Positions 1 through 64,000 of a stretch of DNA of 64,000 bases are shown piece by piece (the first letter of the stretch is position 1; each line of letters begins with the position of its first letter). The DNA lies in contig NC_092346.1 in assembly GCF_963676685.1 (NCBI RefSeq), positions 88,660,001 through 88,724,000 of the forward strand. Reading direction: 5' to 3'. Both the position numbers and the translations under genes were made by a program. This DNA comes from Mytilus edulis. Lineage: Eukaryota. The notes beneath the pieces are model-generated. The model searched no databases. It worked only from the letters and a program-made list of their open reading frames with translations, and had not been told where the DNA came from.

Positions 1-419
1 TCAGTCTAGTAGCTATGCATGGTTTTGTCTTATAACATGTTACTTTTATTTAAAAAGGATCTGACAGCCAATACGCCCTTCAAAGTATGGAACATCTCCT
101 TTTAAAATATGGAACATATTCTTTTAAACTCCATTTAGAACACAAATGAGTATGATATGTGCCACTGGACGTTTTAAGCAATCAGCAATCAATCAAATGA
201 GTATGTTAATTTGTGCATCATTGTAATTTTGCTTAGTTGCTTATGTTACCTTTTCTGAAATCACACTTGGGCTTTTTTAAAACTAAGTTTTATTGTACGT
301 ATTACGGTGTGTGGTTTTTTCTACATTGGCGAAAGGTAAAAGGGGGGGGGGGGGTGATATCTCACAAAACAGTTGTGTCTATTACAAGTCAGGAACCTCT
401 GACGATTGTTTGTGTTGTA

Positions 420-640
420 TTGTTTTTTTAGTTTTAGCTTATTTATATGTTTTGGAGTTTAGTATTACGTCCATTATTACTGAACTAGTACATATTTTTG
501 TTTAGGAGCCAGCTGAAGCACACCTCCGGGTGCGGGATTTTCTCAATGTATCGAAGACCCATTGGTGACCTTCCGCTGTTTTTTGCTCTTTGGTCGGGTT
601 GTACCTTTGGCACATTACCCATTTCCATTCTCAATTTTAA
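420..640. repeat. Dispersed interspersed repeat fragment (SINE/retroelement-tail-like); related copy at ~11628-11740
   Basis: gaagacccattggtgaccttc...ggtcgggttgt...ccatttccattctcaattt is shared with the degenerate copy near 11650-11740. Confidence 0.45.
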
Positions 641-829
641 TTTTATAAGTTTTCCGCTACCTACACAGCGACAATGTTGTGCAAATTGTATTCTTTGCAT
701 AAAGAGACAAAATTTCCTGGTAATTAGGGTGTTCTTTTTCACAAAACTACAATTTCCAGTGGCCAACAATAAAAGTTGTACAGCTTTATATTTGCTATTT
801 AATTAACTGCGGCCATGTTTGAAATCCAG

Positions 830-988
830 TTATTTTCTAAATTCTCTTCGTTCAAACGAACATAAATTATTTATGTACTAGACTATATAATTTCTATATC
901 CCTCGGCCCAATCTGTTTCTTATCTCATTCATAATATAAATAACTAAAACACTAGTTTTAGAACTTGTCAGGCACGATGACCATTCTC
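830..988 (-). repeat. Split direct repeat B2 (element 3' terminus)
   Basis: Matches 1373-1531 (ttattttctaaattctcttcg...gatgaccattctc). Confidence 0.92.
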
Positions 989-1199
989 TTTTATATAATA
1001 TAAAATAATTTCAATACATGTTTATCATATGATAACAAATTACAAATGTTTGTAATTGTGTAAATACAGTCCACATCTCAGAATAAGTCCTCTGTTTAAA
1101 TAAACTAAAAAAGGTTGCCTCAACAATCTACAAAAAACAATCAAAAAATGTTACAAAAAGTATTTAATACTGTTTTCGAATATATATGTGCTTAAGTAT

Positions 1200-1531
1200 A
1201 ACTAACAAAAACTACGTGTGTACATGCGAATGGTCAACGCCCTGATCGATAATTTCAAATCGAGTCCACCGTATTTAAATACACTCGGGTTCATAAAACC
1301 TGTTACAATTCTATTGTTATATTAATAGAATTATCATACGATAAAATTCTTCCGCCACGTACATAAATATATTTATTTTCTAAATTCTCTTCGTTCAAAC
1401 GAACATAAATTATTTATGTACTAGACTATATAATTTCTATATCCCTCGGCCCAATCTGTTTCTTATCTCATTCATAATATAAATAACTAAAACACTAGTT
1501 TTAGAACTTGTCAGGCACGATGACCATTCTC
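1200..1531 (-). repeat. Internal B1/A2 junction of the split direct repeats
   Basis: 1200-1372 matches 5591-5763 and directly abuts 1373-1531, which matches 830-988. This reproduces the circle junction of the element. Confidence 0.92.
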
Positions 1532-1565
1532 GATTGTACAAAGAAAGAAATTGCAGTAATAAATC

Positions 1566-2585
1566 TTATAAACCTAAAGATTTTGAAACTAATAAGCGTT
1601 TTTTCAAATTGTCGCTTATGTAACTGTCTTTCGCAATATCAGATTTCCACCTTCCGTGAATCTTTAATAATCTATCCGAGACACCAGAGTTACTAGCGGC
1701 TGAGCAACCGCCTGCCCTAAAACTATGTGTACCAAAAATTCTTGCGTTTAAACCTATTTCTGATAGAGCCCCTTTTACAATCTCTCTAGTCCTAGTATAA
1801 GATAGTTGTATATTCTTTTTTCTCAGCTTACAGTTTTTTGTACTTTTACAATACGATAAAGCTCTGAACACAAAATCATCTGAGGACCTGTCTATTTTAG
1901 CTTTGTCTAAATAATCACTTAAAATTCTAACAGTACAGTGTTCTTGATCAAGTTTAGCTATCAAAACGTTTTTTCCTTTTCTATAACAATCGGTTTTGCT
2001 ACTCTCAATAAAAATATCAATATGATCGTTTCCGAATGTAATGTTCTTAGCTCTAATCTGACATAATTCGCTGTACCTTAAAAATCCTGAATAAGCCAGA
2101 AAACACATAGCTAATAATCTAAGATTTTTTAACGAACTATTTGTACCGCCAAATTTCTTAAAAAGACTGATCATGATGTTTGCATTCATCGGTTCTTTTT
2201 TCTGAATAGGCCTATTAAGCTTTCTTTTAGATGCCTCCACAATACATTTAACTATATCCGAGGCGCATGGGTCTTCAAACCCAGCTAAACTGTGAGCCCA
2301 CTTTATAGCGTAACATGCAGCTTCTATAGTACTGTAGTGTTTAGCACTTTGCATTAGATATTGAAGATATAAACTGACATAAATTTCGTTGGCAGGAAGG
2401 ACAGACTTGATTTCTGTATACTTTTCAGACCACACTACAAAACGTTTAAAACTGTAAGCATATTTAACAGTTGTATTTCTGGCTTTAGAGTCAATAACTG
2501 AATTCTTCATTTTTCTGAACAAAATCTTAAGTTCTGTGTGCTTTACTTGTGTGTCATTTTTCCAAAATCCCGTTGAAAATATTTT
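1566..2585 (-). CDS. Tyrosine recombinase (YR) of the DIRS/Ngaro element; 5' end probably defined by a splice acceptor rather than an ATG
   Basis: ORF 1566-2522 has the catalytic set GFLR-x-SEL, SKTD, THSFRAGG, HGRWKS and SY. The frame stays open upstream to a tttacAG at 2586. Confidence 0.9.
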   Translation of the reverse strand, partial: KIFSTGFWKNDTQVKHTELKILFRKMKNSVIDSKARNTTVKYAYSFKRFVVWSEKYTEIKSVLPANEIYVSLYLQYLMQSAKHYSTIEAACYAIKWAHSLAGFEDPCASDIVKCIVEASKRKLNRPIQKKEPMNANIMISLFKKFGGTNSSLKNLRLLAMCFLAYSGFLRYSELCQIRAKNITFGNDHIDIFIESSKTDCYRKGKNVLIAKLDQEHCTVRILSDYLDKAKIDRSSDDFVFRALSYCKSTKNCKLRKKNIQLSYTRTREIVKGALSEIGLNARIFGTHSFRAGGCSAASNSGVSDRLLKIHGRWKSDIAKDSYISDNLKKRLLVSKSLGL

Positions 2586-2834
2586 CTGTAAAATAATTAT
2601 AAATTAAATAAATATTTACCTTGAAATATGCGTAACTGCTCAGCATACATCAAACAGAAAAACAGGTCCAGTGACCATAACTATACCCAGTGGTATCTAC
2701 AGACCCTGTGGCCCCAAAAATATCGTCAAATGACACAATATATACATCAATCAGCTTCTGTAAGCCAACATCTCTGAATAGAGAACCTCCAGTAAGAAAA
2801 ATCTGCAAAAAATAGTAAAAAGTTATCACAAAAA

Positions 2835-4991
2835 TCAATCAGTAGCTTTCAAACGAACAGCTAAAATTCTACCTTTGAATTTTCCGTTTGCAAAGATAGA
2901 ATTTACATTGTTTCCAGAAACTAAAATTCTGTCTACCTCGTTAAATTCGAGCACATCTAACACGTAAGGTCTGTATTCTGTATTTTCATCAAAAATTAAT
3001 GGCCAGTAAGGAGACGACGGCCAACTCGGAACTATCAGTGTTCCCTCTGCTTTGCATCTAACCAAGTGGTTTATGCACTTACAAACTAAAGACACAGGTG
3101 GTACTAATAGATTGTTTTCTTGTGCCCAGTGGCACGAGAAAGCGTCTACTGCTGAGGAACCAGGGTTCCAGTACAACGAACTAAATTTATCTACTTTGTT
3201 ATTGTCCATATTGGCAAACCTGTCGAAGGTATGAGGACCCCAGAGGTCGTCTAAAAACTGAAAATACTCTGAAGAAATACCCCAGTCATCAATATCTATA
3301 ATCCGACTTAATAAATCAGCCTGCTCGTTCTCTTTTCTGGGTAACCAGATAATGTGTAATGTAATGTTTTCAAGTAAACAACACCTATAAATTTCTAAAG
3401 ACAACTGTTGTAACTCTTGTACTTTGCTACCTTTATTTATGATGCTAACAGCATTCTTGTTATCTGTGTGAAAAGTCACGATACTGTTTTATAAGAGTTT
3501 TGAAAAGGCACTGACACATAACTGAATTGCTTTTACTTCTCGCCAAGTAGAACTCCTACCTCTCTCAGTTTCTAACCACATTTTGTGCAAAATTTTTGTT
3601 GAATTTTGTATGAAACCAGCAGCGCCCGTGTCGCTAGCGTCTGTGAAAATATGAAAATTTGAAATGTTCTTTACCAGATCAACCGCCTTTAGTAAAGGCA
3701 AATTATCTCTCCAGAAAATAAGCTCATTGATACAATCAGGATACTTGCCGATGTTTACATATTGATCCCAATAGTCTCTTATATTAATGACTGAAAAAAT
3801 GTTTCTTGTCATGATCTGGGTAACATTACCTACTGCTGGTGTTAAAGCAATTAACTTACCACAGATTTTGGCCAACTGTCGTACCTTTACCCTGTAACTA
3901 GAATTTAGTATAAAAGCTACCAAATTCAATATATCATCTATTTTTCTTTGAGGAATTTGCAATTTGCAATAAATTAAATTCCAAGAAAAACCTAACCACT
4001 CAACGTGCTGTGAAGGTAACCATACACACTTGTCTTTGTTTGGCACAAAACCAGAAGCAATCAAGTCTGCTTTGATTCTTCGAGCGTGTTTTACACATAG
4101 TTCATAACTAACTTCGACCCCAAAACCATCATCTAAATAAACAGCTACCTTTATGCTAGATTTACGCCAGTGCTTTACCAATTGTCTCACAGTTTTAGTA
4201 AATATATACCCGCTGGAACTTAAACCAAATGGCAACACAGTAAAAACATAAAATTCTCCTTTCCACGAAAACCCTAAATACTTTTGATGTTGTTCAAAAA
4301 TGTTTAAGTGGTGATATCCCGCCTTCAAATCAAAGACATATCCGTAACAATTCAAAGTAACATATTGTGATAAAGTTTTCCAATCTTCGAATTTAACTTT
4401 GTTTACAATCACTTGTTTATTTACATGTCTTAAATCTAAAATCAATCTGTGTTTACCTTTACCATTAACTGAAACAGTTAAAGGGTTAACTACGTGTGGC
4501 ATAATTGATACACGTTTTACTAAACCGCCCAATACAAGCTCTTTAACTGCACTTGAAACAAAATCTGAATGCTCTAACGCAGATTTATTATTTTTAGAAT
4601 ACATATTTTCAGGCTCTTTTAACAAAGGTATTTTGTAACCATTTTCAATAATATCAACAATAAAACTCGAAGCGTTAATACTTTTCCAAAAGTTTACAGA
4701 ATTTTTAAGCCTGTCTTTAACAAAAATATCTGAACAACCCTTTTCATATTCAAAATAAGATTCATAAACATCTTGTACCTGTAAAGTGTCCGTATGAGCG
4801 CTGAAGTCCTTATGAAGTTCCTCTGGGAGCTCCAAATCCAGTCTTGGTGTCTTTTTTGCAGTCGGATGCCCAATGTCCAAATAATCCACACCTGAAACAC
4901 ATATCTCCTTCCCTGGACCTTTTGACCTGGTTTCCGTAACCAGGTCTGCTCCCACGAAAGGGCGGCATGCTGACAGAAACTGGAATTGCAT
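2835..4991 (-). pseudogene. DIRS pol (RT, RNase H, methyltransferase-like domain) interrupted by an in-frame TAA at 3489-3491
   Basis: RT motifs LILDLR, FDLKAGYHH, LPFGLSSS and YLDD; RNase H FTDAS...STWRE then TDNKN after the stop; MT-like DRFA...DAF...W...VPP. ORFs 3489-4991 and 2835-3479 are in the same frame (SKLL*NSIVTFHTDN). Confidence 0.88.
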
Positions 4992-5559
4992 TATGAGCTG
5001 TTTGCGATGTAGAACCGGAAGCTTCAGCTGGTCTTTTTCGTACGTTCTGCTTCTTGTCTGCAGATTTTACGGACTTTAACTTTTTCACCGCCCGGGTATC
5101 AGCTGCCCTTATCTTCTTTTCGTCCTCGGAGTCGCTGGCTAAATCATCGGACAAATATTCTTGTACGGTCTTCCACCCTCCCTCCGACTTATCAGCAATT
5201 CTTATGAGCTTGTTTCTTTTCTTTAGCGTGTTAAGAGCCTCATTCAGAATAGTTACCGCTTTATCTGACTTTTTTCTCCCTAGGTAATCCAACGCCCTCT
5301 GTACCAAGTCCTGTAAATCTACGTTCAGCTCGTACTGGACCTGATGACCCTTGAATTTGAACGAATTTTCAGCCTTTTTAACCTTCTTCTCCAAAGTATG
5401 TGTGGTATCTGTGAAAGATGTTTCAATACCCGACAGTCTAGTATCCATATATGTTTTGAGAAGCGAAAATAAATCTGCATTAGACATTTCATGCGGATTT
5501 CTAGTAGACGTACCTTGTTCACTCGCTAAATCTAAGGTTTCCTCCTCCATATCAGACAT
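4810..5559 (-). CDS. Gag-like protein of the DIRS/Ngaro element with a CCHC zinc knuckle
   Basis: CFRCGLFGHWASDC knuckle and RNKLIRIADKSEGGW segment. Likely ATG at 5559 (MSDMEEE). Overlaps the start of pol. Confidence 0.85.
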   Translation of the reverse strand: MSDMEEETLDLASEQGTSTRNPHEMSNADLFSLLKTYMDTRLSGIETSFTDTTHTLEKKVKKAENSFKFKGHQVQYELNVDLQDLVQRALDYLGRKKSDKAVTILNEALNTLKKRNKLIRIADKSEGGWKTVQEYLSDDLASDSEDEKKIRAADTRAVKKLKSVKSADKKQNVRKRPAEASGSTSQTAHNAIPVSVSMPPFRGSRPGYGNQVKRSREGDMCFRCGLFGHWASDCKKDTKTGFGAPRGTS

Positions 5560-5590
5560 TGTTAACTTAAGTCTACGGCAATACAGGTTC

Positions 5591-5763
5591 AACTAACAAA
5601 AACTACGTGTGTACATGCGAATGGTCAACGCCCTTATCGATAATTTCAAATCGAGTCCACCGTATTTAAATACACTCGGGTTCATAAAACCTGTTACAAT
5701 TCTATTGTTATATTAATAGAATTATCATACGATAAAATTCTTCCGCCACGTACATAAATATAT
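5591..5763 (-). repeat. Split direct repeat A1 (element 5' terminus)
   Basis: Matches 1200-1372 with one mismatch (ccttatc vs cctgatc). Confidence 0.92.
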
Positions 5764-6308
5764 GTATTGGTTTTAAACTAAATGGATGATTTTGGCCTAC
5801 TTTTGTTTCAATAATTGTCCCATTGGTTGATGAGAAAAGATTTCTATTTTTTGTATAGACGGGCAACAGATATCTTCTGCCAAGTGATGAGAATGAATAC
5901 CACACAATAACCCTTTTAACCAGGTGAGATAAAAAAAAAAAAAAAACACATCGAGCGACTGGAATATATTGAACAGATATTAGAATAATTTCGTTAACAT
6001 AATGCAGAACTATTGAATTTCAAAAAGTATTGCGTCGTATTGTTTTAACTGTGTTTAGAACGCACTTCTGTAATGGTGCATTATGTATACTTGTATGTAT
6101 ACCCTGTGTTCAATGTAATATAAATATTAAAGCTTTCAATTGCATGCAAGTCCAGTAACACAACACGTATATGGAATGCATATTATAAAGTTGCTGGCTT
6201 GATATCACATTTCCCCGGCTCCACTGCTTATGATTTTAAAGCCGTGTTTCTTTGAGAGAATGTTTACAGCATAGCATTATGTGTCTGTAAAATAGCTTTC
6301 AAAGGTAA

Positions 6309-9300
6309 CTATAAATATTTTTCTCTCAAAACGTCAACGTGACTCGATCCGTCTTCAACTTTACATTCATATTCTAGCCATGTCAAGGTTTGTCCCCAGT
6401 GACAATGTTCTACTTCGTTCTCACTGTAAAACTTGCACTGTAAAGTCGCAATTAGAGTATGTCCTCCTTCAAACTGCAAAGAAATGTTATTTTGTAATAA
6501 TTCTTCGGTATTGTAAGTTAATTTATTAGGTAAATAGGTCCCCTTCAAATGTCCTTTATACAAGGTCACATCAAATCAATTTTACTTAGACTGTCATCTT
6601 ATCTGCATTTACTAATGTTTCTTTGAGATCATATATCATTTTACTAGTATTTAAATAAATATTGAATATTCTTAACAGTTTTGCAATTTAACTCAACAAA
6701 AATAAAATTTTAAATGTTAAAATTAAAATAAAAATACTATAGCTCCCTCTTTCAGTTGCAATGGTTGATTAGAATTCACAAAAATAATTTCGTGTAAATA
6801 CCACTAAGAACATATTGAAAAGCATTACTTTACTTTTGCAAGCTCCATTTGTATATGTATTTACTCCTTTAGAACACTACTAAGTGAACTTACATTTCAT
6901 GAACATGGAAAGACAATGACTATAACCATTCTAGGCTTGACGCTAGGAGAAAAGCAAAACAATCTCTTACCAGAAATACTAGGGGTACATCCTTTCTCTT
7001 TTGTCGTCTACTCAGATCGTATCCTGACGTGTTAAAATGTGATGAGTATGTAATACAGTCTTCATCTTCTGTTGTCAACTCTTCGAGTTCAATGCTTTCT
7101 CCTTGTATGACAAGTTCCCTATTATAATAAAAGATATAACGAGAATTAACAAATGCATAATCTGGGGTTGTTTAAGCAGAATCTATTGAATTTTTAAAAC
7201 TTATTATTAAGGCTAACGTACCACACTTTCAAGGAGTCATAAACCACTTTGTGCATATCTTATTTATTTCTCGCCTGTTTAAAATGGCATTTACGCTTCC
7301 GCAAAAGTTTTTACAATGAACTCCAGAAAAGACGCTCTAGCCAAAAAATAGCATATTTTGTACTATCAGTAACTGAGTCTTAATCAAAATTATTCTTACG
7401 AGAAGAAAATACTCGCAAGTCATAAACATTTCAGTATAACTTACGATTGATTTCTATCATGATATATTTGTGAAAATAGTCAGGTTCCTGCAATAGAAAC
7501 GGAAAAAAGAACACCGTCACCAATTTTTTTTTCAAGTGCAGGAAAAAGAAGCCCAACTTGAAGCAAGGACAAGAACTGACGATTTCCAGACTTGTGACCG
7601 GAGCTGACAGGTGAATTGAATTAGACATTTACAGAAATGACAAAGAAACATAATGATTCCACTATACCTGTTCAGCGACATTGAACTAATATTGAAGTTA
7701 GGCAAATAGTATTGTTTGCATAGAGAGAGACCTAACATTTCCTGGTGATTATAGTTCTTTGACATAAAACTACAATTTTCAGAGCCCCCCCTCCAAAAGA
7801 AAAGAACAAAAAAAGAGCCGAGTCCAATTATATTGGACAGGCTGCTGACAGATGCCTATTCACAGGCGCGATACCACTACTGATCGACACGGGGACTTTT
7901 GCCTGCTGCGTTTCCGCCCTTGACCTGTACGTCCCTCCTTAGACAACCTGGTCTCACTGAGCTCCCTCGGTGTGCCCATATTGATACCGATTTTAGTGTG
8001 GACGCCCGCTCAACATAGAACACGGCTGAAAGCAGGACTCCTGCGAAAACAGGACTCCTGCCCTCACACCGTTCACCGACTCCGGTCTCCAGGTAGCTGG
8101 ATCACAGGAGCACGCCACAACTCCCAACCGATAAACATGTGGAAACTTTCACTATTTATACATGATCATGTTAGGTACCGATACATACCGACCGTGCAAG
8201 GGCTGTATAGCCAGTCAAGGTCGTTAAAAACTTCCATTTGTTGTACCAATACATAAACCATATTTGCATAAACGACATGTAGGTATTTAAAAAAAAAACC
8301 ATTATTTAAAACATGCAATTAAAGTGAGAAACTATAGCTATCTATTTATAATATACATGTACACGTGGCAGTGTGTCCATATGGTTACGAGTACGAAAAT
8401 TATTAGACTGAAGAAATTCAATGTCCTTATCATTAGAGTGTTATATTACTGTGAAAGAAAGAAAGAAAAAACATTGACAAAATAAGAGAGAAAAAAAGAC
8501 AAAAATACAATTTTACAAATTTTGGTGAAATTTAACGTCGAAGGGCGTCGTCGAACAGCTAAATGTGGTTATTTGCATCATTTTAAGGATGACTTTTTTA
8601 TGTTGATTTTTTTCACGGTGGATACTCGAAATTTGTCTAAAAAATATCGGGAATTGTGTTTATTGTATGCACACATGAGGCTATTCTACTACGTGTTTTG
8701 TTTGTTTTGGGTAAATTAAGAATAAGAGACTTTAATTTTGTTTTGAAAATGAGCCTGCTGTGAAATAAATACAGTAGACATTGGTACTTCCTCTTTCACA
8801 GAAAATACATAAATCTGTGATCACTAGGCTGTAGAAAGCACTTCCAAAGATGACAATTACTGCAGCAAGAGACCAATTGACACGAAAATTAACAACTATA
8901 GGTCACCGTACGACCTACAACAATGAGCAAAACCCACACCGCATATTCAGCTGTGAAAGGATCCGAAATGACAAATGTAAAACAATACGAACGAGAAAAC
9001 TCAATACGAACGAGAAAACTAACGGCCTAAATGAATGAATGAAAACAAATATGTAACACATCAACAAACGACAACCACTGAATTACAGGTTCCTGACTTG
9101 GGACAGGCACATACATTTAAAAATGTTAGCGGAATCCCAACCTTCCAAACCTTGGACAGTGGAGTAACAGTACAAAGAAGAACGAACTATAAAAGTAAGT
9201 TGAAAAAGGCTTACTCATTGGATGGATATCAAAAGAAAACACAAAGTCAAAAATTACCACAAACGTTGTTAAAAAAACATTAAAGTACTTTACAAATCGT

Positions 9301-10237
9301 TTGGACGTTCCAACCAGGATCACCAGCAATACATCTCAATATTCATACTCATTTTTGTGTAAGCAGTGATCGATTGGAACCACCTAAACGACACCACGTC
9401 TAATGTGTACACTCTCTCCACTGTTTTACTAAAGCAACTATATCAATAATGCATTCAGGCAGAGAGAGATACAAGAACATATCACAAAATTGTCACTGAA
9501 CAAATAATAGTTATGTCATTAGATGCTGTCAATTATAAAATTATATATATAGAAAATCATTTAGCTAAAAGATCACATACAAATATTTGCGAAATGACCA
9601 TGTCTGATCGTCTAATGACATCACTGAAAAATAATTTAATGACATTCAGTTGATATAATTAGAAATAATGATTATGAATACCTTTAAAAAAGAAATCTAT
9701 TGAAGTAACTTGATCAATATCAGAAGATCAATTGCTGTAGAAAATACATTTATTTTTGTATTAGACTGATGAATAGTAATGTTGTTTTAATATTCTGTCA
9801 GTTTAGAGAATCAGGAAGGTTCAAAGTGAGAGAAAAAAACATTGACCCCTTTTCTAAGTGAGATAAAAATAGATGAGTTGAATACTTGTACAAGTATGTA
9901 GGTAAAATGGTCAATGGGCGTATTATATATGTGATATCAAACACACAGTCATCAGCAATTTTAACGAGTTTATTGGGTTTTAACAAGTCCTTAAAAAAAT
10001 AATATTAACATAGAAAACATATATAAGGTAAAATATGTATATGAGTTAATAGTATGAATTAAATACTTACATCAGTTTTACGGGTGGCCGAATCACAACT
10101 TTAACTGCATACGTCGTATTGACATTTAACTTAGTTGTATGAGGTTGTATAAATCTTTGTCCATCCTGCTTTTGGTAGATAGGTTTCTCGTCTTCTTTTC
10201 TGCGAACAGATAGCCAAACTTTGAAAAAGATAGCCAT
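6309..10237 (-). CDS. CNRIP1: CB1 cannabinoid receptor-interacting protein 1 (CRIP1a) homolog, 159 aa; coding exons 10237-10071, 7118-6971, 6473-6309
   Basis: Manual splicing with GT-AG sites (phases 2 and 0) gives an open 480-nt CDS: MAIFFKVWLSVRRKEDEKPIYQKQDGQRFIQPHTTKLNVNTTYAVKVVIRPP...LQCKFYSENEVEHCHWGQTLTWLEYECK...REKYL. This matches the CRIP1a motifs K-x-DGQRF, Q-x-KFY, HC-x-WG and EYECK. Confidence 0.9.
7815..8128 (-). pseudogene. RN7SL: 7SL (SRP) RNA gene copy, probably a pseudogene
   Basis: Reverse complement of the array 7SL, but 314 vs 295 nt: a 17-bp tandem duplication, a 2-bp insertion, several substitutions, and an insertion in the upstream promoter. Confidence 0.8.
8188..8248. 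mobile_element. 61-bp inserted repeat fragment with 7-bp TSD (atacata) in the promoter of the orphan 7SL
   Basis: Absent from array units; flanked by atacata at 8181-8187 and 8249-8255; a related sequence is at 14181-14230. Confidence 0.65.
8865..9240. repeat. Abundant dispersed repeat (retroelement-derived); other copies at ~11830-11970, 18640-18890, 23590-23820 and 27305-27720
   Basis: Shared core ggtcaccgtacggccttcaacaatgagcaaa...aaacgagaaaactaacggcct...aaacgacaaccactgaatta. Confidence 0.75.
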
Positions 10238-10774
10238 TTACTCTCAGATCATAAACTCGTTGTACTTGCACACAGAGGCTGCAGTCAGACTAATCAGACC
10301 ATGATCTGTAATTTGATCGTCTGCAAATCGCTCGTGATTCTGTCTCGTGCGATTACATTTTCAATATCTACGATATTCGTCATGATGATTGTACGTTGCA
10401 TTGCTGCGTTACTAATTGATTGATTTTCCTGTAAAACAAAATTGCTTTATGATCGATGACAACTTTCTAATAAGTCAGTGATAGTTTTTCGCTCTCTGAT
10501 TGAACTCGACTGTATTCCTATTTACAACCAATTCAATATTTGTTTACATGTGACCCTAGCTTGTTCTACTATCTCATATATATCTTTGGCCGATAAGGTA
10601 ATACTTATCTTATCAAAATTATAAACATTTCTAAAAATTAAAATAAGCTTGATTTTAATAAAAATTGAATTCTTGGGGTTCTTTGATATGGTGAGTCTGA
10701 ACATGTACTTAGATTTTTGATTATGGGCCCAGTTTTCAAGTTGGTCCAAATCGGGGTCAAAAATTATTATACTA

Positions 10775-11040
10775 AGTATTGTGCAATAGCAAGAAATTTT
10801 CAATTGCGCAGTATTCTGCAATGCGCAGTATTGTTCAATAGCAAGAAATGTTCAATTGCACAGTATTGCACACTAGCAAGAAATCTCCAATTGCACAGTA
10901 TTGTGCAATAGCAAGATATTTAATTGCACAGTATTGCACAATAGCAAGAAATATCTAATTGCACAATATTGCGCAATAGCAAGAAATTTTCAATTGCACA
11001 GTATTGCCAATAGCCAGAAATATTCAATTGCACAGGATTG
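10775..11040. repeat. 35-bp minisatellite (~7 copies), probably within a Helentron-type repeat remnant (~10630-11130)
   Basis: Unit agtattgtgcaatagcaagaaattttcaattgcac, repeated with substitutions. Confidence 0.8.
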
Positions 11041-12664
11041 TTCCGTTTTCAAATTGGTCTACATTAAGATCCAAAGGGTCAAAAATTGAACTTTGTTTCA
11101 TTTCAACAAAAATTGAATTCTTAGGATTCAAACGCATTGATCTCAGCAATTTCTTCATTGTCGTTCCCTCAATAACTGCATTAAACAGTTTCTAATCATT
11201 ATTCATTCAAAACCATTTTAGTATACCAATGTCTCACACACAACATATTATAGTATACTGTTGTCTATCAGTCCATCATCCACACTTCAGACAATAACTA
11301 GAAAACACTTCCCCCTACTTTCAAGAAACTTTGTTGAAATGTTTATATCTATTGACATTAGCTCCACATCGATTTTATAAATTTTAGAATTTTCATTTCC
11401 ATGTATGAAGAGAGATTTTATCCTTAAAAAAGAGAGAATTTTCCAATTTTGAACAATAACACAAAAATGCATCCATCACCTTTAATTAAACTTTGGTGAA
11501 TTGTTTACACTATTGACCTAAGGTCCCTTTTGATTGTAATAAATTTCAGATTATACATTTCTGTGTTATGAATTTTTATATATGCTAAAAAAAAGAAGGG
11601 ATTTTATAGTTTTTGGACACCTATAATTGCAGGAGTTTCTGGCTACATTGAAAACCCATTGGAGGCCTTCAGCTGTTGTCTACTCTATGGTTGGGTTGTT
11701 GTCACTTTGACACTTTCCTCATTTCCCATCTCAATTATTCACATAAACACTTCCACATCATTTTATAAAACTTGGGTGAATTGTCTATGTCTGTTTGTTG
11801 ACTTCAGCTGCATTCCAAAATTTAAAACAAGATTAACAACTACAGGTCCCCAAATAGCCTTCAACAATGACAAAAGCTCATACAGCACAGTCAGCTATAA
11901 AAGACCTTAAAATGACAAATATAAAACAAATGAAATGAGAAAACAAATAGACTAATAATTGTACAAAACAAAATAGTTCAACCTTTAAGCAAGCTTAAAA
12001 GGAATCAAGACATATCATGCGCTTACAGTGCAGCTATTTATTAACAAACTCCATATTCAAACACTCAAACAACTAATTCATAGAAAGGGGTGGAAGTTGA
12101 AGCCCCCTTTTTTATCAGTCAATGCATTTGAATGAAGACATGTACACATCAACTCAATTTGTTAATACACATTTCCAGTCTAGCTTTCAATACATATGTA
12201 ACGACCTTTAACCCCACTGACAATTTGCGTCTGTGTCCATACTTGTAAACATTTCTAAATATATACATAAACATGATTACCTTGAGAAAAATTCAGATAC
12301 AAAGTCATACGCAGCTTATGATCAATATTATAATTATTCTGAAAATGTTAGTTGTCATAAAAGTAATAATTAAGAAAAATACCGATAAAACAAAGCAAAC
12401 AGTTTTAAACGTAAGTACATTATCATAACAATGATCAGTTTGTCAAAGCTTAGTGCGATAGTTATTTCTTGTTCATATAGTCAGTCAGGCATCGATTTAT
12501 GAGCTAGGGTAGGAATGCCCCGTACCGTCCGGCGTCAAACGGTCATTTTTGGCTAGCGTAAGCGTTGAAATTTCCTCATTGTGATTAGCAAGAGGTTTAA
12601 AATAATTATCGTTATCGTTATTTTTGAAACCTAAATTAATGGATTCGTCAAAATCAGTCCTATG

Positions 12665-13019
12665 TTAAAGAGGGGCGTAAAAGGCGGGGGGGGGGGGGGG
12701 GGGGGGGGGGGGGGTATCTGCACGGAAGAACGCGAAATAAAATTGCCATTTCACGATGAACGAACAATCAAAAATGTCTTGCACGTTGATCTTTTTACCG
12801 ATTTCACGAAATACGGTAAATAACGAACCTTTTTCACGGCTGCACGTGAAATAAAAATGGCAAAACACGTTGCACGAAAATAAACCTTTACCACCTTCAT
12901 TAAACTGTAAATGCAATTAGGAGCAAATATAAAATCGGCGCAAATGAAAAATGAAATCGGCGCATGAAAGAATGAAAATTTGAAAACATCGGCGCAAATG
13001 TCATACGCCCACTTATTAA
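12665..13019. mobile_element. Probable MITE with imperfect TIRs and TTAA at both ends
   Basis: ttaaagaggggcgta ... tacgcccacttattaa, with an internal poly-G run. Confidence 0.4.
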
Positions 13020-14259
13020 ACAATACATAAATATAAGTAATGGCGTGCTCTGTAAGAACAATATGGATGTGATAAAGGTGGAAAATACATTAGAGAAGAA
13101 GAAAAAAAAGATGCAAAAATAAACATGAACTTTTGTAATGTAGGATTCATGTAGACAGTGTGAAATGCTTGGGTTCCTATTGAATGATGAAGCAGTAACA
13201 TTCAACGATTAAAACGTTTGCTTTTGATAATAATTGTCTCTTTGGCACATTCTCAATTTTAGTCTTCACCAAACTAAATAAATGAATATTTTTCTCATCT
13301 GAGAATACCATTGATCCAAAAAGCCAAATTTTTGAGTCAGCTTGGACTGGAAGAACTTAAACAGAAGCTTATAATTCTTGTCTTAAATCAGTGTGTATAT
13401 GGAAAAGATAACAGGAAGTGAGAATTTGTTTCTACATCACCACAACGACAGGAGTCTACTAAATTGAGAAGGAATAGATGAGAATTCAATGAACTTGAAT
13501 CCATTCTTAAGCGAGAATTTGACCAAGACGATATCCTACATATATATAAGAATACGTTGGGACCTTACTATATTGGGTACGATTATTTTTTTTTTATAAT
13601 GGACGAGGTTCACATTTTCATATGTTTAAGCTAAGACTTTTCCATAGATTGTTGTTGCTGACCGGTTTGTTGCTGAGATAAAATAAATTTGAATATTATC
13701 TTTCTTAGGCATTAGGTATGAAAACACAAACTAATATCTAATTATTCTATATTAGTGTTTACTATAGTAGATCATAGTAAACTAATATTAGTTAGTTCAT
13801 ATGTGCATATTTGGTTTACTTTGAATATTATCGAAATAGAAAAAGAACTAAATGACAGAAATCGCTTAAATTTTACAATTGTTTAGCTTATTTGAAAAGA
13901 ATAGTAAAACAATGTAGGTCACCGCTTCAGCTAAAAAGGGAGATAATTTAGAGCTTTTTCAGTGATAATATAAACATTTTAAAAGTCATGTGGGGACAAA
14001 ACGAATGGATTTTTTTTGGGTTGATTATTGTACCATATCATAAAGTAACAACTAATAGTGTTATAAATATAATTTGTAATTATTATAATTAAAATTTTGC
14101 TAAAATGTGTATACTCTCGAGCCTCCTTGTGTTACAGTAATAAGCATTTTAATACTGCATAGAATAATTATCATGAATACCCGACCGTGCGAGGGCTGAA
14201 AAGCCAGTCAAGGTCGTTAAACACTTCCATATATATATATATCATAAATACAAGGAATA

Positions 14260-14660
14260 CAAATTGTACTTCGTACAAAATCTCTCAGATTTAAACAAAA
14301 TTTCTTAACTAAAATTAACATTATCAAGATGTTTGATTTCTTGACTGACAACATATTTGTTACGTTTGGAGGACATTTTTGAACAGACAGTCATCGGCAT
14401 TTCCATGGGAACTGTGCTACTCTTCTTGGCGGCTTTTCAATTATTCATATGAGGCTGACGTCATACAGAAGATTCTTATGAAGAGCGACAAGAAGCTAGC
14501 AGTATCCTCTAACATTTCTCTATTTAGATAATGTCCTCTCACTAAATAATTCAAAGTTTGCAGAGTATGTTGAATGCATATATCCTACAGAACTTAAATA
14601 AAGGATACAACATATAAATTAAATACTGCAACATATGTTTCTTTTATCTGGAAATTACCA
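14260..14660 (+). pseudogene. Degenerate reverse transcriptase fragment, Penelope-like
   Basis: Frameshifted translation resembles IKMFDFLxDNIFVTFGG...GI(P)MG...YSYEAD...KKLAVS...LDNVLSLNNSKF...IYPTEL, the Penelope-type RT region around the YIDD motif. Confidence 0.65.
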
Positions 14661-15214
14661 CAATTCCGGCCTTATAATCGCAAATGTGACCTTATTAATT
14701 TCATGACCGGGTTTGTACTTACTTAGTAAACACGACGGGTGCCACATGTGGAGCAGGAGCTACTTACCCTTCCGGAGAACCTAATATCAAATTCGATTTT
14801 TTTTGTGGAGTTCGTTTCATGTATTCGACATGGCGTAGTCAGTTCGTTTCGACTTTATATGAGTTTGAGTATCCCTTCGGTATTTATCACCTTTATTTTA
14901 ATAAAAAGGCAGTCATAAATGGAATCATTTTCGTACGGTTTCACTCCTGGGAAATGAGGAGTTAATGTAGAACAACAGACGGATTTGGTGTGGCGTTATA
15001 GTAGTTTCATAACAAGGATAACAGGAATTATCAACATTGGAATATTGGACAATTCAACAGACCATAGCAACCACCAACAAAAAACAAAGAAAAATACACA
15101 GCAACAACCAACACCTAGTCCAGATAACCTAATTTTGTACAGGCTCACAATGTGTTTGGGTTCAACCAGACTTATGCATCTTGATATATAAGGATGTACT
15201 TAGGTGAGGTTTAA

Positions 15215-15395
15215 ATTAACACAGTGCAGCCATTTATCGTCCCCTTCCGACGGACTAACATCGTTTCCTCAAAACCGTACTCGCAAATTGTGTGAAGGCA
15301 GAGCCGAAAATTCAGTCCCTGAAGTTTTCTCCCCGGAGCAGGGATCGAACAGGGAACCTTTTCTGTTAGTAGTCCGATGGCATCATGCAACATTG
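15215..15395 (-). mobile_element. tRNA-derived SINE (5'-truncated)
   Basis: Minus strand has a B-box-like GTTCGATCC followed by a SINE-core-like gtccgtcggaaggggacgataaa. Confidence 0.55.
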
Positions 15396-15493
15396 AGGTT
15401 GTGAGCTTGAACCCCGCTTTTTAGGAGCGATCGATCTTGACAGGCATTTCATTTCCGTGTACTCCTATATTCTTAAACACTATGATATAGCCT

Positions 15494-15671
15494 CAGGGGC
15501 GGATCCAGCCATTTTAAAAAGGAGGGGTTTCTTACCCAGGACAAAGGGGGGGGGGGTTCCAATCACATGTTCCCATTCAAATACATTGATCGTCCAAAAA
15601 AAAAGGGGGGTTCCAACCCCCGGAACCCCCCCCCCCCACCCCCCCCCCCCCCCCTTCTGGATCCGCGCCTG
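15494..15671. mobile_element. MITE with TIR caggggcggatccag / ctggatccgcgcctg; partial paralogous copy at ~24830-24955
   Basis: 15-bp inverted termini with one mismatch; poly-G and poly-C runs inside. Confidence 0.6.
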
Positions 15672-16684
15672 GGCCAATACCGCCGAAAATAGCGTTACAC
15701 GTTCACAAACGGCAAAACAAAAAACAAAATAAAAAGACAATTTAAGATGTTATACTATTAGCTATTTTATAACAATAAATCAAATTATGCTTTATGACAA
15801 TAAAACATAAAAATATGTCTCGACTTTGTGAAACACCATCCCATCTTACTGATATTTGACATTGTAGGAATAATTACACCTTATGTAAGAATCCGGGGTT
15901 TTGATTGGTTAATAGCCAGTGTATTTTTCACCAATTTAATGTTATCAAATGAATATCGTTCATTTTTACGCCGCCGGGGTATTTGCTAAAAGGATATGCC
16001 TTTTTTACCCTCTCTGCCGTGGTATTTGCCAAAAAATACTCTATCCGACTGGACGCTTGTAACGTCACGATCATCAATGCGTTTTAGTACATTAACATTC
16101 GGTGTAATTAATATGAATGAATTTCCCTCGCCTTACGGCTCGTGAAATTTAACATTCGCTCGACTGGTATTTTTCGCAAATACCCCTCCTTAACATGATA
16201 TATCTGTTCAAAAGCCAATTATAAACACCAAATAACACATGTATTCGTATATTATCAATATAATATAATATGCAGGCTGTATGAACAAGTAAGTATCAAT
16301 GATATATGGTACGTTTCCTTTTACACCTACGTAATTTAGTTGAAGATTGTTAAAGTGATATCGAGGAAAGAATATTTTGGGTTTTAACAAAATTAATGTA
16401 TAACTTATCCATTTCTTTACAAAAACAAACTTCCTTATAAAGACCTAGAAAGTTTCCTCGTCTTTGTACTTTAATATTGTTGAAACAGGTTAAAGGCAGG
16501 TAAATTATTAATCAACTTCAAGACAATTTCATTAATTAAAAAATTGTTTTAGAACATAGTTATCGGTCGTTGTATAACCTGTTTCGATTTTACGGGTCAT
16601 TGGTCAGAATAGTATGCATTAACCATATTATATTGTCATGAACAGAATTACGGAAACTAGTCCAACTAGAAGCTTGGAGCAGAT

Positions 16685-19600
16685 ATGTACTTTTCTTTCC
16701 TTTGTGGATTGTATTTGTTTATTTCTTCTGTGAATGCCTCGGGTAAGTATGATTTATTTATTAGTCAATTTGGTTTTTGAAAATTATCAGCAAATTATAA
16801 GAAAACTATACAAATTATAAAACACATGCTATGTATGTCATGATTCATAGACTGAATCAAACATCAATACTTAGAATTTAAGAGAAGAAAGTCGATAAAA
16901 TCAATGTCAAATAATAGCAAATTTTAGATTCAGAAATGTCCTATGTAATCTGAACTTCATTCAACGATCTTTTTTATGTCTTGTATGGTCATATCATCAA
17001 CTTCATTCACTGATTTATATATAAACATCTTAGATTCTGAGTTTATGTTTATTTCAATCTATGAAAAGGAATTGATGACCGTTTTACATCCAAAAATTTA
17101 TTACGTGTATAGAGTGTATACAGACAATCAGAAAATTAAAAACTTACCTGGTATTTGAGGTATTATTTTCAGTTTGCAGAAAAAAGAAAATTAACGAACA
17201 CTTGAGTTTCATTTGTCACGGTAGCTTAAATCACCTATTGTTTGCCACCGTGTGTTTGCAGATGTTTATTGACAATTTAAATCAATACTTCTCACATTTT
17301 TTTTACCTCTTTCCTATTAAACCTAGTTTATTTGGGCATCTTCTGCACTAAAGAAAACAAATGAATAGCAAAATCCTGAAAAAGTCTATTGTTTTCTGAA
17401 ACATAAAAGCCAAAAGGTTATGATGAACCTTAATATATATCAATTACCACGACAAATTACATTTCTTTTTGTTTCTATCTCTAATACTATAAATAATACA
17501 ACTCTTGTCATGGTTTTTTCACCAATTAAATTAATACCAACCATACTAACTGGGAAAAAAATGAATTTGAATAGTATAAGGGAACAACCATTTACCATTT
17601 ACCTTCAAGAAATTGGGGGAATTATTTTTTCTTAAAAAAATATTTTTATTCCCAATTTGATGAAAAATAATCCGGTTCAAGCAGATGGGAAATATATGCA
17701 GATTCCCTCATACCTTATAGTGTTAAATTAAAAAAAAATTAATTTGATTGGTAGTGTAGAAAAACTAAATAAAGTTCGTGCTTTGTGCGTTTGTCCGGAA
17801 CATAAATTCTTACGCAGAAAAAAAAAACATACCCACCCACCCCTTTTGAAGTTGCTTCCTAAGTATTGCATTCTGATTTATGTTGATAAAAACGTAATGA
17901 TTATATTGTAGAACTGTTGTTTCAAACACTGTAGATGTTACTAGAATTCAGCTGCCTCTATTATAATTTGTCTCACTTTATTTCTGTCTTCCTCTTTTAC
18001 AATAAAACATCAACCAGGCTGATGACTATTTGCTGTTGTATGAATGGCTTATTTACAAAAAAATGACCATTAAAGTCAATAAAGAAATTCACTGCTATAT
18101 TTTACAAATTGTTTGGTAGTGAAGATAAATATTTAAATGAGAGTATAGAGAACATATTCATATACATCTAAATTAGACCTTTAAATATTTTGTCCAAAAA
18201 ATGGTAGTCAGCTTTTAAGGAAAACGCATAAAAAACCGTGAACTAATAAGAAAGGCTGCGTTAAAAATAAGTACAATTTATGACTAATAGCCTTATCCTT
18301 TTAAATGAATATATCTTGACAATTAAATATCAATTACTACTCATTTTCATTTAATATGCATTAACATTAACGTAAAACATAAAACCATTTATGTATATTT
18401 TTTTTAAGTCCGATACCAAGATACGGGAAAAGCTTCACATTGCCTCATAGCCATAAATAATGATGTTCGGTGTTTATGGAAGCATTTGAAAAACAATGAA
18501 ACATTTACACAAAGATGTCATTACAAAAATAAGTGACATCCCTTTCAAATAAAAATTGCTCTTAGCGGTAAGTCAGTCATTTGAGTGATCGATTCTTTTT
18601 CTCTTGATTTTCAATTCGTTGGTATAAAATAGAAAAGAAAATAAGAATGATTGGCAACCAATGAGACAACTCTCCACAAGAGACCAAAATGACACAGAAA
18701 TTATCAAATACAGGTCACCGTACGGCCTTCAACAATGAGCAAAGCCCATACCGCATAGTCTGCTATAAAGGCCCCGATATGACAATGTAAAACAATTCAA
18801 ACGAGAAAACTAACGGCCTAATTTATGTACAAAAAAATGAACGAAAAACAAATATGTAACACATAAGCATACGACAACCACTGAATTAGTTGGTTTATGT
18901 TGTTTGTAGATATCGTCTGAGAAAACTGAGTTTTGAATTTGTGTTCAGTAAGTAGAAACTGGACTATATAATTAAAAATGGAAAGTGCTTTACCATGGAG
19001 AAAATTGCGAATTAAAAAAAAATTATGCAATCTATATGTGTGATAACAATAAAAAGATAAAAATACTAATTAAAATTGTAACAGAGAAAAATGAAAACTG
19101 AACTTTAGAAATACATTTTTATCGAACATTGTTTACAGAATTTGGTGGTCAAAGTGCATAGAAATTACACATGGTAGAGGAAAGAGGAAAATTACATCAC
19201 AAAAACAACATGTACAGTCGCATCTATATTTTCTATCAGAGTAGCGACTTTTTCTAAAACAAAAATTGACGAAAAAACTATAGCCTTTTTTTGCACTGAT
19301 GCGGCGTAACGCAAAAATCAAGCAATAAATAAAAAAATAAAAACGAAACGAGTCCATGAGACTGTATTTCAGTGGTTGTCCATCTTCGCTAGCCAAGGGT
19401 TATGATCCACTCCCACTCTCTTCACTCATCTTCGCTAGCCAAGGGTTATGATCCACTCCCGCTCTGTGAAGAGAGCGGGAGTGGATCGTATCCCTTGGCT
19501 AGCGAAGATGGTGGTTGTCTGTCTTTCAGTCTTTTTTGTTTGTTTTTTGGAACAATTGGATTGTTGGTTTACTGTATTGAAACGTTGAAAAACATATGTT

Positions 19601-22600
19601 TTTGTACATTATGAGTTTAGTGGCTTTGTGGTAAATTCCGTTCTACTGTACAGCGGTAAAGCAAACACGAAAAACACTCACCAAATCTAATTACTCTTTA
19701 TAGTATTACATGGTGTAAAGATCTTACTATAAAAATTCCAACAAATTTCACAAGCTTTTCGATAATCAAAGTGCGTGTTAGACAAAAACAGGAAAATCAG
19801 TTATGCTCTTTTTACAACTGGTGTTCATGATTGGTCATATTCTCATCCGAAGCTAATAACGTATTAAATATATTTTTTCAAGAGTCTAGTAACGGTCTGC
19901 CAGGAACAACGTATACAAAATGGACTTGGACAGAATGGTTTGATACAGATTCAGGAGATCGAGAAACAGAAACAGAAACCTATGATTCTATTGTAGCGGT
20001 AAGTAATGATCTCCTTCACGAGAACCAAGACAAACTTATGAGTCTATTGTAGCGGAGAGTAATGATCTCCTGTGAGAACTAAGACAAACCTATGAGTCTA
20101 TTGTAGCGGAGTGTAATGATCTCCTGTGAGAACACGAGAGAGGTTGGAACATTTGCAGTGGCGGGAAAACTTATTGGTTTGGGGCATTGAAGCGTAAGTT
20201 ATAACCTCCCGTGAAAACTAAGCGACCTATGAGTTTATTGTAGCTGTACATTATGATCTCCGGTGAGAACTAAAACCAGCATATGATAATATTGTAGCGG
20301 TACGTTATAATCTCCTGTGAGAACTAATACAAACATATGATGATATTATAGTGCTAAGTAATTGCCTCCCGTAGGTGTATTCAATGACAAATATGAGGCT
20401 ATTGTCGCAGTAATGAGAACTACGACAAAACCTGATTCATGTGAGAACTAAGACAAACATATAAAGATATAAAAGCGGTCAAAGTAATTTCCTATTGTTA
20501 GAACTAACTTAAGACAAACATACGAAGCTATTATAACGGTTAAAGTAATTTCCTTATTGTGAGGACTAACTGGAGATAAACATATCAGGCTTTTGTAGTT
20601 GAAAGAATTCAACTCCTTTGAGAAGACAAATATATGAAGCTATGTAGTGATATGTTTTTACCCCATGGTAAACTAAGATAAACCTGTGATGATAAATATG
20701 TGGTAAATAATAACCTCCTGTGAGAACTAAGACAATTGTTTTTAACATTTCGGATCTCGTAGGCTACTATGTACAAAATTACAATCTAAATTTCTAGTGG
20801 CATTTTTTTGGTGCTTAATTTGATATTGTCCTATATATGCGGACAGTACTTATGCATTCTAAATGAATTTTCAAAGATACTTGCCACTGGACGTTAACGA
20901 ACAGAAATTAATCAATCATATACACAAGTGACTACATATTTTAAAAATAGTAAAATAATTCTATAAAAAAAGCATCACAGGTGCGCTTTTGACAAACTTA
21001 CATTTTCTTTTCAGAGAGGTTTGAATATTTGCCGTGCTGGAAAACTTATAGGATGTGAATGTAAACGAGATGACACAAAAGAAATTCTATCTAATGGCAA
21101 TTTCTTTAATACCTCTCATATACTCGGTACTGATTTAGAGTGTAAGCTACATGGAATCGAATGTCATAATATTCTATGCATGAACCTTGAAGTCCGCTTT
21201 TTATGTGAAGGTAATAAAAATGAACTGAAGAAAGTAAATATCAATGAGTTCGTGAAAATAGTGTAGGTACACAAAAACGCTATTTAGAATTTCAACAAAC
21301 ATTTCAATTTCTTCCCAGATTTTTGAAATGTATATATATTTTTTTTCATTATGATTTTTGTAGGAGTGCAGTACTGTAGGTAATTTTACACTATGCATAT
21401 TTGCCGTACAAAACTCAATTAAAAAATCAGCATTATAGGTGATGTTAGATTTTGCATAACTTGCATATCATTATAAACATATGTATAAATATTATTATTT
21501 CAATCATGCTACGTGACATTTGTTACATAAATATATATTCACATTTAAATTCGCACTTCAGACTGCATATGATTTGTGTCGTAATATTTTCTTGTTACAT
21601 AGAAGATTTAAATCGTTTTAAAAATTAGAAAAATACATTTGAAATGTGAAAATTAACAACAGATCTATTGGGTTTCCGTTCTAAAACACATGTTCTTTCA
21701 ATCGTGCATAACATTTGTAAGTTTTCCCACCGTTTCTTTGTTACCTTATAACCTTATAAAAATCCGGAGTACTAACAGAAAATAACGAGCGGGGAAAGGG
21801 GTCTATCCATTTTTCTCCCATTACAAAATCTAGAGAACCAAAAATTATCACAGTGATCTTTCAGTTAAATAATTGAAAAATTTAGTCCCGCATTTGCTTT
21901 AGATGTAATCTCTGTGTCCTGTCTTTTTTCCCCACTCTATTCGGTCCTGCATTTTTTTATTAGTTTATCCTGAAAGTTTGTACATAAATTGTCCTCCTGC
22001 ATTTTTTTACCTCAAAATTCCTGTCCTACCTTTTCCCCCTCCAAATTTCATCCTAGCCCCCTAAAAATCAAATGGTAGTTCCCTTATACTGATTTGTAAT
22101 TCTTTCAATAAAAAGGCTAGTCAGAGATTTCGACTAAAAATAATGCAGGACAAAATTTTTCATCCTAGCCCCCATAAAAATCAAAAGGTAACCCCCTTAG
22201 TTAAACTGCATTTTTCATTTTTTCAAAATATATTTTTTGTTTATTTCAGACGTTATACTTGAAAGTGGATCAGCAGTATTTTATTTTCTCATGTTAATTA
22301 TACCAGTAGTAGTCATACTGTTCAGATTATACTGTTGGAGTATTGTGAAGAAACAAATTAAAAACAGACATCCTGGGAATAGGAACACAAACGGAAGTTC
22401 TCCACAAGATGCTATAGATATGTCGGTCTTTGATCCTCCATCATACGACGACTTATTTGGTTCCCAAACACACACGAGATTCGGTGATATCAAATGCAAT
22501 AATTGTAATCACTTAAAAACCACTTGTCATTCTTTGACTGAACAATCAAATGAAAATGCTCAAAACTCAAACTCAAGAAGTGACGAGTTCTCTAGTGTAG

Positions 22601-22872
22601 ACTGCTCATGTGAATGCCATAAAACAAATGATTTCATAGCTTCCTGTTTAAGGGGGGCTTCACGGTGTGATTCTAATGATAATTATTCAAGGATAAATGC
22701 AGCTTATATTCACAACAACGAAGCAAATAATAATACTGGAAGCGGGACAAGGACAAATAGTATTTCTATAAACATAATCAGTGGAGCATGCATTGAAACT
22801 TTGCCTCCTACTTACTCAGAGGCCTTAGTTATTTTGAAAAGGACAGAAGGTTTGGATGCAACACATTTGTGA
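16685..22872 (+). CDS. Type I membrane protein, paralog A (330 aa): signal peptide, WxxW/CysD domain, TM, PPxY/PDZ tail; exons 16685-16742, 19883-19998, 21015-21210, 22250-22872
   Basis: GT-AG splicing (phases 1, 0, 1) gives an open 993-nt CDS: MYFSFLCGLYLFISSVNAS; WTWTEWFDTD...ETY...IC...CECK...C...GIEC...C-x-NLEVRFLC; TM AVFYFLMLIIPVVVILF; PPSY, LPPTY; ends ATHL. The same exon structure is conserved in paralog B. Confidence 0.85.
19381..19510. mobile_element. 130-bp fold-back MITE with 9-bp TSD (Mutator-like)
   Basis: TSD gtggttgtc at 19372-19380 and 19511-19519; ~39-bp inverted arms catcttcgctagccaaggg...; left arm tandemly duplicated. Confidence 0.8.
19975..20735 (+). repeat. ~55-bp degenerate minisatellite built from the exon-2 end and splice donor of paralog A
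   Basis: Unit acaaacctatgagtctattgtagcgg-taagtaatgatctcctgtgagaactaag; the first copy overlaps exon 2 and its GTAAGT donor. Confidence 0.75.
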
Positions 22873-23877
22873 GACAACACATAATGTGAAAACTAACCAT
22901 ATGCAAAACATACCAGAAACTAGATCAGTTTTGAAATAATATTCGATTGGAAGACTGAAACTTTCAAATGCAAAAACTGTTCAGTCACATATATCTTGAG
23001 TAATCGTTCGAATATGGTTTTTCGGAACATTACACTTTTGGCTTACATCATGTACTTTGTAGTCAATTTCATTATCTAGTTTGACACCAACGTCTGAAAT
23101 AGATGATATATAAATATTTAATATTTGGAAATTATTCTTCTTATTTATTAAGAAACTGTTTTGTGTATTGTTTTATTTGTCTTATTAAGGTATTTTTTCC
23201 GAATGTGTCATGATATAGTCCGTTTGTTTTTGACTTGTGAGTTTCCCTTTGGTATCTATCACCTTTCTTTTAAGAAAAAAGCAGCGATAAATGCAATCAA
23301 TTTCGTTTCACTTCTGAGAGATGAAAAGACAGGTAAAACACTAGACGGATTTGGTGTAGCGTTATAGTAGGATAACAGGAATTGTCAACATTTGAATATT
23401 GAATAGTTCAACAGACCATATCATCCACCAAATACCCAATGCATTCTAGAAAATAGACTTAAAAACAAAAATAGTCAGTAACAAACAACAACTAGTCTAG
23501 ATAACTTGACTTCGTACAGGATCAAAATGTGTTGGGGTTAACCAGGTTTACGTGCGCACAGACCACCCGAAGACATGATTACCAAAGAGAGAACTCCATA
23601 ATATACCAAATGTCACAAAACTAAATTACTATAGATCCCCGTAAGGGATTCAACAATGAGCAAAACCCATACCGTATAGTCGGCTATAAAAGGTCCCGAA
23701 ATGACAAATGTAAACAATTCAAACGAAAAAAACTAACGGGACTAAATTATGTACAAAATGTTGAACGAAAACATATATGTAACACAGCATCAAACGACAA
23801 CCAATGAATTACAGCCTCCTATGTCTATCAAGATGCAACTTATGCATACATTTGAATTATCATTTTTTTTATATTAA

Positions 23878-24275
23878 GGATGTACTTAGGTGAGGTTTTA
23901 TGTCATATGTTTGGACTCCTTGGTGTTTTTAAATACGTTACAATGTAAGATATTTTGCCCAATAACACCTATTTATCTATTTATACAAGACTTAATAGCT
24001 CGTAATAGGTCATTTGACAAAATTAAATCAGATTCTTGATTTTCATTCTTTTGATTAGAAACCCCAAAAATACCAATGCAAATATAAGGTAAAAGTCCAA
24101 GTCAGCCTTTCCCGCCATATTTTATAAATCAAATATCTCGAAAAGGAGCTTCATGACCTATCAATAATTTTAGCTTATTTTTGATTGTCAACTAATGTAA
24201 TACTCTTCAAGCCTATAGTATTAATTTTAAATACTTGATTTATTTAATTTCACCTAAGATCACCTAAGTACATCA
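23878..24275. mobile_element. Non-autonomous DNA transposon with TTAA TSD (Kolobok-like)
   Basis: ttaa|ggatgtacttaggtga ... tcacctaagtacatca|ttaa; only the left end survives at the paralogous site ~15190-15212. Confidence 0.7.
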
Positions 24276-24435
24276 TTAAGTCCAAATACATTGAAACCAT
24301 AACGGTTCTTTAATATTCAATAATACTAGTAAAATGTTAACATTTGCTTTAAAATCACTCGATGAACTAGAATGACAAAGGTACATGTATATAAACTCAT
24401 CATAGATACCAGGACTAAATTTTGTATAGATCTAT

Positions 24436-24479
24436 ACGCCAGACGCGCGTTTCGTCTACAAAAGACTCATCAGTGACGC
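24436..24479 (-). ncRNA. Minimal type I hammerhead ribozyme within a dispersed repeat (~24390-24570)
   Basis: Minus strand GCGUCA-CUGAUGA-GUC-UUUUGUA-GAC-GAAA-CGCGC-GUC-UGGCGU: intact core, stem I (GCGUCA/UGGCGU), stem II (GUC/GAC), palindromic minimal stem III. Confidence 0.85.
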
Positions 24480-25347
24480 TCGAATCCAAAAAAGTTAAAA
24501 AACGTCAAATAAAGTACGAAGTTGAAGAGCATTGAGGATCAAAATTCCTAAACGTTTTGCCAAATACAGCATACAATTTTATCATTTTAATATACAACAA
24601 TCTTTTCGATGAGATAGAAATTCTAACATATTTAAGGAAATGAATGATAAACCTCTCGGAGAGGCAAACATTATGTCAGATTAATGAAACAAAAAGGATA
24701 TTGAGACCATTGATGTGTGGGGCCTCGGTTGTTTATTTTTCTAAGTAGTTTATCTACAGTTATTTATAGGCTGTCAACTCAGAGGTTTTGAGATCGAACC
24801 CCGCTTGTGGCCAGGTGCATACGATCTCAACATTTCAACCCAGGACAAAAAGGGGTGTTCCAACTATATGTCCCCATTCGAATGCACAAAAGGAAGGGTC
24901 AAACTACGAACATCCCCCCCCCCCCCCCCCCCCCCCCCCCCACTGGATCCGCGACTATATATTCATATATTGAAATATCCAGCCTGCATAATTGGGTTTA
25001 AAGTAAATGATATCAAGGAAAGGATAGTTTGGGTTTTAATTATTATTATATATAAAATGTATCTACTTTCTTTACCAAAACAAACTTCCTTAAAGAGACC
25101 GTTTGTGTACTTTTATATTGCTGAAATAGGTTGAATACATTGTATAAATTCATTATTGTATAAAGGCAGGTAAATTATTAATCAAGTCAACTTCATTAAT
25201 TAGAAATATTGTTTTAGTACACAGTTATCGGTCTTTGTATAACCTGTTTCGATTTTACGGGTCATTGATCAATTATGCATTAACCATATTAGATTGTCAT
25301 GAACAGAATTACGGATACTAGTCCAACTAGACAAGCTTAGAGCAGAT

Positions 25348-28300
25348 ATGTACTATTTATTGCTCTGTGGATTATGTTTGTATATTTCTTCTGTATATGC
25401 CTCTGGTAAGTATAAATTATTGTTTAAGCCTATTATTGTTTGTGTCATTTTTCAGCGAATTGTAGAAAAAAAACTATAAAATTCTAAAGCAAATGCTATG
25501 TCATGATTCCTAGATTGAAACAAACATCAATACTTAGAATTTAAGATGAGGTGAAAATCAATTAAATCAATGACAAATAATAGCAAATCAGAAATTCTGT
25601 TTCATTGAGAGAATAACTAATTTCAAACGCAATCTGAACTTTATTCAACGATTTGTCTAATCAGTAAATGCATGTTCACCTGCAAGTTAATAATATGACC
25701 ATGCATGACAATGTTTTATTGAACACCAATGAGTCGAGTTCACCGAGTATTGATACATTAAAAATTACCCCATAATTTCTGTTAACAGCTGATGATATGT
25801 TTAATGAATGTTATTGTATTTTAATTTTTAACCGATTATGATATTGATGATACTAATAATATGTATTGACTTAAATTCAGTGGTTACAATAATTTTAATA
25901 CCGTTTGAACACAGGCACTTGTATCTTCCAATGGATAGAATAAGTGCGTGTGCGTTTGAAAGGTGAGAGAAAATCATTGATGTATTGAAAGAATATCAAT
26001 CACCACGGCAAATTAAATTTATATTTCTGTTCGTTAAAGATATATTTTTGAAAATCAAACTTGACTTTGAGAGTAGTTTTTGCTCGCGGTTTTTCTTCGA
26101 TCTCTTCAATACCACTATCAGTCATGTTTTTCATCGATTATAGTAAGATTTAGTAACATCAACCATACAAACTGGCCTCTATTATTATGTGTCTCACATT
26201 ATATAAACTTGACCCTACTGACTTCTTTGAATTTACGACAAAAAATCTCGACAAAACCTCAAGCAGACTGATGATTATTAACTACGTGGCTTATTTCCAA
26301 AAAATGATGAACAAAGTAAATTAGGAAATTCAGTGCCGTATGTCACAAATTGTTTGGTTGTGCAGATGAACGAAATTAAAGTCATATGAAAGGAGTGACT
26401 CGTGAAAAATAATCATGGTTTTATTCAATTCTTGAACCAATGCATGTATTTATCATGAACGTAGTCTTCTGTGCACGAGTTTATCATTTTTTACGCAAAA
26501 TATCGTATAATCCTCAATTTTTTTTTCTCTCTGTCTGTTATGATGTGAAAATATGGCTAACTTTTTGTCGTGTTTTGAAGCCGAAGTTTACCGATTGTCA
26601 CCTTATAGTAAACAACCAACAAAGAAGCATGGGTATTGAGAACGTGTATAACTGGTACAATCAGATAATAGTTTATTTCAGAGAGATCCATGCGTATTGC
26701 GATTACCGGATTTTTACGAGACGGGTCACGCTAAGGTCACTTTGCTCACGGAAAATATGTCGGCGAATTGCTTCCTGGAAGCAAGCAATTAAAAAGTGGG
26801 CTTTATCTAAATGTATTCAAATCAAAGAATGTTCTTCAGAAAAAAGTTATGTACATAGGTTTTACAATGAAAACTATCAATTTAGTTATAAAAAACATAT
26901 GCATCATTTTTTTCAAATTTGAGGTTTCATATGACAAGTGTTTGAGAATCATGCACAAAAGATTTGATATTTAAATGAAGAGTACAGAGAACATATTCAT
27001 ATACTCCAATATTTTGTCAAAAAATCGATGTCAGCTTTAAAGGAGGACGTATAAAAAACGTGAACTAATTGTTAATGTCAGATACGTTAACGGATTTAAG
27101 TACAATTAATGACTTATAATAGTCTTATCCGTTTTAAATTAATATATATATATTTGAGAATTAAACATGAATTATTAATTTTCATTTAATATGCATTATA
27201 GTAAAACATAAACCAATCATATTTTGTTTTCAGTCCGACATCAATTTACGCTTGAAAAGCTGTACACATTGCCTTTCAGACATAAATAATGATTTAATAT
27301 ATAAAAAAGAAGATGTGGTATGATTGCCAATGAGACAACTATCCACAAGAGACCAAAATGACACAGACATTAACAACTATAGGTCACCGTACGGCCTTCA
27401 ACAATGAGCAAAGCCTATACCGCATAGTCAGCTATAAAAGGCCCCGATAAGACAATGTAAAACAATTCAAACGAGAAAACTAACGGCCTTATTTATGTAA
27501 AAAAATGAACGAAAAACAAATATGTAACACATAAACAAACGACAACCACTGAATTACAGGCTCCTGACTTGGGACAGGCACATACATAAATAATGTGGCG
27601 GGGTTAAACATGTTAGCGGGATCCCAACCCTCTCCCTAACCTGGGACAGTGGTATAACAGTACAGCATAAGAACGAACTATATAAATCAGTTGAAAAAGG
27701 CTTAACTCATCAGATGGACAAACATACAAGTGGACGTGGCCGTGTACTTATACATCCCGACACAAAAAGACACAAAAACAGATCTGAGAGTACTAGCAGT
27801 TATCTGACAGCTAGTTCAAAGCCACTAACAACTAATAAAAAATCATGCATCTAAGACTAAACTATCAATCCGTACACATCCAACATCTAATGGATTTAGT
27901 GTAAAGACGTTATAAACAGCCAGAGAAAAACATGACCTTGTGCAATGCCAAGTTACAGGTATCGGCAGATTGTAGGTCCATGAATATGTATATGTATATA
28001 TTATACTAGTAATATTTAGTTAGCTTTTAATTTACTGATAACAAAATCAATATTTATACCAATAAAAACAATATTCAATGATCTTATTACAGTGTTGAAT
28101 AGGTAGCCTTTTAAAATTAGTTTATTTAAAGGAGCGACAATTTTACATGGATCATTTTTAAATTTCCGGGCACGGTTAACAACATTTCCGTAAAAATGAG
28201 GATGTGCTATCCCATTTGAAATAAGCTTCCTACAGGTACAACCAAACTTCAAAACCAAATCTTTATATCTATGGAAAAAAGTAATTTATGGTAACGCTGT

Positions 28301-31300
28301 TTCTGGAAGCCTTTGAAAACAATGCAAAATTTATACAAACATGTCATTATAAAAAATGACACCCCTTTCATGTTAATATTGCTCTTTGCAGTTAGAAGAA
28401 CATTCTAACAATTTCAATGCAGAAATTTTAATTGCATTTGAGACCTTACTTTTGTCGATTTCGTGGTAATGTATCTGTGTCGTTACAGAGCACATATTGA
28501 CGGCGTATTGGAGCTACTTTGAAGTTAACTTAGATTTATCTGGTGGAACCGTTGCTCTTAAGTCCTAATTTTACTTTTTGATGGTCCGCAAATTGTCAAA
28601 AATATATGGACATAAGAGCTACGGTTCCGCAGCTAACTAAGATTAAGTTCTAAAAAACAGTCTTAGATTATGTTGTAGTTAAGTGCCTTTGGGTTGTTCG
28701 TACATGAATTGTTTACTATATTTACACTCAAAGTCGACAACACATTCTGGTTTAATAATCTTTTTAATTTTACTTTTAACATTAAAATTGTCAGAATGTA
28801 TAACTGGGACCAAACCTTCAACCTCCTTGTACAGACATACCACCTGCTGACTTGATCTTTTTGACTGCAGGTTGTCTAATTCTAAGTCGGTTAAACATTT
28901 TTGTGGTCGGTTTTCAACTCTTGACATGTTATTTCTTATAAAAAATCTTAAATCCCTACGCCGGATCCTCGTATCCTTCAATATTAGTCAACCTTTTTGT
29001 CATGTCACCATTTTCCGATATATATCTATCTAGCGATGCATAAATGAACATGTAGAATTTTTGGACTTCAAAAGTCATGACTTCGAGTCAAGATATGATA
29101 ATTTATACTTAAAAAAGTGTGCATTAAAAGACTTGTGCAATATTCACAACTAATGTTTATGCTTTATCACATTCTAATCCTAACGTTTCATTTAAAACTA
29201 TTTTATCAAGAGTCCAGTAACGGTCTGCCAGGAACAACGTATACAAAATGGACTTGGACAAAATGGTTTGATACAGATTCAGGAGAACGAGAAACAGAAA
29301 CCTATGAGTCTATCGTAGCAGTAAGTATAATGATCTCCTGTGAGATATAAAACAAACCGTTGAGTCTATTGTAGCGGCAAGTAATGATCTCCTGTGAGAA
29401 CTAAGACAAACCTATGAGTCTATTGTAGAGGTAAGTAATGATCTCCTGTGAGAACTAATACAAACCTATATGAGTCTATTGTAGCGGTATAAGTAACGAT
29501 ATCATGTGAGAACTTAGTCAAACGTACGATTCTATTGTAGTAAAAGTGCAATTGAAAATGATGATCAAAGTGATCTTTTAATAACCTTGACATTTGCCAA
29601 TTTCTTCTTAAAATTTTATATTCTACTTTCTCAATGTAGTCCTTCACCGTACTGGAAACTTAATGGATACTATCAAATTGAAACATTATGTCTGGGTAGT
29701 TTGGACACAGTGCACACGCACTCTGTTACAAATGTACAATATAATTGATCAATGGAATGACGGTACAATACTTGCCACTGGACGTTAACGAACAGACACC
29801 AATCAAGCATAATCACAAGTGGCTACATATTTCAAAATACGTTAAATAATAACTTTGATAAAAAAAAAAAGCATTACAGGTGCGCTTTTGACGAACTATC
29901 AATTTCTTTTCAGAGAGGTTGGAACATTTGTCGTGGTGGAAAACTCATAGGATGTGAATGTAAACGAGATGACACAAAAGAAATTATGTCTAATGGCAAT
30001 TTCTTTAATACCTCTCATATACTTGGTACTGATCTAGAGTGTAAACTAAATGGAATCGAGTGTCATAATATTCTATGTATGAACCTTGAAGTTCGCTTTT
30101 TATGTGAAGGTAATACAAATGACCTAAAAAAAGTTAATTGCAATAAGTTCGTAAAAAAAGTGTAGATACTTTTACACAAAACCGCTATCTGGAATGTCAA
30201 CCAGCATTACATTTGTTTCCCAGAGTTTTAATTTGTATATATTTTGCATCATAAGTCTTGAAGAAGTGCAGTAGTGCAGGTAGTTTCACACCACACCTCT
30301 TTGCCAAAGAAAAACTAATTTTACAGTTTTATGGGTGATGTTAAATTCTGCATTAAATACATATTATAGATTTATATAGGCTATTGATATATCCAATCAT
30401 TAAGGATAAATATTATAACATACTTGCTATAGATTCTAAATATATTTTTATTCGTATGTAAATACCTCCAATTGTATTCGTACTTCACGCTACTTATAAG
30501 CTGTGTGTTAATATTTTCGTGTTTCATAGCAGATTCAAATGTCGTTTTAAAAAATGAATATAAAACATTTGAAATGAAAATAATAACAGCAGTTAATGGA
30601 TTTTCCGTTCTAAAAACATGTGTTCTTTCAATCGTGCATCAGAATTTATAAGTTCTTCTACAGTTCCTTTGTTACCCTTATAAAATTCAGGAGTACCATA
30701 AGAAAGTTACGAGAAGGGAGAGGGAATATCATTTCCCGTCCATTTCAAAATATTAGAGAAGCAGGGTGTAGATATTAACTTCCTTATTACTCATGGAAAA
30801 TTTTACGTGCATATGGATGTCAATTAGATTTGGTTGATTTCCTTTTTTACATTGGTTTTTCATCTCTCAGCTACAAACAGCTCCAAACAGAAAAAAAACC
30901 CGTCAACTCGATTTCTACAGTGACTCCAACAATCGAGTTTTTTTTTTATATATTTCAACCAGTTGAATCAGAATTTTCCTGGTCATTTGACCAATAATGC
31001 TAAATCTTGATATTTCTTTTTGAGTCAGTGGAAAACCACCTGCATTTTTGGTCCATACAATTATCCTAGGATACCATATTTTGTTTTAGTTTAACTGTAT
31101 TTTCATTTTTATACGACCGCAAATTTTTTTTTGGGATCGTATAATGATATGATGTCGTCGTCGTCGTCCGAAGATACATTTGGTTTTCGGGCAATGACTG
31201 TAGTTTAAGTCAATGGATCTCTATGAAATTTAGGAAGAAGGTTTAATACCACAAAAGGAAGGTTGAGATTGATTTTGGGGATGATGGTCCCAACCGTTTA

Positions 31301-33764
31301 GGAATTAGGGGCCCAAAAGGGGCAAAAACAAGCATTTTTCTACTTTCAGGTTAATAACTTGTGTATTAGTATTTCAATTGCTCTGAAATTGTACCAAAAG
31401 ATAAATACTCCAAGTATAAGGTTTGGATTCATTTTGGGGGTTATGGTGTCAACAGTTAAGGAATTAAGGACTAAAAAGGGGCCAAAACAAGCAAATTTAG
31501 CTCACCTGGTCCGTCGTCGTTTACTTTTACAAAAATCTTCTCCTCTGAAACTACAGGGCCAAATTTAACCAAACTTGGCCACAATCATCACTAGGGTATC
31601 TGGTTTAAAAAAATGTGTCTGGTGACCCTGCCAAACAACCAAGATGGCCGCCATGTAATAGAACATAGGGATAAAATGTAGATTTTGGCTTATATATCTG
31701 AAATCAAAGCATTTAGAGCAAATCTGGCAAGAGAAAATTGTTTATCAGGCCAAGATCTATCTGCCCTCAAATTTTCAGACAAATCAAACAACCCGTTGTT
31801 GGGTTGCTGCCCCTGAATTAGTAATTTTAAGGAAATTTTGCAGTTTTTAGTTATTATCTTGAATATTATTCTAGATAGAGATAAACTGTAACCAGCAATA
31901 ATGTTCAGCAAAGTAAGATCTACAAGTCAGTCAAACATGACCAAAATTGTCAGTTGATCCCTTTAGGAGTTATTGCCCTTTATAGTCAATTTTTACCAAT
32001 TTTTCTAAAATTTTAGTAATCTTTTTAAAAAATCTTCTCATCTGAAACTACTGGGCCAAATTTGTCCAAACTTAGCCACAATCATTATTAGGGTATCTAG
32101 TTTAAAAAAAGTGTGTGCGGTGACCCAGCCAATCAACCAAGATGGCCACCATGGCTAAAAATAGAACATAGGGGTAAAATGTAGATTTTGGCTTATAACT
32201 CTGAAACTGAAGCATTTAGAGCAAATCTGACGAGGGGTTAAATTGTTAATCAAGTCAATATCTGCCCTGAAATGTTCAGATGAATTAGACAACTAGTTGT
32301 TGGGTTGCTGCCCCCAATTGGTAATTTTTAAAGAAATTTTGCCGTTTATGGATTGGTTATTATCTTGAATACTATTATAGATAGAGATAATATGTAAACA
32401 GCAATAATGTTCAACTAAGTAACTAAACGGCCAAGTTTATTATAGATAGAGAAAATTGTAAGTAGCAAGAATGTTCAGTAAAGTAAGATCTACAAACACA
32501 TCACCATCACCAAAACACAATTTTGTCATGAATCCATCTGTGTCCTTTGTTTAATATGCACATAGACCAAGGTGAGCGACAAAAGCTCTTAAGAGCCTCT
32601 GGTTGTTGTTTCTGGACAATAACATGTATGTAGGTTTATTAATCCATCTGGCATTGTACCACAAGGTTCCATATTACAAAAGGAAGGCTGGGATTGAATT
32701 TGGGGGTAATTGCCCAATTCATGCAGGAATTTGGGGCCAAAAAGGGCCAAAAACAAGCATTTTTCCAGTTCCGAGACAATAACTTGTGTTTAAGAATATG
32801 GATCTCTCTGAAATTGTACTACAAGGTTCCATACTACAAAGGAAAGGATGGGATTCAGTGTGGGGGTAAATGCTCCAAGGGGGGGTTCAAAAGTTTAAAA
32901 CTTTTGAAAATTTTCAACAAGTATCTTTAACTACACAGTATTCCACAATATATTTGTAAGATCTTGACATTTATTTTGCGTCAGAAACCTATACTATGTC
33001 AAAAATTTGATCACAATTCAAATTTAGACAGTATCAAGCTTGAATATTGTGTCCATATTTGCCCCAACTGTTCAGGGTTTAACATCTGCGGTCGTATCAG
33101 GCTGCTCTCAGCGAAGCAATTTATTCTACATATAATATTATATTTTGTGTTTATTTCAGACGTGATACTTGAAAGTGGATCAGCAGTATTTTATTTTCTG
33201 ATGTTAATTATACCAGTATTAGTCATACTGTTCAGATTATACTGTTGGGGTATTGTGAAGAAACGAATTAAAAAAAGACATACTGGGAATAGGAACACAA
33301 ACGGAAGTTCTCCACAAGATGTTATAGATATGTCGGTCTTTGACCCCCCATCATACGACGACTTATTTGGTTCCCAAACACACACGAGTTTCGGTGATAT
33401 CAAATGCAATAATTGTAATCACTTAAAAACCACTTGTCAATCTTTGACTGAACAATCAAATGAAACTGCTCAAAACTCAAACTCAAGAAGGGAGTTCTCT
33501 AGTGTAGACTGCTCATGTGAATGTCATAAAACCGATAATTGTACAGCTTCTTCACGGTGTGAATCAAATAAGAATTATTCAAGAATAAATCCAGCTTATA
33601 TTCACAACAACGAAGCAAATAATAATACTGGAAGCGGGACAAGGACACATAGTATTTCTATAAACGTAATCAGTGGAGCGTGCATTGAAACTCTGCCTCC
33701 TACTTATTCAGAGGCCTTAGTTATTTTGAAAAGGAAAGAAGGTTTGGATGCAACACATTTGTGA
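25348..33764 (+). CDS. Type I membrane protein, paralog B (322 aa); exons 25348-25405, 29211-29320, 29914-30109, 33160-33764
   Basis: Open 969-nt CDS after GT-AG splicing with the same phases as paralog A; MYYLLLCGLCLYISSVYAS, WTWTKWFDTD, cysteine pattern, TM, PPSY, LPPTY and ATHL all conserved. Confidence 0.85.
26380..26936. mobile_element. Probable non-autonomous TIR transposon (Kolobok-like), present only in paralog B intron 1
   Basis: ttaa|agtcatatgaaa ... tttcatatgac inverted ends; absent at the paralogous position in intron 1 of gene A. Confidence 0.5.
27294..28290 (-). mobile_element. Retroelement 3' fragment (ORF end at 28016-28258 plus trailer), possibly Penelope-like; insertion specific to paralog B
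   Basis: Interrupts sequence that is contiguous in paralog A (cataaataatgat|...tgttt(a/c)tggaagc); contains the abundant repeat core; the ORF remnant GIAHPHFYGNVV resembles the C-terminus of an RT ORF. Confidence 0.5.
28525..28650. repeat. Short fold-back inverted repeat
   Basis: ggaaccgttgctcttaagtcc (28545-28565) vs ggacataagagctacggttcc (28609-28629), 2 mismatches. Confidence 0.55.
29297..29545 (+). repeat. ~55-bp exon-end/donor minisatellite of paralog B (~5 copies)
   Basis: Same unit as 19975-20735. Confidence 0.75.
31106..33123 (+). mobile_element. Helentron-associated non-autonomous element (HINE/DINE-1-like), outer element
   Basis: 5' T-run + subTIR atacgaccgca + inverted copy + (gtc)n microsatellite; 3' tgcggtcgtat + short hairpin + T-rich end. 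Confidence 0.7.
31496..32604 (+). mobile_element. Second HINE nested within the first
   Basis: tttagctcacct ... aggtgagc subTIRs; 3' palindrome gctcttaagagc then ctggtt; internal ~0.5-kb duplicated block. Confidence 0.7.
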
Positions 33765-34140
33765 GAGAAATACAAAATGTTAACAATAAACATATGCAAA
33801 ATATATACCAAATAGATCAGTTTTGTAAAAAATTCGATTGACAGATTGAAAAAATTCAAATACAAAAACTGTTCAGTTACAGTTATCACGAATGTTTATA
33901 ATTGTGGTTCGAACATATTCTTTTGAAACGGCATTACTTTTGTGGCTTACATATGTAGTTTGTAGTCAATTTTGTTATCTAAATTTATACCAACGTCTGA
34001 ATAAGATTGTTATAGGTAATAATATTGATTTTGTTATTGGTAAATCGAATTAAAAGCAAACTTAAATATTATTATTATCTGACATTAATGGATCTACAAT
34101 CTTTCGACACCAGTTTCAAGACATTGCATACGGTCATGTT

Positions 34141-34203
34141 ATTAGTCCCTATTGACGAAGTCGAATGGGACTTGAGGTTTGCACTCTGTCCGTCTGTCCA
34201 TCA
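34141..34203 (+). mobile_element. Possible 5' end of a HINE abutting the start of the 7SL array
   Basis: Hairpin agtccc-t-att-gac-gaa-gtc-g-aat-gggact followed by a tctgtccgtctgtcc microsatellite, the same layout as the HINE 5' ends upstream. Confidence 0.45.
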
Positions 34204-34296
34204 AGCAGGCAAAAGTCCCCGTGTCGATCAGTAGTGGGATCGCGCCTGTGAATAGGCATCTGTCAGCAGCCTGTCCAATATAATTGGACTCGGCTC
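34204..34296 (+). pseudogene. RN7SL: 3' fragment of a 7SL gene at the left boundary of the array
   Basis: Starts at agcaggcaaaag, midway through helix 8, and ends at the ggactcggctc-T run. Confidence 0.85.
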
Positions 34297-34850
34297 TTTT
34301 TTTTGTTCTCTTTTCTTTTGGAGGAGGGGGAGGGGGGGGGGGCTCCGAAAATTGTAGTTTTATGTCAAAGAACTCTATAATCACCAGGAAATGATAGGTC
34401 TCTCTCTATGCAAACAATACTATTTGCATCACTTCAATGTCGCTGAACAGGTATAGAGGAATCATTATTTTTCTTTGTCTTTTCTGTAAATGTCTAATTC
34501 AATTCACCTGTCAGCTCCGGTCACAAGTCTGGAAATCGTCAGTTCTTGTCTTTGTTTCAAGTTGGGCTTCTTTTTCCTGCACTTGAAAAAAAAAAAAAAT
34601 TGGTGCTGATCACAGATTTATGTATTTTCTGTGAAAGAGGAAGGACCAATGTCTACTGTATTTATTTCACAGCAGGATCATTTTCAAAAGAAAAAGTCTC
34701 TTATTCTTAATGTACCCAAAACAAACAAAACACGTAGTAGAATAGCCTCATGTGCGCATACAATAAACACAATTCCCGATATTTTTTAGACAAATTTCGA
34801 GTATCCACCGTGAAAAAAAAAATCAACATAAAAAAGTCATCCTTAAAATG

Positions 34851-35208
34851 ATGCAAATAACCACATTTAGCTGTGCGACGTCCTTCGACGTTAAATTTCA
34901 CCAAAATTTGTAAAATTGTATTTTTGTCTTTTTTTCTCTCTTATTTTATCAATGTTTTTTCTTTCTTTCTTTCACAGTAATATAGCACTCTAATGATAAG
35001 GACCGATTGAATTTCTTCAGTCTAATAATTTTAGTACTCGTAACCATATGGACACACTGCCACGTGTACATGTATATTATAAATAGATAGCCGTAGTTTC
35101 TCACTTTAATTGCATGTTTTAAATAATGTTTTTTTTTTTTAAATACATACATGTCGTTTATGCAAATATGGTTTATGTATCGGTACCTAACATGATCATG
35201 TATAAATA
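34851..35208 (+). promoter_or_regulatory. Upstream elements of the 7SL gene (repeated in every unit): octamers ATGCAAAT at 34851 and 35160, CACGTG at 35061, TATA box TATAAATA at 35201-35208 (-32 to -25)
   Basis: Motifs read directly; TATA spacing fits an upstream-assisted Pol III promoter; function is inferred. Confidence 0.6.
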
Positions 35209-35232
35209 GTGAAAATTTCCACATGTTTATCG

Positions 35233-35527
35233 GTTGGGAGTTGTGGCGTGCTCCTGTGATCCAGCTACCTGGAGACCGGAGTCGGTGAACGGTGTGAGGG
35301 CAGGAGTCCTGCTTTCAGGTGTTCTATGTTGAGCGGGCGTCCGCACTAAGATCGGTATCAATATGGGCACACCGAGGGAGCTCAGTGTGACCAGGTTGTC
35401 TAAGGAGGGACGTACGGGCCAAGGGCGGAAACGCAGCAGGCAAAAGTCCCCGTGTCGATCAGTAGTGGGATCGCGCCTGTGAATAGGCATCTGTCAGCAG
35501 CCTGTCCAATATAATTGGACTCGGCTC
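35233..35527 (+). ncRNA. RN7SL: 7SL / signal recognition particle RNA gene
   Basis: Colinear with metazoan 7SL: gtggcg...cctgt...ccagctac (Alu domain), gtccgcactaag, atcaatatgg, GGAG tetraloop (helix 6), ccaggttg-ctaaggaggg, cgGAAAcg-agcagg (helix 8), gatcagtagtgggatcgcgcctgtgaatag; 295 nt, followed by a T-run. Confidence 0.97.
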
Positions 35528-35535
35528 TTTTTTTT
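35528..35535 (+). terminator. Pol III terminator (T8), present in every unit
   Basis: T-run immediately after the 7SL 3' end. Confidence 0.85.
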
Positions 35536-36460
35536 GTTCTCTTTTCTTTTGGAGGAGGGGGAGGGGGGGCTCCGAAAATTGTAGTTTTATGTCAAAGAAC
35601 TCTATAATCACCAGGAAATGATAGGTCTCTCTCTATGCAAACAATACTATTTGCATCACTTCAATGTCGCTGAACAGGTATAGAGGAATCATTATTTTTC
35701 TTTGTCTTTTCTGTAAATGTCTAATTCAATTCACCTGTCAGCTCCGGTCACAAGTCTGGAAATCGTCAGTTCTTGTCTTTGTTTCAAGTTGGGCTTCTTT
35801 TTCCTGCACTTGAAAAAAAAAAAAAAATTGGTGCTGATCACAGATTTATGTATTTTCTGTGAAAGAGGAAGGACCAATGTCTACTGTATTTATTTCACAG
35901 CAGGATCATTTTCAAAAGAAAAAGTCTCTTATTCTTAATGTACCCAAAACAAACAAAACACGTAGTAGAATAGCCTCATGTGCGCATACAATAAACACAA
36001 TTCCCGATATTTTTTAGACAAATTTCGAGTATCCACCGTGAAAAAAAAAATCAACATAAAAAAGTCATCCTTAAAATGATGCAAATAACCACATTTAGCT
36101 GTGCGACGTCCTTCGACGTTAAATTTCACCAAAATTTGTAAAATTGTATTTTTGTCTTTTTTTCTCTCTTATTTTATCAATGTTTTTTCTTTCTTTCTTT
36201 CACAGTAATATAGCACTCTAATGATAAGGACCGATTGAATTTCTTCAGTCTAATAATTTTAGTACTCGTAACCATATGGACACACTGCCACGTGTACATG
36301 TATATTATAAATAGATAGCCGTAGTTTCTCACTTTAATTGCATGTTTTAAATAATGTTTTTTTTTTTTAAATACATACATGTCGTTTATGCAAATATGGT
36401 TTATGTATCGGTACCTAACATGATCATGTATAAATAGTGAAAATTTCCACATGTTTATCG

Positions 36461-36755
36461 GTTGGGAGTTGTGGCGTGCTCCTGTGATCCAGCTACCTGG
36501 AGACCGGAGTCGGTGAACGGTGTGAGGGCAGGAGTCCTGCTTTCAGGTGTTCTATGGTGAGCGGGCGTCCGCACTAAGATCGGTATCAATATGGGCACAC
36601 CGAGGGAGCTCAGTGTGACCAGGTTGTCTAAGGAGGGACGTACGGGCCAAGGGCGGAAACGCAGCAGGCAAAAGTCCCCGTGTCGATCAGTAGTGGGATC
36701 GCGCCTGTGAATAGGCATCTGTCAGCAGCCTGTCCAATATAATTGGACTCGGCTT
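36461..36755 (+). ncRNA. RN7SL: 7SL RNA gene (private T>G variant at 36557)
   Basis: Array copy. Confidence 0.95.
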
Positions 36756-37687
36756 TTTTTTTTGTTCTCTTTTCTTTTGGAGGAGGGGGAGGGGGGGGGG
36801 CTCCGAAAATTGTAGTTTTATGTCAAAGAACTCTATAATCACCAGGAAATGATAGGTCTCTCTCTATGCAAACAATACTATTTGCATCACTTCAATGTCG
36901 CTGAACAGGTATAGAGGAATCATTATTTTTCTTTGTCTTTTCTGTAAATGTCTAATTCAATTCACCTGTCAGCTCCGGTCACAAGTCTGGAAATCGTCAG
37001 TTCTTGTCTTTGTTTCAAGTTGGGCTTCTTTTTCCTGCACTTGAAAAAAAAAAAATTGGTGCTGATCACAGATTTATGTATTTTCTGTGAAAGAGGAAGG
37101 ACCAATGTCTACTGTATTTATTTCACAGCAGGATCATTTTCAAAAGAAAAAGTCTCTTATTCTTAATGTACCCAAAACAAACAAAACACGTAGTAGAATA
37201 GCCTCATGTGCGCATACAATAAACACAATTCCCGATATTTTTTAGACAAATTTCGAGTATCCACCGTGAAAAAAAAAATCAACATAAAAAAGTCATCCTT
37301 AAAATGATGCAAATAACCACATTTAGCTGTGCGACGTCCTTCGACGTTAAATTTCACCAAAATTTGTAAAATTGTATTTTTGTCTTTTTTTCTCTCTTAT
37401 TTTATCAATGTTTTTTCTTTCTTTCTTTCACAGTAATATAGCACTCTAATGATAAGGACCGATTGAATTTCTTCAGTCTAATAATTTTAGTACTCGTAAC
37501 CATATGGACACACTGCCACGTGTACATGTATATTATAAATAGATAGCCGTAGTTTCTCACTTTAATTGCATGTTTTAAATAATGTTTTTTTTTTTAAATA
37601 CATACATGTCGTTTATGCAAATATGGTTTATGTATCGGTACCTAACATGATCATGTATAAATAGTGAAAATTTCCACATGTTTATCG

Positions 37688-37982
37688 GTTGGGAGTTGTG
37701 GCGTGCTCCTGTGATCCAGCTACCTGGAGACCGGAGTCGGTGAACGGTGTGAGGGCAGGAGTCCTGCTTTCAGGTGTTCTATGTTGAGCGGGCGTCCGCA
37801 CTAAGATCGGTATCAATATGGGCACACCGAGGGAGCTCAGTGTGACCAGGTTGTCTAAGGAGGGACGTACAGGCCAAGGGCGGAAACGCAGCAGGCAAAA
37901 GTCCCCGTGTCGATCAGTAGTGGGATCGCGCCTGTGAATAGGCATCTGTCAGCAGCCTGTCCAATATAATTGGACTCGGCTC
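37688..37982 (+). ncRNA. RN7SL: 7SL RNA gene
   Basis: Array copy. Confidence 0.96.
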
Positions 37983-39040
37983 TTTTTTTTGTTCTCTTTT
38001 CTTTTGGAGGAGGGGGAGGGGGGGCTCCGAAAATTGTAGTTTTATGTCAAAGAACTCTATAATCACCAGGAAATGATAGGTCTCTCTCTATGCAAACAAT
38101 ACTATTTGCATCACTTCAATGTCGCTGAACAGGTATAGAGGAATCATTATTTTTCTTTGTCTTTTCTGTAAATGTCTAATTCAATTCACCTGTCAGCTCC
38201 GGTCACAAGTCTGGAAATCGTCAGTTCTTGTCTTTGTTTCAAGTTGGGCTTCTTTTTCCTGCACTTGAAAAAAAAAAAAAATTGGTGCTGATCACAGATT
38301 TATGTATTTTCTGTGAAAGAGGAAGGACCAATGTCTACTGTATTTATTTCACAGCAGGATCATTTTCAAAAGAAAAAGTCTCTTATTCTTAATGTACCCA
38401 AAACAAACAAAACACGTAGTAGAATAGCCTCATGTGCGCATACAATAAACACAATTCCCGATATTTTTTAGACAAATTTCGAGTATCCACCGTGAAAAAA
38501 AAAATCAACATAAAAAAGTCATCCTTAAAATGATGCAAATAACCACATTTAGCTGTGCGACGTCCTTCGACGTTAAATTTCACCAAAATTTGTAAAATTG
38601 TATTTTTGTCTTTTTTTCTCTCTTATTTTATCAATGTTTTTTCTTTCTTTCTTTCACAGTAATATAGCACTCTAATGATAAGGACCGATTGAATTTCTTC
38701 AGTCTAATAATTTTAGTACTCGTAACCATATGGACACACTGCCACGTGTACATGTATATTATAAATAGATAGCCGTAGTTTCTCACTTTAATTGCATGTT
38801 TTAAATAATGTTTTTTTTTTTAAATACATACATGTCGTTTATGAGACTTCCGGTTTGGACATTCAGCGAGAAGGACGTAATATTCATAGCTGAATTTCAA
38901 TCGAAATTGTTTTCGTCTTTGGACGAGCCATCCATGGCTTAAGGTGTAAGTGATTACTCTTAGGGACATTTCCTTTGATAATCGAGATTTATTTTCCATA
39001 TATCTGACATTTTAAAGTGTTTTTGTAACCTCCCTTCACC

Positions 39041-40359
39041 ATGCCTGGTGAAAGGGGGGCGAATAGAACTGTGAAGGAACAGACTGTCCTTGTTGATGTT
39101 GGGGACAATAAAAATGTTTCGGCCTTGTCTGTAATAAATAGTGTAGAAGCAGAAATTGGTGAAGGTGTAGTAGAGGCTTGCGTACCTAAAAGCGGAAATG
39201 TTTACGAAATAACTCTTAAAGAATTAGAAGCTGTTGATTTGTTGTGTGACACTGGGTTCAAAGTTAACAATGTGAAATTCCAGCCGAACGCTGTATTTTC
39301 AAAGCAAAAAATGGTGAGCTTCCTAAATGTGTCATATTACGTGACGGATGACGAAATTACGAAAAAACTAGAAGATTTCGGTGCAGAACTTATATCACCT
39401 ATTAAACGCCGAATGCATCCTGGTACGTCCATTGCAGATGGTACAAGGTACGTGGTAGTAAGATTCCCTGAATTTCGTCAAAGTCTACCGTACAGTATGA
39501 AATTTTCGACAGGTGTAAATTCGCACGAATACATACGAGTATTACATGACAACCAGAAAAGAGTCTGTTCGAAATGTTTCGAATCCGGCCATGTTTATAT
39601 TAACTGTCCTGATAATATGTGTTATCGTTGCAAAGAGAGTGGTCATTTGGCACGCAGTTGTCCGAAACCACGCTGTGATAAGTGTCACCGGTATCCAGCT
39701 AACTGTACCTGTGAATTTGTATGGGATCATGATCGTCCTGATACAGAACCCCAAGATGACGTGAATGCTGAAGACTCTAATGTCGAAAACGATAACGTAA
39801 CTAATGATGAACAAATGGAAGAAGATGAAGAGGTTAACAATGATGATCGTGATGATGTTGATGATACGCTAAATTTAGATGACCGTGATGAAGTAACAGA
39901 TGATAAAGAAAATTCCGATGTAAATACTGCCCAAGATGAACTAAACCTAGATGAAAATAATGCACAAGATGAACTTATCCTAGATGAAAATCCTAAAACT
40001 GATTCCGGTGATGATGATGAACAAACTGAAGTTATGACAGTACATGAACTTTCAAAAGACAATTTAATTGACAATGAAATAAATATTTTGCATAAAAAAG
40101 GGGGTCAAGAAAAGTGAACGAGTCAGTTTCTCATGAGTCAAATGTTGTGGTTGATTCTGATGTTGACAAAAATGCAGAGTCTTCGATTGCCAGTGAGACT
40201 GAAATGGAAATAACTGATGAGGAACTGGCTCGTAATATGGGGAAAAAAAGAAGGCGTCGTTTAGTTACTAGCCCCAACCTCACCCCTGAGGATATTAAGA
40301 AGATGAAGTCTAATCCTAAGTCCAAACTCCCCCTTAAACAACCAAGTTCAAGTTCATAG
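39041..40359 (+). CDS. LINE ORF1 (RRM-like region, CCHC zinc knuckles, acidic tail), split by a 1-nt frameshift near 40096-40114
   Basis: CSKCFESGHVYINC and CYRCKESGHLARSC; the 358-aa ORF continues in the -1 frame as the 81-aa ORF ending at 40359. Confidence 0.85.
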
Positions 40360-40362
40360 GTA

Positions 40363-41000
40363 ACGTGATGGTACCCAAATTGCACCTATTTTGACAGTTT
40401 TTTCACCTACGTTTTTTTATGATAAAGACCAAAATTTCCATTCTGTGTTTATTTTGTAGCCGTATCCTTCTTTATTATATAGGTACACCAATTTGATTTT
40501 TAATCCATATGGAATCATAGAAAAATTGGTCTAAACTGACCTCCAAACCATCAATGATTCTAAAATGAGGAGTACCCAAATTGCATCCATGCTTAAATTC
40601 GTACTGTCAAAATTCTAATAACAGAACTTTTGTTTAATTTCTTCAAATATTTTGAACAATTGGATATTAGTCCAGGCTTACTCTTTCGCTTTTTTTAAAT
40701 GGATACTTGTAACATATTGTATTTGATCATTTTAAAAAGATGACGTTTTGATGACGTCGCATGGCGACGTTTCAGTACATTTTGCCTTTCAAAGTCAGTA
40801 AACACTTCATCTGTTGATGAATACTGTGAACGTTTTGTGCATATCTAAATAGTTTTACCTATGTTGAAAGATGTGCATAGTATCAAATCATAAAAATACG
40901 AATTGTTTACGGTCTCTAGGAAATCTTGTAAGATTATTTTTACTATTTTGGCTTAATAGGTGCAATTTGGGTACTCGGTGCAATTTGGGTACCGTTACGT
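40363..41000. mobile_element. 638-bp MITE with TA TSD (Tc1/mariner/pogo-type) between LINE ORF1 and ORF2
   Basis: TA|acgtgatggtacccaaattgcacc ... ggtgcaatttgggtaccgttacgt|TA: 24-bp TIR with 2 mismatches, and the subterminal motif repeated. Confidence 0.88.
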
Positions 41001-41031
41001 TACACACCTTTATTGTTTATTTTTCTTGTTG

Positions 41032-44000
41032 ATGGTAAATATTGTTAGCATAAATGCTAATGGTCTCAGAGATGTAACAAAGTTTCAGAATTTTACAAAA
41101 TATTGTACAGAAAATTATTTTGATATTGTTGGTATACAAGAAACCTTTTGGGATGATGGTATTATTCCAAATATTGAAAAATTTTGGGAAGGAAAAATAT
41201 ATTTTTGTAATGGTGTAAACCTGAGACAAGGTGTTGCTTTTTTAGTAAGCAAAAGAGTACAAAATCAAGTGTCGGAAGTACAAAGTTTTGACGGTAGATG
41301 TATCCATATTTCCTTTAAACAGGATGATAAAACTATTGATATAATTAATTGCTATGTTCCAAACATAATGCAAGAAAAAATTACGTTTTTTGAGAGACTT
41401 ACTTCTAAAATGCCGAATTCGGAAAATATTATTTTACTAGGTGATATGAATACATCTCTGTCAAATCTTGATCGTTGTGGTAAAACAGAACACACACAAG
41501 ATAAAGCATACAAAAAACTCACAAACATTTGTGACATGTCTAACTTGTATGATGTATGGCGAGCGAGAAATCAAAATGCACGAACCTTCTCTTGGCGTCG
41601 TATCGTTCAAAATGTCCTAATACAAAGTAGAATTGACCACATTTTCATTCCGAAAGCATATTCACAATTCGTCAAAAACGTGTATTATAAACATAATACA
41701 TTCAGTGACCACTCTTTTGTTAATCTAAATATAGATTTTACTGAAATTGAGAGAGGCCCAGGGTTATGGATATTTAATAATTTGTTATTACACGACGAGG
41801 ATTATGTTCAAAAAATTTCACGACTAATTGAAAAAGAAAAAAGCTGTAGACTTTTTGATGATGAGCCGCTTATTTGGTATGATAATTTAAAATTTAAAAT
41901 TAAACAATTATCAAAATCATATGCGCAAAATAAATCGCGTATTGAAAAGTCAGAATATTTTAAGCTTCAAAATGAATATGAAAAACTATCGTCTATGGCG
42001 GTAAATAATGTAAATTTTGATGTAAATAAGTTCGAAGAAATGAAACTAAAACTTAAAACATATGAAGATAAAATTTGTAAAGGTGCAATATTGCGCTCAA
42101 AGGCTCAATGGGCTATAGACGGTGATAAAAGTTCTAAATATTTTTTGCAACTTGAAAAATATAAACAAAATAGTAACGCTGTAAAAGAATTAAAAACGAC
42201 AGAGGGCAAAATTTTAAAAACTACAGATGAAATTTTAGAAGAAGTACATAAATTTTATAAAGAGTTATACTCTAGTACAGTAATAGATAAAGATAAAGCA
42301 AAAGAAATTTTGGAATTTATTTCTGAAAAAGTTTCTGATGAAGACAGTGAAAATTTAGAAACCGATTTAACTCTGCATGAAATTAAATCGTCATTATTTG
42401 GCATGTCAAAAAATAAATCACCAGGTCCTGATGGACTAACAGTTGAGTTCTTTTGTAAATTTTTTCATTTGTTTGGTGAGATTTTTCTTAAAATTTTTAA
42501 AGTTATAGAAGAAGAACATATATTAACAAGATCCATGCGGCATGGTATAATAAACTTAGTTTATAAAAACAAAGGGGATAAAAATTCTTTAAAAAATTTT
42601 AGACCGATATCTTTGCTTTGTGTAGACTACAAAATAATTGCTAGAATAATGTCTAATAGATTAAAATTTGTTCTGCCGAAACTAGTGTCTAGTTTTCAAA
42701 CATGTTGCATATTAGGCCGTGACATTGCAGACACTACATCAAGTATAAGAGATTTAATTGAAATAATTGAAAATGATGATTTAGAAGCCTATCTTATAAA
42801 AGTTGATCAGGAAAAAGCTTTTGATAAGGTTGACCATGACTATCTGTTTCTAGTTTTAGAAAAATTTGGTTTTGGCCCTAAATTTATGCAGTGGATTAAA
42901 ATATTCTATAATAATGTAAACAGCAGTGTAAAATGTAATGGTTTCCTTACAAAGTATGTTAAACTTAATAATTCAATAAAACAAGGGTGTCCAGTTTCTG
43001 CTCTCCTCTATGTATTGGTGGCAGAACCATTAGGTCAAGCTATAATTAAAAATAAAAATATCCAGAGTGTAAATATCCCAAAGTCAACTGTAAATGCTAA
43101 AATATTTCAACACGCAGATGACACAAATATTTTTACTTCAAATAAAGAATCTGTAAATGAAACTTTCAAAGTTCTAAATTTGTACAGTGAAGCTTCTGGA
43201 GCTAAAATTAACAGACAAAAATCTGAAATTATGTGCTTAGGTTCTGGCAATATTACTGATTCAGAGTTACATAAACTAAATATACAAAAATGTGAAAATG
43301 TAACAAAAGTTTTAGGCATATATGTTGGAAAAGATAAAGAGTTATGTGAAATTCTAAACTGGAAAGATAAAATAAAAAAGATAAAAACAATTTTATTCTT
43401 TTGGAATAAAAGAGATTTAACTTTACCAGGTCGAGCTACAGTTTTAACTTCCCTTATAATGTCGAGGTTATATTATACTGTAACTGTATGTCCATTGCCA
43501 GAAAAAGTTAAAAATGAAATCCGTCTAATTGTTATAAAGTTTCTTTGGCAAAATAAATCACATTTAGTAAAATATCAAAGTGTAGTAGGTACAAAACTTG
43601 AAGGTGGATTAAATATTCCTGATATTTTTCTAAAAATGCAAGCCTTTAGACTAAAATTTCTTAAAAAATATTTGGATCCTGAATGTCAATCAATCTGGAA
43701 AGGTGCGTTTGATTACTTTATTACTAAAATCGATAATATGGATTTAAAACAAGATATTGTGTATACGCATTTAAATTCAAAACAGATTAAACACTTACCA
43801 CTTTATTATCAAGAAATGATAAACGCATATTATAAAATAAAAGCCGATTTCAAAATCGATTTTCAAGTGCAACATGTATATAATAATCCGCTGTTTTGTA
43901 ATCCAAATATAACATGCAACGGTAAAATGCTTCTGTTTGAAAAATTCATTCAAACAGGCTTGATACGGATAAAAGACATTTGCTATGAATTTATGCCGGG

Positions 44001-44883
44001 TTTCTTCACATCAAATTCAATAGATGAAATAATAAAACAAAAATTTCCTGATGAAAAAACAGAACAAATAAAAACAGCTTTCGAAAAAATCATACGATGT
44101 ATTCCTGAAGAGTGGAAAGAACTATCAAAATCCGAAAATCCTCTGAATGTTGAAAATGCTCCGATTGTTAAAATTTGTTTAGATAATGACAGAGAAATTC
44201 ATTTTAGAAGTGCTGTGACGAAATTTTTTTACAGCCTTCTTCTGTCAAATTTTTTTGAAACGCCCTCTGCTGAAAAGCATTGGGAGGAGCAGTATCCGCC
44301 TCTCAATTTCAAAAGTCTTTATTTGGTTGTCAATCAGAGTTGTTTACCTCCTGATTGTCATTGTTTAAATTATAGGATTGTCCATCGAGCTATTTTTACA
44401 CTTGAAAAGTTGGTCAAAATAGGTCAGGCAGATACAGGCACATGCAAAGCATGCGGCCAAGGTATAGAGAATCTTGGTCACCTGTTTGTACATTGTCAAA
44501 AGATTCAACCACTTCATGATTACCTGAAAGACACATTACACAACATATTTATTAATTACCCACCTGACATGGTTAATTCCATTGATTATGAACAGTTATT
44601 TTTACTTGGGTTATTAAAACGTTCACAAGATATTAATACTTATTTTCTAAACTTTTTCCTTAGTGTAGCCCGAGTTTGCATATTCAAAACACGGAATTTA
44701 AAAGTTTTTCATGACAAAGAAATAGATGCACTACGTTTTTTCAAATACACAATAAGAAAATACATTGAATACGCATACACGTATTATAAAATGACACAAC
44801 AAAGACAATTATTCTACAAATATTTTTTACACAAAAACACTTTATTAGATATTCAAAACGACAACATAGTTTTGTTTGTCTAG
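41032..44883 (+). CDS. LINE ORF2 (AP endonuclease, reverse transcriptase, C-terminal zinc finger), 1283 aa, uninterrupted
   Basis: APE motifs SINANGL, IQET, GDMN, SRIDH and FSDH; RT motifs KSPGPDG, RPISLL, DQEKAFD, KQGCPVS and HADD; CKAC...HLFVHC. Confidence 0.95.
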   Translation: MVNIVSINANGLRDVTKFQNFTKYCTENYFDIVGIQETFWDDGIIPNIEKFWEGKIYFCNGVNLRQGVAFLVSKRVQNQVSEVQSFDGRCIHISFKQDDKTIDIINCYVPNIMQEKITFFERLTSKMPNSENIILLGDMNTSLSNLDRCGKTEHTQDKAYKKLTNICDMSNLYDVWRARNQNARTFSWRRIVQNVLIQSRIDHIFIPKAYSQFVKNVYYKHNTFSDHSFVNLNIDFTEIERGPGLWIFNNLLLHDEDYVQKISRLIEKEKSCRLFDDEPLIWYDNLKFKIKQLSKSYAQNKSRIEKSEYFKLQNEYEKLSSMAVNNVNFDVNKFEEMKLKLKTYEDKICKGAILRSKAQWAIDGDKSSKYFLQLEKYKQNSNAVKELKTTEGKILKTTDEILEEVHKFYKELYSSTVIDKDKAKEILEFISEKVSDEDSENLETDLTLHEIKSSLFGMSKNKSPGPDGLTVEFFCKFFHLFGEIFLKIFKVIEEEHILTRSMRHGIINLVYKNKGDKNSLKNFRPISLLCVDYKIIARIMSNRLKFVLPKLVSSFQTCCILGRDIADTTSSIRDLIEIIENDDLEAYLIKVDQEKAFDKVDHDYLFLVLEKFGFGPKFMQWIKIFYNNVNSSVKCNGFLTKYVKLNNSIKQGCPVSALLYVLVAEPLGQAIIKNKNIQSVNIPKSTVNAKIFQHADDTNIFTSNKESVNETFKVLNLYSEASGAKINRQKSEIMCLGSGNITDSELHKLNIQKCENVTKVLGIYVGKDKELCEILNWKDKIKKIKTILFFWNKRDLTLPGRATVLTSLIMSRLYYTVTVCPLPEKVKNEIRLIVIKFLWQNKSHLVKYQSVVGTKLEGGLNIPDIFLKMQAFRLKFLKKYLDPECQSIWKGAFDYFITKIDNMDLKQDIVYTHLNSKQIKHLPLYYQEMINAYYKIKADFKIDFQVQHVYNNPLFCNPNITCNGKMLLFEKFIQTGLIRIKDICYEFMPGFFTSNSIDEIIKQKFPDEKTEQIKTAFEKIIRCIPEEWKELSKSENPLNVENAPIVKICLDNDREIHFRSAVTKFFYSLLLSNFFETPSAEKHWEEQYPPLNFKSLYLVVNQSCLPPDCHCLNYRIVHRAIFTLEKLVKIGQADTGTCKACGQGIENLGHLFVHCQKIQPLHDYLKDTLHNIFINYPPDMVNSIDYEQLFLLGLLKRSQDINTYFLNFFLSVARVCIFKTRNLKVFHDKEIDALRFFKYTIRKYIEYAYTYYKMTQQRQLFYKYFLHKNTLLDIQNDNIVLFV

Positions 44884-45272
44884 ACAGTTACTTCTATTTG
44901 ATTGGTTGTTAGAACAATAGATCACATTCCAACGTAAAATTATCGATCGCACTTAGGTGTGTTTGACTTTTGAAAATATTTTGGAGTTGTCTCGCTTTCA
45001 ATATAGAATTTGTCCACCGTCTATTCATACAGACTTTTTTGAAAAATGAATCGCCATAAAAAAAACAACATATTATGCTGTATATAATTCTTTTAACTTT
45101 TAAAACATGTACATCTAGATGTATTTTATTTTTTTACTAATGTAGGAGGATAACTACTAACAACTCTGTATATAGCAAAATTCTCACCAACGAGGAATGT
45201 CTCAATGGTGACAGTATGTAAATATGTAATAAAAATTTTATTAATGATAAAAAAAAAAAAAAAAAAAAAAAA

Positions 45273-45544
45273 GTGATCCAGCTACCTGGAGACCGGAGTC
45301 GGTGAACGGTGTGAGGGCAGGAGTCCTGCTTTCAGGTGTTCTATGTTGAGCGGGCGTCCGCACTAAGATCGGTATCAATATGGGCACACCGAGGGAGCTC
45401 AGTGTGACCAGGTTGTCTAAGGAGGGACGTACAGGCCAAGGGCGGAAACGCAGCAGGCAAAAGTCCCCGTGTCGATCAGTAGTGGGATCGCGCCTGTGAA
45501 TAGGCATCTGTCAGCAGCCTGTCCAATATAATTGGACTCGGCTC
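45273..45544 (+). pseudogene. RN7SL: 7SL gene lacking its promoter and nt 1-23 (LINE-disrupted)
   Basis: Begins gtgatccagctacc directly after the poly(A) tail. Confidence 0.92.
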
Positions 45545-46601
45545 TTTTTTTTTGTTCTCTTTTCTTTTGGAGGAGGGGGGGGGGGGGCTCCGAAAATTGT
45601 AGTTTTATGTCAAAGAACTCTATAATCACCAGGAAATGATAGGTCTCTCTCTATGCAAACAATACTATTTGCATCACTTCAATGTCGCTGAACAGGTATA
45701 GAGGAATCATTATTTTTCTTTGTCTTTTCTGTAAATGTCTAATTCAATTCACCTGTCAGCTCCGGTCACAAGTCTGGAAATCGTCAGTTCTTGTCTTTGT
45801 TTCAAGTTGGGCTTCTTTTTCCTGCACTTGAAAAAAAAAAAATTGGTGCTGATCACAGATTTATGTATTTTCTGTGAAAGAGGAAGGACCAATGTCTACT
45901 GTATTTATTTCACAGCAGGATCATTTTCAAAAGAAAAAGTCTCTTATTCTTAATGTACCCAAAACAAACAAAACACGTAGTAGAATAGCCTCATGTGCGC
46001 ATACAATAAACACAATTCCCGATATTTTTTAGACAAATTTCGAGTATCCACCGTGAAAAAAAAAATCAACATAAAAAAGTCATCCTTAAAATGATGCAAA
46101 TAACCACATTTAGCTGTGCGACGTCCTTCGACGTTAAATTTCACCAAAATTTGTAAAATTGTATTTTTGTCTTTTTTTCTCTCTTATTTTATCAATGTTT
46201 TTTCTTTCTTTCTTTCACAGTAATATAGCACTCTAATGATAAGGACCGATTGAATTTCTTCAGTCTAATAATTTTAGTACTCGTAACCATATGGACACAC
46301 TGCCACGTGTACATGTATATTATAAATAGATAGCCGTAGTTTCTCACTTTAATTGCATGTTTTAAATAATGTTTTTTTTTTTAAATACATACATGTCGTT
46401 TATGAGACTTCCGGTTTGGACATTCAGCGAGAAGGACGTAATATTCATAGCTGAATTTCAATCGAAATTGTTTTCGTCTTTGGACGAGCCATCCATGGCT
46501 TAAGGTGTAAGTGATTACTCTTAGGGACATTTCCTTTGATAATCGAGATTTATTTTCCATATATCTGACATTTTAAAGTGTTTTTGTAACCTCCCTTCAC
46601 C

Positions 46602-47920
46602 ATGCCTGGTGAAAGGGGGGCGAATAGAACTGTGAAGGAACAGACTGTCCTTGTTGATGTTGGGGACAATAAAAATGTTTCGGCCTTGTCTGTAATAAAT
46701 AGTGTAGAAGCAGAAATTGGTGAAGGTGTAGTAGAGGCTTGCGTACCTAAAAGCGGAAATGTTTACGAAATAACTCTTAAAGAATTAGAAGCTGTTGATT
46801 TGTTGTGTGACACTGGGTTCAAAGTTAACAATGTGAAATTCCAGCCGAACGCTGTATTTTCAAAGCAAAAAATGGTGAGCTTCCTAAATGTGTCATATTA
46901 CGTGACGGATGACGAAATTACGAAAAAACTAGAAGATTTCGGTGCAGAACTTATATCACCTATTAAACGCCGAATGCATCCTGGTACGTCCATTGCAGAT
47001 GGTACAAGGTACGTGGTAGTAAGATTCCCTGAATTTCGTCAAAGTCTACCGTACAGTATGAAATTTTCGACAGGTGTAAATTCGCACGAATACATACGAG
47101 TATTACATGACAACCAGAAAAGAGTCTGTTCGAAATGTTTCGAATCCGGCCATGTTTATATTAACTGTCCTGATAATATGTGTTATCGTTGCAAAGAGAG
47201 TGGTCATTTGGCACGCAGTTGTCCGAAACCACGCTGTGATAAGTGTCACCGGTATCCAGCTAACTGTACCTGTGAATTTGTATGGGATCATGATCGTCCT
47301 GATACAGAACCCCAAGATGACGTGAATGCTGAAGACTCTAATGTCGAAAACGATAACGTAACTAATGATGAACAAATGGAAGAAGATGAAGAGGTTAACA
47401 ATGATGATCGTGATGATGTTGATGATACGCTAAATTTAGATGACCGTGATGAAGTAACAGATGATAAAGAAAATTCCGATGTAAATACTGCCCAAGATGA
47501 ACTAAACCTAGATGAAAATAATGCACAAGATGAACTTATCCTAGATGAAAATCCTAAAACTGATTCCGGTGATGATGATGAACAAACTGAAGTTATGACA
47601 GTACATGAACTTTCAAAAGACAATTTAATTGACAATGAAATAAATATTTTGCATAAAAAAGGGGGTCAAGAAAAGTGAACGAGTCAGTTTCTCATGAGTC
47701 AAATGTTGTGGTTGATTCTGATGTTGACAAAAATGCAGAGTCTTCGATTGCCAGTGAGACTGAAATGGAAATAACTGATGAGGAACTGGCTCGTAATATG
47801 GGGAAAAAAAGAAGGCGTCGTTTAGTTACTAGCCCCAACCTCACCCCTGAGGATATTAAGAAGATGAAGTCTAATCCTAAGTCCAAACTCCCCCTTAAAC
47901 AACCAAGTTCAAGTTCATAG
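46602..47920 (+). CDS. LINE ORF1, copy 2 (same frameshift)
   Basis: Translation identical to copy 1. Confidence 0.85.
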
Positions 47921-47923
47921 GTA

Positions 47924-48561
47924 ACGTGATGGTACCCAAATTGCACCTATTTTGACAGTTTTTTCACCTACGTTTTTTTATGATAAAGACCAAAATTTCC
48001 ATTCTGTGTTTATTTTGTAGCCGTATCCTTCTTTATTATATAGGTACACCAATTTGATTTTTAATCCATATGGAATCATAGAAAAATTGGTCTAAACTGA
48101 CCTCCAAACCATCAATGATTCTAAAATGAGGAGTACCCAAATTGCATCCATGCTTAAATTCGTACTGTCAAAATTCTAATAACAGAACTTTTGTTTAATT
48201 TCTTCAAATATTTTGAACAATTGGATATTAGTCCAGGCTTACTCTTTCGCTTTTTTTAAATGGATACTTGTAACATATTGTATTTGATCATTTTAAAAAG
48301 ATGACGTTTTGATGACGTCGCATGGCGACGTTTCAGTACATTTTGCCTTTCAAAGTCAGTAAACACTTCATCTGTTGATGAATACTGTGAACGTTTTGTG
48401 CATATCTAAATAGTTTTACCTATGTTGAAAGATGTGCATAGTATCAAATCATAAAAATACGAATTGTTTACGGTCTCTAGGAAATCTTGTAAGATTATTT
48501 TTACTATTTTGGCTTAATAGGTGCAATTTGGGTACTCGGTGCAATTTGGGTACCGTTACGT
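47924..48561. mobile_element. 638-bp TA-TSD MITE, copy 2
   Basis: Same as 40363-41000. Confidence 0.88.
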
Positions 48562-48592
48562 TACACACCTTTATTGTTTATTTTTCTTGTTG

Positions 48593-51500
48593 ATGGTAAA
48601 TATTGTTAGCATAAATGCTAATGGTCTCAGAGATGTAACAAAGTTTCAGAATTTTACAAAATATTGTACAGAAAATTATTTTGATATTGTTGGTATACAA
48701 GAAACCTTTTGGGATGATGGTATTATTCCAAATATTGAAAAATTTTGGGAAGGAAAAATATATTTTTGTAATGGTGTAAACCTGAGACAAGGTGTTGCTT
48801 TTTTAGTAAGCAAAAGAGTACAAAATCAAGTGTCGGAAGTACAAAGTTTTGACGGTAGATGTATCCATATTTCCTTTAAACAGGATGATAAAACTATTGA
48901 TATAATTAATTGCTATGTTCCAAACATAATGCAAGAAAAAATTACGTTTTTTGAGAGACTTACTTCTAAAATGCCGAATTCGGAAAATATTATTTTACTA
49001 GGTGATATGAATACATCTCTGTCAAATCTTGATCGTTGTGGTAAAACAGAACACACACAAGATAAAGCATACAAAAAACTCACAAACATTTGTGACATGT
49101 CTAACTTGTATGATGTATGGCGAGCGAGAAATCAAAATGCACGAACCTTCTCTTGGCGTCGTATCGTTCAAAATGTCCTAATACAAAGTAGAATTGACCA
49201 CATTTTCATTCCGAAAGCATATTCACAATTCGTCAAAAACGTGTATTATAAACATAATACATTCAGTGACCACTCTTTTGTTAATCTAAATATAGATTTT
49301 ACTGAAATTGAGAGAGGCCCAGGGTTATGGATATTTAATAATTTGTTATTACACGACGAGGATTATGTTCAAAAAATTTCACGACTAATTGAAAAAGAAA
49401 AAAGCTGTAGACTTTTTGATGATGAGCCGCTTATTTGGTATGATAATTTAAAATTTAAAATTAAACAATTATCAAAATCATATGCGCAAAATAAATCGCG
49501 TATTGAAAAGTCAGAATATTTTAAGCTTCAAAATGAATATGAAAAACTATCGTCTATGGCGGTAAATAATGTAAATTTTGATGTAAATAAGTTCGAAGAA
49601 ATGAAACTAAAACTTAAAACATATGAAGATAAAATTTGTAAAGGTGCAATATTGCGCTCAAAGGCTCAATGGGCTATAGACGGTGATAAAAGTTCTAAAT
49701 ATTTTTTGCAACTTGAAAAATATAAACAAAATAGTAACGCTGTAAAAGAATTAAAAACGACAGAGGGCAAAATTTTAAAAACTACAGATGAAATTTTAGA
49801 AGAAGTACATAAATTTTATAAAGAGTTATACTCTAGTACAGTAATAGATAAAGATAAAGCAAAAGAAATTTTGGAATTTATTTCTGAAAAAGTTTCTGAT
49901 GAAGACAGTGAAAATTTAGAAACCGATTTAACTCTGCATGAAATTAAATCGTCATTATTTGGCATGTCAAAAAATAAATCACCAGGTCCTGATGGACTAA
50001 CAGTTGAGTTCTTTTGTAAATTTTTTCATTTGTTTGGTGAGATTTTTCTTAAAATTTTTAAAGTTATAGAAGAAGAACATATATTAACAAGATCCATGCG
50101 GCATGGTATAATAAACTTAGTTTATAAAAACAAAGGGGATAAAAATTCTTTAAAAAATTTTAGACCGATATCTTTGCTTTGTGTAGACTACAAAATAATT
50201 GCTAGAATAATGTCTAATAGATTAAAATTTGTTCTGCCGAAACTAGTGTCTAGTTTTCAAACATGTTGCATATTAGGCCGTGACATTGCAGACACTACAT
50301 CAAGTATAAGAGATTTAATTGAAATAATTGAAAATGATGATTTAGAAGCCTATCTTATAAAAGTTGATCAGGAAAAAGCTTTTGATAAGGTTGACCATGA
50401 CTATCTGTTTCTAGTTTTAGAAAAATTTGGTTTTGGCCCTAAATTTATGCAGTGGATTAAAATATTCTATAATAATGTAAACAGCAGTGTAAAATGTAAT
50501 GGTTTCCTTACAAAGTATGTTAAACTTAATAATTCAATAAAACAAGGGTGTCCAGTTTCTGCTCTCCTCTATGTATTGGTGGCAGAACCATTAGGTCAAG
50601 CTATAATTAAAAATAAAAATATCCAGAGTGTAAATATCCCAAAGTCAACTGTAAATGCTAAAATATTTCAACACGCAGATGACACAAATATTTTTACTTC
50701 AAATAAAGAATCTGTAAATGAAACTTTCAAAGTTCTAAATTTGTACAGTGAAGCTTCTGGAGCTAAAATTAACAGACAAAAATCTGAAATTATGTGCTTA
50801 GGTTCTGGCAATATTACTGATTCAGAGTTACATAAACTAAATATACAAAAATGTGAAAATGTAACAAAAGTTTTAGGCATATATGTTGGAAAAGATAAAG
50901 AGTTATGTGAAATTCTAAACTGGAAAGATAAAATAAAAAAGATAAAAACAATTTTATTCTTTTGGAATAAAAGAGATTTAACTTTACCAGGTCGAGCTAC
51001 AGTTTTAACTTCCCTTATAATGTCGAGGTTATATTATACTGTAACTGTATGTCCATTGCCAGAAAAAGTTAAAAATGAAATCCGTCTAATTGTTATAAAG
51101 TTTCTTTGGCAAAATAAATCACATTTAGTAAAATATCAAAGTGTAGTAGGTACAAAACTTGAAGGTGGATTAAATATTCCTGATATTTTTCTAAAAATGC
51201 AAGCCTTTAGACTAAAATTTCTTAAAAAATATTTGGATCCTGAATGTCAATCAATCTGGAAAGGTGCGTTTGATTACTTTATTACTAAAATCGATAATAT
51301 GGATTTAAAACAAGATATTGTGTATACGCATTTAAATTCAAAACAGATTAAACACTTACCACTTTATTATCAAGAAATGATAAACGCATATTATAAAATA
51401 AAAGCCGATTTCAAAATCGATTTTCAAGTGCAACATGTATATAATAATCCGCTGTTTTGTAATCCAAATATAACATGCAACGGTAAAATGCTTCTGTTTG

Positions 51501-52444
51501 AAAAATTCATTCAAACAGGCTTGATACGGATAAAAGACATTTGCTATGAATTTATGCCGGGTTTCTTCACATCAAATTCAATAGATGAAATAATAAAACA
51601 AAAATTTCCTGATGAAAAAACAGAACAAATAAAAACAGCTTTCGAAAAAATCATACGATGTATTCCTGAAGAGTGGAAAGAACTATCAAAATCCGAAAAT
51701 CCTCTGAATGTTGAAAATGCTCCGATTGTTAAAATTTGTTTAGATAATGACAGAGAAATTCATTTTAGAAGTGCTGTGACGAAATTTTTTTACAGCCTTC
51801 TTCTGTCAAATTTTTTTGAAACGCCCTCTGCTGAAAAGCATTGGGAGGAGCAGTATCCGCCTCTCAATTTCAAAAGTCTTTATTTGGTTGTCAATCAGAG
51901 TTGTTTACCTCCTGATTGTCATTGTTTAAATTATAGGATTGTCCATCGAGCTATTTTTACACTTGAAAAGTTGGTCAAAATAGGTCAGGCAGATACAGGC
52001 ACATGCAAAGCATGCGGCCAAGGTATAGAGAATCTTGGTCACCTGTTTGTACATTGTCAAAAGATTCAACCACTTCATGATTACCTGAAAGACACATTAC
52101 ACAACATATTTATTAATTACCCACCTGACATGGTTAATTCCATTGATTATGAACAGTTATTTTTACTTGGGTTATTAAAACGTTCACAAGATATTAATAC
52201 TTATTTTCTAAACTTTTTCCTTAGTGTAGCCCGAGTTTGCATATTCAAAACACGGAATTTAAAAGTTTTTCATGACAAAGAAATAGATGCACTACGTTTT
52301 TTCAAATACACAATAAGAAAATACATTGAATACGCATACACGTATTATAAAATGACACAACAAAGACAATTATTCTACAAATATTTTTTACACAAAAACA
52401 CTTTATTAGATATTCAAAACGACAACATAGTTTTGTTTGTCTAG
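48593..52444 (+). CDS. LINE ORF2, copy 2 (APE-RT-zinc finger)
   Basis: Translation identical to copy 1. Confidence 0.95.
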   Translation: MVNIVSINANGLRDVTKFQNFTKYCTENYFDIVGIQETFWDDGIIPNIEKFWEGKIYFCNGVNLRQGVAFLVSKRVQNQVSEVQSFDGRCIHISFKQDDKTIDIINCYVPNIMQEKITFFERLTSKMPNSENIILLGDMNTSLSNLDRCGKTEHTQDKAYKKLTNICDMSNLYDVWRARNQNARTFSWRRIVQNVLIQSRIDHIFIPKAYSQFVKNVYYKHNTFSDHSFVNLNIDFTEIERGPGLWIFNNLLLHDEDYVQKISRLIEKEKSCRLFDDEPLIWYDNLKFKIKQLSKSYAQNKSRIEKSEYFKLQNEYEKLSSMAVNNVNFDVNKFEEMKLKLKTYEDKICKGAILRSKAQWAIDGDKSSKYFLQLEKYKQNSNAVKELKTTEGKILKTTDEILEEVHKFYKELYSSTVIDKDKAKEILEFISEKVSDEDSENLETDLTLHEIKSSLFGMSKNKSPGPDGLTVEFFCKFFHLFGEIFLKIFKVIEEEHILTRSMRHGIINLVYKNKGDKNSLKNFRPISLLCVDYKIIARIMSNRLKFVLPKLVSSFQTCCILGRDIADTTSSIRDLIEIIENDDLEAYLIKVDQEKAFDKVDHDYLFLVLEKFGFGPKFMQWIKIFYNNVNSSVKCNGFLTKYVKLNNSIKQGCPVSALLYVLVAEPLGQAIIKNKNIQSVNIPKSTVNAKIFQHADDTNIFTSNKESVNETFKVLNLYSEASGAKINRQKSEIMCLGSGNITDSELHKLNIQKCENVTKVLGIYVGKDKELCEILNWKDKIKKIKTILFFWNKRDLTLPGRATVLTSLIMSRLYYTVTVCPLPEKVKNEIRLIVIKFLWQNKSHLVKYQSVVGTKLEGGLNIPDIFLKMQAFRLKFLKKYLDPECQSIWKGAFDYFITKIDNMDLKQDIVYTHLNSKQIKHLPLYYQEMINAYYKIKADFKIDFQVQHVYNNPLFCNPNITCNGKMLLFEKFIQTGLIRIKDICYEFMPGFFTSNSIDEIIKQKFPDEKTEQIKTAFEKIIRCIPEEWKELSKSENPLNVENAPIVKICLDNDREIHFRSAVTKFFYSLLLSNFFETPSAEKHWEEQYPPLNFKSLYLVVNQSCLPPDCHCLNYRIVHRAIFTLEKLVKIGQADTGTCKACGQGIENLGHLFVHCQKIQPLHDYLKDTLHNIFINYPPDMVNSIDYEQLFLLGLLKRSQDINTYFLNFFLSVARVCIFKTRNLKVFHDKEIDALRFFKYTIRKYIEYAYTYYKMTQQRQLFYKYFLHKNTLLDIQNDNIVLFV

Positions 52445-52833
52445 ACAGTTACTTCTATTTGATTGGTTGTTAGAACAATAGATCACATTCCAACGTAAAA
52501 TTATCGATCGCACTTAGGTGTGTTTGACTTTTGAAAATATTTTGGAGTTGTCTCGCTTTCAATATAGAATTTGTCCACCGTCTATTCATACAGACTTTTT
52601 TGAAAAATGAATCGCCATAAAAAAAACAACATATTATGCTGTATATAATTCTTTTAACTTTTAAAACATGTACATCTAGATGTATTTTATTTTTTTACTA
52701 ATGTAGGAGGATAACTACTAACAACTCTGTATATAGCAAAATTCTCACCAACGAGGAATGTCTCAATGGTGACAGTATGTAAATATGTAATAAAAATTTT
52801 ATTAATGATAAAAAAAAAAAAAAAAAAAAAAAA

Positions 52834-53105
52834 GTGATCCAGCTACCTGGAGACCGGAGTCGGTGAACGGTGTGAGGGCAGGAGTCCTGCTTTCAGGTGT
52901 TCTATGTTGAGCGGGCGTCCGCACTAAGATCGGTATCAATATGGGCACACCGAGGGAGCTCAGTGTGACCAGGTTGTCTAAGGAGGGACGTACAGGCCAA
53001 GGGCGGAAACGCAGCAGGCAAAAGTCCCCGTGTCGATCAGTAGTGGGATCGCGCCTGTGAATAGGCATCTGTCAGCAGCCTGTCTAATATAATTGGACTC
53101 GGCTC
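52834..53105 (+). pseudogene. RN7SL: 7SL gene lacking its promoter and nt 1-23 (LINE-disrupted)
   Basis: Begins gtgatccagctacc directly after the poly(A) tail. Confidence 0.92.
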
Positions 53106-54043
53106 TTTTTTTTTGTTCTCTTTTCTTTTGGAGGAGGGGGAGGGGGGGGGGGGGCTCCGAAAATTGTAGTTTTATGTCAAAGAACTCTATAATCACCAGG
53201 AAATGATAGGTCTCTCTCTATGCAAACAATACTATTTGCATCACTTCAATGTCGCTGAACAGGTATAGAGGAATCATTATTTTTCTTTGTCTTTTCTGTA
53301 AATGTCTAATTCAATTCACCTGTCAACTCCGGTCACAAGTCTGGAAATCGTCAGTTCTTGTCTTTGTTTCAAGTTGGGCTTCTTTTTCCTGCACTTGAAA
53401 AAAAAAAAAAAATTGGTGCTGATCACAGATTTATGTATTTTCTGTGAAAGAGGAAGGACCAATGTCTACTGTATTTATTTCACAGCAGGATCATTTTCAA
53501 AAGAAAAAGTCTCTTATTCTTAATGTACCCAAAACAAACAAAACACGTAGTAGAATAGCCTCATGTGCGCATACAATAAACACAATTCCCGATATTTTTT
53601 AGACAAATTTCGAGTATCCACCGTGAAAAAAAAAATCAACATAAAAAAGTCATCCTTAAAATGATGCAAATAACCACATTTAGCTGTGCGACGTCCTTCG
53701 ACGTTAAATTTCACCAAAATTTGTAAAATTGTATTTTTGTCTTTTTTTCTCTCTTATTTTATCAATGTTTTTTCTTTCTTTCTTTCACAGTAATATAGCA
53801 CTCTAATGATAAGGACCGATTGAATTTCTTCAGTCTAATAATTTTAGTACTCGTAACCATATGGACACACTGCCACGTGTACATGTATATTATAAATAGA
53901 TAGCCGTAGTTTCTCACTTTAATTGCATGTTTTAAATAATGTTTTTTTTTTAAATACATACATGTCGTTTATGCAAATATGGTTTATGTATCGGTACCTA
54001 ACATGATCATGTATAAATAGTGAAAATTTCCACATGTTTATCG

Positions 54044-54338
54044 GTTGGGAGTTGTGGCGTGCTCCTGTGATCCAGCTACCTGGAGACCGGAGTCGGTGAA
54101 CGGTGTGAGGGCAGGAGTCCTGCTTTCAGGTGTTCTATGTTGAGCGGGCGTCCGCACTAAGATCGGTATCAATATGGGCACACCGAGGGAGCTCAGTGTG
54201 ACCAGGTTGTCTAAGGAGGGACGTACAGGCCAAGGGCGGAAACGCAGCAGGCAAAAGTCCCCGTGTCGATCAGTAGTGGGATCGCGCCTGTGAATAGGCA
54301 TCTGTCAGCAGCCTGTCTAATATAATTGGACTCGGCTC
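54044..54338 (+). ncRNA. RN7SL: 7SL RNA gene
   Basis: Array copy, U275 variant. Confidence 0.96.
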
Positions 54339-55274
54339 TTTTTTTTTGTTCTCTTTTCTTTTGGAGGAGGGGGAGGGGGGGGGGGCTCCGAAAATTGTAG
54401 TTTTATGTCAAAGAACTCTATAATCACCAGGAAATGATAGGTCTCTCTCTATGCAAACAATACTATTTGCATCACTTCAATGTCGCTGAACAGGTATAGA
54501 GGAATCATTATTTTTCTTTGTCTTTTCTGTAAATGTCTAATTCAATTCACCTGTCAACTCCGGTCACAAGTCTGGAAATCGTCAGTTCTTGTCTTTGTTT
54601 CAAGTTGGGCTTCTTTTTCCTGCACTTGAAAAAAAAAAAAAAATTGGTGCTGATCACAGATTTATGTATTTTCTGTGAAAGAGGAAGGACCAATGTCTAC
54701 TGTATTTATTTCACAGCAGGATCATTTTCAAAAGAAAAAGTCTCTTATTCTTAATGTACCCAAAACAAACAAAACACGTAGTAGAATAGCCTCATGTGCG
54801 CATACAATAAACACAATTCCCGATATTTTTTAGACAAATTTCGAGTATCCACCGTGAAAAAAAAAATCAACATAAAAAAGTCATCCTTAAAATGATGCAA
54901 ATAACCACATTTAGCTGTGCGACGTCCTTCGACGTTAAATTTCACCAAAATTTGTAAAATTGTATTTTTGTCTTTTTTTCTCTCTTATTTTATCAATGTT
55001 TTTTCTTTCTTTCTTTCACAGTAATATAGCACTCTAATGATAAGGACCGATTGAATTTCTTCAGTCTAATAATTTTAGTACTCGTAACCATATGGACACA
55101 CTGCCACGTGTACATGTATATTATAAATAGATAGCCGTAGTTTCTCACTTTAATTGCATGTTTTAAATAATGTTTTTTTTTTAAATACATACATGTCGTT
55201 TATGCAAATATGGTTTATGTATCGGTACCTAACATGATCATGTATAAATAGTGAAAATTTCCACATGTTTATCG

Positions 55275-55569
55275 GTTGGGAGTTGTGGCGTGCTCCTGTG
55301 ATCCAGCTACCTGGAGACCGGAGTCGGTGAACGGTGTGAGGGCAGGAGTCCTGCTTTCAGGTGTTCTATGTTGAGCGGGCGTCCGCACTAAGATCGGTAT
55401 CAATATGGGCACACCGAGGGAGCTCAGTGTGACCAGGTTGTCTAAGGAGGGACGTACAGGCCAAGGGCGGAAACGCAGCAGGCAAAAGTCCCCGTGTCGA
55501 TCAGTAGTGGGATCGCGCCTGTGAATAGGCATCTGTCAGCAGCCTGTCTAATATAATTGGACTCGGCTC
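55275..55569 (+). ncRNA. RN7SL: 7SL RNA gene
   Basis: Array copy. Confidence 0.96.
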
Positions 55570-56507
55570 TTTTTTTTTGTTCTCTTTTCTTTTGGAGGAG
55601 GGGGAGGGGGGGGGGGGGCTCCGAAAATTGTAGTTTTATGTCAAAGAACTCTATAATCACCAGGAAATGATAGGTCTCTCTCTATGCAAACAATACTATT
55701 TGCATCACTTCAATGTCGCTGAACAGGTATAGAGGAATCATTATTTTTCTTTGTCTTTTCTGTAAATGTCTAATTCAATTCACCTGTCAACTCCGGTCAC
55801 AAGTCTGGAAATCGTCAGTTCTTGTCTTTGTTTCAAGTTGGGCTTCTTTTTCCTGCACTTGAAAAAAAAAAAAAAATTGGTGCTGATCACAGATTTATGT
55901 ATTTTCTGTGAAAGAGGAAGGACCAATGTCTACTGTATTTATTTCACAGCAGGATCATTTTCAAAAGAAAAAGTCTCTTATTCTTAATGTACCCAAAACA
56001 AACAAAACACGTAGTAGAATAGCCTCATGTGCGCATACAATAAACACAATTCCCGATATTTTTTAGACAAATTTCGAGTATCCACCGTGAAAAAAAAAAT
56101 CAACATAAAAAAGTCATCCTTAAAATGATGCAAATAACCACATTTAGCTGTGCGACGTCCTTCGACGTTAAATTTCACCAAAATTTGTAAAATTGTATTT
56201 TTGTCTTTTTTTCTCTCTTATTTTATCAATGTTTTTTCTTTCTTTCTTTCACAGTAATATAGCACTCTAATGATAAGGACCGATTGAATTTCTTCAGTCT
56301 AATAATTTTAGTACTCGTAACCATATGGACACACTGCCACGTGTACATGTATATTATAAATAGATAGCCGTAGTTTCTCACTTTAATTGCATGTTTTAAA
56401 TAATGTTTTTTTTTTAAATACATACATGTCGTTTATGCAAATATGGTTTATGTATCGGTACCTAACATGATCATGTATAAATAGTGAAAATTTCCACATG
56501 TTTATCG

Positions 56508-56802
56508 GTTGGGAGTTGTGGCGTGCTCCTGTGATCCAGCTACCTGGAGACCGGAGTCGGTGAACGGTGTGAGGGCAGGAGTCCTGCTTTCAGGTGTTCT
56601 ATGTTGAGCGGGCGTCCGCACTAAGATCGGTATCAATATGGGCACACCGAGGGAGCTCAGTGTGACCAGGTTGTCTAAGGAGGGACGTACAGGCCAAGGG
56701 CGGAAACGCAGCAGGCAAAAGTCCCCGTGTCGATCAGTAGTGGGATCGCGCCTGTGAATAGGCATCTGTCAGCAGCCTGTCTAATATAATTGGACTCGGC
56801 TC
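56508..56802 (+). ncRNA. RN7SL: 7SL RNA gene
   Basis: Array copy. Confidence 0.96.
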
Positions 56803-57738
56803 TTTTTTTTTGTTCTCTTTTCTTTTGGAGGAGGGGGAGGGGGGGGGGGGCTCCGAAAATTGTAGTTTTATGTCAAAGAACTCTATAATCACCAGGAAAT
56901 GATAGGTCTCTCTCTATGCAAACAATACTATTTGCATCACTTCAATGTCGCTGAACAGGTATAGAGGAATCATTATTTTTCTTTGTCTTTTCTGTAAATG
57001 TCTAATTCAATTCACCTGTCAACTCCGGTCACAAGTCTGGAAATCGTCAGTTCTTGTCTTTGTTTCAAGTTGGGCTTCTTTTTCCTGCACTTGAAAAAAA
57101 AAAAAAATTGGTGCTGATCACAGATTTATGTATTTTCTGTGAAAGAGGAAGGACCAATGTCTACTGTATTTATTTCACAGCAGGATCATTTTCAAAAGAA
57201 AAAGTCTCTTATTCTTAATGTACCCAAAACAAACAAAACACGTAGTAGAATAGCCTCATGTGCGCATACAATAAACACAATTCCCGATATTTTTTAGACA
57301 AATTTCGAGTATCCACCGTGAAAAAAAAAATCAACATAAAAAAGTCATCCTTAAAATGATGCAAATAACCACATTTAGCTGTGCGACGTCCTTCGACGTT
57401 AAATTTCACCAAAATTTGTAAAATTGTATTTTTGTCTTTTTTTCTCTCTTATTTTATCAATGTTTTTTCTTTCTTTCTTTCACAGTAATATAGCACTCTA
57501 ATGATAAGGACCGATTGAATTTCTTCAGTCTAATAATTTTAGTACTCGTAACCATATGGACACACTGCCACGTGTACATGTATATTATAAATAGATAGCC
57601 GTAGTTTCTCACTTTAATTGCATGTTTTAAATAATGTTTTTTTTTTAAATACATACATGTCGTTTATGCAAATATGGTTTATGTATCGGTACCTAACATG
57701 ATCATGTATAAATAGTGAAAATTTCCACATGTTTATCG

Positions 57739-58033
57739 GTTGGGAGTTGTGGCGTGCTCCTGTGATCCAGCTACCTGGAGACCGGAGTCGGTGAACGGTG
57801 TGAGGGCAGGAGTCCTGCTTTCAGGTGTTCTATGTTGAGCGGGCGTCCGCACTAAGATCGGTATCAATATGGGCACACCGAGGGAGCTCAGTGTGACCAG
57901 GTTGTCTAAGGAGGGACGTACAGGCCAAGGGCGGAAACGCAGCAGGCAAAAGTCCCCGTGTCGATCAGTAGTGGGATCGCGCCTGTGAATAGGCATCTGT
58001 CAGCAGCCTGTCTAATATAATTGGACTCGGCTC
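57739..58033 (+). ncRNA. RN7SL: 7SL RNA gene
   Basis: Array copy. Confidence 0.96.
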
Positions 58034-58969
58034 TTTTTTTTTGTTCTCTTTTCTTTTGGAGGAGGGGGAGGGGGGGGGGGGCTCCGAAAATTGTAGTTTT
58101 ATGTCAAAGAACTCTATAATCACCAGGAAATGATAGGTCTCTCTCTATGCAAACAATACTATTTGCATCACTTCAATGTCGCTGAACAGGTATAGAGGAA
58201 TCATTATTTTTCTTTGTCTTTTCTGTAAATGTCTAATTCAATTCACCTGTCAACTCCGGTCACAAGTCTGGAAATCGTCAGTTCTTGTCTTTGTTTCAAG
58301 TTGGGCTTCTTTTTCCTGCACTTGAAAAAAAAAAAAAATTGGTGCTGATCACAGATTTATGTATTTTCTGTGAAAGAGGAAGGACCAATGTCTACTGTAT
58401 TTATTTCACAGCAGGATCATTTTCAAAAGAAAAAGTCTCTTATTCTTAATGTACCCAAAACAAACAAAACACGTAGTAGAATAGCCTCATGTGCGCATAC
58501 AATAAACACAATTCCCGATATTTTTTAGACAAATTTCGAGTATCCACCGTGAAAAAAAAAATCAACATAAAAAAGTCATCCTTAAAATGATGCAAATAAC
58601 CACATTTAGCTGTGCGACGTCCTTCGACGTTAAATTTCACCAAAATTTGTAAAATTGTATTTTTGTCTTTTTTTCTCTCTTATTTTATCAATGTTTTTTC
58701 TTTCTTTCTTTCACAGTAATATAGCACTCTAATGATAAGGACCGATTGAATTTCTTCAGTCTAATAATTTTAGTACTCGTAACCATATGGACACACTGCC
58801 ACGTGTACATGTATATTATAAATAGATAGCCGTAGTTTCTCACTTTAATTGCATGTTTTAAATAATGTTTTTTTTTTAAATACATACATGTCGTTTATGC
58901 AAATATGGTTTATGTATCGGTACCTAACATGATCATGTATAAATAGTGAAAATTTCCACATGTTTATCG

Positions 58970-59264
58970 GTTGGGAGTTGTGGCGTGCTCCTGTGATCCA
59001 GCTACCTGGAGACCGGAGTCGGTGAACGGTGTGAGGGCAGGAGTCCTGCTTTCAGGTGTTCTATGTTGAGCGGGCGTCCGCACTAAGATCGGTATCAATA
59101 TGGGCACACCGAGGGAGCTCAGTGTGACCAGGTTGTCTAAGGAGGGACGTACAGGCCAAGGGCGGAAACGCAGCAGGCAAAAGTCCCCGTGTCGATCAGT
59201 AGTGGGATCGCGCCTGTGAATAGGCATCTGTCAGCAGCCTGTCTAATATAATTGGACTCGGCTC
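58970..59264 (+). ncRNA. RN7SL: 7SL RNA gene
   Basis: Array copy. Confidence 0.96.
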
Positions 59265-60199
59265 TTTTTTTTTGTTCTCTTTTCTTTTGGAGGAGGGGGA
59301 GGGGGGGGGGGCTCCGAAAATTGTAGTTTTATGTCAAAGAACTCTATAATCACCAGGAAATGATAGGTCTCTCTCTATGCAAACAATACTATTTGCATCA
59401 CTTCAATGTCGCTGAACAGGTATAGAGGAATCATTATTTTTCTTTGTCTTTTCTGTAAATGTCTAATTCAATTCACCTGTCAACTCCGGTCACAAGTCTG
59501 GAAATCGTCAGTTCTTGTCTTTGTTTCAAGTTGGGCTTCTTTTTCCTGCACTTGAAAAAAAAAAAAAATTGGTGCTGATCACAGATTTATGTATTTTCTG
59601 TGAAAGAGGAAGGACCAATGTCTACTGTATTTATTTCACAGCAGGATCATTTTCAAAAGAAAAAGTCTCTTATTCTTAATGTACCCAAAACAAACAAAAC
59701 ACGTAGTAGAATAGCCTCATGTGCGCATACAATAAACACAATTCCCGATATTTTTTAGACAAATTTCGAGTATCCACCGTGAAAAAAAAAATCAACATAA
59801 AAAAGTCATCCTTAAAATGATGCAAATAACCACATTTAGCTGTGCGACGTCCTTCGACGTTAAATTTCACCAAAATTTGTAAAATTGTATTTTTGTCTTT
59901 TTTTCTCTCTTATTTTATCAATGTTTTTTCTTTCTTTCTTTCACAGTAATATAGCACTCTAATGATAAGGACCGATTGAATTTCTTCAGTCTAATAATTT
60001 TAGTACTCGTAACCATATGGACACACTGCCACGTGTACATGTATATTATAAATAGATAGCCGTAGTTTCTCACTTTAATTGCATGTTTTAAATAATGTTT
60101 TTTTTTTAAATACATACATGTCGTTTATGCAAATATGGTTTATGTATCGGTACCTAACATGATCATGTATAAATAGTGAAAATTTCCACATGTTTATCG

Positions 60200-60494
60200 G
60201 TTGGGAGTTGTGGCGTGCTCCTGTGATCCAGCTACCTGGAGACCGGAGTCGGTGAACGGTGTGAGGGCAGGAGTCCTGCTTTCAGGTGTTCTATGTTGAG
60301 CGGGCGTCCGCACTAAGATCGGTATCAATATGGGCACACCGAGGGAGCTCAGTGTGACCAGGTTGTCTAAGGAGGGACGTACAGGCCAAGGGCGGAAACG
60401 CAGCAGGCAAAAGTCCCCGTGTCGATCAGTAGTGGGATCGCGCCTGTGAATAGGCATCTGTCAGCAGCCTGTCTAATATAATTGGACTCGGCTC
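60200..60494 (+). ncRNA. RN7SL: 7SL RNA gene
   Basis: Array copy. Confidence 0.96.
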
Positions 60495-61432
60495 TTTTTT
60501 TTTGTTCTCTTTTCTTTTGGAGGAGGGGGAGGGGGGGGGGGGGCTCCGAAAATTGTAGTTTTATGTCAAAGAACTCTATAATCACCAGGAAATGATAGGT
60601 CTCTCTCTATGCAAACAATACTATTTGCATCACTTCAATGTCGCTGAACAGGTATAGAGGAATCATTATTTTTCTTTGTCTTTTCTGTAAATGTCTAATT
60701 CAATTCACCTGTCAACTCCGGTCACAAGTCTGGAAATCGTCAGTTCTTGTCTTTGTTTCAAGTTGGGCTTCTTTTTCCTGCACTTGAAAAAAAAAAAAAA
60801 ATTGGTGCTGATCACAGATTTATGTATTTTCTGTGAAAGAGGAAGGACCAATGTCTACTGTATTTATTTCACAGCAGGATCATTTTCAAAAGAAAAAGTC
60901 TCTTATTCTTAATGTACCCAAAACAAACAAAACACGTAGTAGAATAGCCTCATGTGCGCATACAATAAACACAATTCCCGATATTTTTTAGACAAATTTC
61001 GAGTATCCACCGTGAAAAAAAAAATCAACATAAAAAAGTCATCCTTAAAATGATGCAAATAACCACATTTAGCTGTGCGACGTCCTTCGACGTTAAATTT
61101 CACCAAAATTTGTAAAATTGTATTTTTGTCTTTTTTTCTCTCTTATTTTATCAATGTTTTTTCTTTCTTTCTTTCACAGTAATATAGCACTCTAATGATA
61201 AGGACCGATTGAATTTCTTCAGTCTAATAATTTTAGTACTCGTAACCATATGGACACACTGCCACGTGTACATGTATATTATAAATAGATAGCCGTAGTT
61301 TCTCACTTTAATTGCATGTTTTAAATAATGTTTTTTTTTTAAATACATACATGTCGTTTATGCAAATATGGTTTATGTATCGGTACCTAACATGATCATG
61401 TATAAATAGTGAAAATTTCCACATGTTTATCG

Positions 61433-61727
61433 GTTGGGAGTTGTGGCGTGCTCCTGTGATCCAGCTACCTGGAGACCGGAGTCGGTGAACGGTGTGAGGG
61501 CAGGAGTCCTGCTTTCAGGTGTTCTATGTTGAGCGGGCGTCCGCACTAAGATCGGTATCAATATGGGCACACCGAGGGAGCTCAGTGTGACCAGGTTGTC
61601 TAAGGAGGGACGTACAGGCCAAGGGCGGAAACGCAGCAGGCAAAAGTCCCCGTGTCGATCAGTAGTGGGATCGCGCCTGTGAATAGGCATCTGTCAGCAG
61701 CCTGTCTAATATAATTGGACTCGGCTC
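61433..61727 (+). ncRNA. RN7SL: 7SL RNA gene
   Basis: Array copy. Confidence 0.96.
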
Positions 61728-62668
61728 TTTTTTTTTGTTCTCTTTTCTTTTGGAGGAGGGGGAGGGGGGGGGGGGGGGGGCTCCGAAAATTGTAGTTTTA
61801 TGTCAAAGAACTCTATAATCACCAGGAAATGATAGGTCTCTCTCTATGCAAACAATACTATTTGCATCACTTCAATGTCGCTGAACAGGTATAGAGGAAT
61901 CATTATTTTTCTTTGTCTTTTCTGTAAATGTCTAATTCAATTCACCTGTCAACTCCGGTCACAAGTCTGGAAATCGTCAGTTCTTGTCTTTGTTTCAAGT
62001 TGGGCTTCTTTTTCCTGCACTTGAAAAAAAAAAAAAATTGGTGCTGATCACAGATTTATGTATTTTCTGTGAAAGAGGAAGGACCAATGTCTACTGTATT
62101 TATTTCACAGCAGGATCATTTTCAAAAGAAAAAGTCTCTTATTCTTAATGTACCCAAAACAAACAAAACACGTAGTAGAATAGCCTCATGTGCGCATACA
62201 ATAAACACAATTCCCGATATTTTTTAGACAAATTTCGAGTATCCACCGTGAAAAAAAAAATCAACATAAAAAAGTCATCCTTAAAATGATGCAAATAACC
62301 ACATTTAGCTGTGCGACGTCCTTCGACGTTAAATTTCACCAAAATTTGTAAAATTGTATTTTTGTCTTTTTTTCTCTCTTATTTTATCAATGTTTTTTCT
62401 TTCTTTCTTTCACAGTAATATAGCACTCTAATGATAAGGACCGATTGAATTTCTTCAGTCTAATAATTTTAGTACTCGTAACCATATGGACACACTGCCA
62501 CGTGTACATGTATATTATAAATAGATAGCCGTAGTTTCTCACTTTAATTGCATGTTTTAAATAATGTTTTTTTTTTAAATACATACATGTCGTTTATGCA
62601 AATATGGTTTATGTATCGGTACCTAACATGATCATGTATAAATAGTGAAAATTTCCACATGTTTATCG

Positions 62669-62963
62669 GTTGGGAGTTGTGGCGTGCTCCTGTGATCCAG
62701 CTACCTGGAGACCGGAGTCGGTGAACGGTGTGAGGGCAGGAGTCCTGCTTTCAGGTGTTCTATGTTGAGCGGGCGTCCGCACTAAGATCGGTATCAATAT
62801 GGGCACACCGAGGGAGCTCAGTGTGACCAGGTTGTCTAAGGAGGGACGTACAGGCCAAGGGCGGAAACGCAGCAGGCAAAAGTCCCCGTGTCGATCAGTA
62901 GTGGGATCGCGCCTGTGAATAGGCATCTGTCAGCAGCCTGTCTAATATAATTGGACTCGGCTC
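62669..62963 (+). ncRNA. RN7SL: 7SL RNA gene
   Basis: Array copy. Confidence 0.96.
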
Positions 62964-63901
62964 TTTTTTTTTGTTCTCTTTTCTTTTGGAGGAGGGGGAG
63001 GGGGGGGGGGGGCTCCGAAAATTGTAGTTTTATGTCAAAGAACTCTATAATCACCAGGAAATGATAGGTCTCTCTCTATGCAAACAATACTATTTGCATC
63101 ACTTCAATGTCGCTGAACAGGTATAGAGGAATCATTATTTTTCTTTGTCTTTTCTGTAAATGTCTAATTCAATTCACCTGTCAACTCCGGTCACAAGTCT
63201 GGAAATCGTCAGTTCTTGTCTTTGTTTCAAGTTGGGCTTCTTTTTCCTGCACTTGAAAAAAAAAAAAAATTGGTGCTGATCACAGATTTATGTATTTTCT
63301 GTGAAAGAGGAAGGACCAATGTCTACTGTATTTATTTCACAGCAGGATCATTTTCAAAAGAAAAAGTCTCTTATTCTTAATGTACCCAAAACAAACAAAA
63401 CACGTAGTAGAATAGCCTCATGTGCGCATACAATAAACACAATTCCCGATATTTTTTAGACAAATTTCGAGTATCCACCGTGAAAAAAAAAATCAACATA
63501 AAAAAGTCATCCTTAAAATGATGCAAATAACCACATTTAGCTGTGCGACGTCCTTCGACGTTAAATTTCACCAAAATTTGTAAAATTGTATTTTTGTCTT
63601 TTTTTCTCTCTTATTTTATCAATGTTTTTTCTTTCTTTCTTTCACAGTAATATAGCACTCTAATGATAAGGACCGATTGAATTTCTTCAGTCTAATAATT
63701 TTAGTACTCGTAACCATATGGACACACTGCCACGTGTACATGTATATTATAAATAGATAGCCGTAGTTTCTCACTTTAATTGCATGTTTTAAATAATGTT
63801 TTTTTTTTTAAATACATACATGTCGTTTATGCAAATATGGTTTATGTATCGGTACCTAACATGATCATGTATAAATAGTGAAAATTTCCACATGTTTATC
63901 G

Positions 63902-64000
63902 GTTGGGAGTTGTGGCGTGCTCCTGTGATCCAGCTACCTGGAGACCGGAGTCGGTGAACGGTGTGAGGGCAGGAGTCCTGCTTTCAGGTGTTCTATGTTG
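63902..64000 (+). ncRNA. RN7SL: 7SL RNA gene, runs off the window end
   Basis: First 99 nt of an array copy. Confidence 0.9.

What the first reader, a model, noticed from the sequence alone, without database searches (positions are those of the whole stretch)
38844..45290. Candidate 7SL-gene-specific Tx1-type retrotransposon inserted in the conserved UGUNR motif of SRP RNA
Seen: a full-length APE-RT LINE with intact ORF2 lies in the sense orientation, with its A24 tail joined to 7SL nt +24 (ctcct|gtgatccagc). This splits UGUGA, the position equivalent to human U23-G24-U25-A26-G27. The site has no T-tract for poly(A) priming, although every array unit offers long A/T runs that an ordinary L1-type endonuclease would prefer. 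Established: UGUNR is the most conserved Alu-domain motif (SRP9/14 binding); Tx1-clade elements are often sequence-specific for multicopy targets such as U2 snRNA genes, tRNA arrays and microsatellites. Inference: this family uses the tandem 7SL array as a safe-haven niche, much as R2 uses rDNA. Caveat: the two copies here probably reflect one insertion event, and I cannot confirm that no 7SL-specific Tx1 family is already catalogued.
Basis: partly seen in the sequence, partly recalled or inferred. Interest (0 to 1): 0.9.

Follow-up and report, generated by a model that had tools for sequence, protein, structure and literature searches.

The report
LINE clade that homes into tRNA/7SL genes
The retrotransposon sitting in this 7SL RNA gene is not specific to 7SL. 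It belongs to a young mussel LINE lineage whose independent copies almost all lie inside RNA polymerase III genes (mainly tRNA genes), at one conserved spot just after the internal A-box promoter. I found no description of this targeting pattern for LINEs in the papers I searched.

Summary
A 6.4-kb APE-RT LINE (38844-45272; identical second copy 46405-52833) is joined by an A24 tail to 7SL nt +24, and 93 bp of target (promoter plus 7SL nt 1-23) are deleted. ORF2 is open. ORF1 carries a 1-nt frameshift, and a 638-bp MITE lies between the ORFs.

The "7SL-specific" reading fails. The assembly has 84 uninterrupted 7SL +24 sites and only this one, duplicated, insertion. All other copies of the same family (99.4-99.9% identical) lie in tRNA genes: Ala, Ser-AGA twice, Leu-CAG, and a tRNA-like gene. 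They are sense-oriented, with poly(A) joined at the D-loop/D-stem boundary (about tRNA 21|22) and 15-17 bp target duplications that end at position 38.

Relatives with only 43-58% ORF2 identity do the same in tRNA-Trp, Asn, Thr, Tyr/Lys, Gln and Ala, including contigs from other public data sets.

Best reading: a Tx1/L1-group LINE clade that nicks the template strand of A-box Pol III genes 12-16 nt past the A-box start. 7SL is an occasional target. Whether the A box is read directly or through TFIIIC/Pol III is not resolved.

This is a new variant of target-specific LINEs. Interest 0.72.

The parts
37688..37985 (+). Nearest intact 7SL (SRP RNA) gene of the tandem array. It is the reference for the pre-insertion site (nick between T23 at 37710 and G24 at 37711).
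   Evidence: Rfam RF00017, 263 bits, model positions 1-299; sequence.
37618..37710 (+). The stretch in the intact unit that corresponds to the 93 bp missing at the insertion: the TATA-like box (tataaata) and 7SL nt 1-23, including the A-box-like TGGCGTGCTCC.
   Evidence: Comparison of 37580-37720 with 38800-38850 and 45240-45290.
38844..45272 (+). LINE copy 1 (family A), full length, including the A24 tail (45249-45272).
   Evidence: The 5' end at 38843-38845 is shared by four independent full-length copies elsewhere. The 3' end was confirmed by pattern search.
39041..40117 (+). ORF1 (CCHC zinc knuckle), cut to 358 aa in the window copy by a 1-nt deletion near 40099. It is 439 aa in copies L032, L033 and L034.
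40363..41000 (.). 638-bp MITE with ~24-bp terminal inverted repeats and a TA duplication, nested between ORF1 and ORF2. It is absent from all other family-A copies.
   Evidence: Gap in the blastn alignments to the other copies; TIRs and TA duplication.
41032..44883 (+). ORF2 (open): APE endonuclease, reverse transcriptase and a C-terminal zinc-binding domain. The mechanically listed ORF begins at 40960, inside the MITE.
   Evidence: Pfam PF03372, PF14529, PF00078 and PF13966. Collinear with human L1 ORF2p residues 8-881, E 1.6e-77. M25 aligns with the start of family-B ORF2.
44884..45248 (+). 3' UTR of the LINE, used as the family probe.
   Evidence: 96-100% matches at 9 places in the genome.
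45273..45547 (+). 5'-truncated 7SL gene (nt 24-299), directly after the poly(A).
   Evidence: Rfam RF00017, 224 bits; sequence.
46405..52833 (+). LINE copy 2. It is identical to copy 1 (same frameshift, MITE and A24) and arose by tandem duplication of a 7561-bp block.
   Evidence: w1 equals w2 with 0 differences. 38270-45523 is identical to 45831-53084.
52834..53108 (+). Second 5'-truncated 7SL gene (nt 24-299).
   Evidence: Rfam RF00017, 221 bits.

Best explanation
The element belongs to a young family (here 'family A') of a Tx1/L1-group LINE clade that integrates inside RNA polymerase III genes carrying an internal A box. Most targets are tRNA genes. This 7SL gene is an occasional target.

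Shown:
- Integration is by target-primed reverse transcription in the sense orientation.
- The bottom (template) strand is nicked at the end of the D-loop, just before the 3' strand of the D-stem (about tRNA 21|22). That is 12-16 nt after the start of the A box (G-T-R-G-C). In 7SL the nick is 13 nt after GTGGC (T23|G24).
- Poly(A) primes cDNA synthesis with 0-2 nt of A/T microhomology.
- The second-strand cut usually falls 15-17 bp downstream, at the 3' end of the anticodon loop (position 38|39), and gives short TSDs.
- In tandem arrays the 5' junction can lie elsewhere. It then reads as a long duplication or as a deletion, such as the 93-bp deletion that removed the 7SL promoter and nt 1-23 here.
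- After insertion, the LINE plus one array unit was duplicated in tandem.

Inferred: the locally shared DNA motif carries too little information to explain exclusive use of Pol III genes. The RNP is therefore most likely positioned by the A-box-bound transcription machinery (TFIIIC, TFIIIB or Pol III), with the endonuclease cutting at a fixed distance. My odds are about 55% for this, about 35% for direct reading of A-box/D-arm DNA by ORF2p, and about 10% for something else.
For: 1. Exhaustive 3'-end search. Only 9 family-A ends exist in the 1.37-Gb assembly. They represent 6 independent events, which differ in tail length, 5' truncation and TSD. All lie in Pol III genes and all are in sense orientation:
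- 7SL: A24|GTGATCC.
- tRNA-Ala: 579-bp copy, ...A8|GCGCTCGC.
- tRNA-Ser-AGA: A9|GGCGAT.
- tRNA-Ser-AGA again: A6|GCGAT, 15-bp TSD.
- tRNA-Leu-CAG: A7TAA|GGCGCT.
- A tRNA-like gene: 60-bp copy, A10|GAGCAC, 16-bp TSD.

2. Independent copies are 99.4-99.9% identical, so the family is young.

3. Divergent relatives use the same site.
- An older relative sits in tRNA-Asn.
- Family B (43% ORF2 identity) sits in tRNA-Trp at GGTA|GCGC, with an A29 tail and a 17-bp TSD.
- Contigs from other public data sets show A10|GAGC... in tRNA-Thr-AGT and tRNA-Tyr-GTA. The Tyr copy has tRNA-Lys nt 1-38 at its 5' junction. A family-A-like 5' end lies 9 nt after a tRNA-Gln of an array.
- Another LINE 5' end is joined to tRNA-Ala at about nt 58.

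4. On an ORF2 tree the tRNA-linked members fall in three separate subclades.

5. Sub-threshold Rfam tRNA hits cover the truncated flanks, and arrays of intact paralogues surround them.

6. The only non-tRNA target is another A-box Pol III gene, cut at the same distance from GTGGC.

7. An extra 5' G in one event fits a capped Pol II transcript.
Against: - The nick position is not perfectly fixed. tRNA-Asn is about 3 nt upstream, tRNA-Ala is 1-2 nt downstream, and A-tail ambiguity adds 1-3 nt.
- The 7SL site (CCT|GTGA) lacks the T|A-G-S-S context seen in the tRNAs, so it could be a plain off-target.
- The closest sister family (68% aa identity in the C-terminal part; at least 10 dispersed copies) has non-tRNA flanks. 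The specificity is therefore labile and not a property of every member.
- Old 79-85% copies of the 3' UTR on contig C4 lie in non-tRNA repeats.
- No host-factor contact, nicking activity or transcription was tested.
- Only six events exist for family A itself.
Confidence: 0.85

Rival explanations
1. One reading: the family is specific for the 7SL gene (UGUNR site) and uses the 7SL tandem array as its safe haven, as R2 uses rDNA.
For: One insertion lies exactly at 7SL +23|+24 with no T-tract. 7SL is a multicopy tandem array.
Against: Only one 7SL event exists, present as two identical copies, against 84 uninterrupted sites. The five other independent family-A events are in tRNA or tRNA-like genes.
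Confidence: 0.02
2. The targeting is real, but it is purely sequence-specific. The APE/ORF2p reads the conserved A-box/D-arm DNA directly, as Tx1L and R1 endonucleases read their sites. The 7SL insertion is then an off-target at a look-alike sequence (GTGGCG...Y|R).
For: - Eight of ten junctions share T|A-G-S-S just before the D-stem 3' strand.
- Tx1-clade and R1-clade endonucleases are known to be sequence-specific (PMC4494074, PMC1950540).
- The element's betaB6-betaB5 hairpin has 11 residues, like Tx1L-EN. The best PDB match of the APE domain is the L1-EN/Tx1L loop chimera 2v0r (71 bits against 61 for native L1-EN).
Against: - The shared motif (T-R-G-C, a variable spacer, Y|R-G) is short. 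By my estimate it would occur at tens of thousands of non-tRNA sites, yet none of the 6 family-A events lies outside a Pol III gene.
- A degenerate tRNA-like gene and 7SL are both used although their D-arm-equivalent sequences differ.
Confidence: 0.35
3. An ordinary, non-targeted L1-like LINE. The tRNA/7SL association reflects survival of insertions in redundant arrays plus spread by array duplication or gene conversion.
For: Segmental and tandem duplication did copy some insertions: the window pair, and three copies on C12. The sister family is dispersed.
Against: - Retention bias cannot produce the same nucleotide position and the same orientation in different tRNA isotypes and in 7SL.
- The events have different tails (A6, A8, A9, A10, A24, A29), different 5' truncations and different TSDs.
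- Even if Pol III genes made up 1% of the genome, six of six would have a probability of 1e-12 (my arithmetic).
Confidence: 0.03

Closest known systems
Tx1-clade target-specific LINEs: Tx1L (Tx1D transposon), Keno (U2 snRNA), Mutsu (5S rRNA), Kibi/Koshi (microsatellites), Tx1-Mar, and Dewa (spacer of tRNA-Leu arrays in zebrafish)
   Same: - APE-RT ORF2 of the L1 group.
- ORF1 with a CCHC knuckle.
- Poly(A) tail.
- Insertion at a defined site of a multicopy sequence, in a fixed orientation.
- An 11-residue endonuclease hairpin loop, as in Tx1L-EN (PMC4494074, PMC3706591, PMC1950540).
   Different: The known Tx1 targets listed in PMC4494074 (Fig. 3 legend) are U2, U5, 5S, satellites, transposons and microsatellites. 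Dewa sits in a tRNA-Leu spacer, not inside the gene. Here one family enters several different tRNA isotypes and 7SL at a structurally equivalent internal position, and only the first-strand nick is precise.
NeSL-clade (restriction-like endonuclease) tRNA-specific LINEs: NeSL-1_TV (tRNA-Pro), LIN15_SM (tRNA-Arg), LIN25_SM (tRNA-Glu)
   Same: Non-LTR retrotransposons that insert in tRNA genes (PMC4640811).
   Different: Those elements carry an RLE endonuclease, and each family is tied to a single tRNA species. Here the endonuclease is APE-type and the families use many isotypes.
Pol III-directed retrotransposons: Dictyostelium TRE5/TRE3/NLTR, yeast Ty1 and Ty3
   Same: Homing to Pol III genes in general rather than to one sequence. 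TRE5-A is an L1-like APE LINE whose ORF1p binds TFIIIB and needs the B box (PMC5911963).
   Different: All of those insert upstream or downstream of the gene (Ty3 at the transcription start site) and spare it. This clade inserts inside the gene, between the A and B boxes, and kills the copy. No metazoan example is listed in that review.
Dada DNA transposons (tRNA, U1 and U6 genes; fish, water flea, oyster, polychaete, Perkinsus)
   Same: They insert inside small-RNA genes at fixed positions. Perkinsus Dada duplicates TAGCTC, part of the A box. Copies with 5' and 3' flanks from different tRNA genes occur, as in L051 here (PMC3706591, PMC8869645).
   Different: Dada is a DDE transposase element with 6-7 bp TSDs, and each family has one target gene.

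Membership tests
L1-group / Tx1-clade non-LTR retrotransposon | ORF2 with an N-terminal APE endonuclease, a central RT and a C-terminal Cys-rich domain, collinear with L1 ORF2p | tested here: met
   Pfam PF03372, PF14529, PF00078 and PF13966. phmmer hit to human L1 ORF2p over residues 26-895, E 1.6e-77.
L1-group / Tx1-clade non-LTR retrotransposon | ORF1 of the zinc-knuckle (CCHC) type; poly(A) tail; TSDs of TPRT type | tested here: met
   zf-CCHC in ORF1. Tails of A6 to A29 and TSDs of 15-17 bp.
L1-group / Tx1-clade non-LTR retrotransposon | RT phylogeny places it in Tx1 rather than L1 proper | not testable with these tools
   No Repbase/Dfam reference sequences were available. Indirect hints:
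- The best PDB match of the APE domain is the L1-EN chimera that carries the Tx1L hairpin (2v0r, 71 bits against 61).
- The hairpin loop has 11 residues, as in Tx1L-EN (PMC1950540).
- A bivalve LINE survey lists Tx1, but not L1 proper, among bivalve clades (PMC10294476).
   Pattern search for poly(A) joined to 7SL +24: only the two identical window copies. 84 uninterrupted sites remain.
   Five other independent events lie in tRNA-Ala, Ser (twice), Leu and a tRNA-like gene.
Pol III-machinery-guided retrotransposons (TRE5/Ty3 type) | Targets are Pol III genes of different sequence | tested here: met
   Nine tRNA isotypes (Ala, Ser, Leu, Trp, Asn, Thr, Tyr, Lys, Gln), one tRNA-like gene and 7SL.
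Pol III-machinery-guided retrotransposons (TRE5/Ty3 type) | Insertion beside the gene, at a set distance from the transcription start or the B box | tested here: not met
   The insertion lies inside the gene, at tRNA 21|22 or 7SL 23|24.
Pol III-machinery-guided retrotransposons (TRE5/Ty3 type) | Physical contact of an element protein with TFIIIB, TFIIIC or Pol III, and dependence on a working promoter | not testable with these tools
   This needs biochemistry or genetics. It is only inferred here, from the low information content of the shared DNA motif.
NeSL-type tRNA-specific LINEs | Restriction-like endonuclease; one tRNA species per family | tested here: not met
   The endonuclease is APE-type. 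Family A alone uses Ala, Ser, Leu and 7SL.
Metazoan SRP (7SL) RNA gene (the target) | Match to Rfam RF00017 above the gathering score | tested here: met
   14 hits of 217-263 bits against a cut-off of 70.

The most novel reading that the evidence does not exclude
A widespread molluscan Tx1-group LINE clade does not read a DNA sequence. It reads the assembled Pol III promoter complex (TFIIIC on the A box) as a molecular ruler and nicks the template strand a fixed 12-16 nt into any A-box gene (tRNAs, 7SL, tRNA-derived SINE heads). This would be the first metazoan, gene-internal case of transcription-factor-guided TPRT.
Probability: 0.4. Interest if true: 0.85.

Novelty: new variant of a known kind. 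Interest (0 to 1): 0.72.

Why it matters
Target-specific LINEs such as R2, R1 and Tx1 are the natural models for site-directed RNA-templated gene insertion. Known Pol III-directed retrotransposons (Ty1/Ty3, TRE5/TRE3) are confined to yeasts and amoebae and land beside genes.

This case is an animal LINE clade that enters many different tRNA genes and 7SL at one equivalent internal position, with a sister family that has lost the habit. It offers a natural comparison for mapping what sets an APE-LINE's target: endonuclease loop, ORF1p, or a host factor.

It also suggests how tRNA and 7SL arrays in bivalves can acquire dead units and large LINE-bearing duplications. For the window itself, the 7SL insertion is one side event of a tRNA-gene-homing family, not evidence for a 7SL-dedicated parasite.

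Tried and rejected
I did not try to obtain those letters another way. As a result I could not read the 3' flanks of the many 31-34% relatives that cluster around the tRNA arrays (C12 46.6-46.8 Mb, C7 21.4 Mb, C11 11.07-11.12 Mb, C5 29.95-29.98 and 87.37-87.46 Mb, C1 92.77-92.79 Mb).
- Read laying on 44700-45290 in four organism labels showed the LINE 3' end at near identity. The poly(A) and its flank were skipped as repeat, so this gave no flank information and no test of whether the 7SL insertion is polymorphic.
I used a FastTree tree instead. No Tx1/L1 reference sequences were available, so clade placement was not tested.
- Rfam at the permissive threshold gives only sub-threshold, imprecise model ranges for the truncated tRNAs. 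Positions were therefore read from intact paralogues.
- I considered Pol III read-through or a B box in the LINE 5' UTR as the transcription route and rejected it. By inspection I saw no B-box-like motif at the 5' end and many T-runs.
- I considered U6/L1-type template-switch chimeras and rejected them. Those place the small RNA 5' of the LINE, whereas here the gene's 3' part follows the poly(A) and TSDs are present.
- Full-text searches found no description of a LINE with this target. Repbase/Dfam could not be checked.

Full report
**1. What is in the window**

Rfam finds 14 metazoan SRP (7SL) RNA genes. Thirteen form a head-to-tail array from 35233 onward, with a unit of about 1231 bp, and one inverted orphan lies at 7812-8128. 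Two array hits (45273-45547 and 52834-53108) lack the first 23 nt.

Directly upstream of each truncated gene is a 6.4-kb element (38844-45272 and 46405-52833). It ends in ...ttattaatgat followed by A24, joined to gtgatccagc. The intact unit reads gtggcgtgctcct|gtgatcc with +1 at 37688. The junction is therefore T23|G24, inside the UGUGA of the Alu domain. The equivalence to human U23-G27 rests on my own recollection of human 7SL, plus the fact that the Rfam match starts at model position 1.

ORF2 has APE, RT and zf-RVT domains, and ORF1 has a CCHC knuckle. ORF2 is collinear with human L1 ORF2p (E 1.6e-77).

**2. Corrections to the observation**

- The 5' junction (...cgtttatg|agacttcc) shows no TSD. 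93 bp of target are missing, covering the TATA-like box and 7SL nt 1-23. The same point appears in earlier scan note s1-839134.
- Compared with four other full-length copies, the window copy has a 1-nt deletion near 40099 that shifts the ORF1 frame (358 aa against 439 aa).
- It also carries a 638-bp MITE (TIRs, TA duplication) at 40363-41000, between ORF1 and ORF2. The ORF2 that the ORF listing starts at 40960 begins inside this MITE. The likely ATG is at 41032.
- The two window copies are identical. 38270-45523 equals 45831-53084 (7254 bp). This indicates one insertion followed by tandem duplication of a 7561-bp block, or an assembly artefact that I could not exclude.

**3. The decisive test: where are the other copies?**

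A whole-genome search with the 3' UTR, and a pattern search for the last 29 nt with up to 3 mismatches, find only nine ends of this family. A tenth hit (3 mismatches; C1:92772454) belongs to an older relative, treated in section 4. The remaining two pattern hits (C9, C943) do not end in a poly(A) tail. I took them for chance matches.

The seven family-A ends outside the window fall into five events, all sense-oriented in Pol III genes.

| Event | Place | Target | Copy | Junction / TSD |
|---|---|---|---|---|
| E2 | C11 | tRNA-Ala-AGC | 579 bp | ...A8\|GCGCTCGC; pre-insertion site GGTAGA\|GCGC, read from a neighbouring tRNA-Ala |
| E3 | C12:46738523 | tRNA-Ser-AGA | full length | A9\|GGCGAT; the 5' flank is a whole tRNA-Ser plus 16 nt (76-bp duplication, or a 1033-bp deletion in the 1109-bp array) |
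| E4 | C12, three segmental copies | tRNA-Ser-AGA | full length (one copy cut off by an assembly gap) | A6\|GCGAT; 15-bp TSD gcgatagactagaaa |
| E5 | C7 | tRNA-Leu-CAG | full length | A7TAA\|GGCGCT; 173-bp duplication or 235-bp deletion in a 408-bp array |
| E6 | C1 | tRNA-like gene with A and B boxes | 60 bp | A10\|GAGCAC; 16-bp TSD |

Full-length copies from independent events are 99.4-99.9% identical, so the family is young. Contigs from runs under four different coded organism labels contain the 3' end at about 98-100% identity.

By contrast, a search for poly(A) joined to 7SL +24 returns only the two window copies, and 84 7SL copies keep the site intact.

**4. The habit is clade-wide**

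- An older relative on C1 is joined to tRNA-Asn-GTT (A11|GTTGGCGCG).
- In locus L035 a second LINE, "family B", lies on the other strand of the Ser/Trp array. It has ORF1 of 625 aa and ORF2 of 1300 aa, with 43% ORF2 identity to family A. It sits in tRNA-Trp-CCA as GGTA|GCGC, with an A29 tail and a 17-bp TSD gcgcgtctgactccaga.
- A scan of public metagenome contigs with an ORF2 alignment gave further cases.
  - L050 has A10|GAGCGCC..., tRNA-Thr-AGT from position 22.
  - L051 has A10|GAGCGGAGGACTGTAG..., an intron-bearing tRNA-Tyr-GTA from position 22. Its 5' flank is tRNA-Lys-TTT nt 1-38. Such mixed flanks are most simply explained by recombination between two inserted copies.
  - L055 has a family-A-like 5' end 9 nt after the third tRNA-Gln of an array.
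- In L003 another LINE 5' end abuts tRNA-Ala at about nt 58.
- On a FastTree ORF2 tree the tRNA-linked elements fall in three subclades. The nearest named relatives are Mytilus proteins.
- Many further 31-34% relatives cluster around the same tRNA arrays.
- Earlier scan note s1-836531 (a polyadenylated element in a tRNA-SINE head with a 147-bp duplication) may be another case. I did not test it.

**5. Anatomy of the target**

With intact paralogues as reference, the junction lies at the end of the D-loop, directly before the 3' strand of the D-stem:

- Ser: TTAA|GGC
- Leu: CTAA|GGC
- Trp: GGTA|GCGC
- Thr, Tyr and E6: (A)|GAGC
- Ala: 1-2 nt further 3'
- Asn: 3 nt further 5'

Counted from the start of the A box (G7-T8-R9-G10-C11), the nick falls after 12-16 nt. 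In 7SL it falls 13 nt after GTGGC. Terminal A residues of the target give 0-2 nt of microhomology with the tail.

In the four events with short duplications or an informative 5' flank, the upstream junction is at position 38|39, the 3' end of the anticodon loop. This indicates a stagger of 15-17 bp. Elsewhere the 5' junction is variable. Only the first nick appears to be targeted.

**6. Mechanism**

Shown: TPRT into the template strand of Pol III genes at an A-box-proximal position, in sense orientation, followed by array or segmental duplication.

Inferred: the recognition step. The sequence shared by all sites (T-R-G-C, a spacer, Y|R-G) is short. A degenerate tRNA-like gene and 7SL are both accepted. 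No family-A copy lies outside a Pol III gene. I therefore favour positioning by the A-box-bound transcription machinery (about 55%) over direct DNA readout (about 35%).

Points for direct readout:
- Tx1-clade endonucleases are known to be sequence-specific.
- This APE has an 11-residue betaB6-betaB5 hairpin like Tx1L-EN.
- Its best PDB match is the L1-EN/Tx1L loop chimera (PMC1950540).

The closest sister family (68% aa identity in the C-terminal part) is dispersed. Three of its copies lie in one unknown repeat. Specificity has therefore changed recently and could be mapped by comparing the two families.

**7. Comparison with what is known**

- The Tx1 families with known targets listed in PMC4494074 go to U2, U5, 5S, satellites, transposons or microsatellites. 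Dewa sits in a tRNA-Leu spacer (PMC3706591).
- tRNA-gene-specific LINEs are known in the RLE-bearing NeSL clade, with one tRNA per family (PMC4640811).
- Pol III-guided retrotransposons of yeasts and amoebae insert beside genes (PMC5911963).
- Dada DNA transposons insert inside tRNA genes (PMC3706591, PMC8869645).
- I found no description of an APE-LINE clade that enters many tRNA isotypes and 7SL at one equivalent internal site. Repbase/Dfam could not be searched.

**8. Verdict**

The finding is better described as a tRNA/Pol III-gene-homing LINE clade, of which this 7SL insertion is a single, duplicated event. Novelty: new variant of a known kind. Interest 0.72.

Noticed in passing
L022-L030 (G000 C14, C13, C10, C8, C7, C3, C2); places listed: A sister LINE family (68% aa identity to family A in the ORF2 C-terminal part, partly similar 3' UTR) has at least 10 near-identical full-length copies on many chromosomes. 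Its flanks are not tRNA genes. Three flanks (L024, L025, L026/27) fall at about the same place in one unknown repeat family (..CTGTTGG..GAGTAAAAC.CGTACG..).
   Followed up: partly
window 40363-41000 and 47924-48561: A 638-bp MITE with ~24-bp terminal inverted repeats (ACGTRAYGGTACCCAAATTGCACC) and a TA duplication is nested in the LINE between ORF1 and ORF2. It is absent from every other copy of the family.
   Followed up: partly
L009-L015, L017, L019, L020 (G000 C4, 46.8-54.8 Mb): Copies of the family-A 3' UTR at 79-94% identity, some only partial. Where the 3' end is present (79-85% copies) there is no clean poly(A). The same flanks recur, as if an old copy had been amplified within a large block repeat on C4. 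The flanks are not tRNA.
   Followed up: no
L003/L045 minus strand (G000 C11, about 65419335): A second tRNA-Ala (nt 1 to about 58) is joined directly to another LINE 5' end (AGGACTTCCGGTTAG...), 1.36 kb from the truncated family-A copy. Only the 5' junction is visible.
   Followed up: partly
L051 1430-1470 and 7620-7700 (contig JYMV01051942): One LINE copy has tRNA-Lys-TTT nt 1-38 at its 5' side and tRNA-Tyr-GTA from nt 22 at its 3' side. This suggests recombination between copies in different tRNA genes, as reported for Dada-tL.
   Followed up: partly
window 1500-5600 (- strand): A DIRS-like retroelement: ORFs with a CCHC knuckle, a reverse transcriptase and a phage-integrase-type tyrosine recombinase.
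   Followed up: partly
window 7812-8128 (- strand): An inverted orphan 7SL unit with a small internal duplication (caggagtcctg repeated) and an insertion of about 60 bp in its upstream promoter region, 27 kb from the array.
   Followed up: no
G000 C3:88695237-88747368, C147, C1808: The 7SL genes form large tandem arrays: 84 uninterrupted +24 sites in the assembly. Subarrays are marked by single-base variants (CCAGGTACC on C3, CCATCTACC on C147 and C1808), which suggests local homogenisation.
   Followed up: no
G000 C12 46.62-46.74 Mb (L032, L034-L036): The Ser(-)/Trp(+) tRNA array (1109-bp unit) carries both family A (in Ser) and family B (in Trp). A block holding both has been segmentally duplicated three times (spacings of about 54.6 kb and 12.6 kb).
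   Followed up: partly
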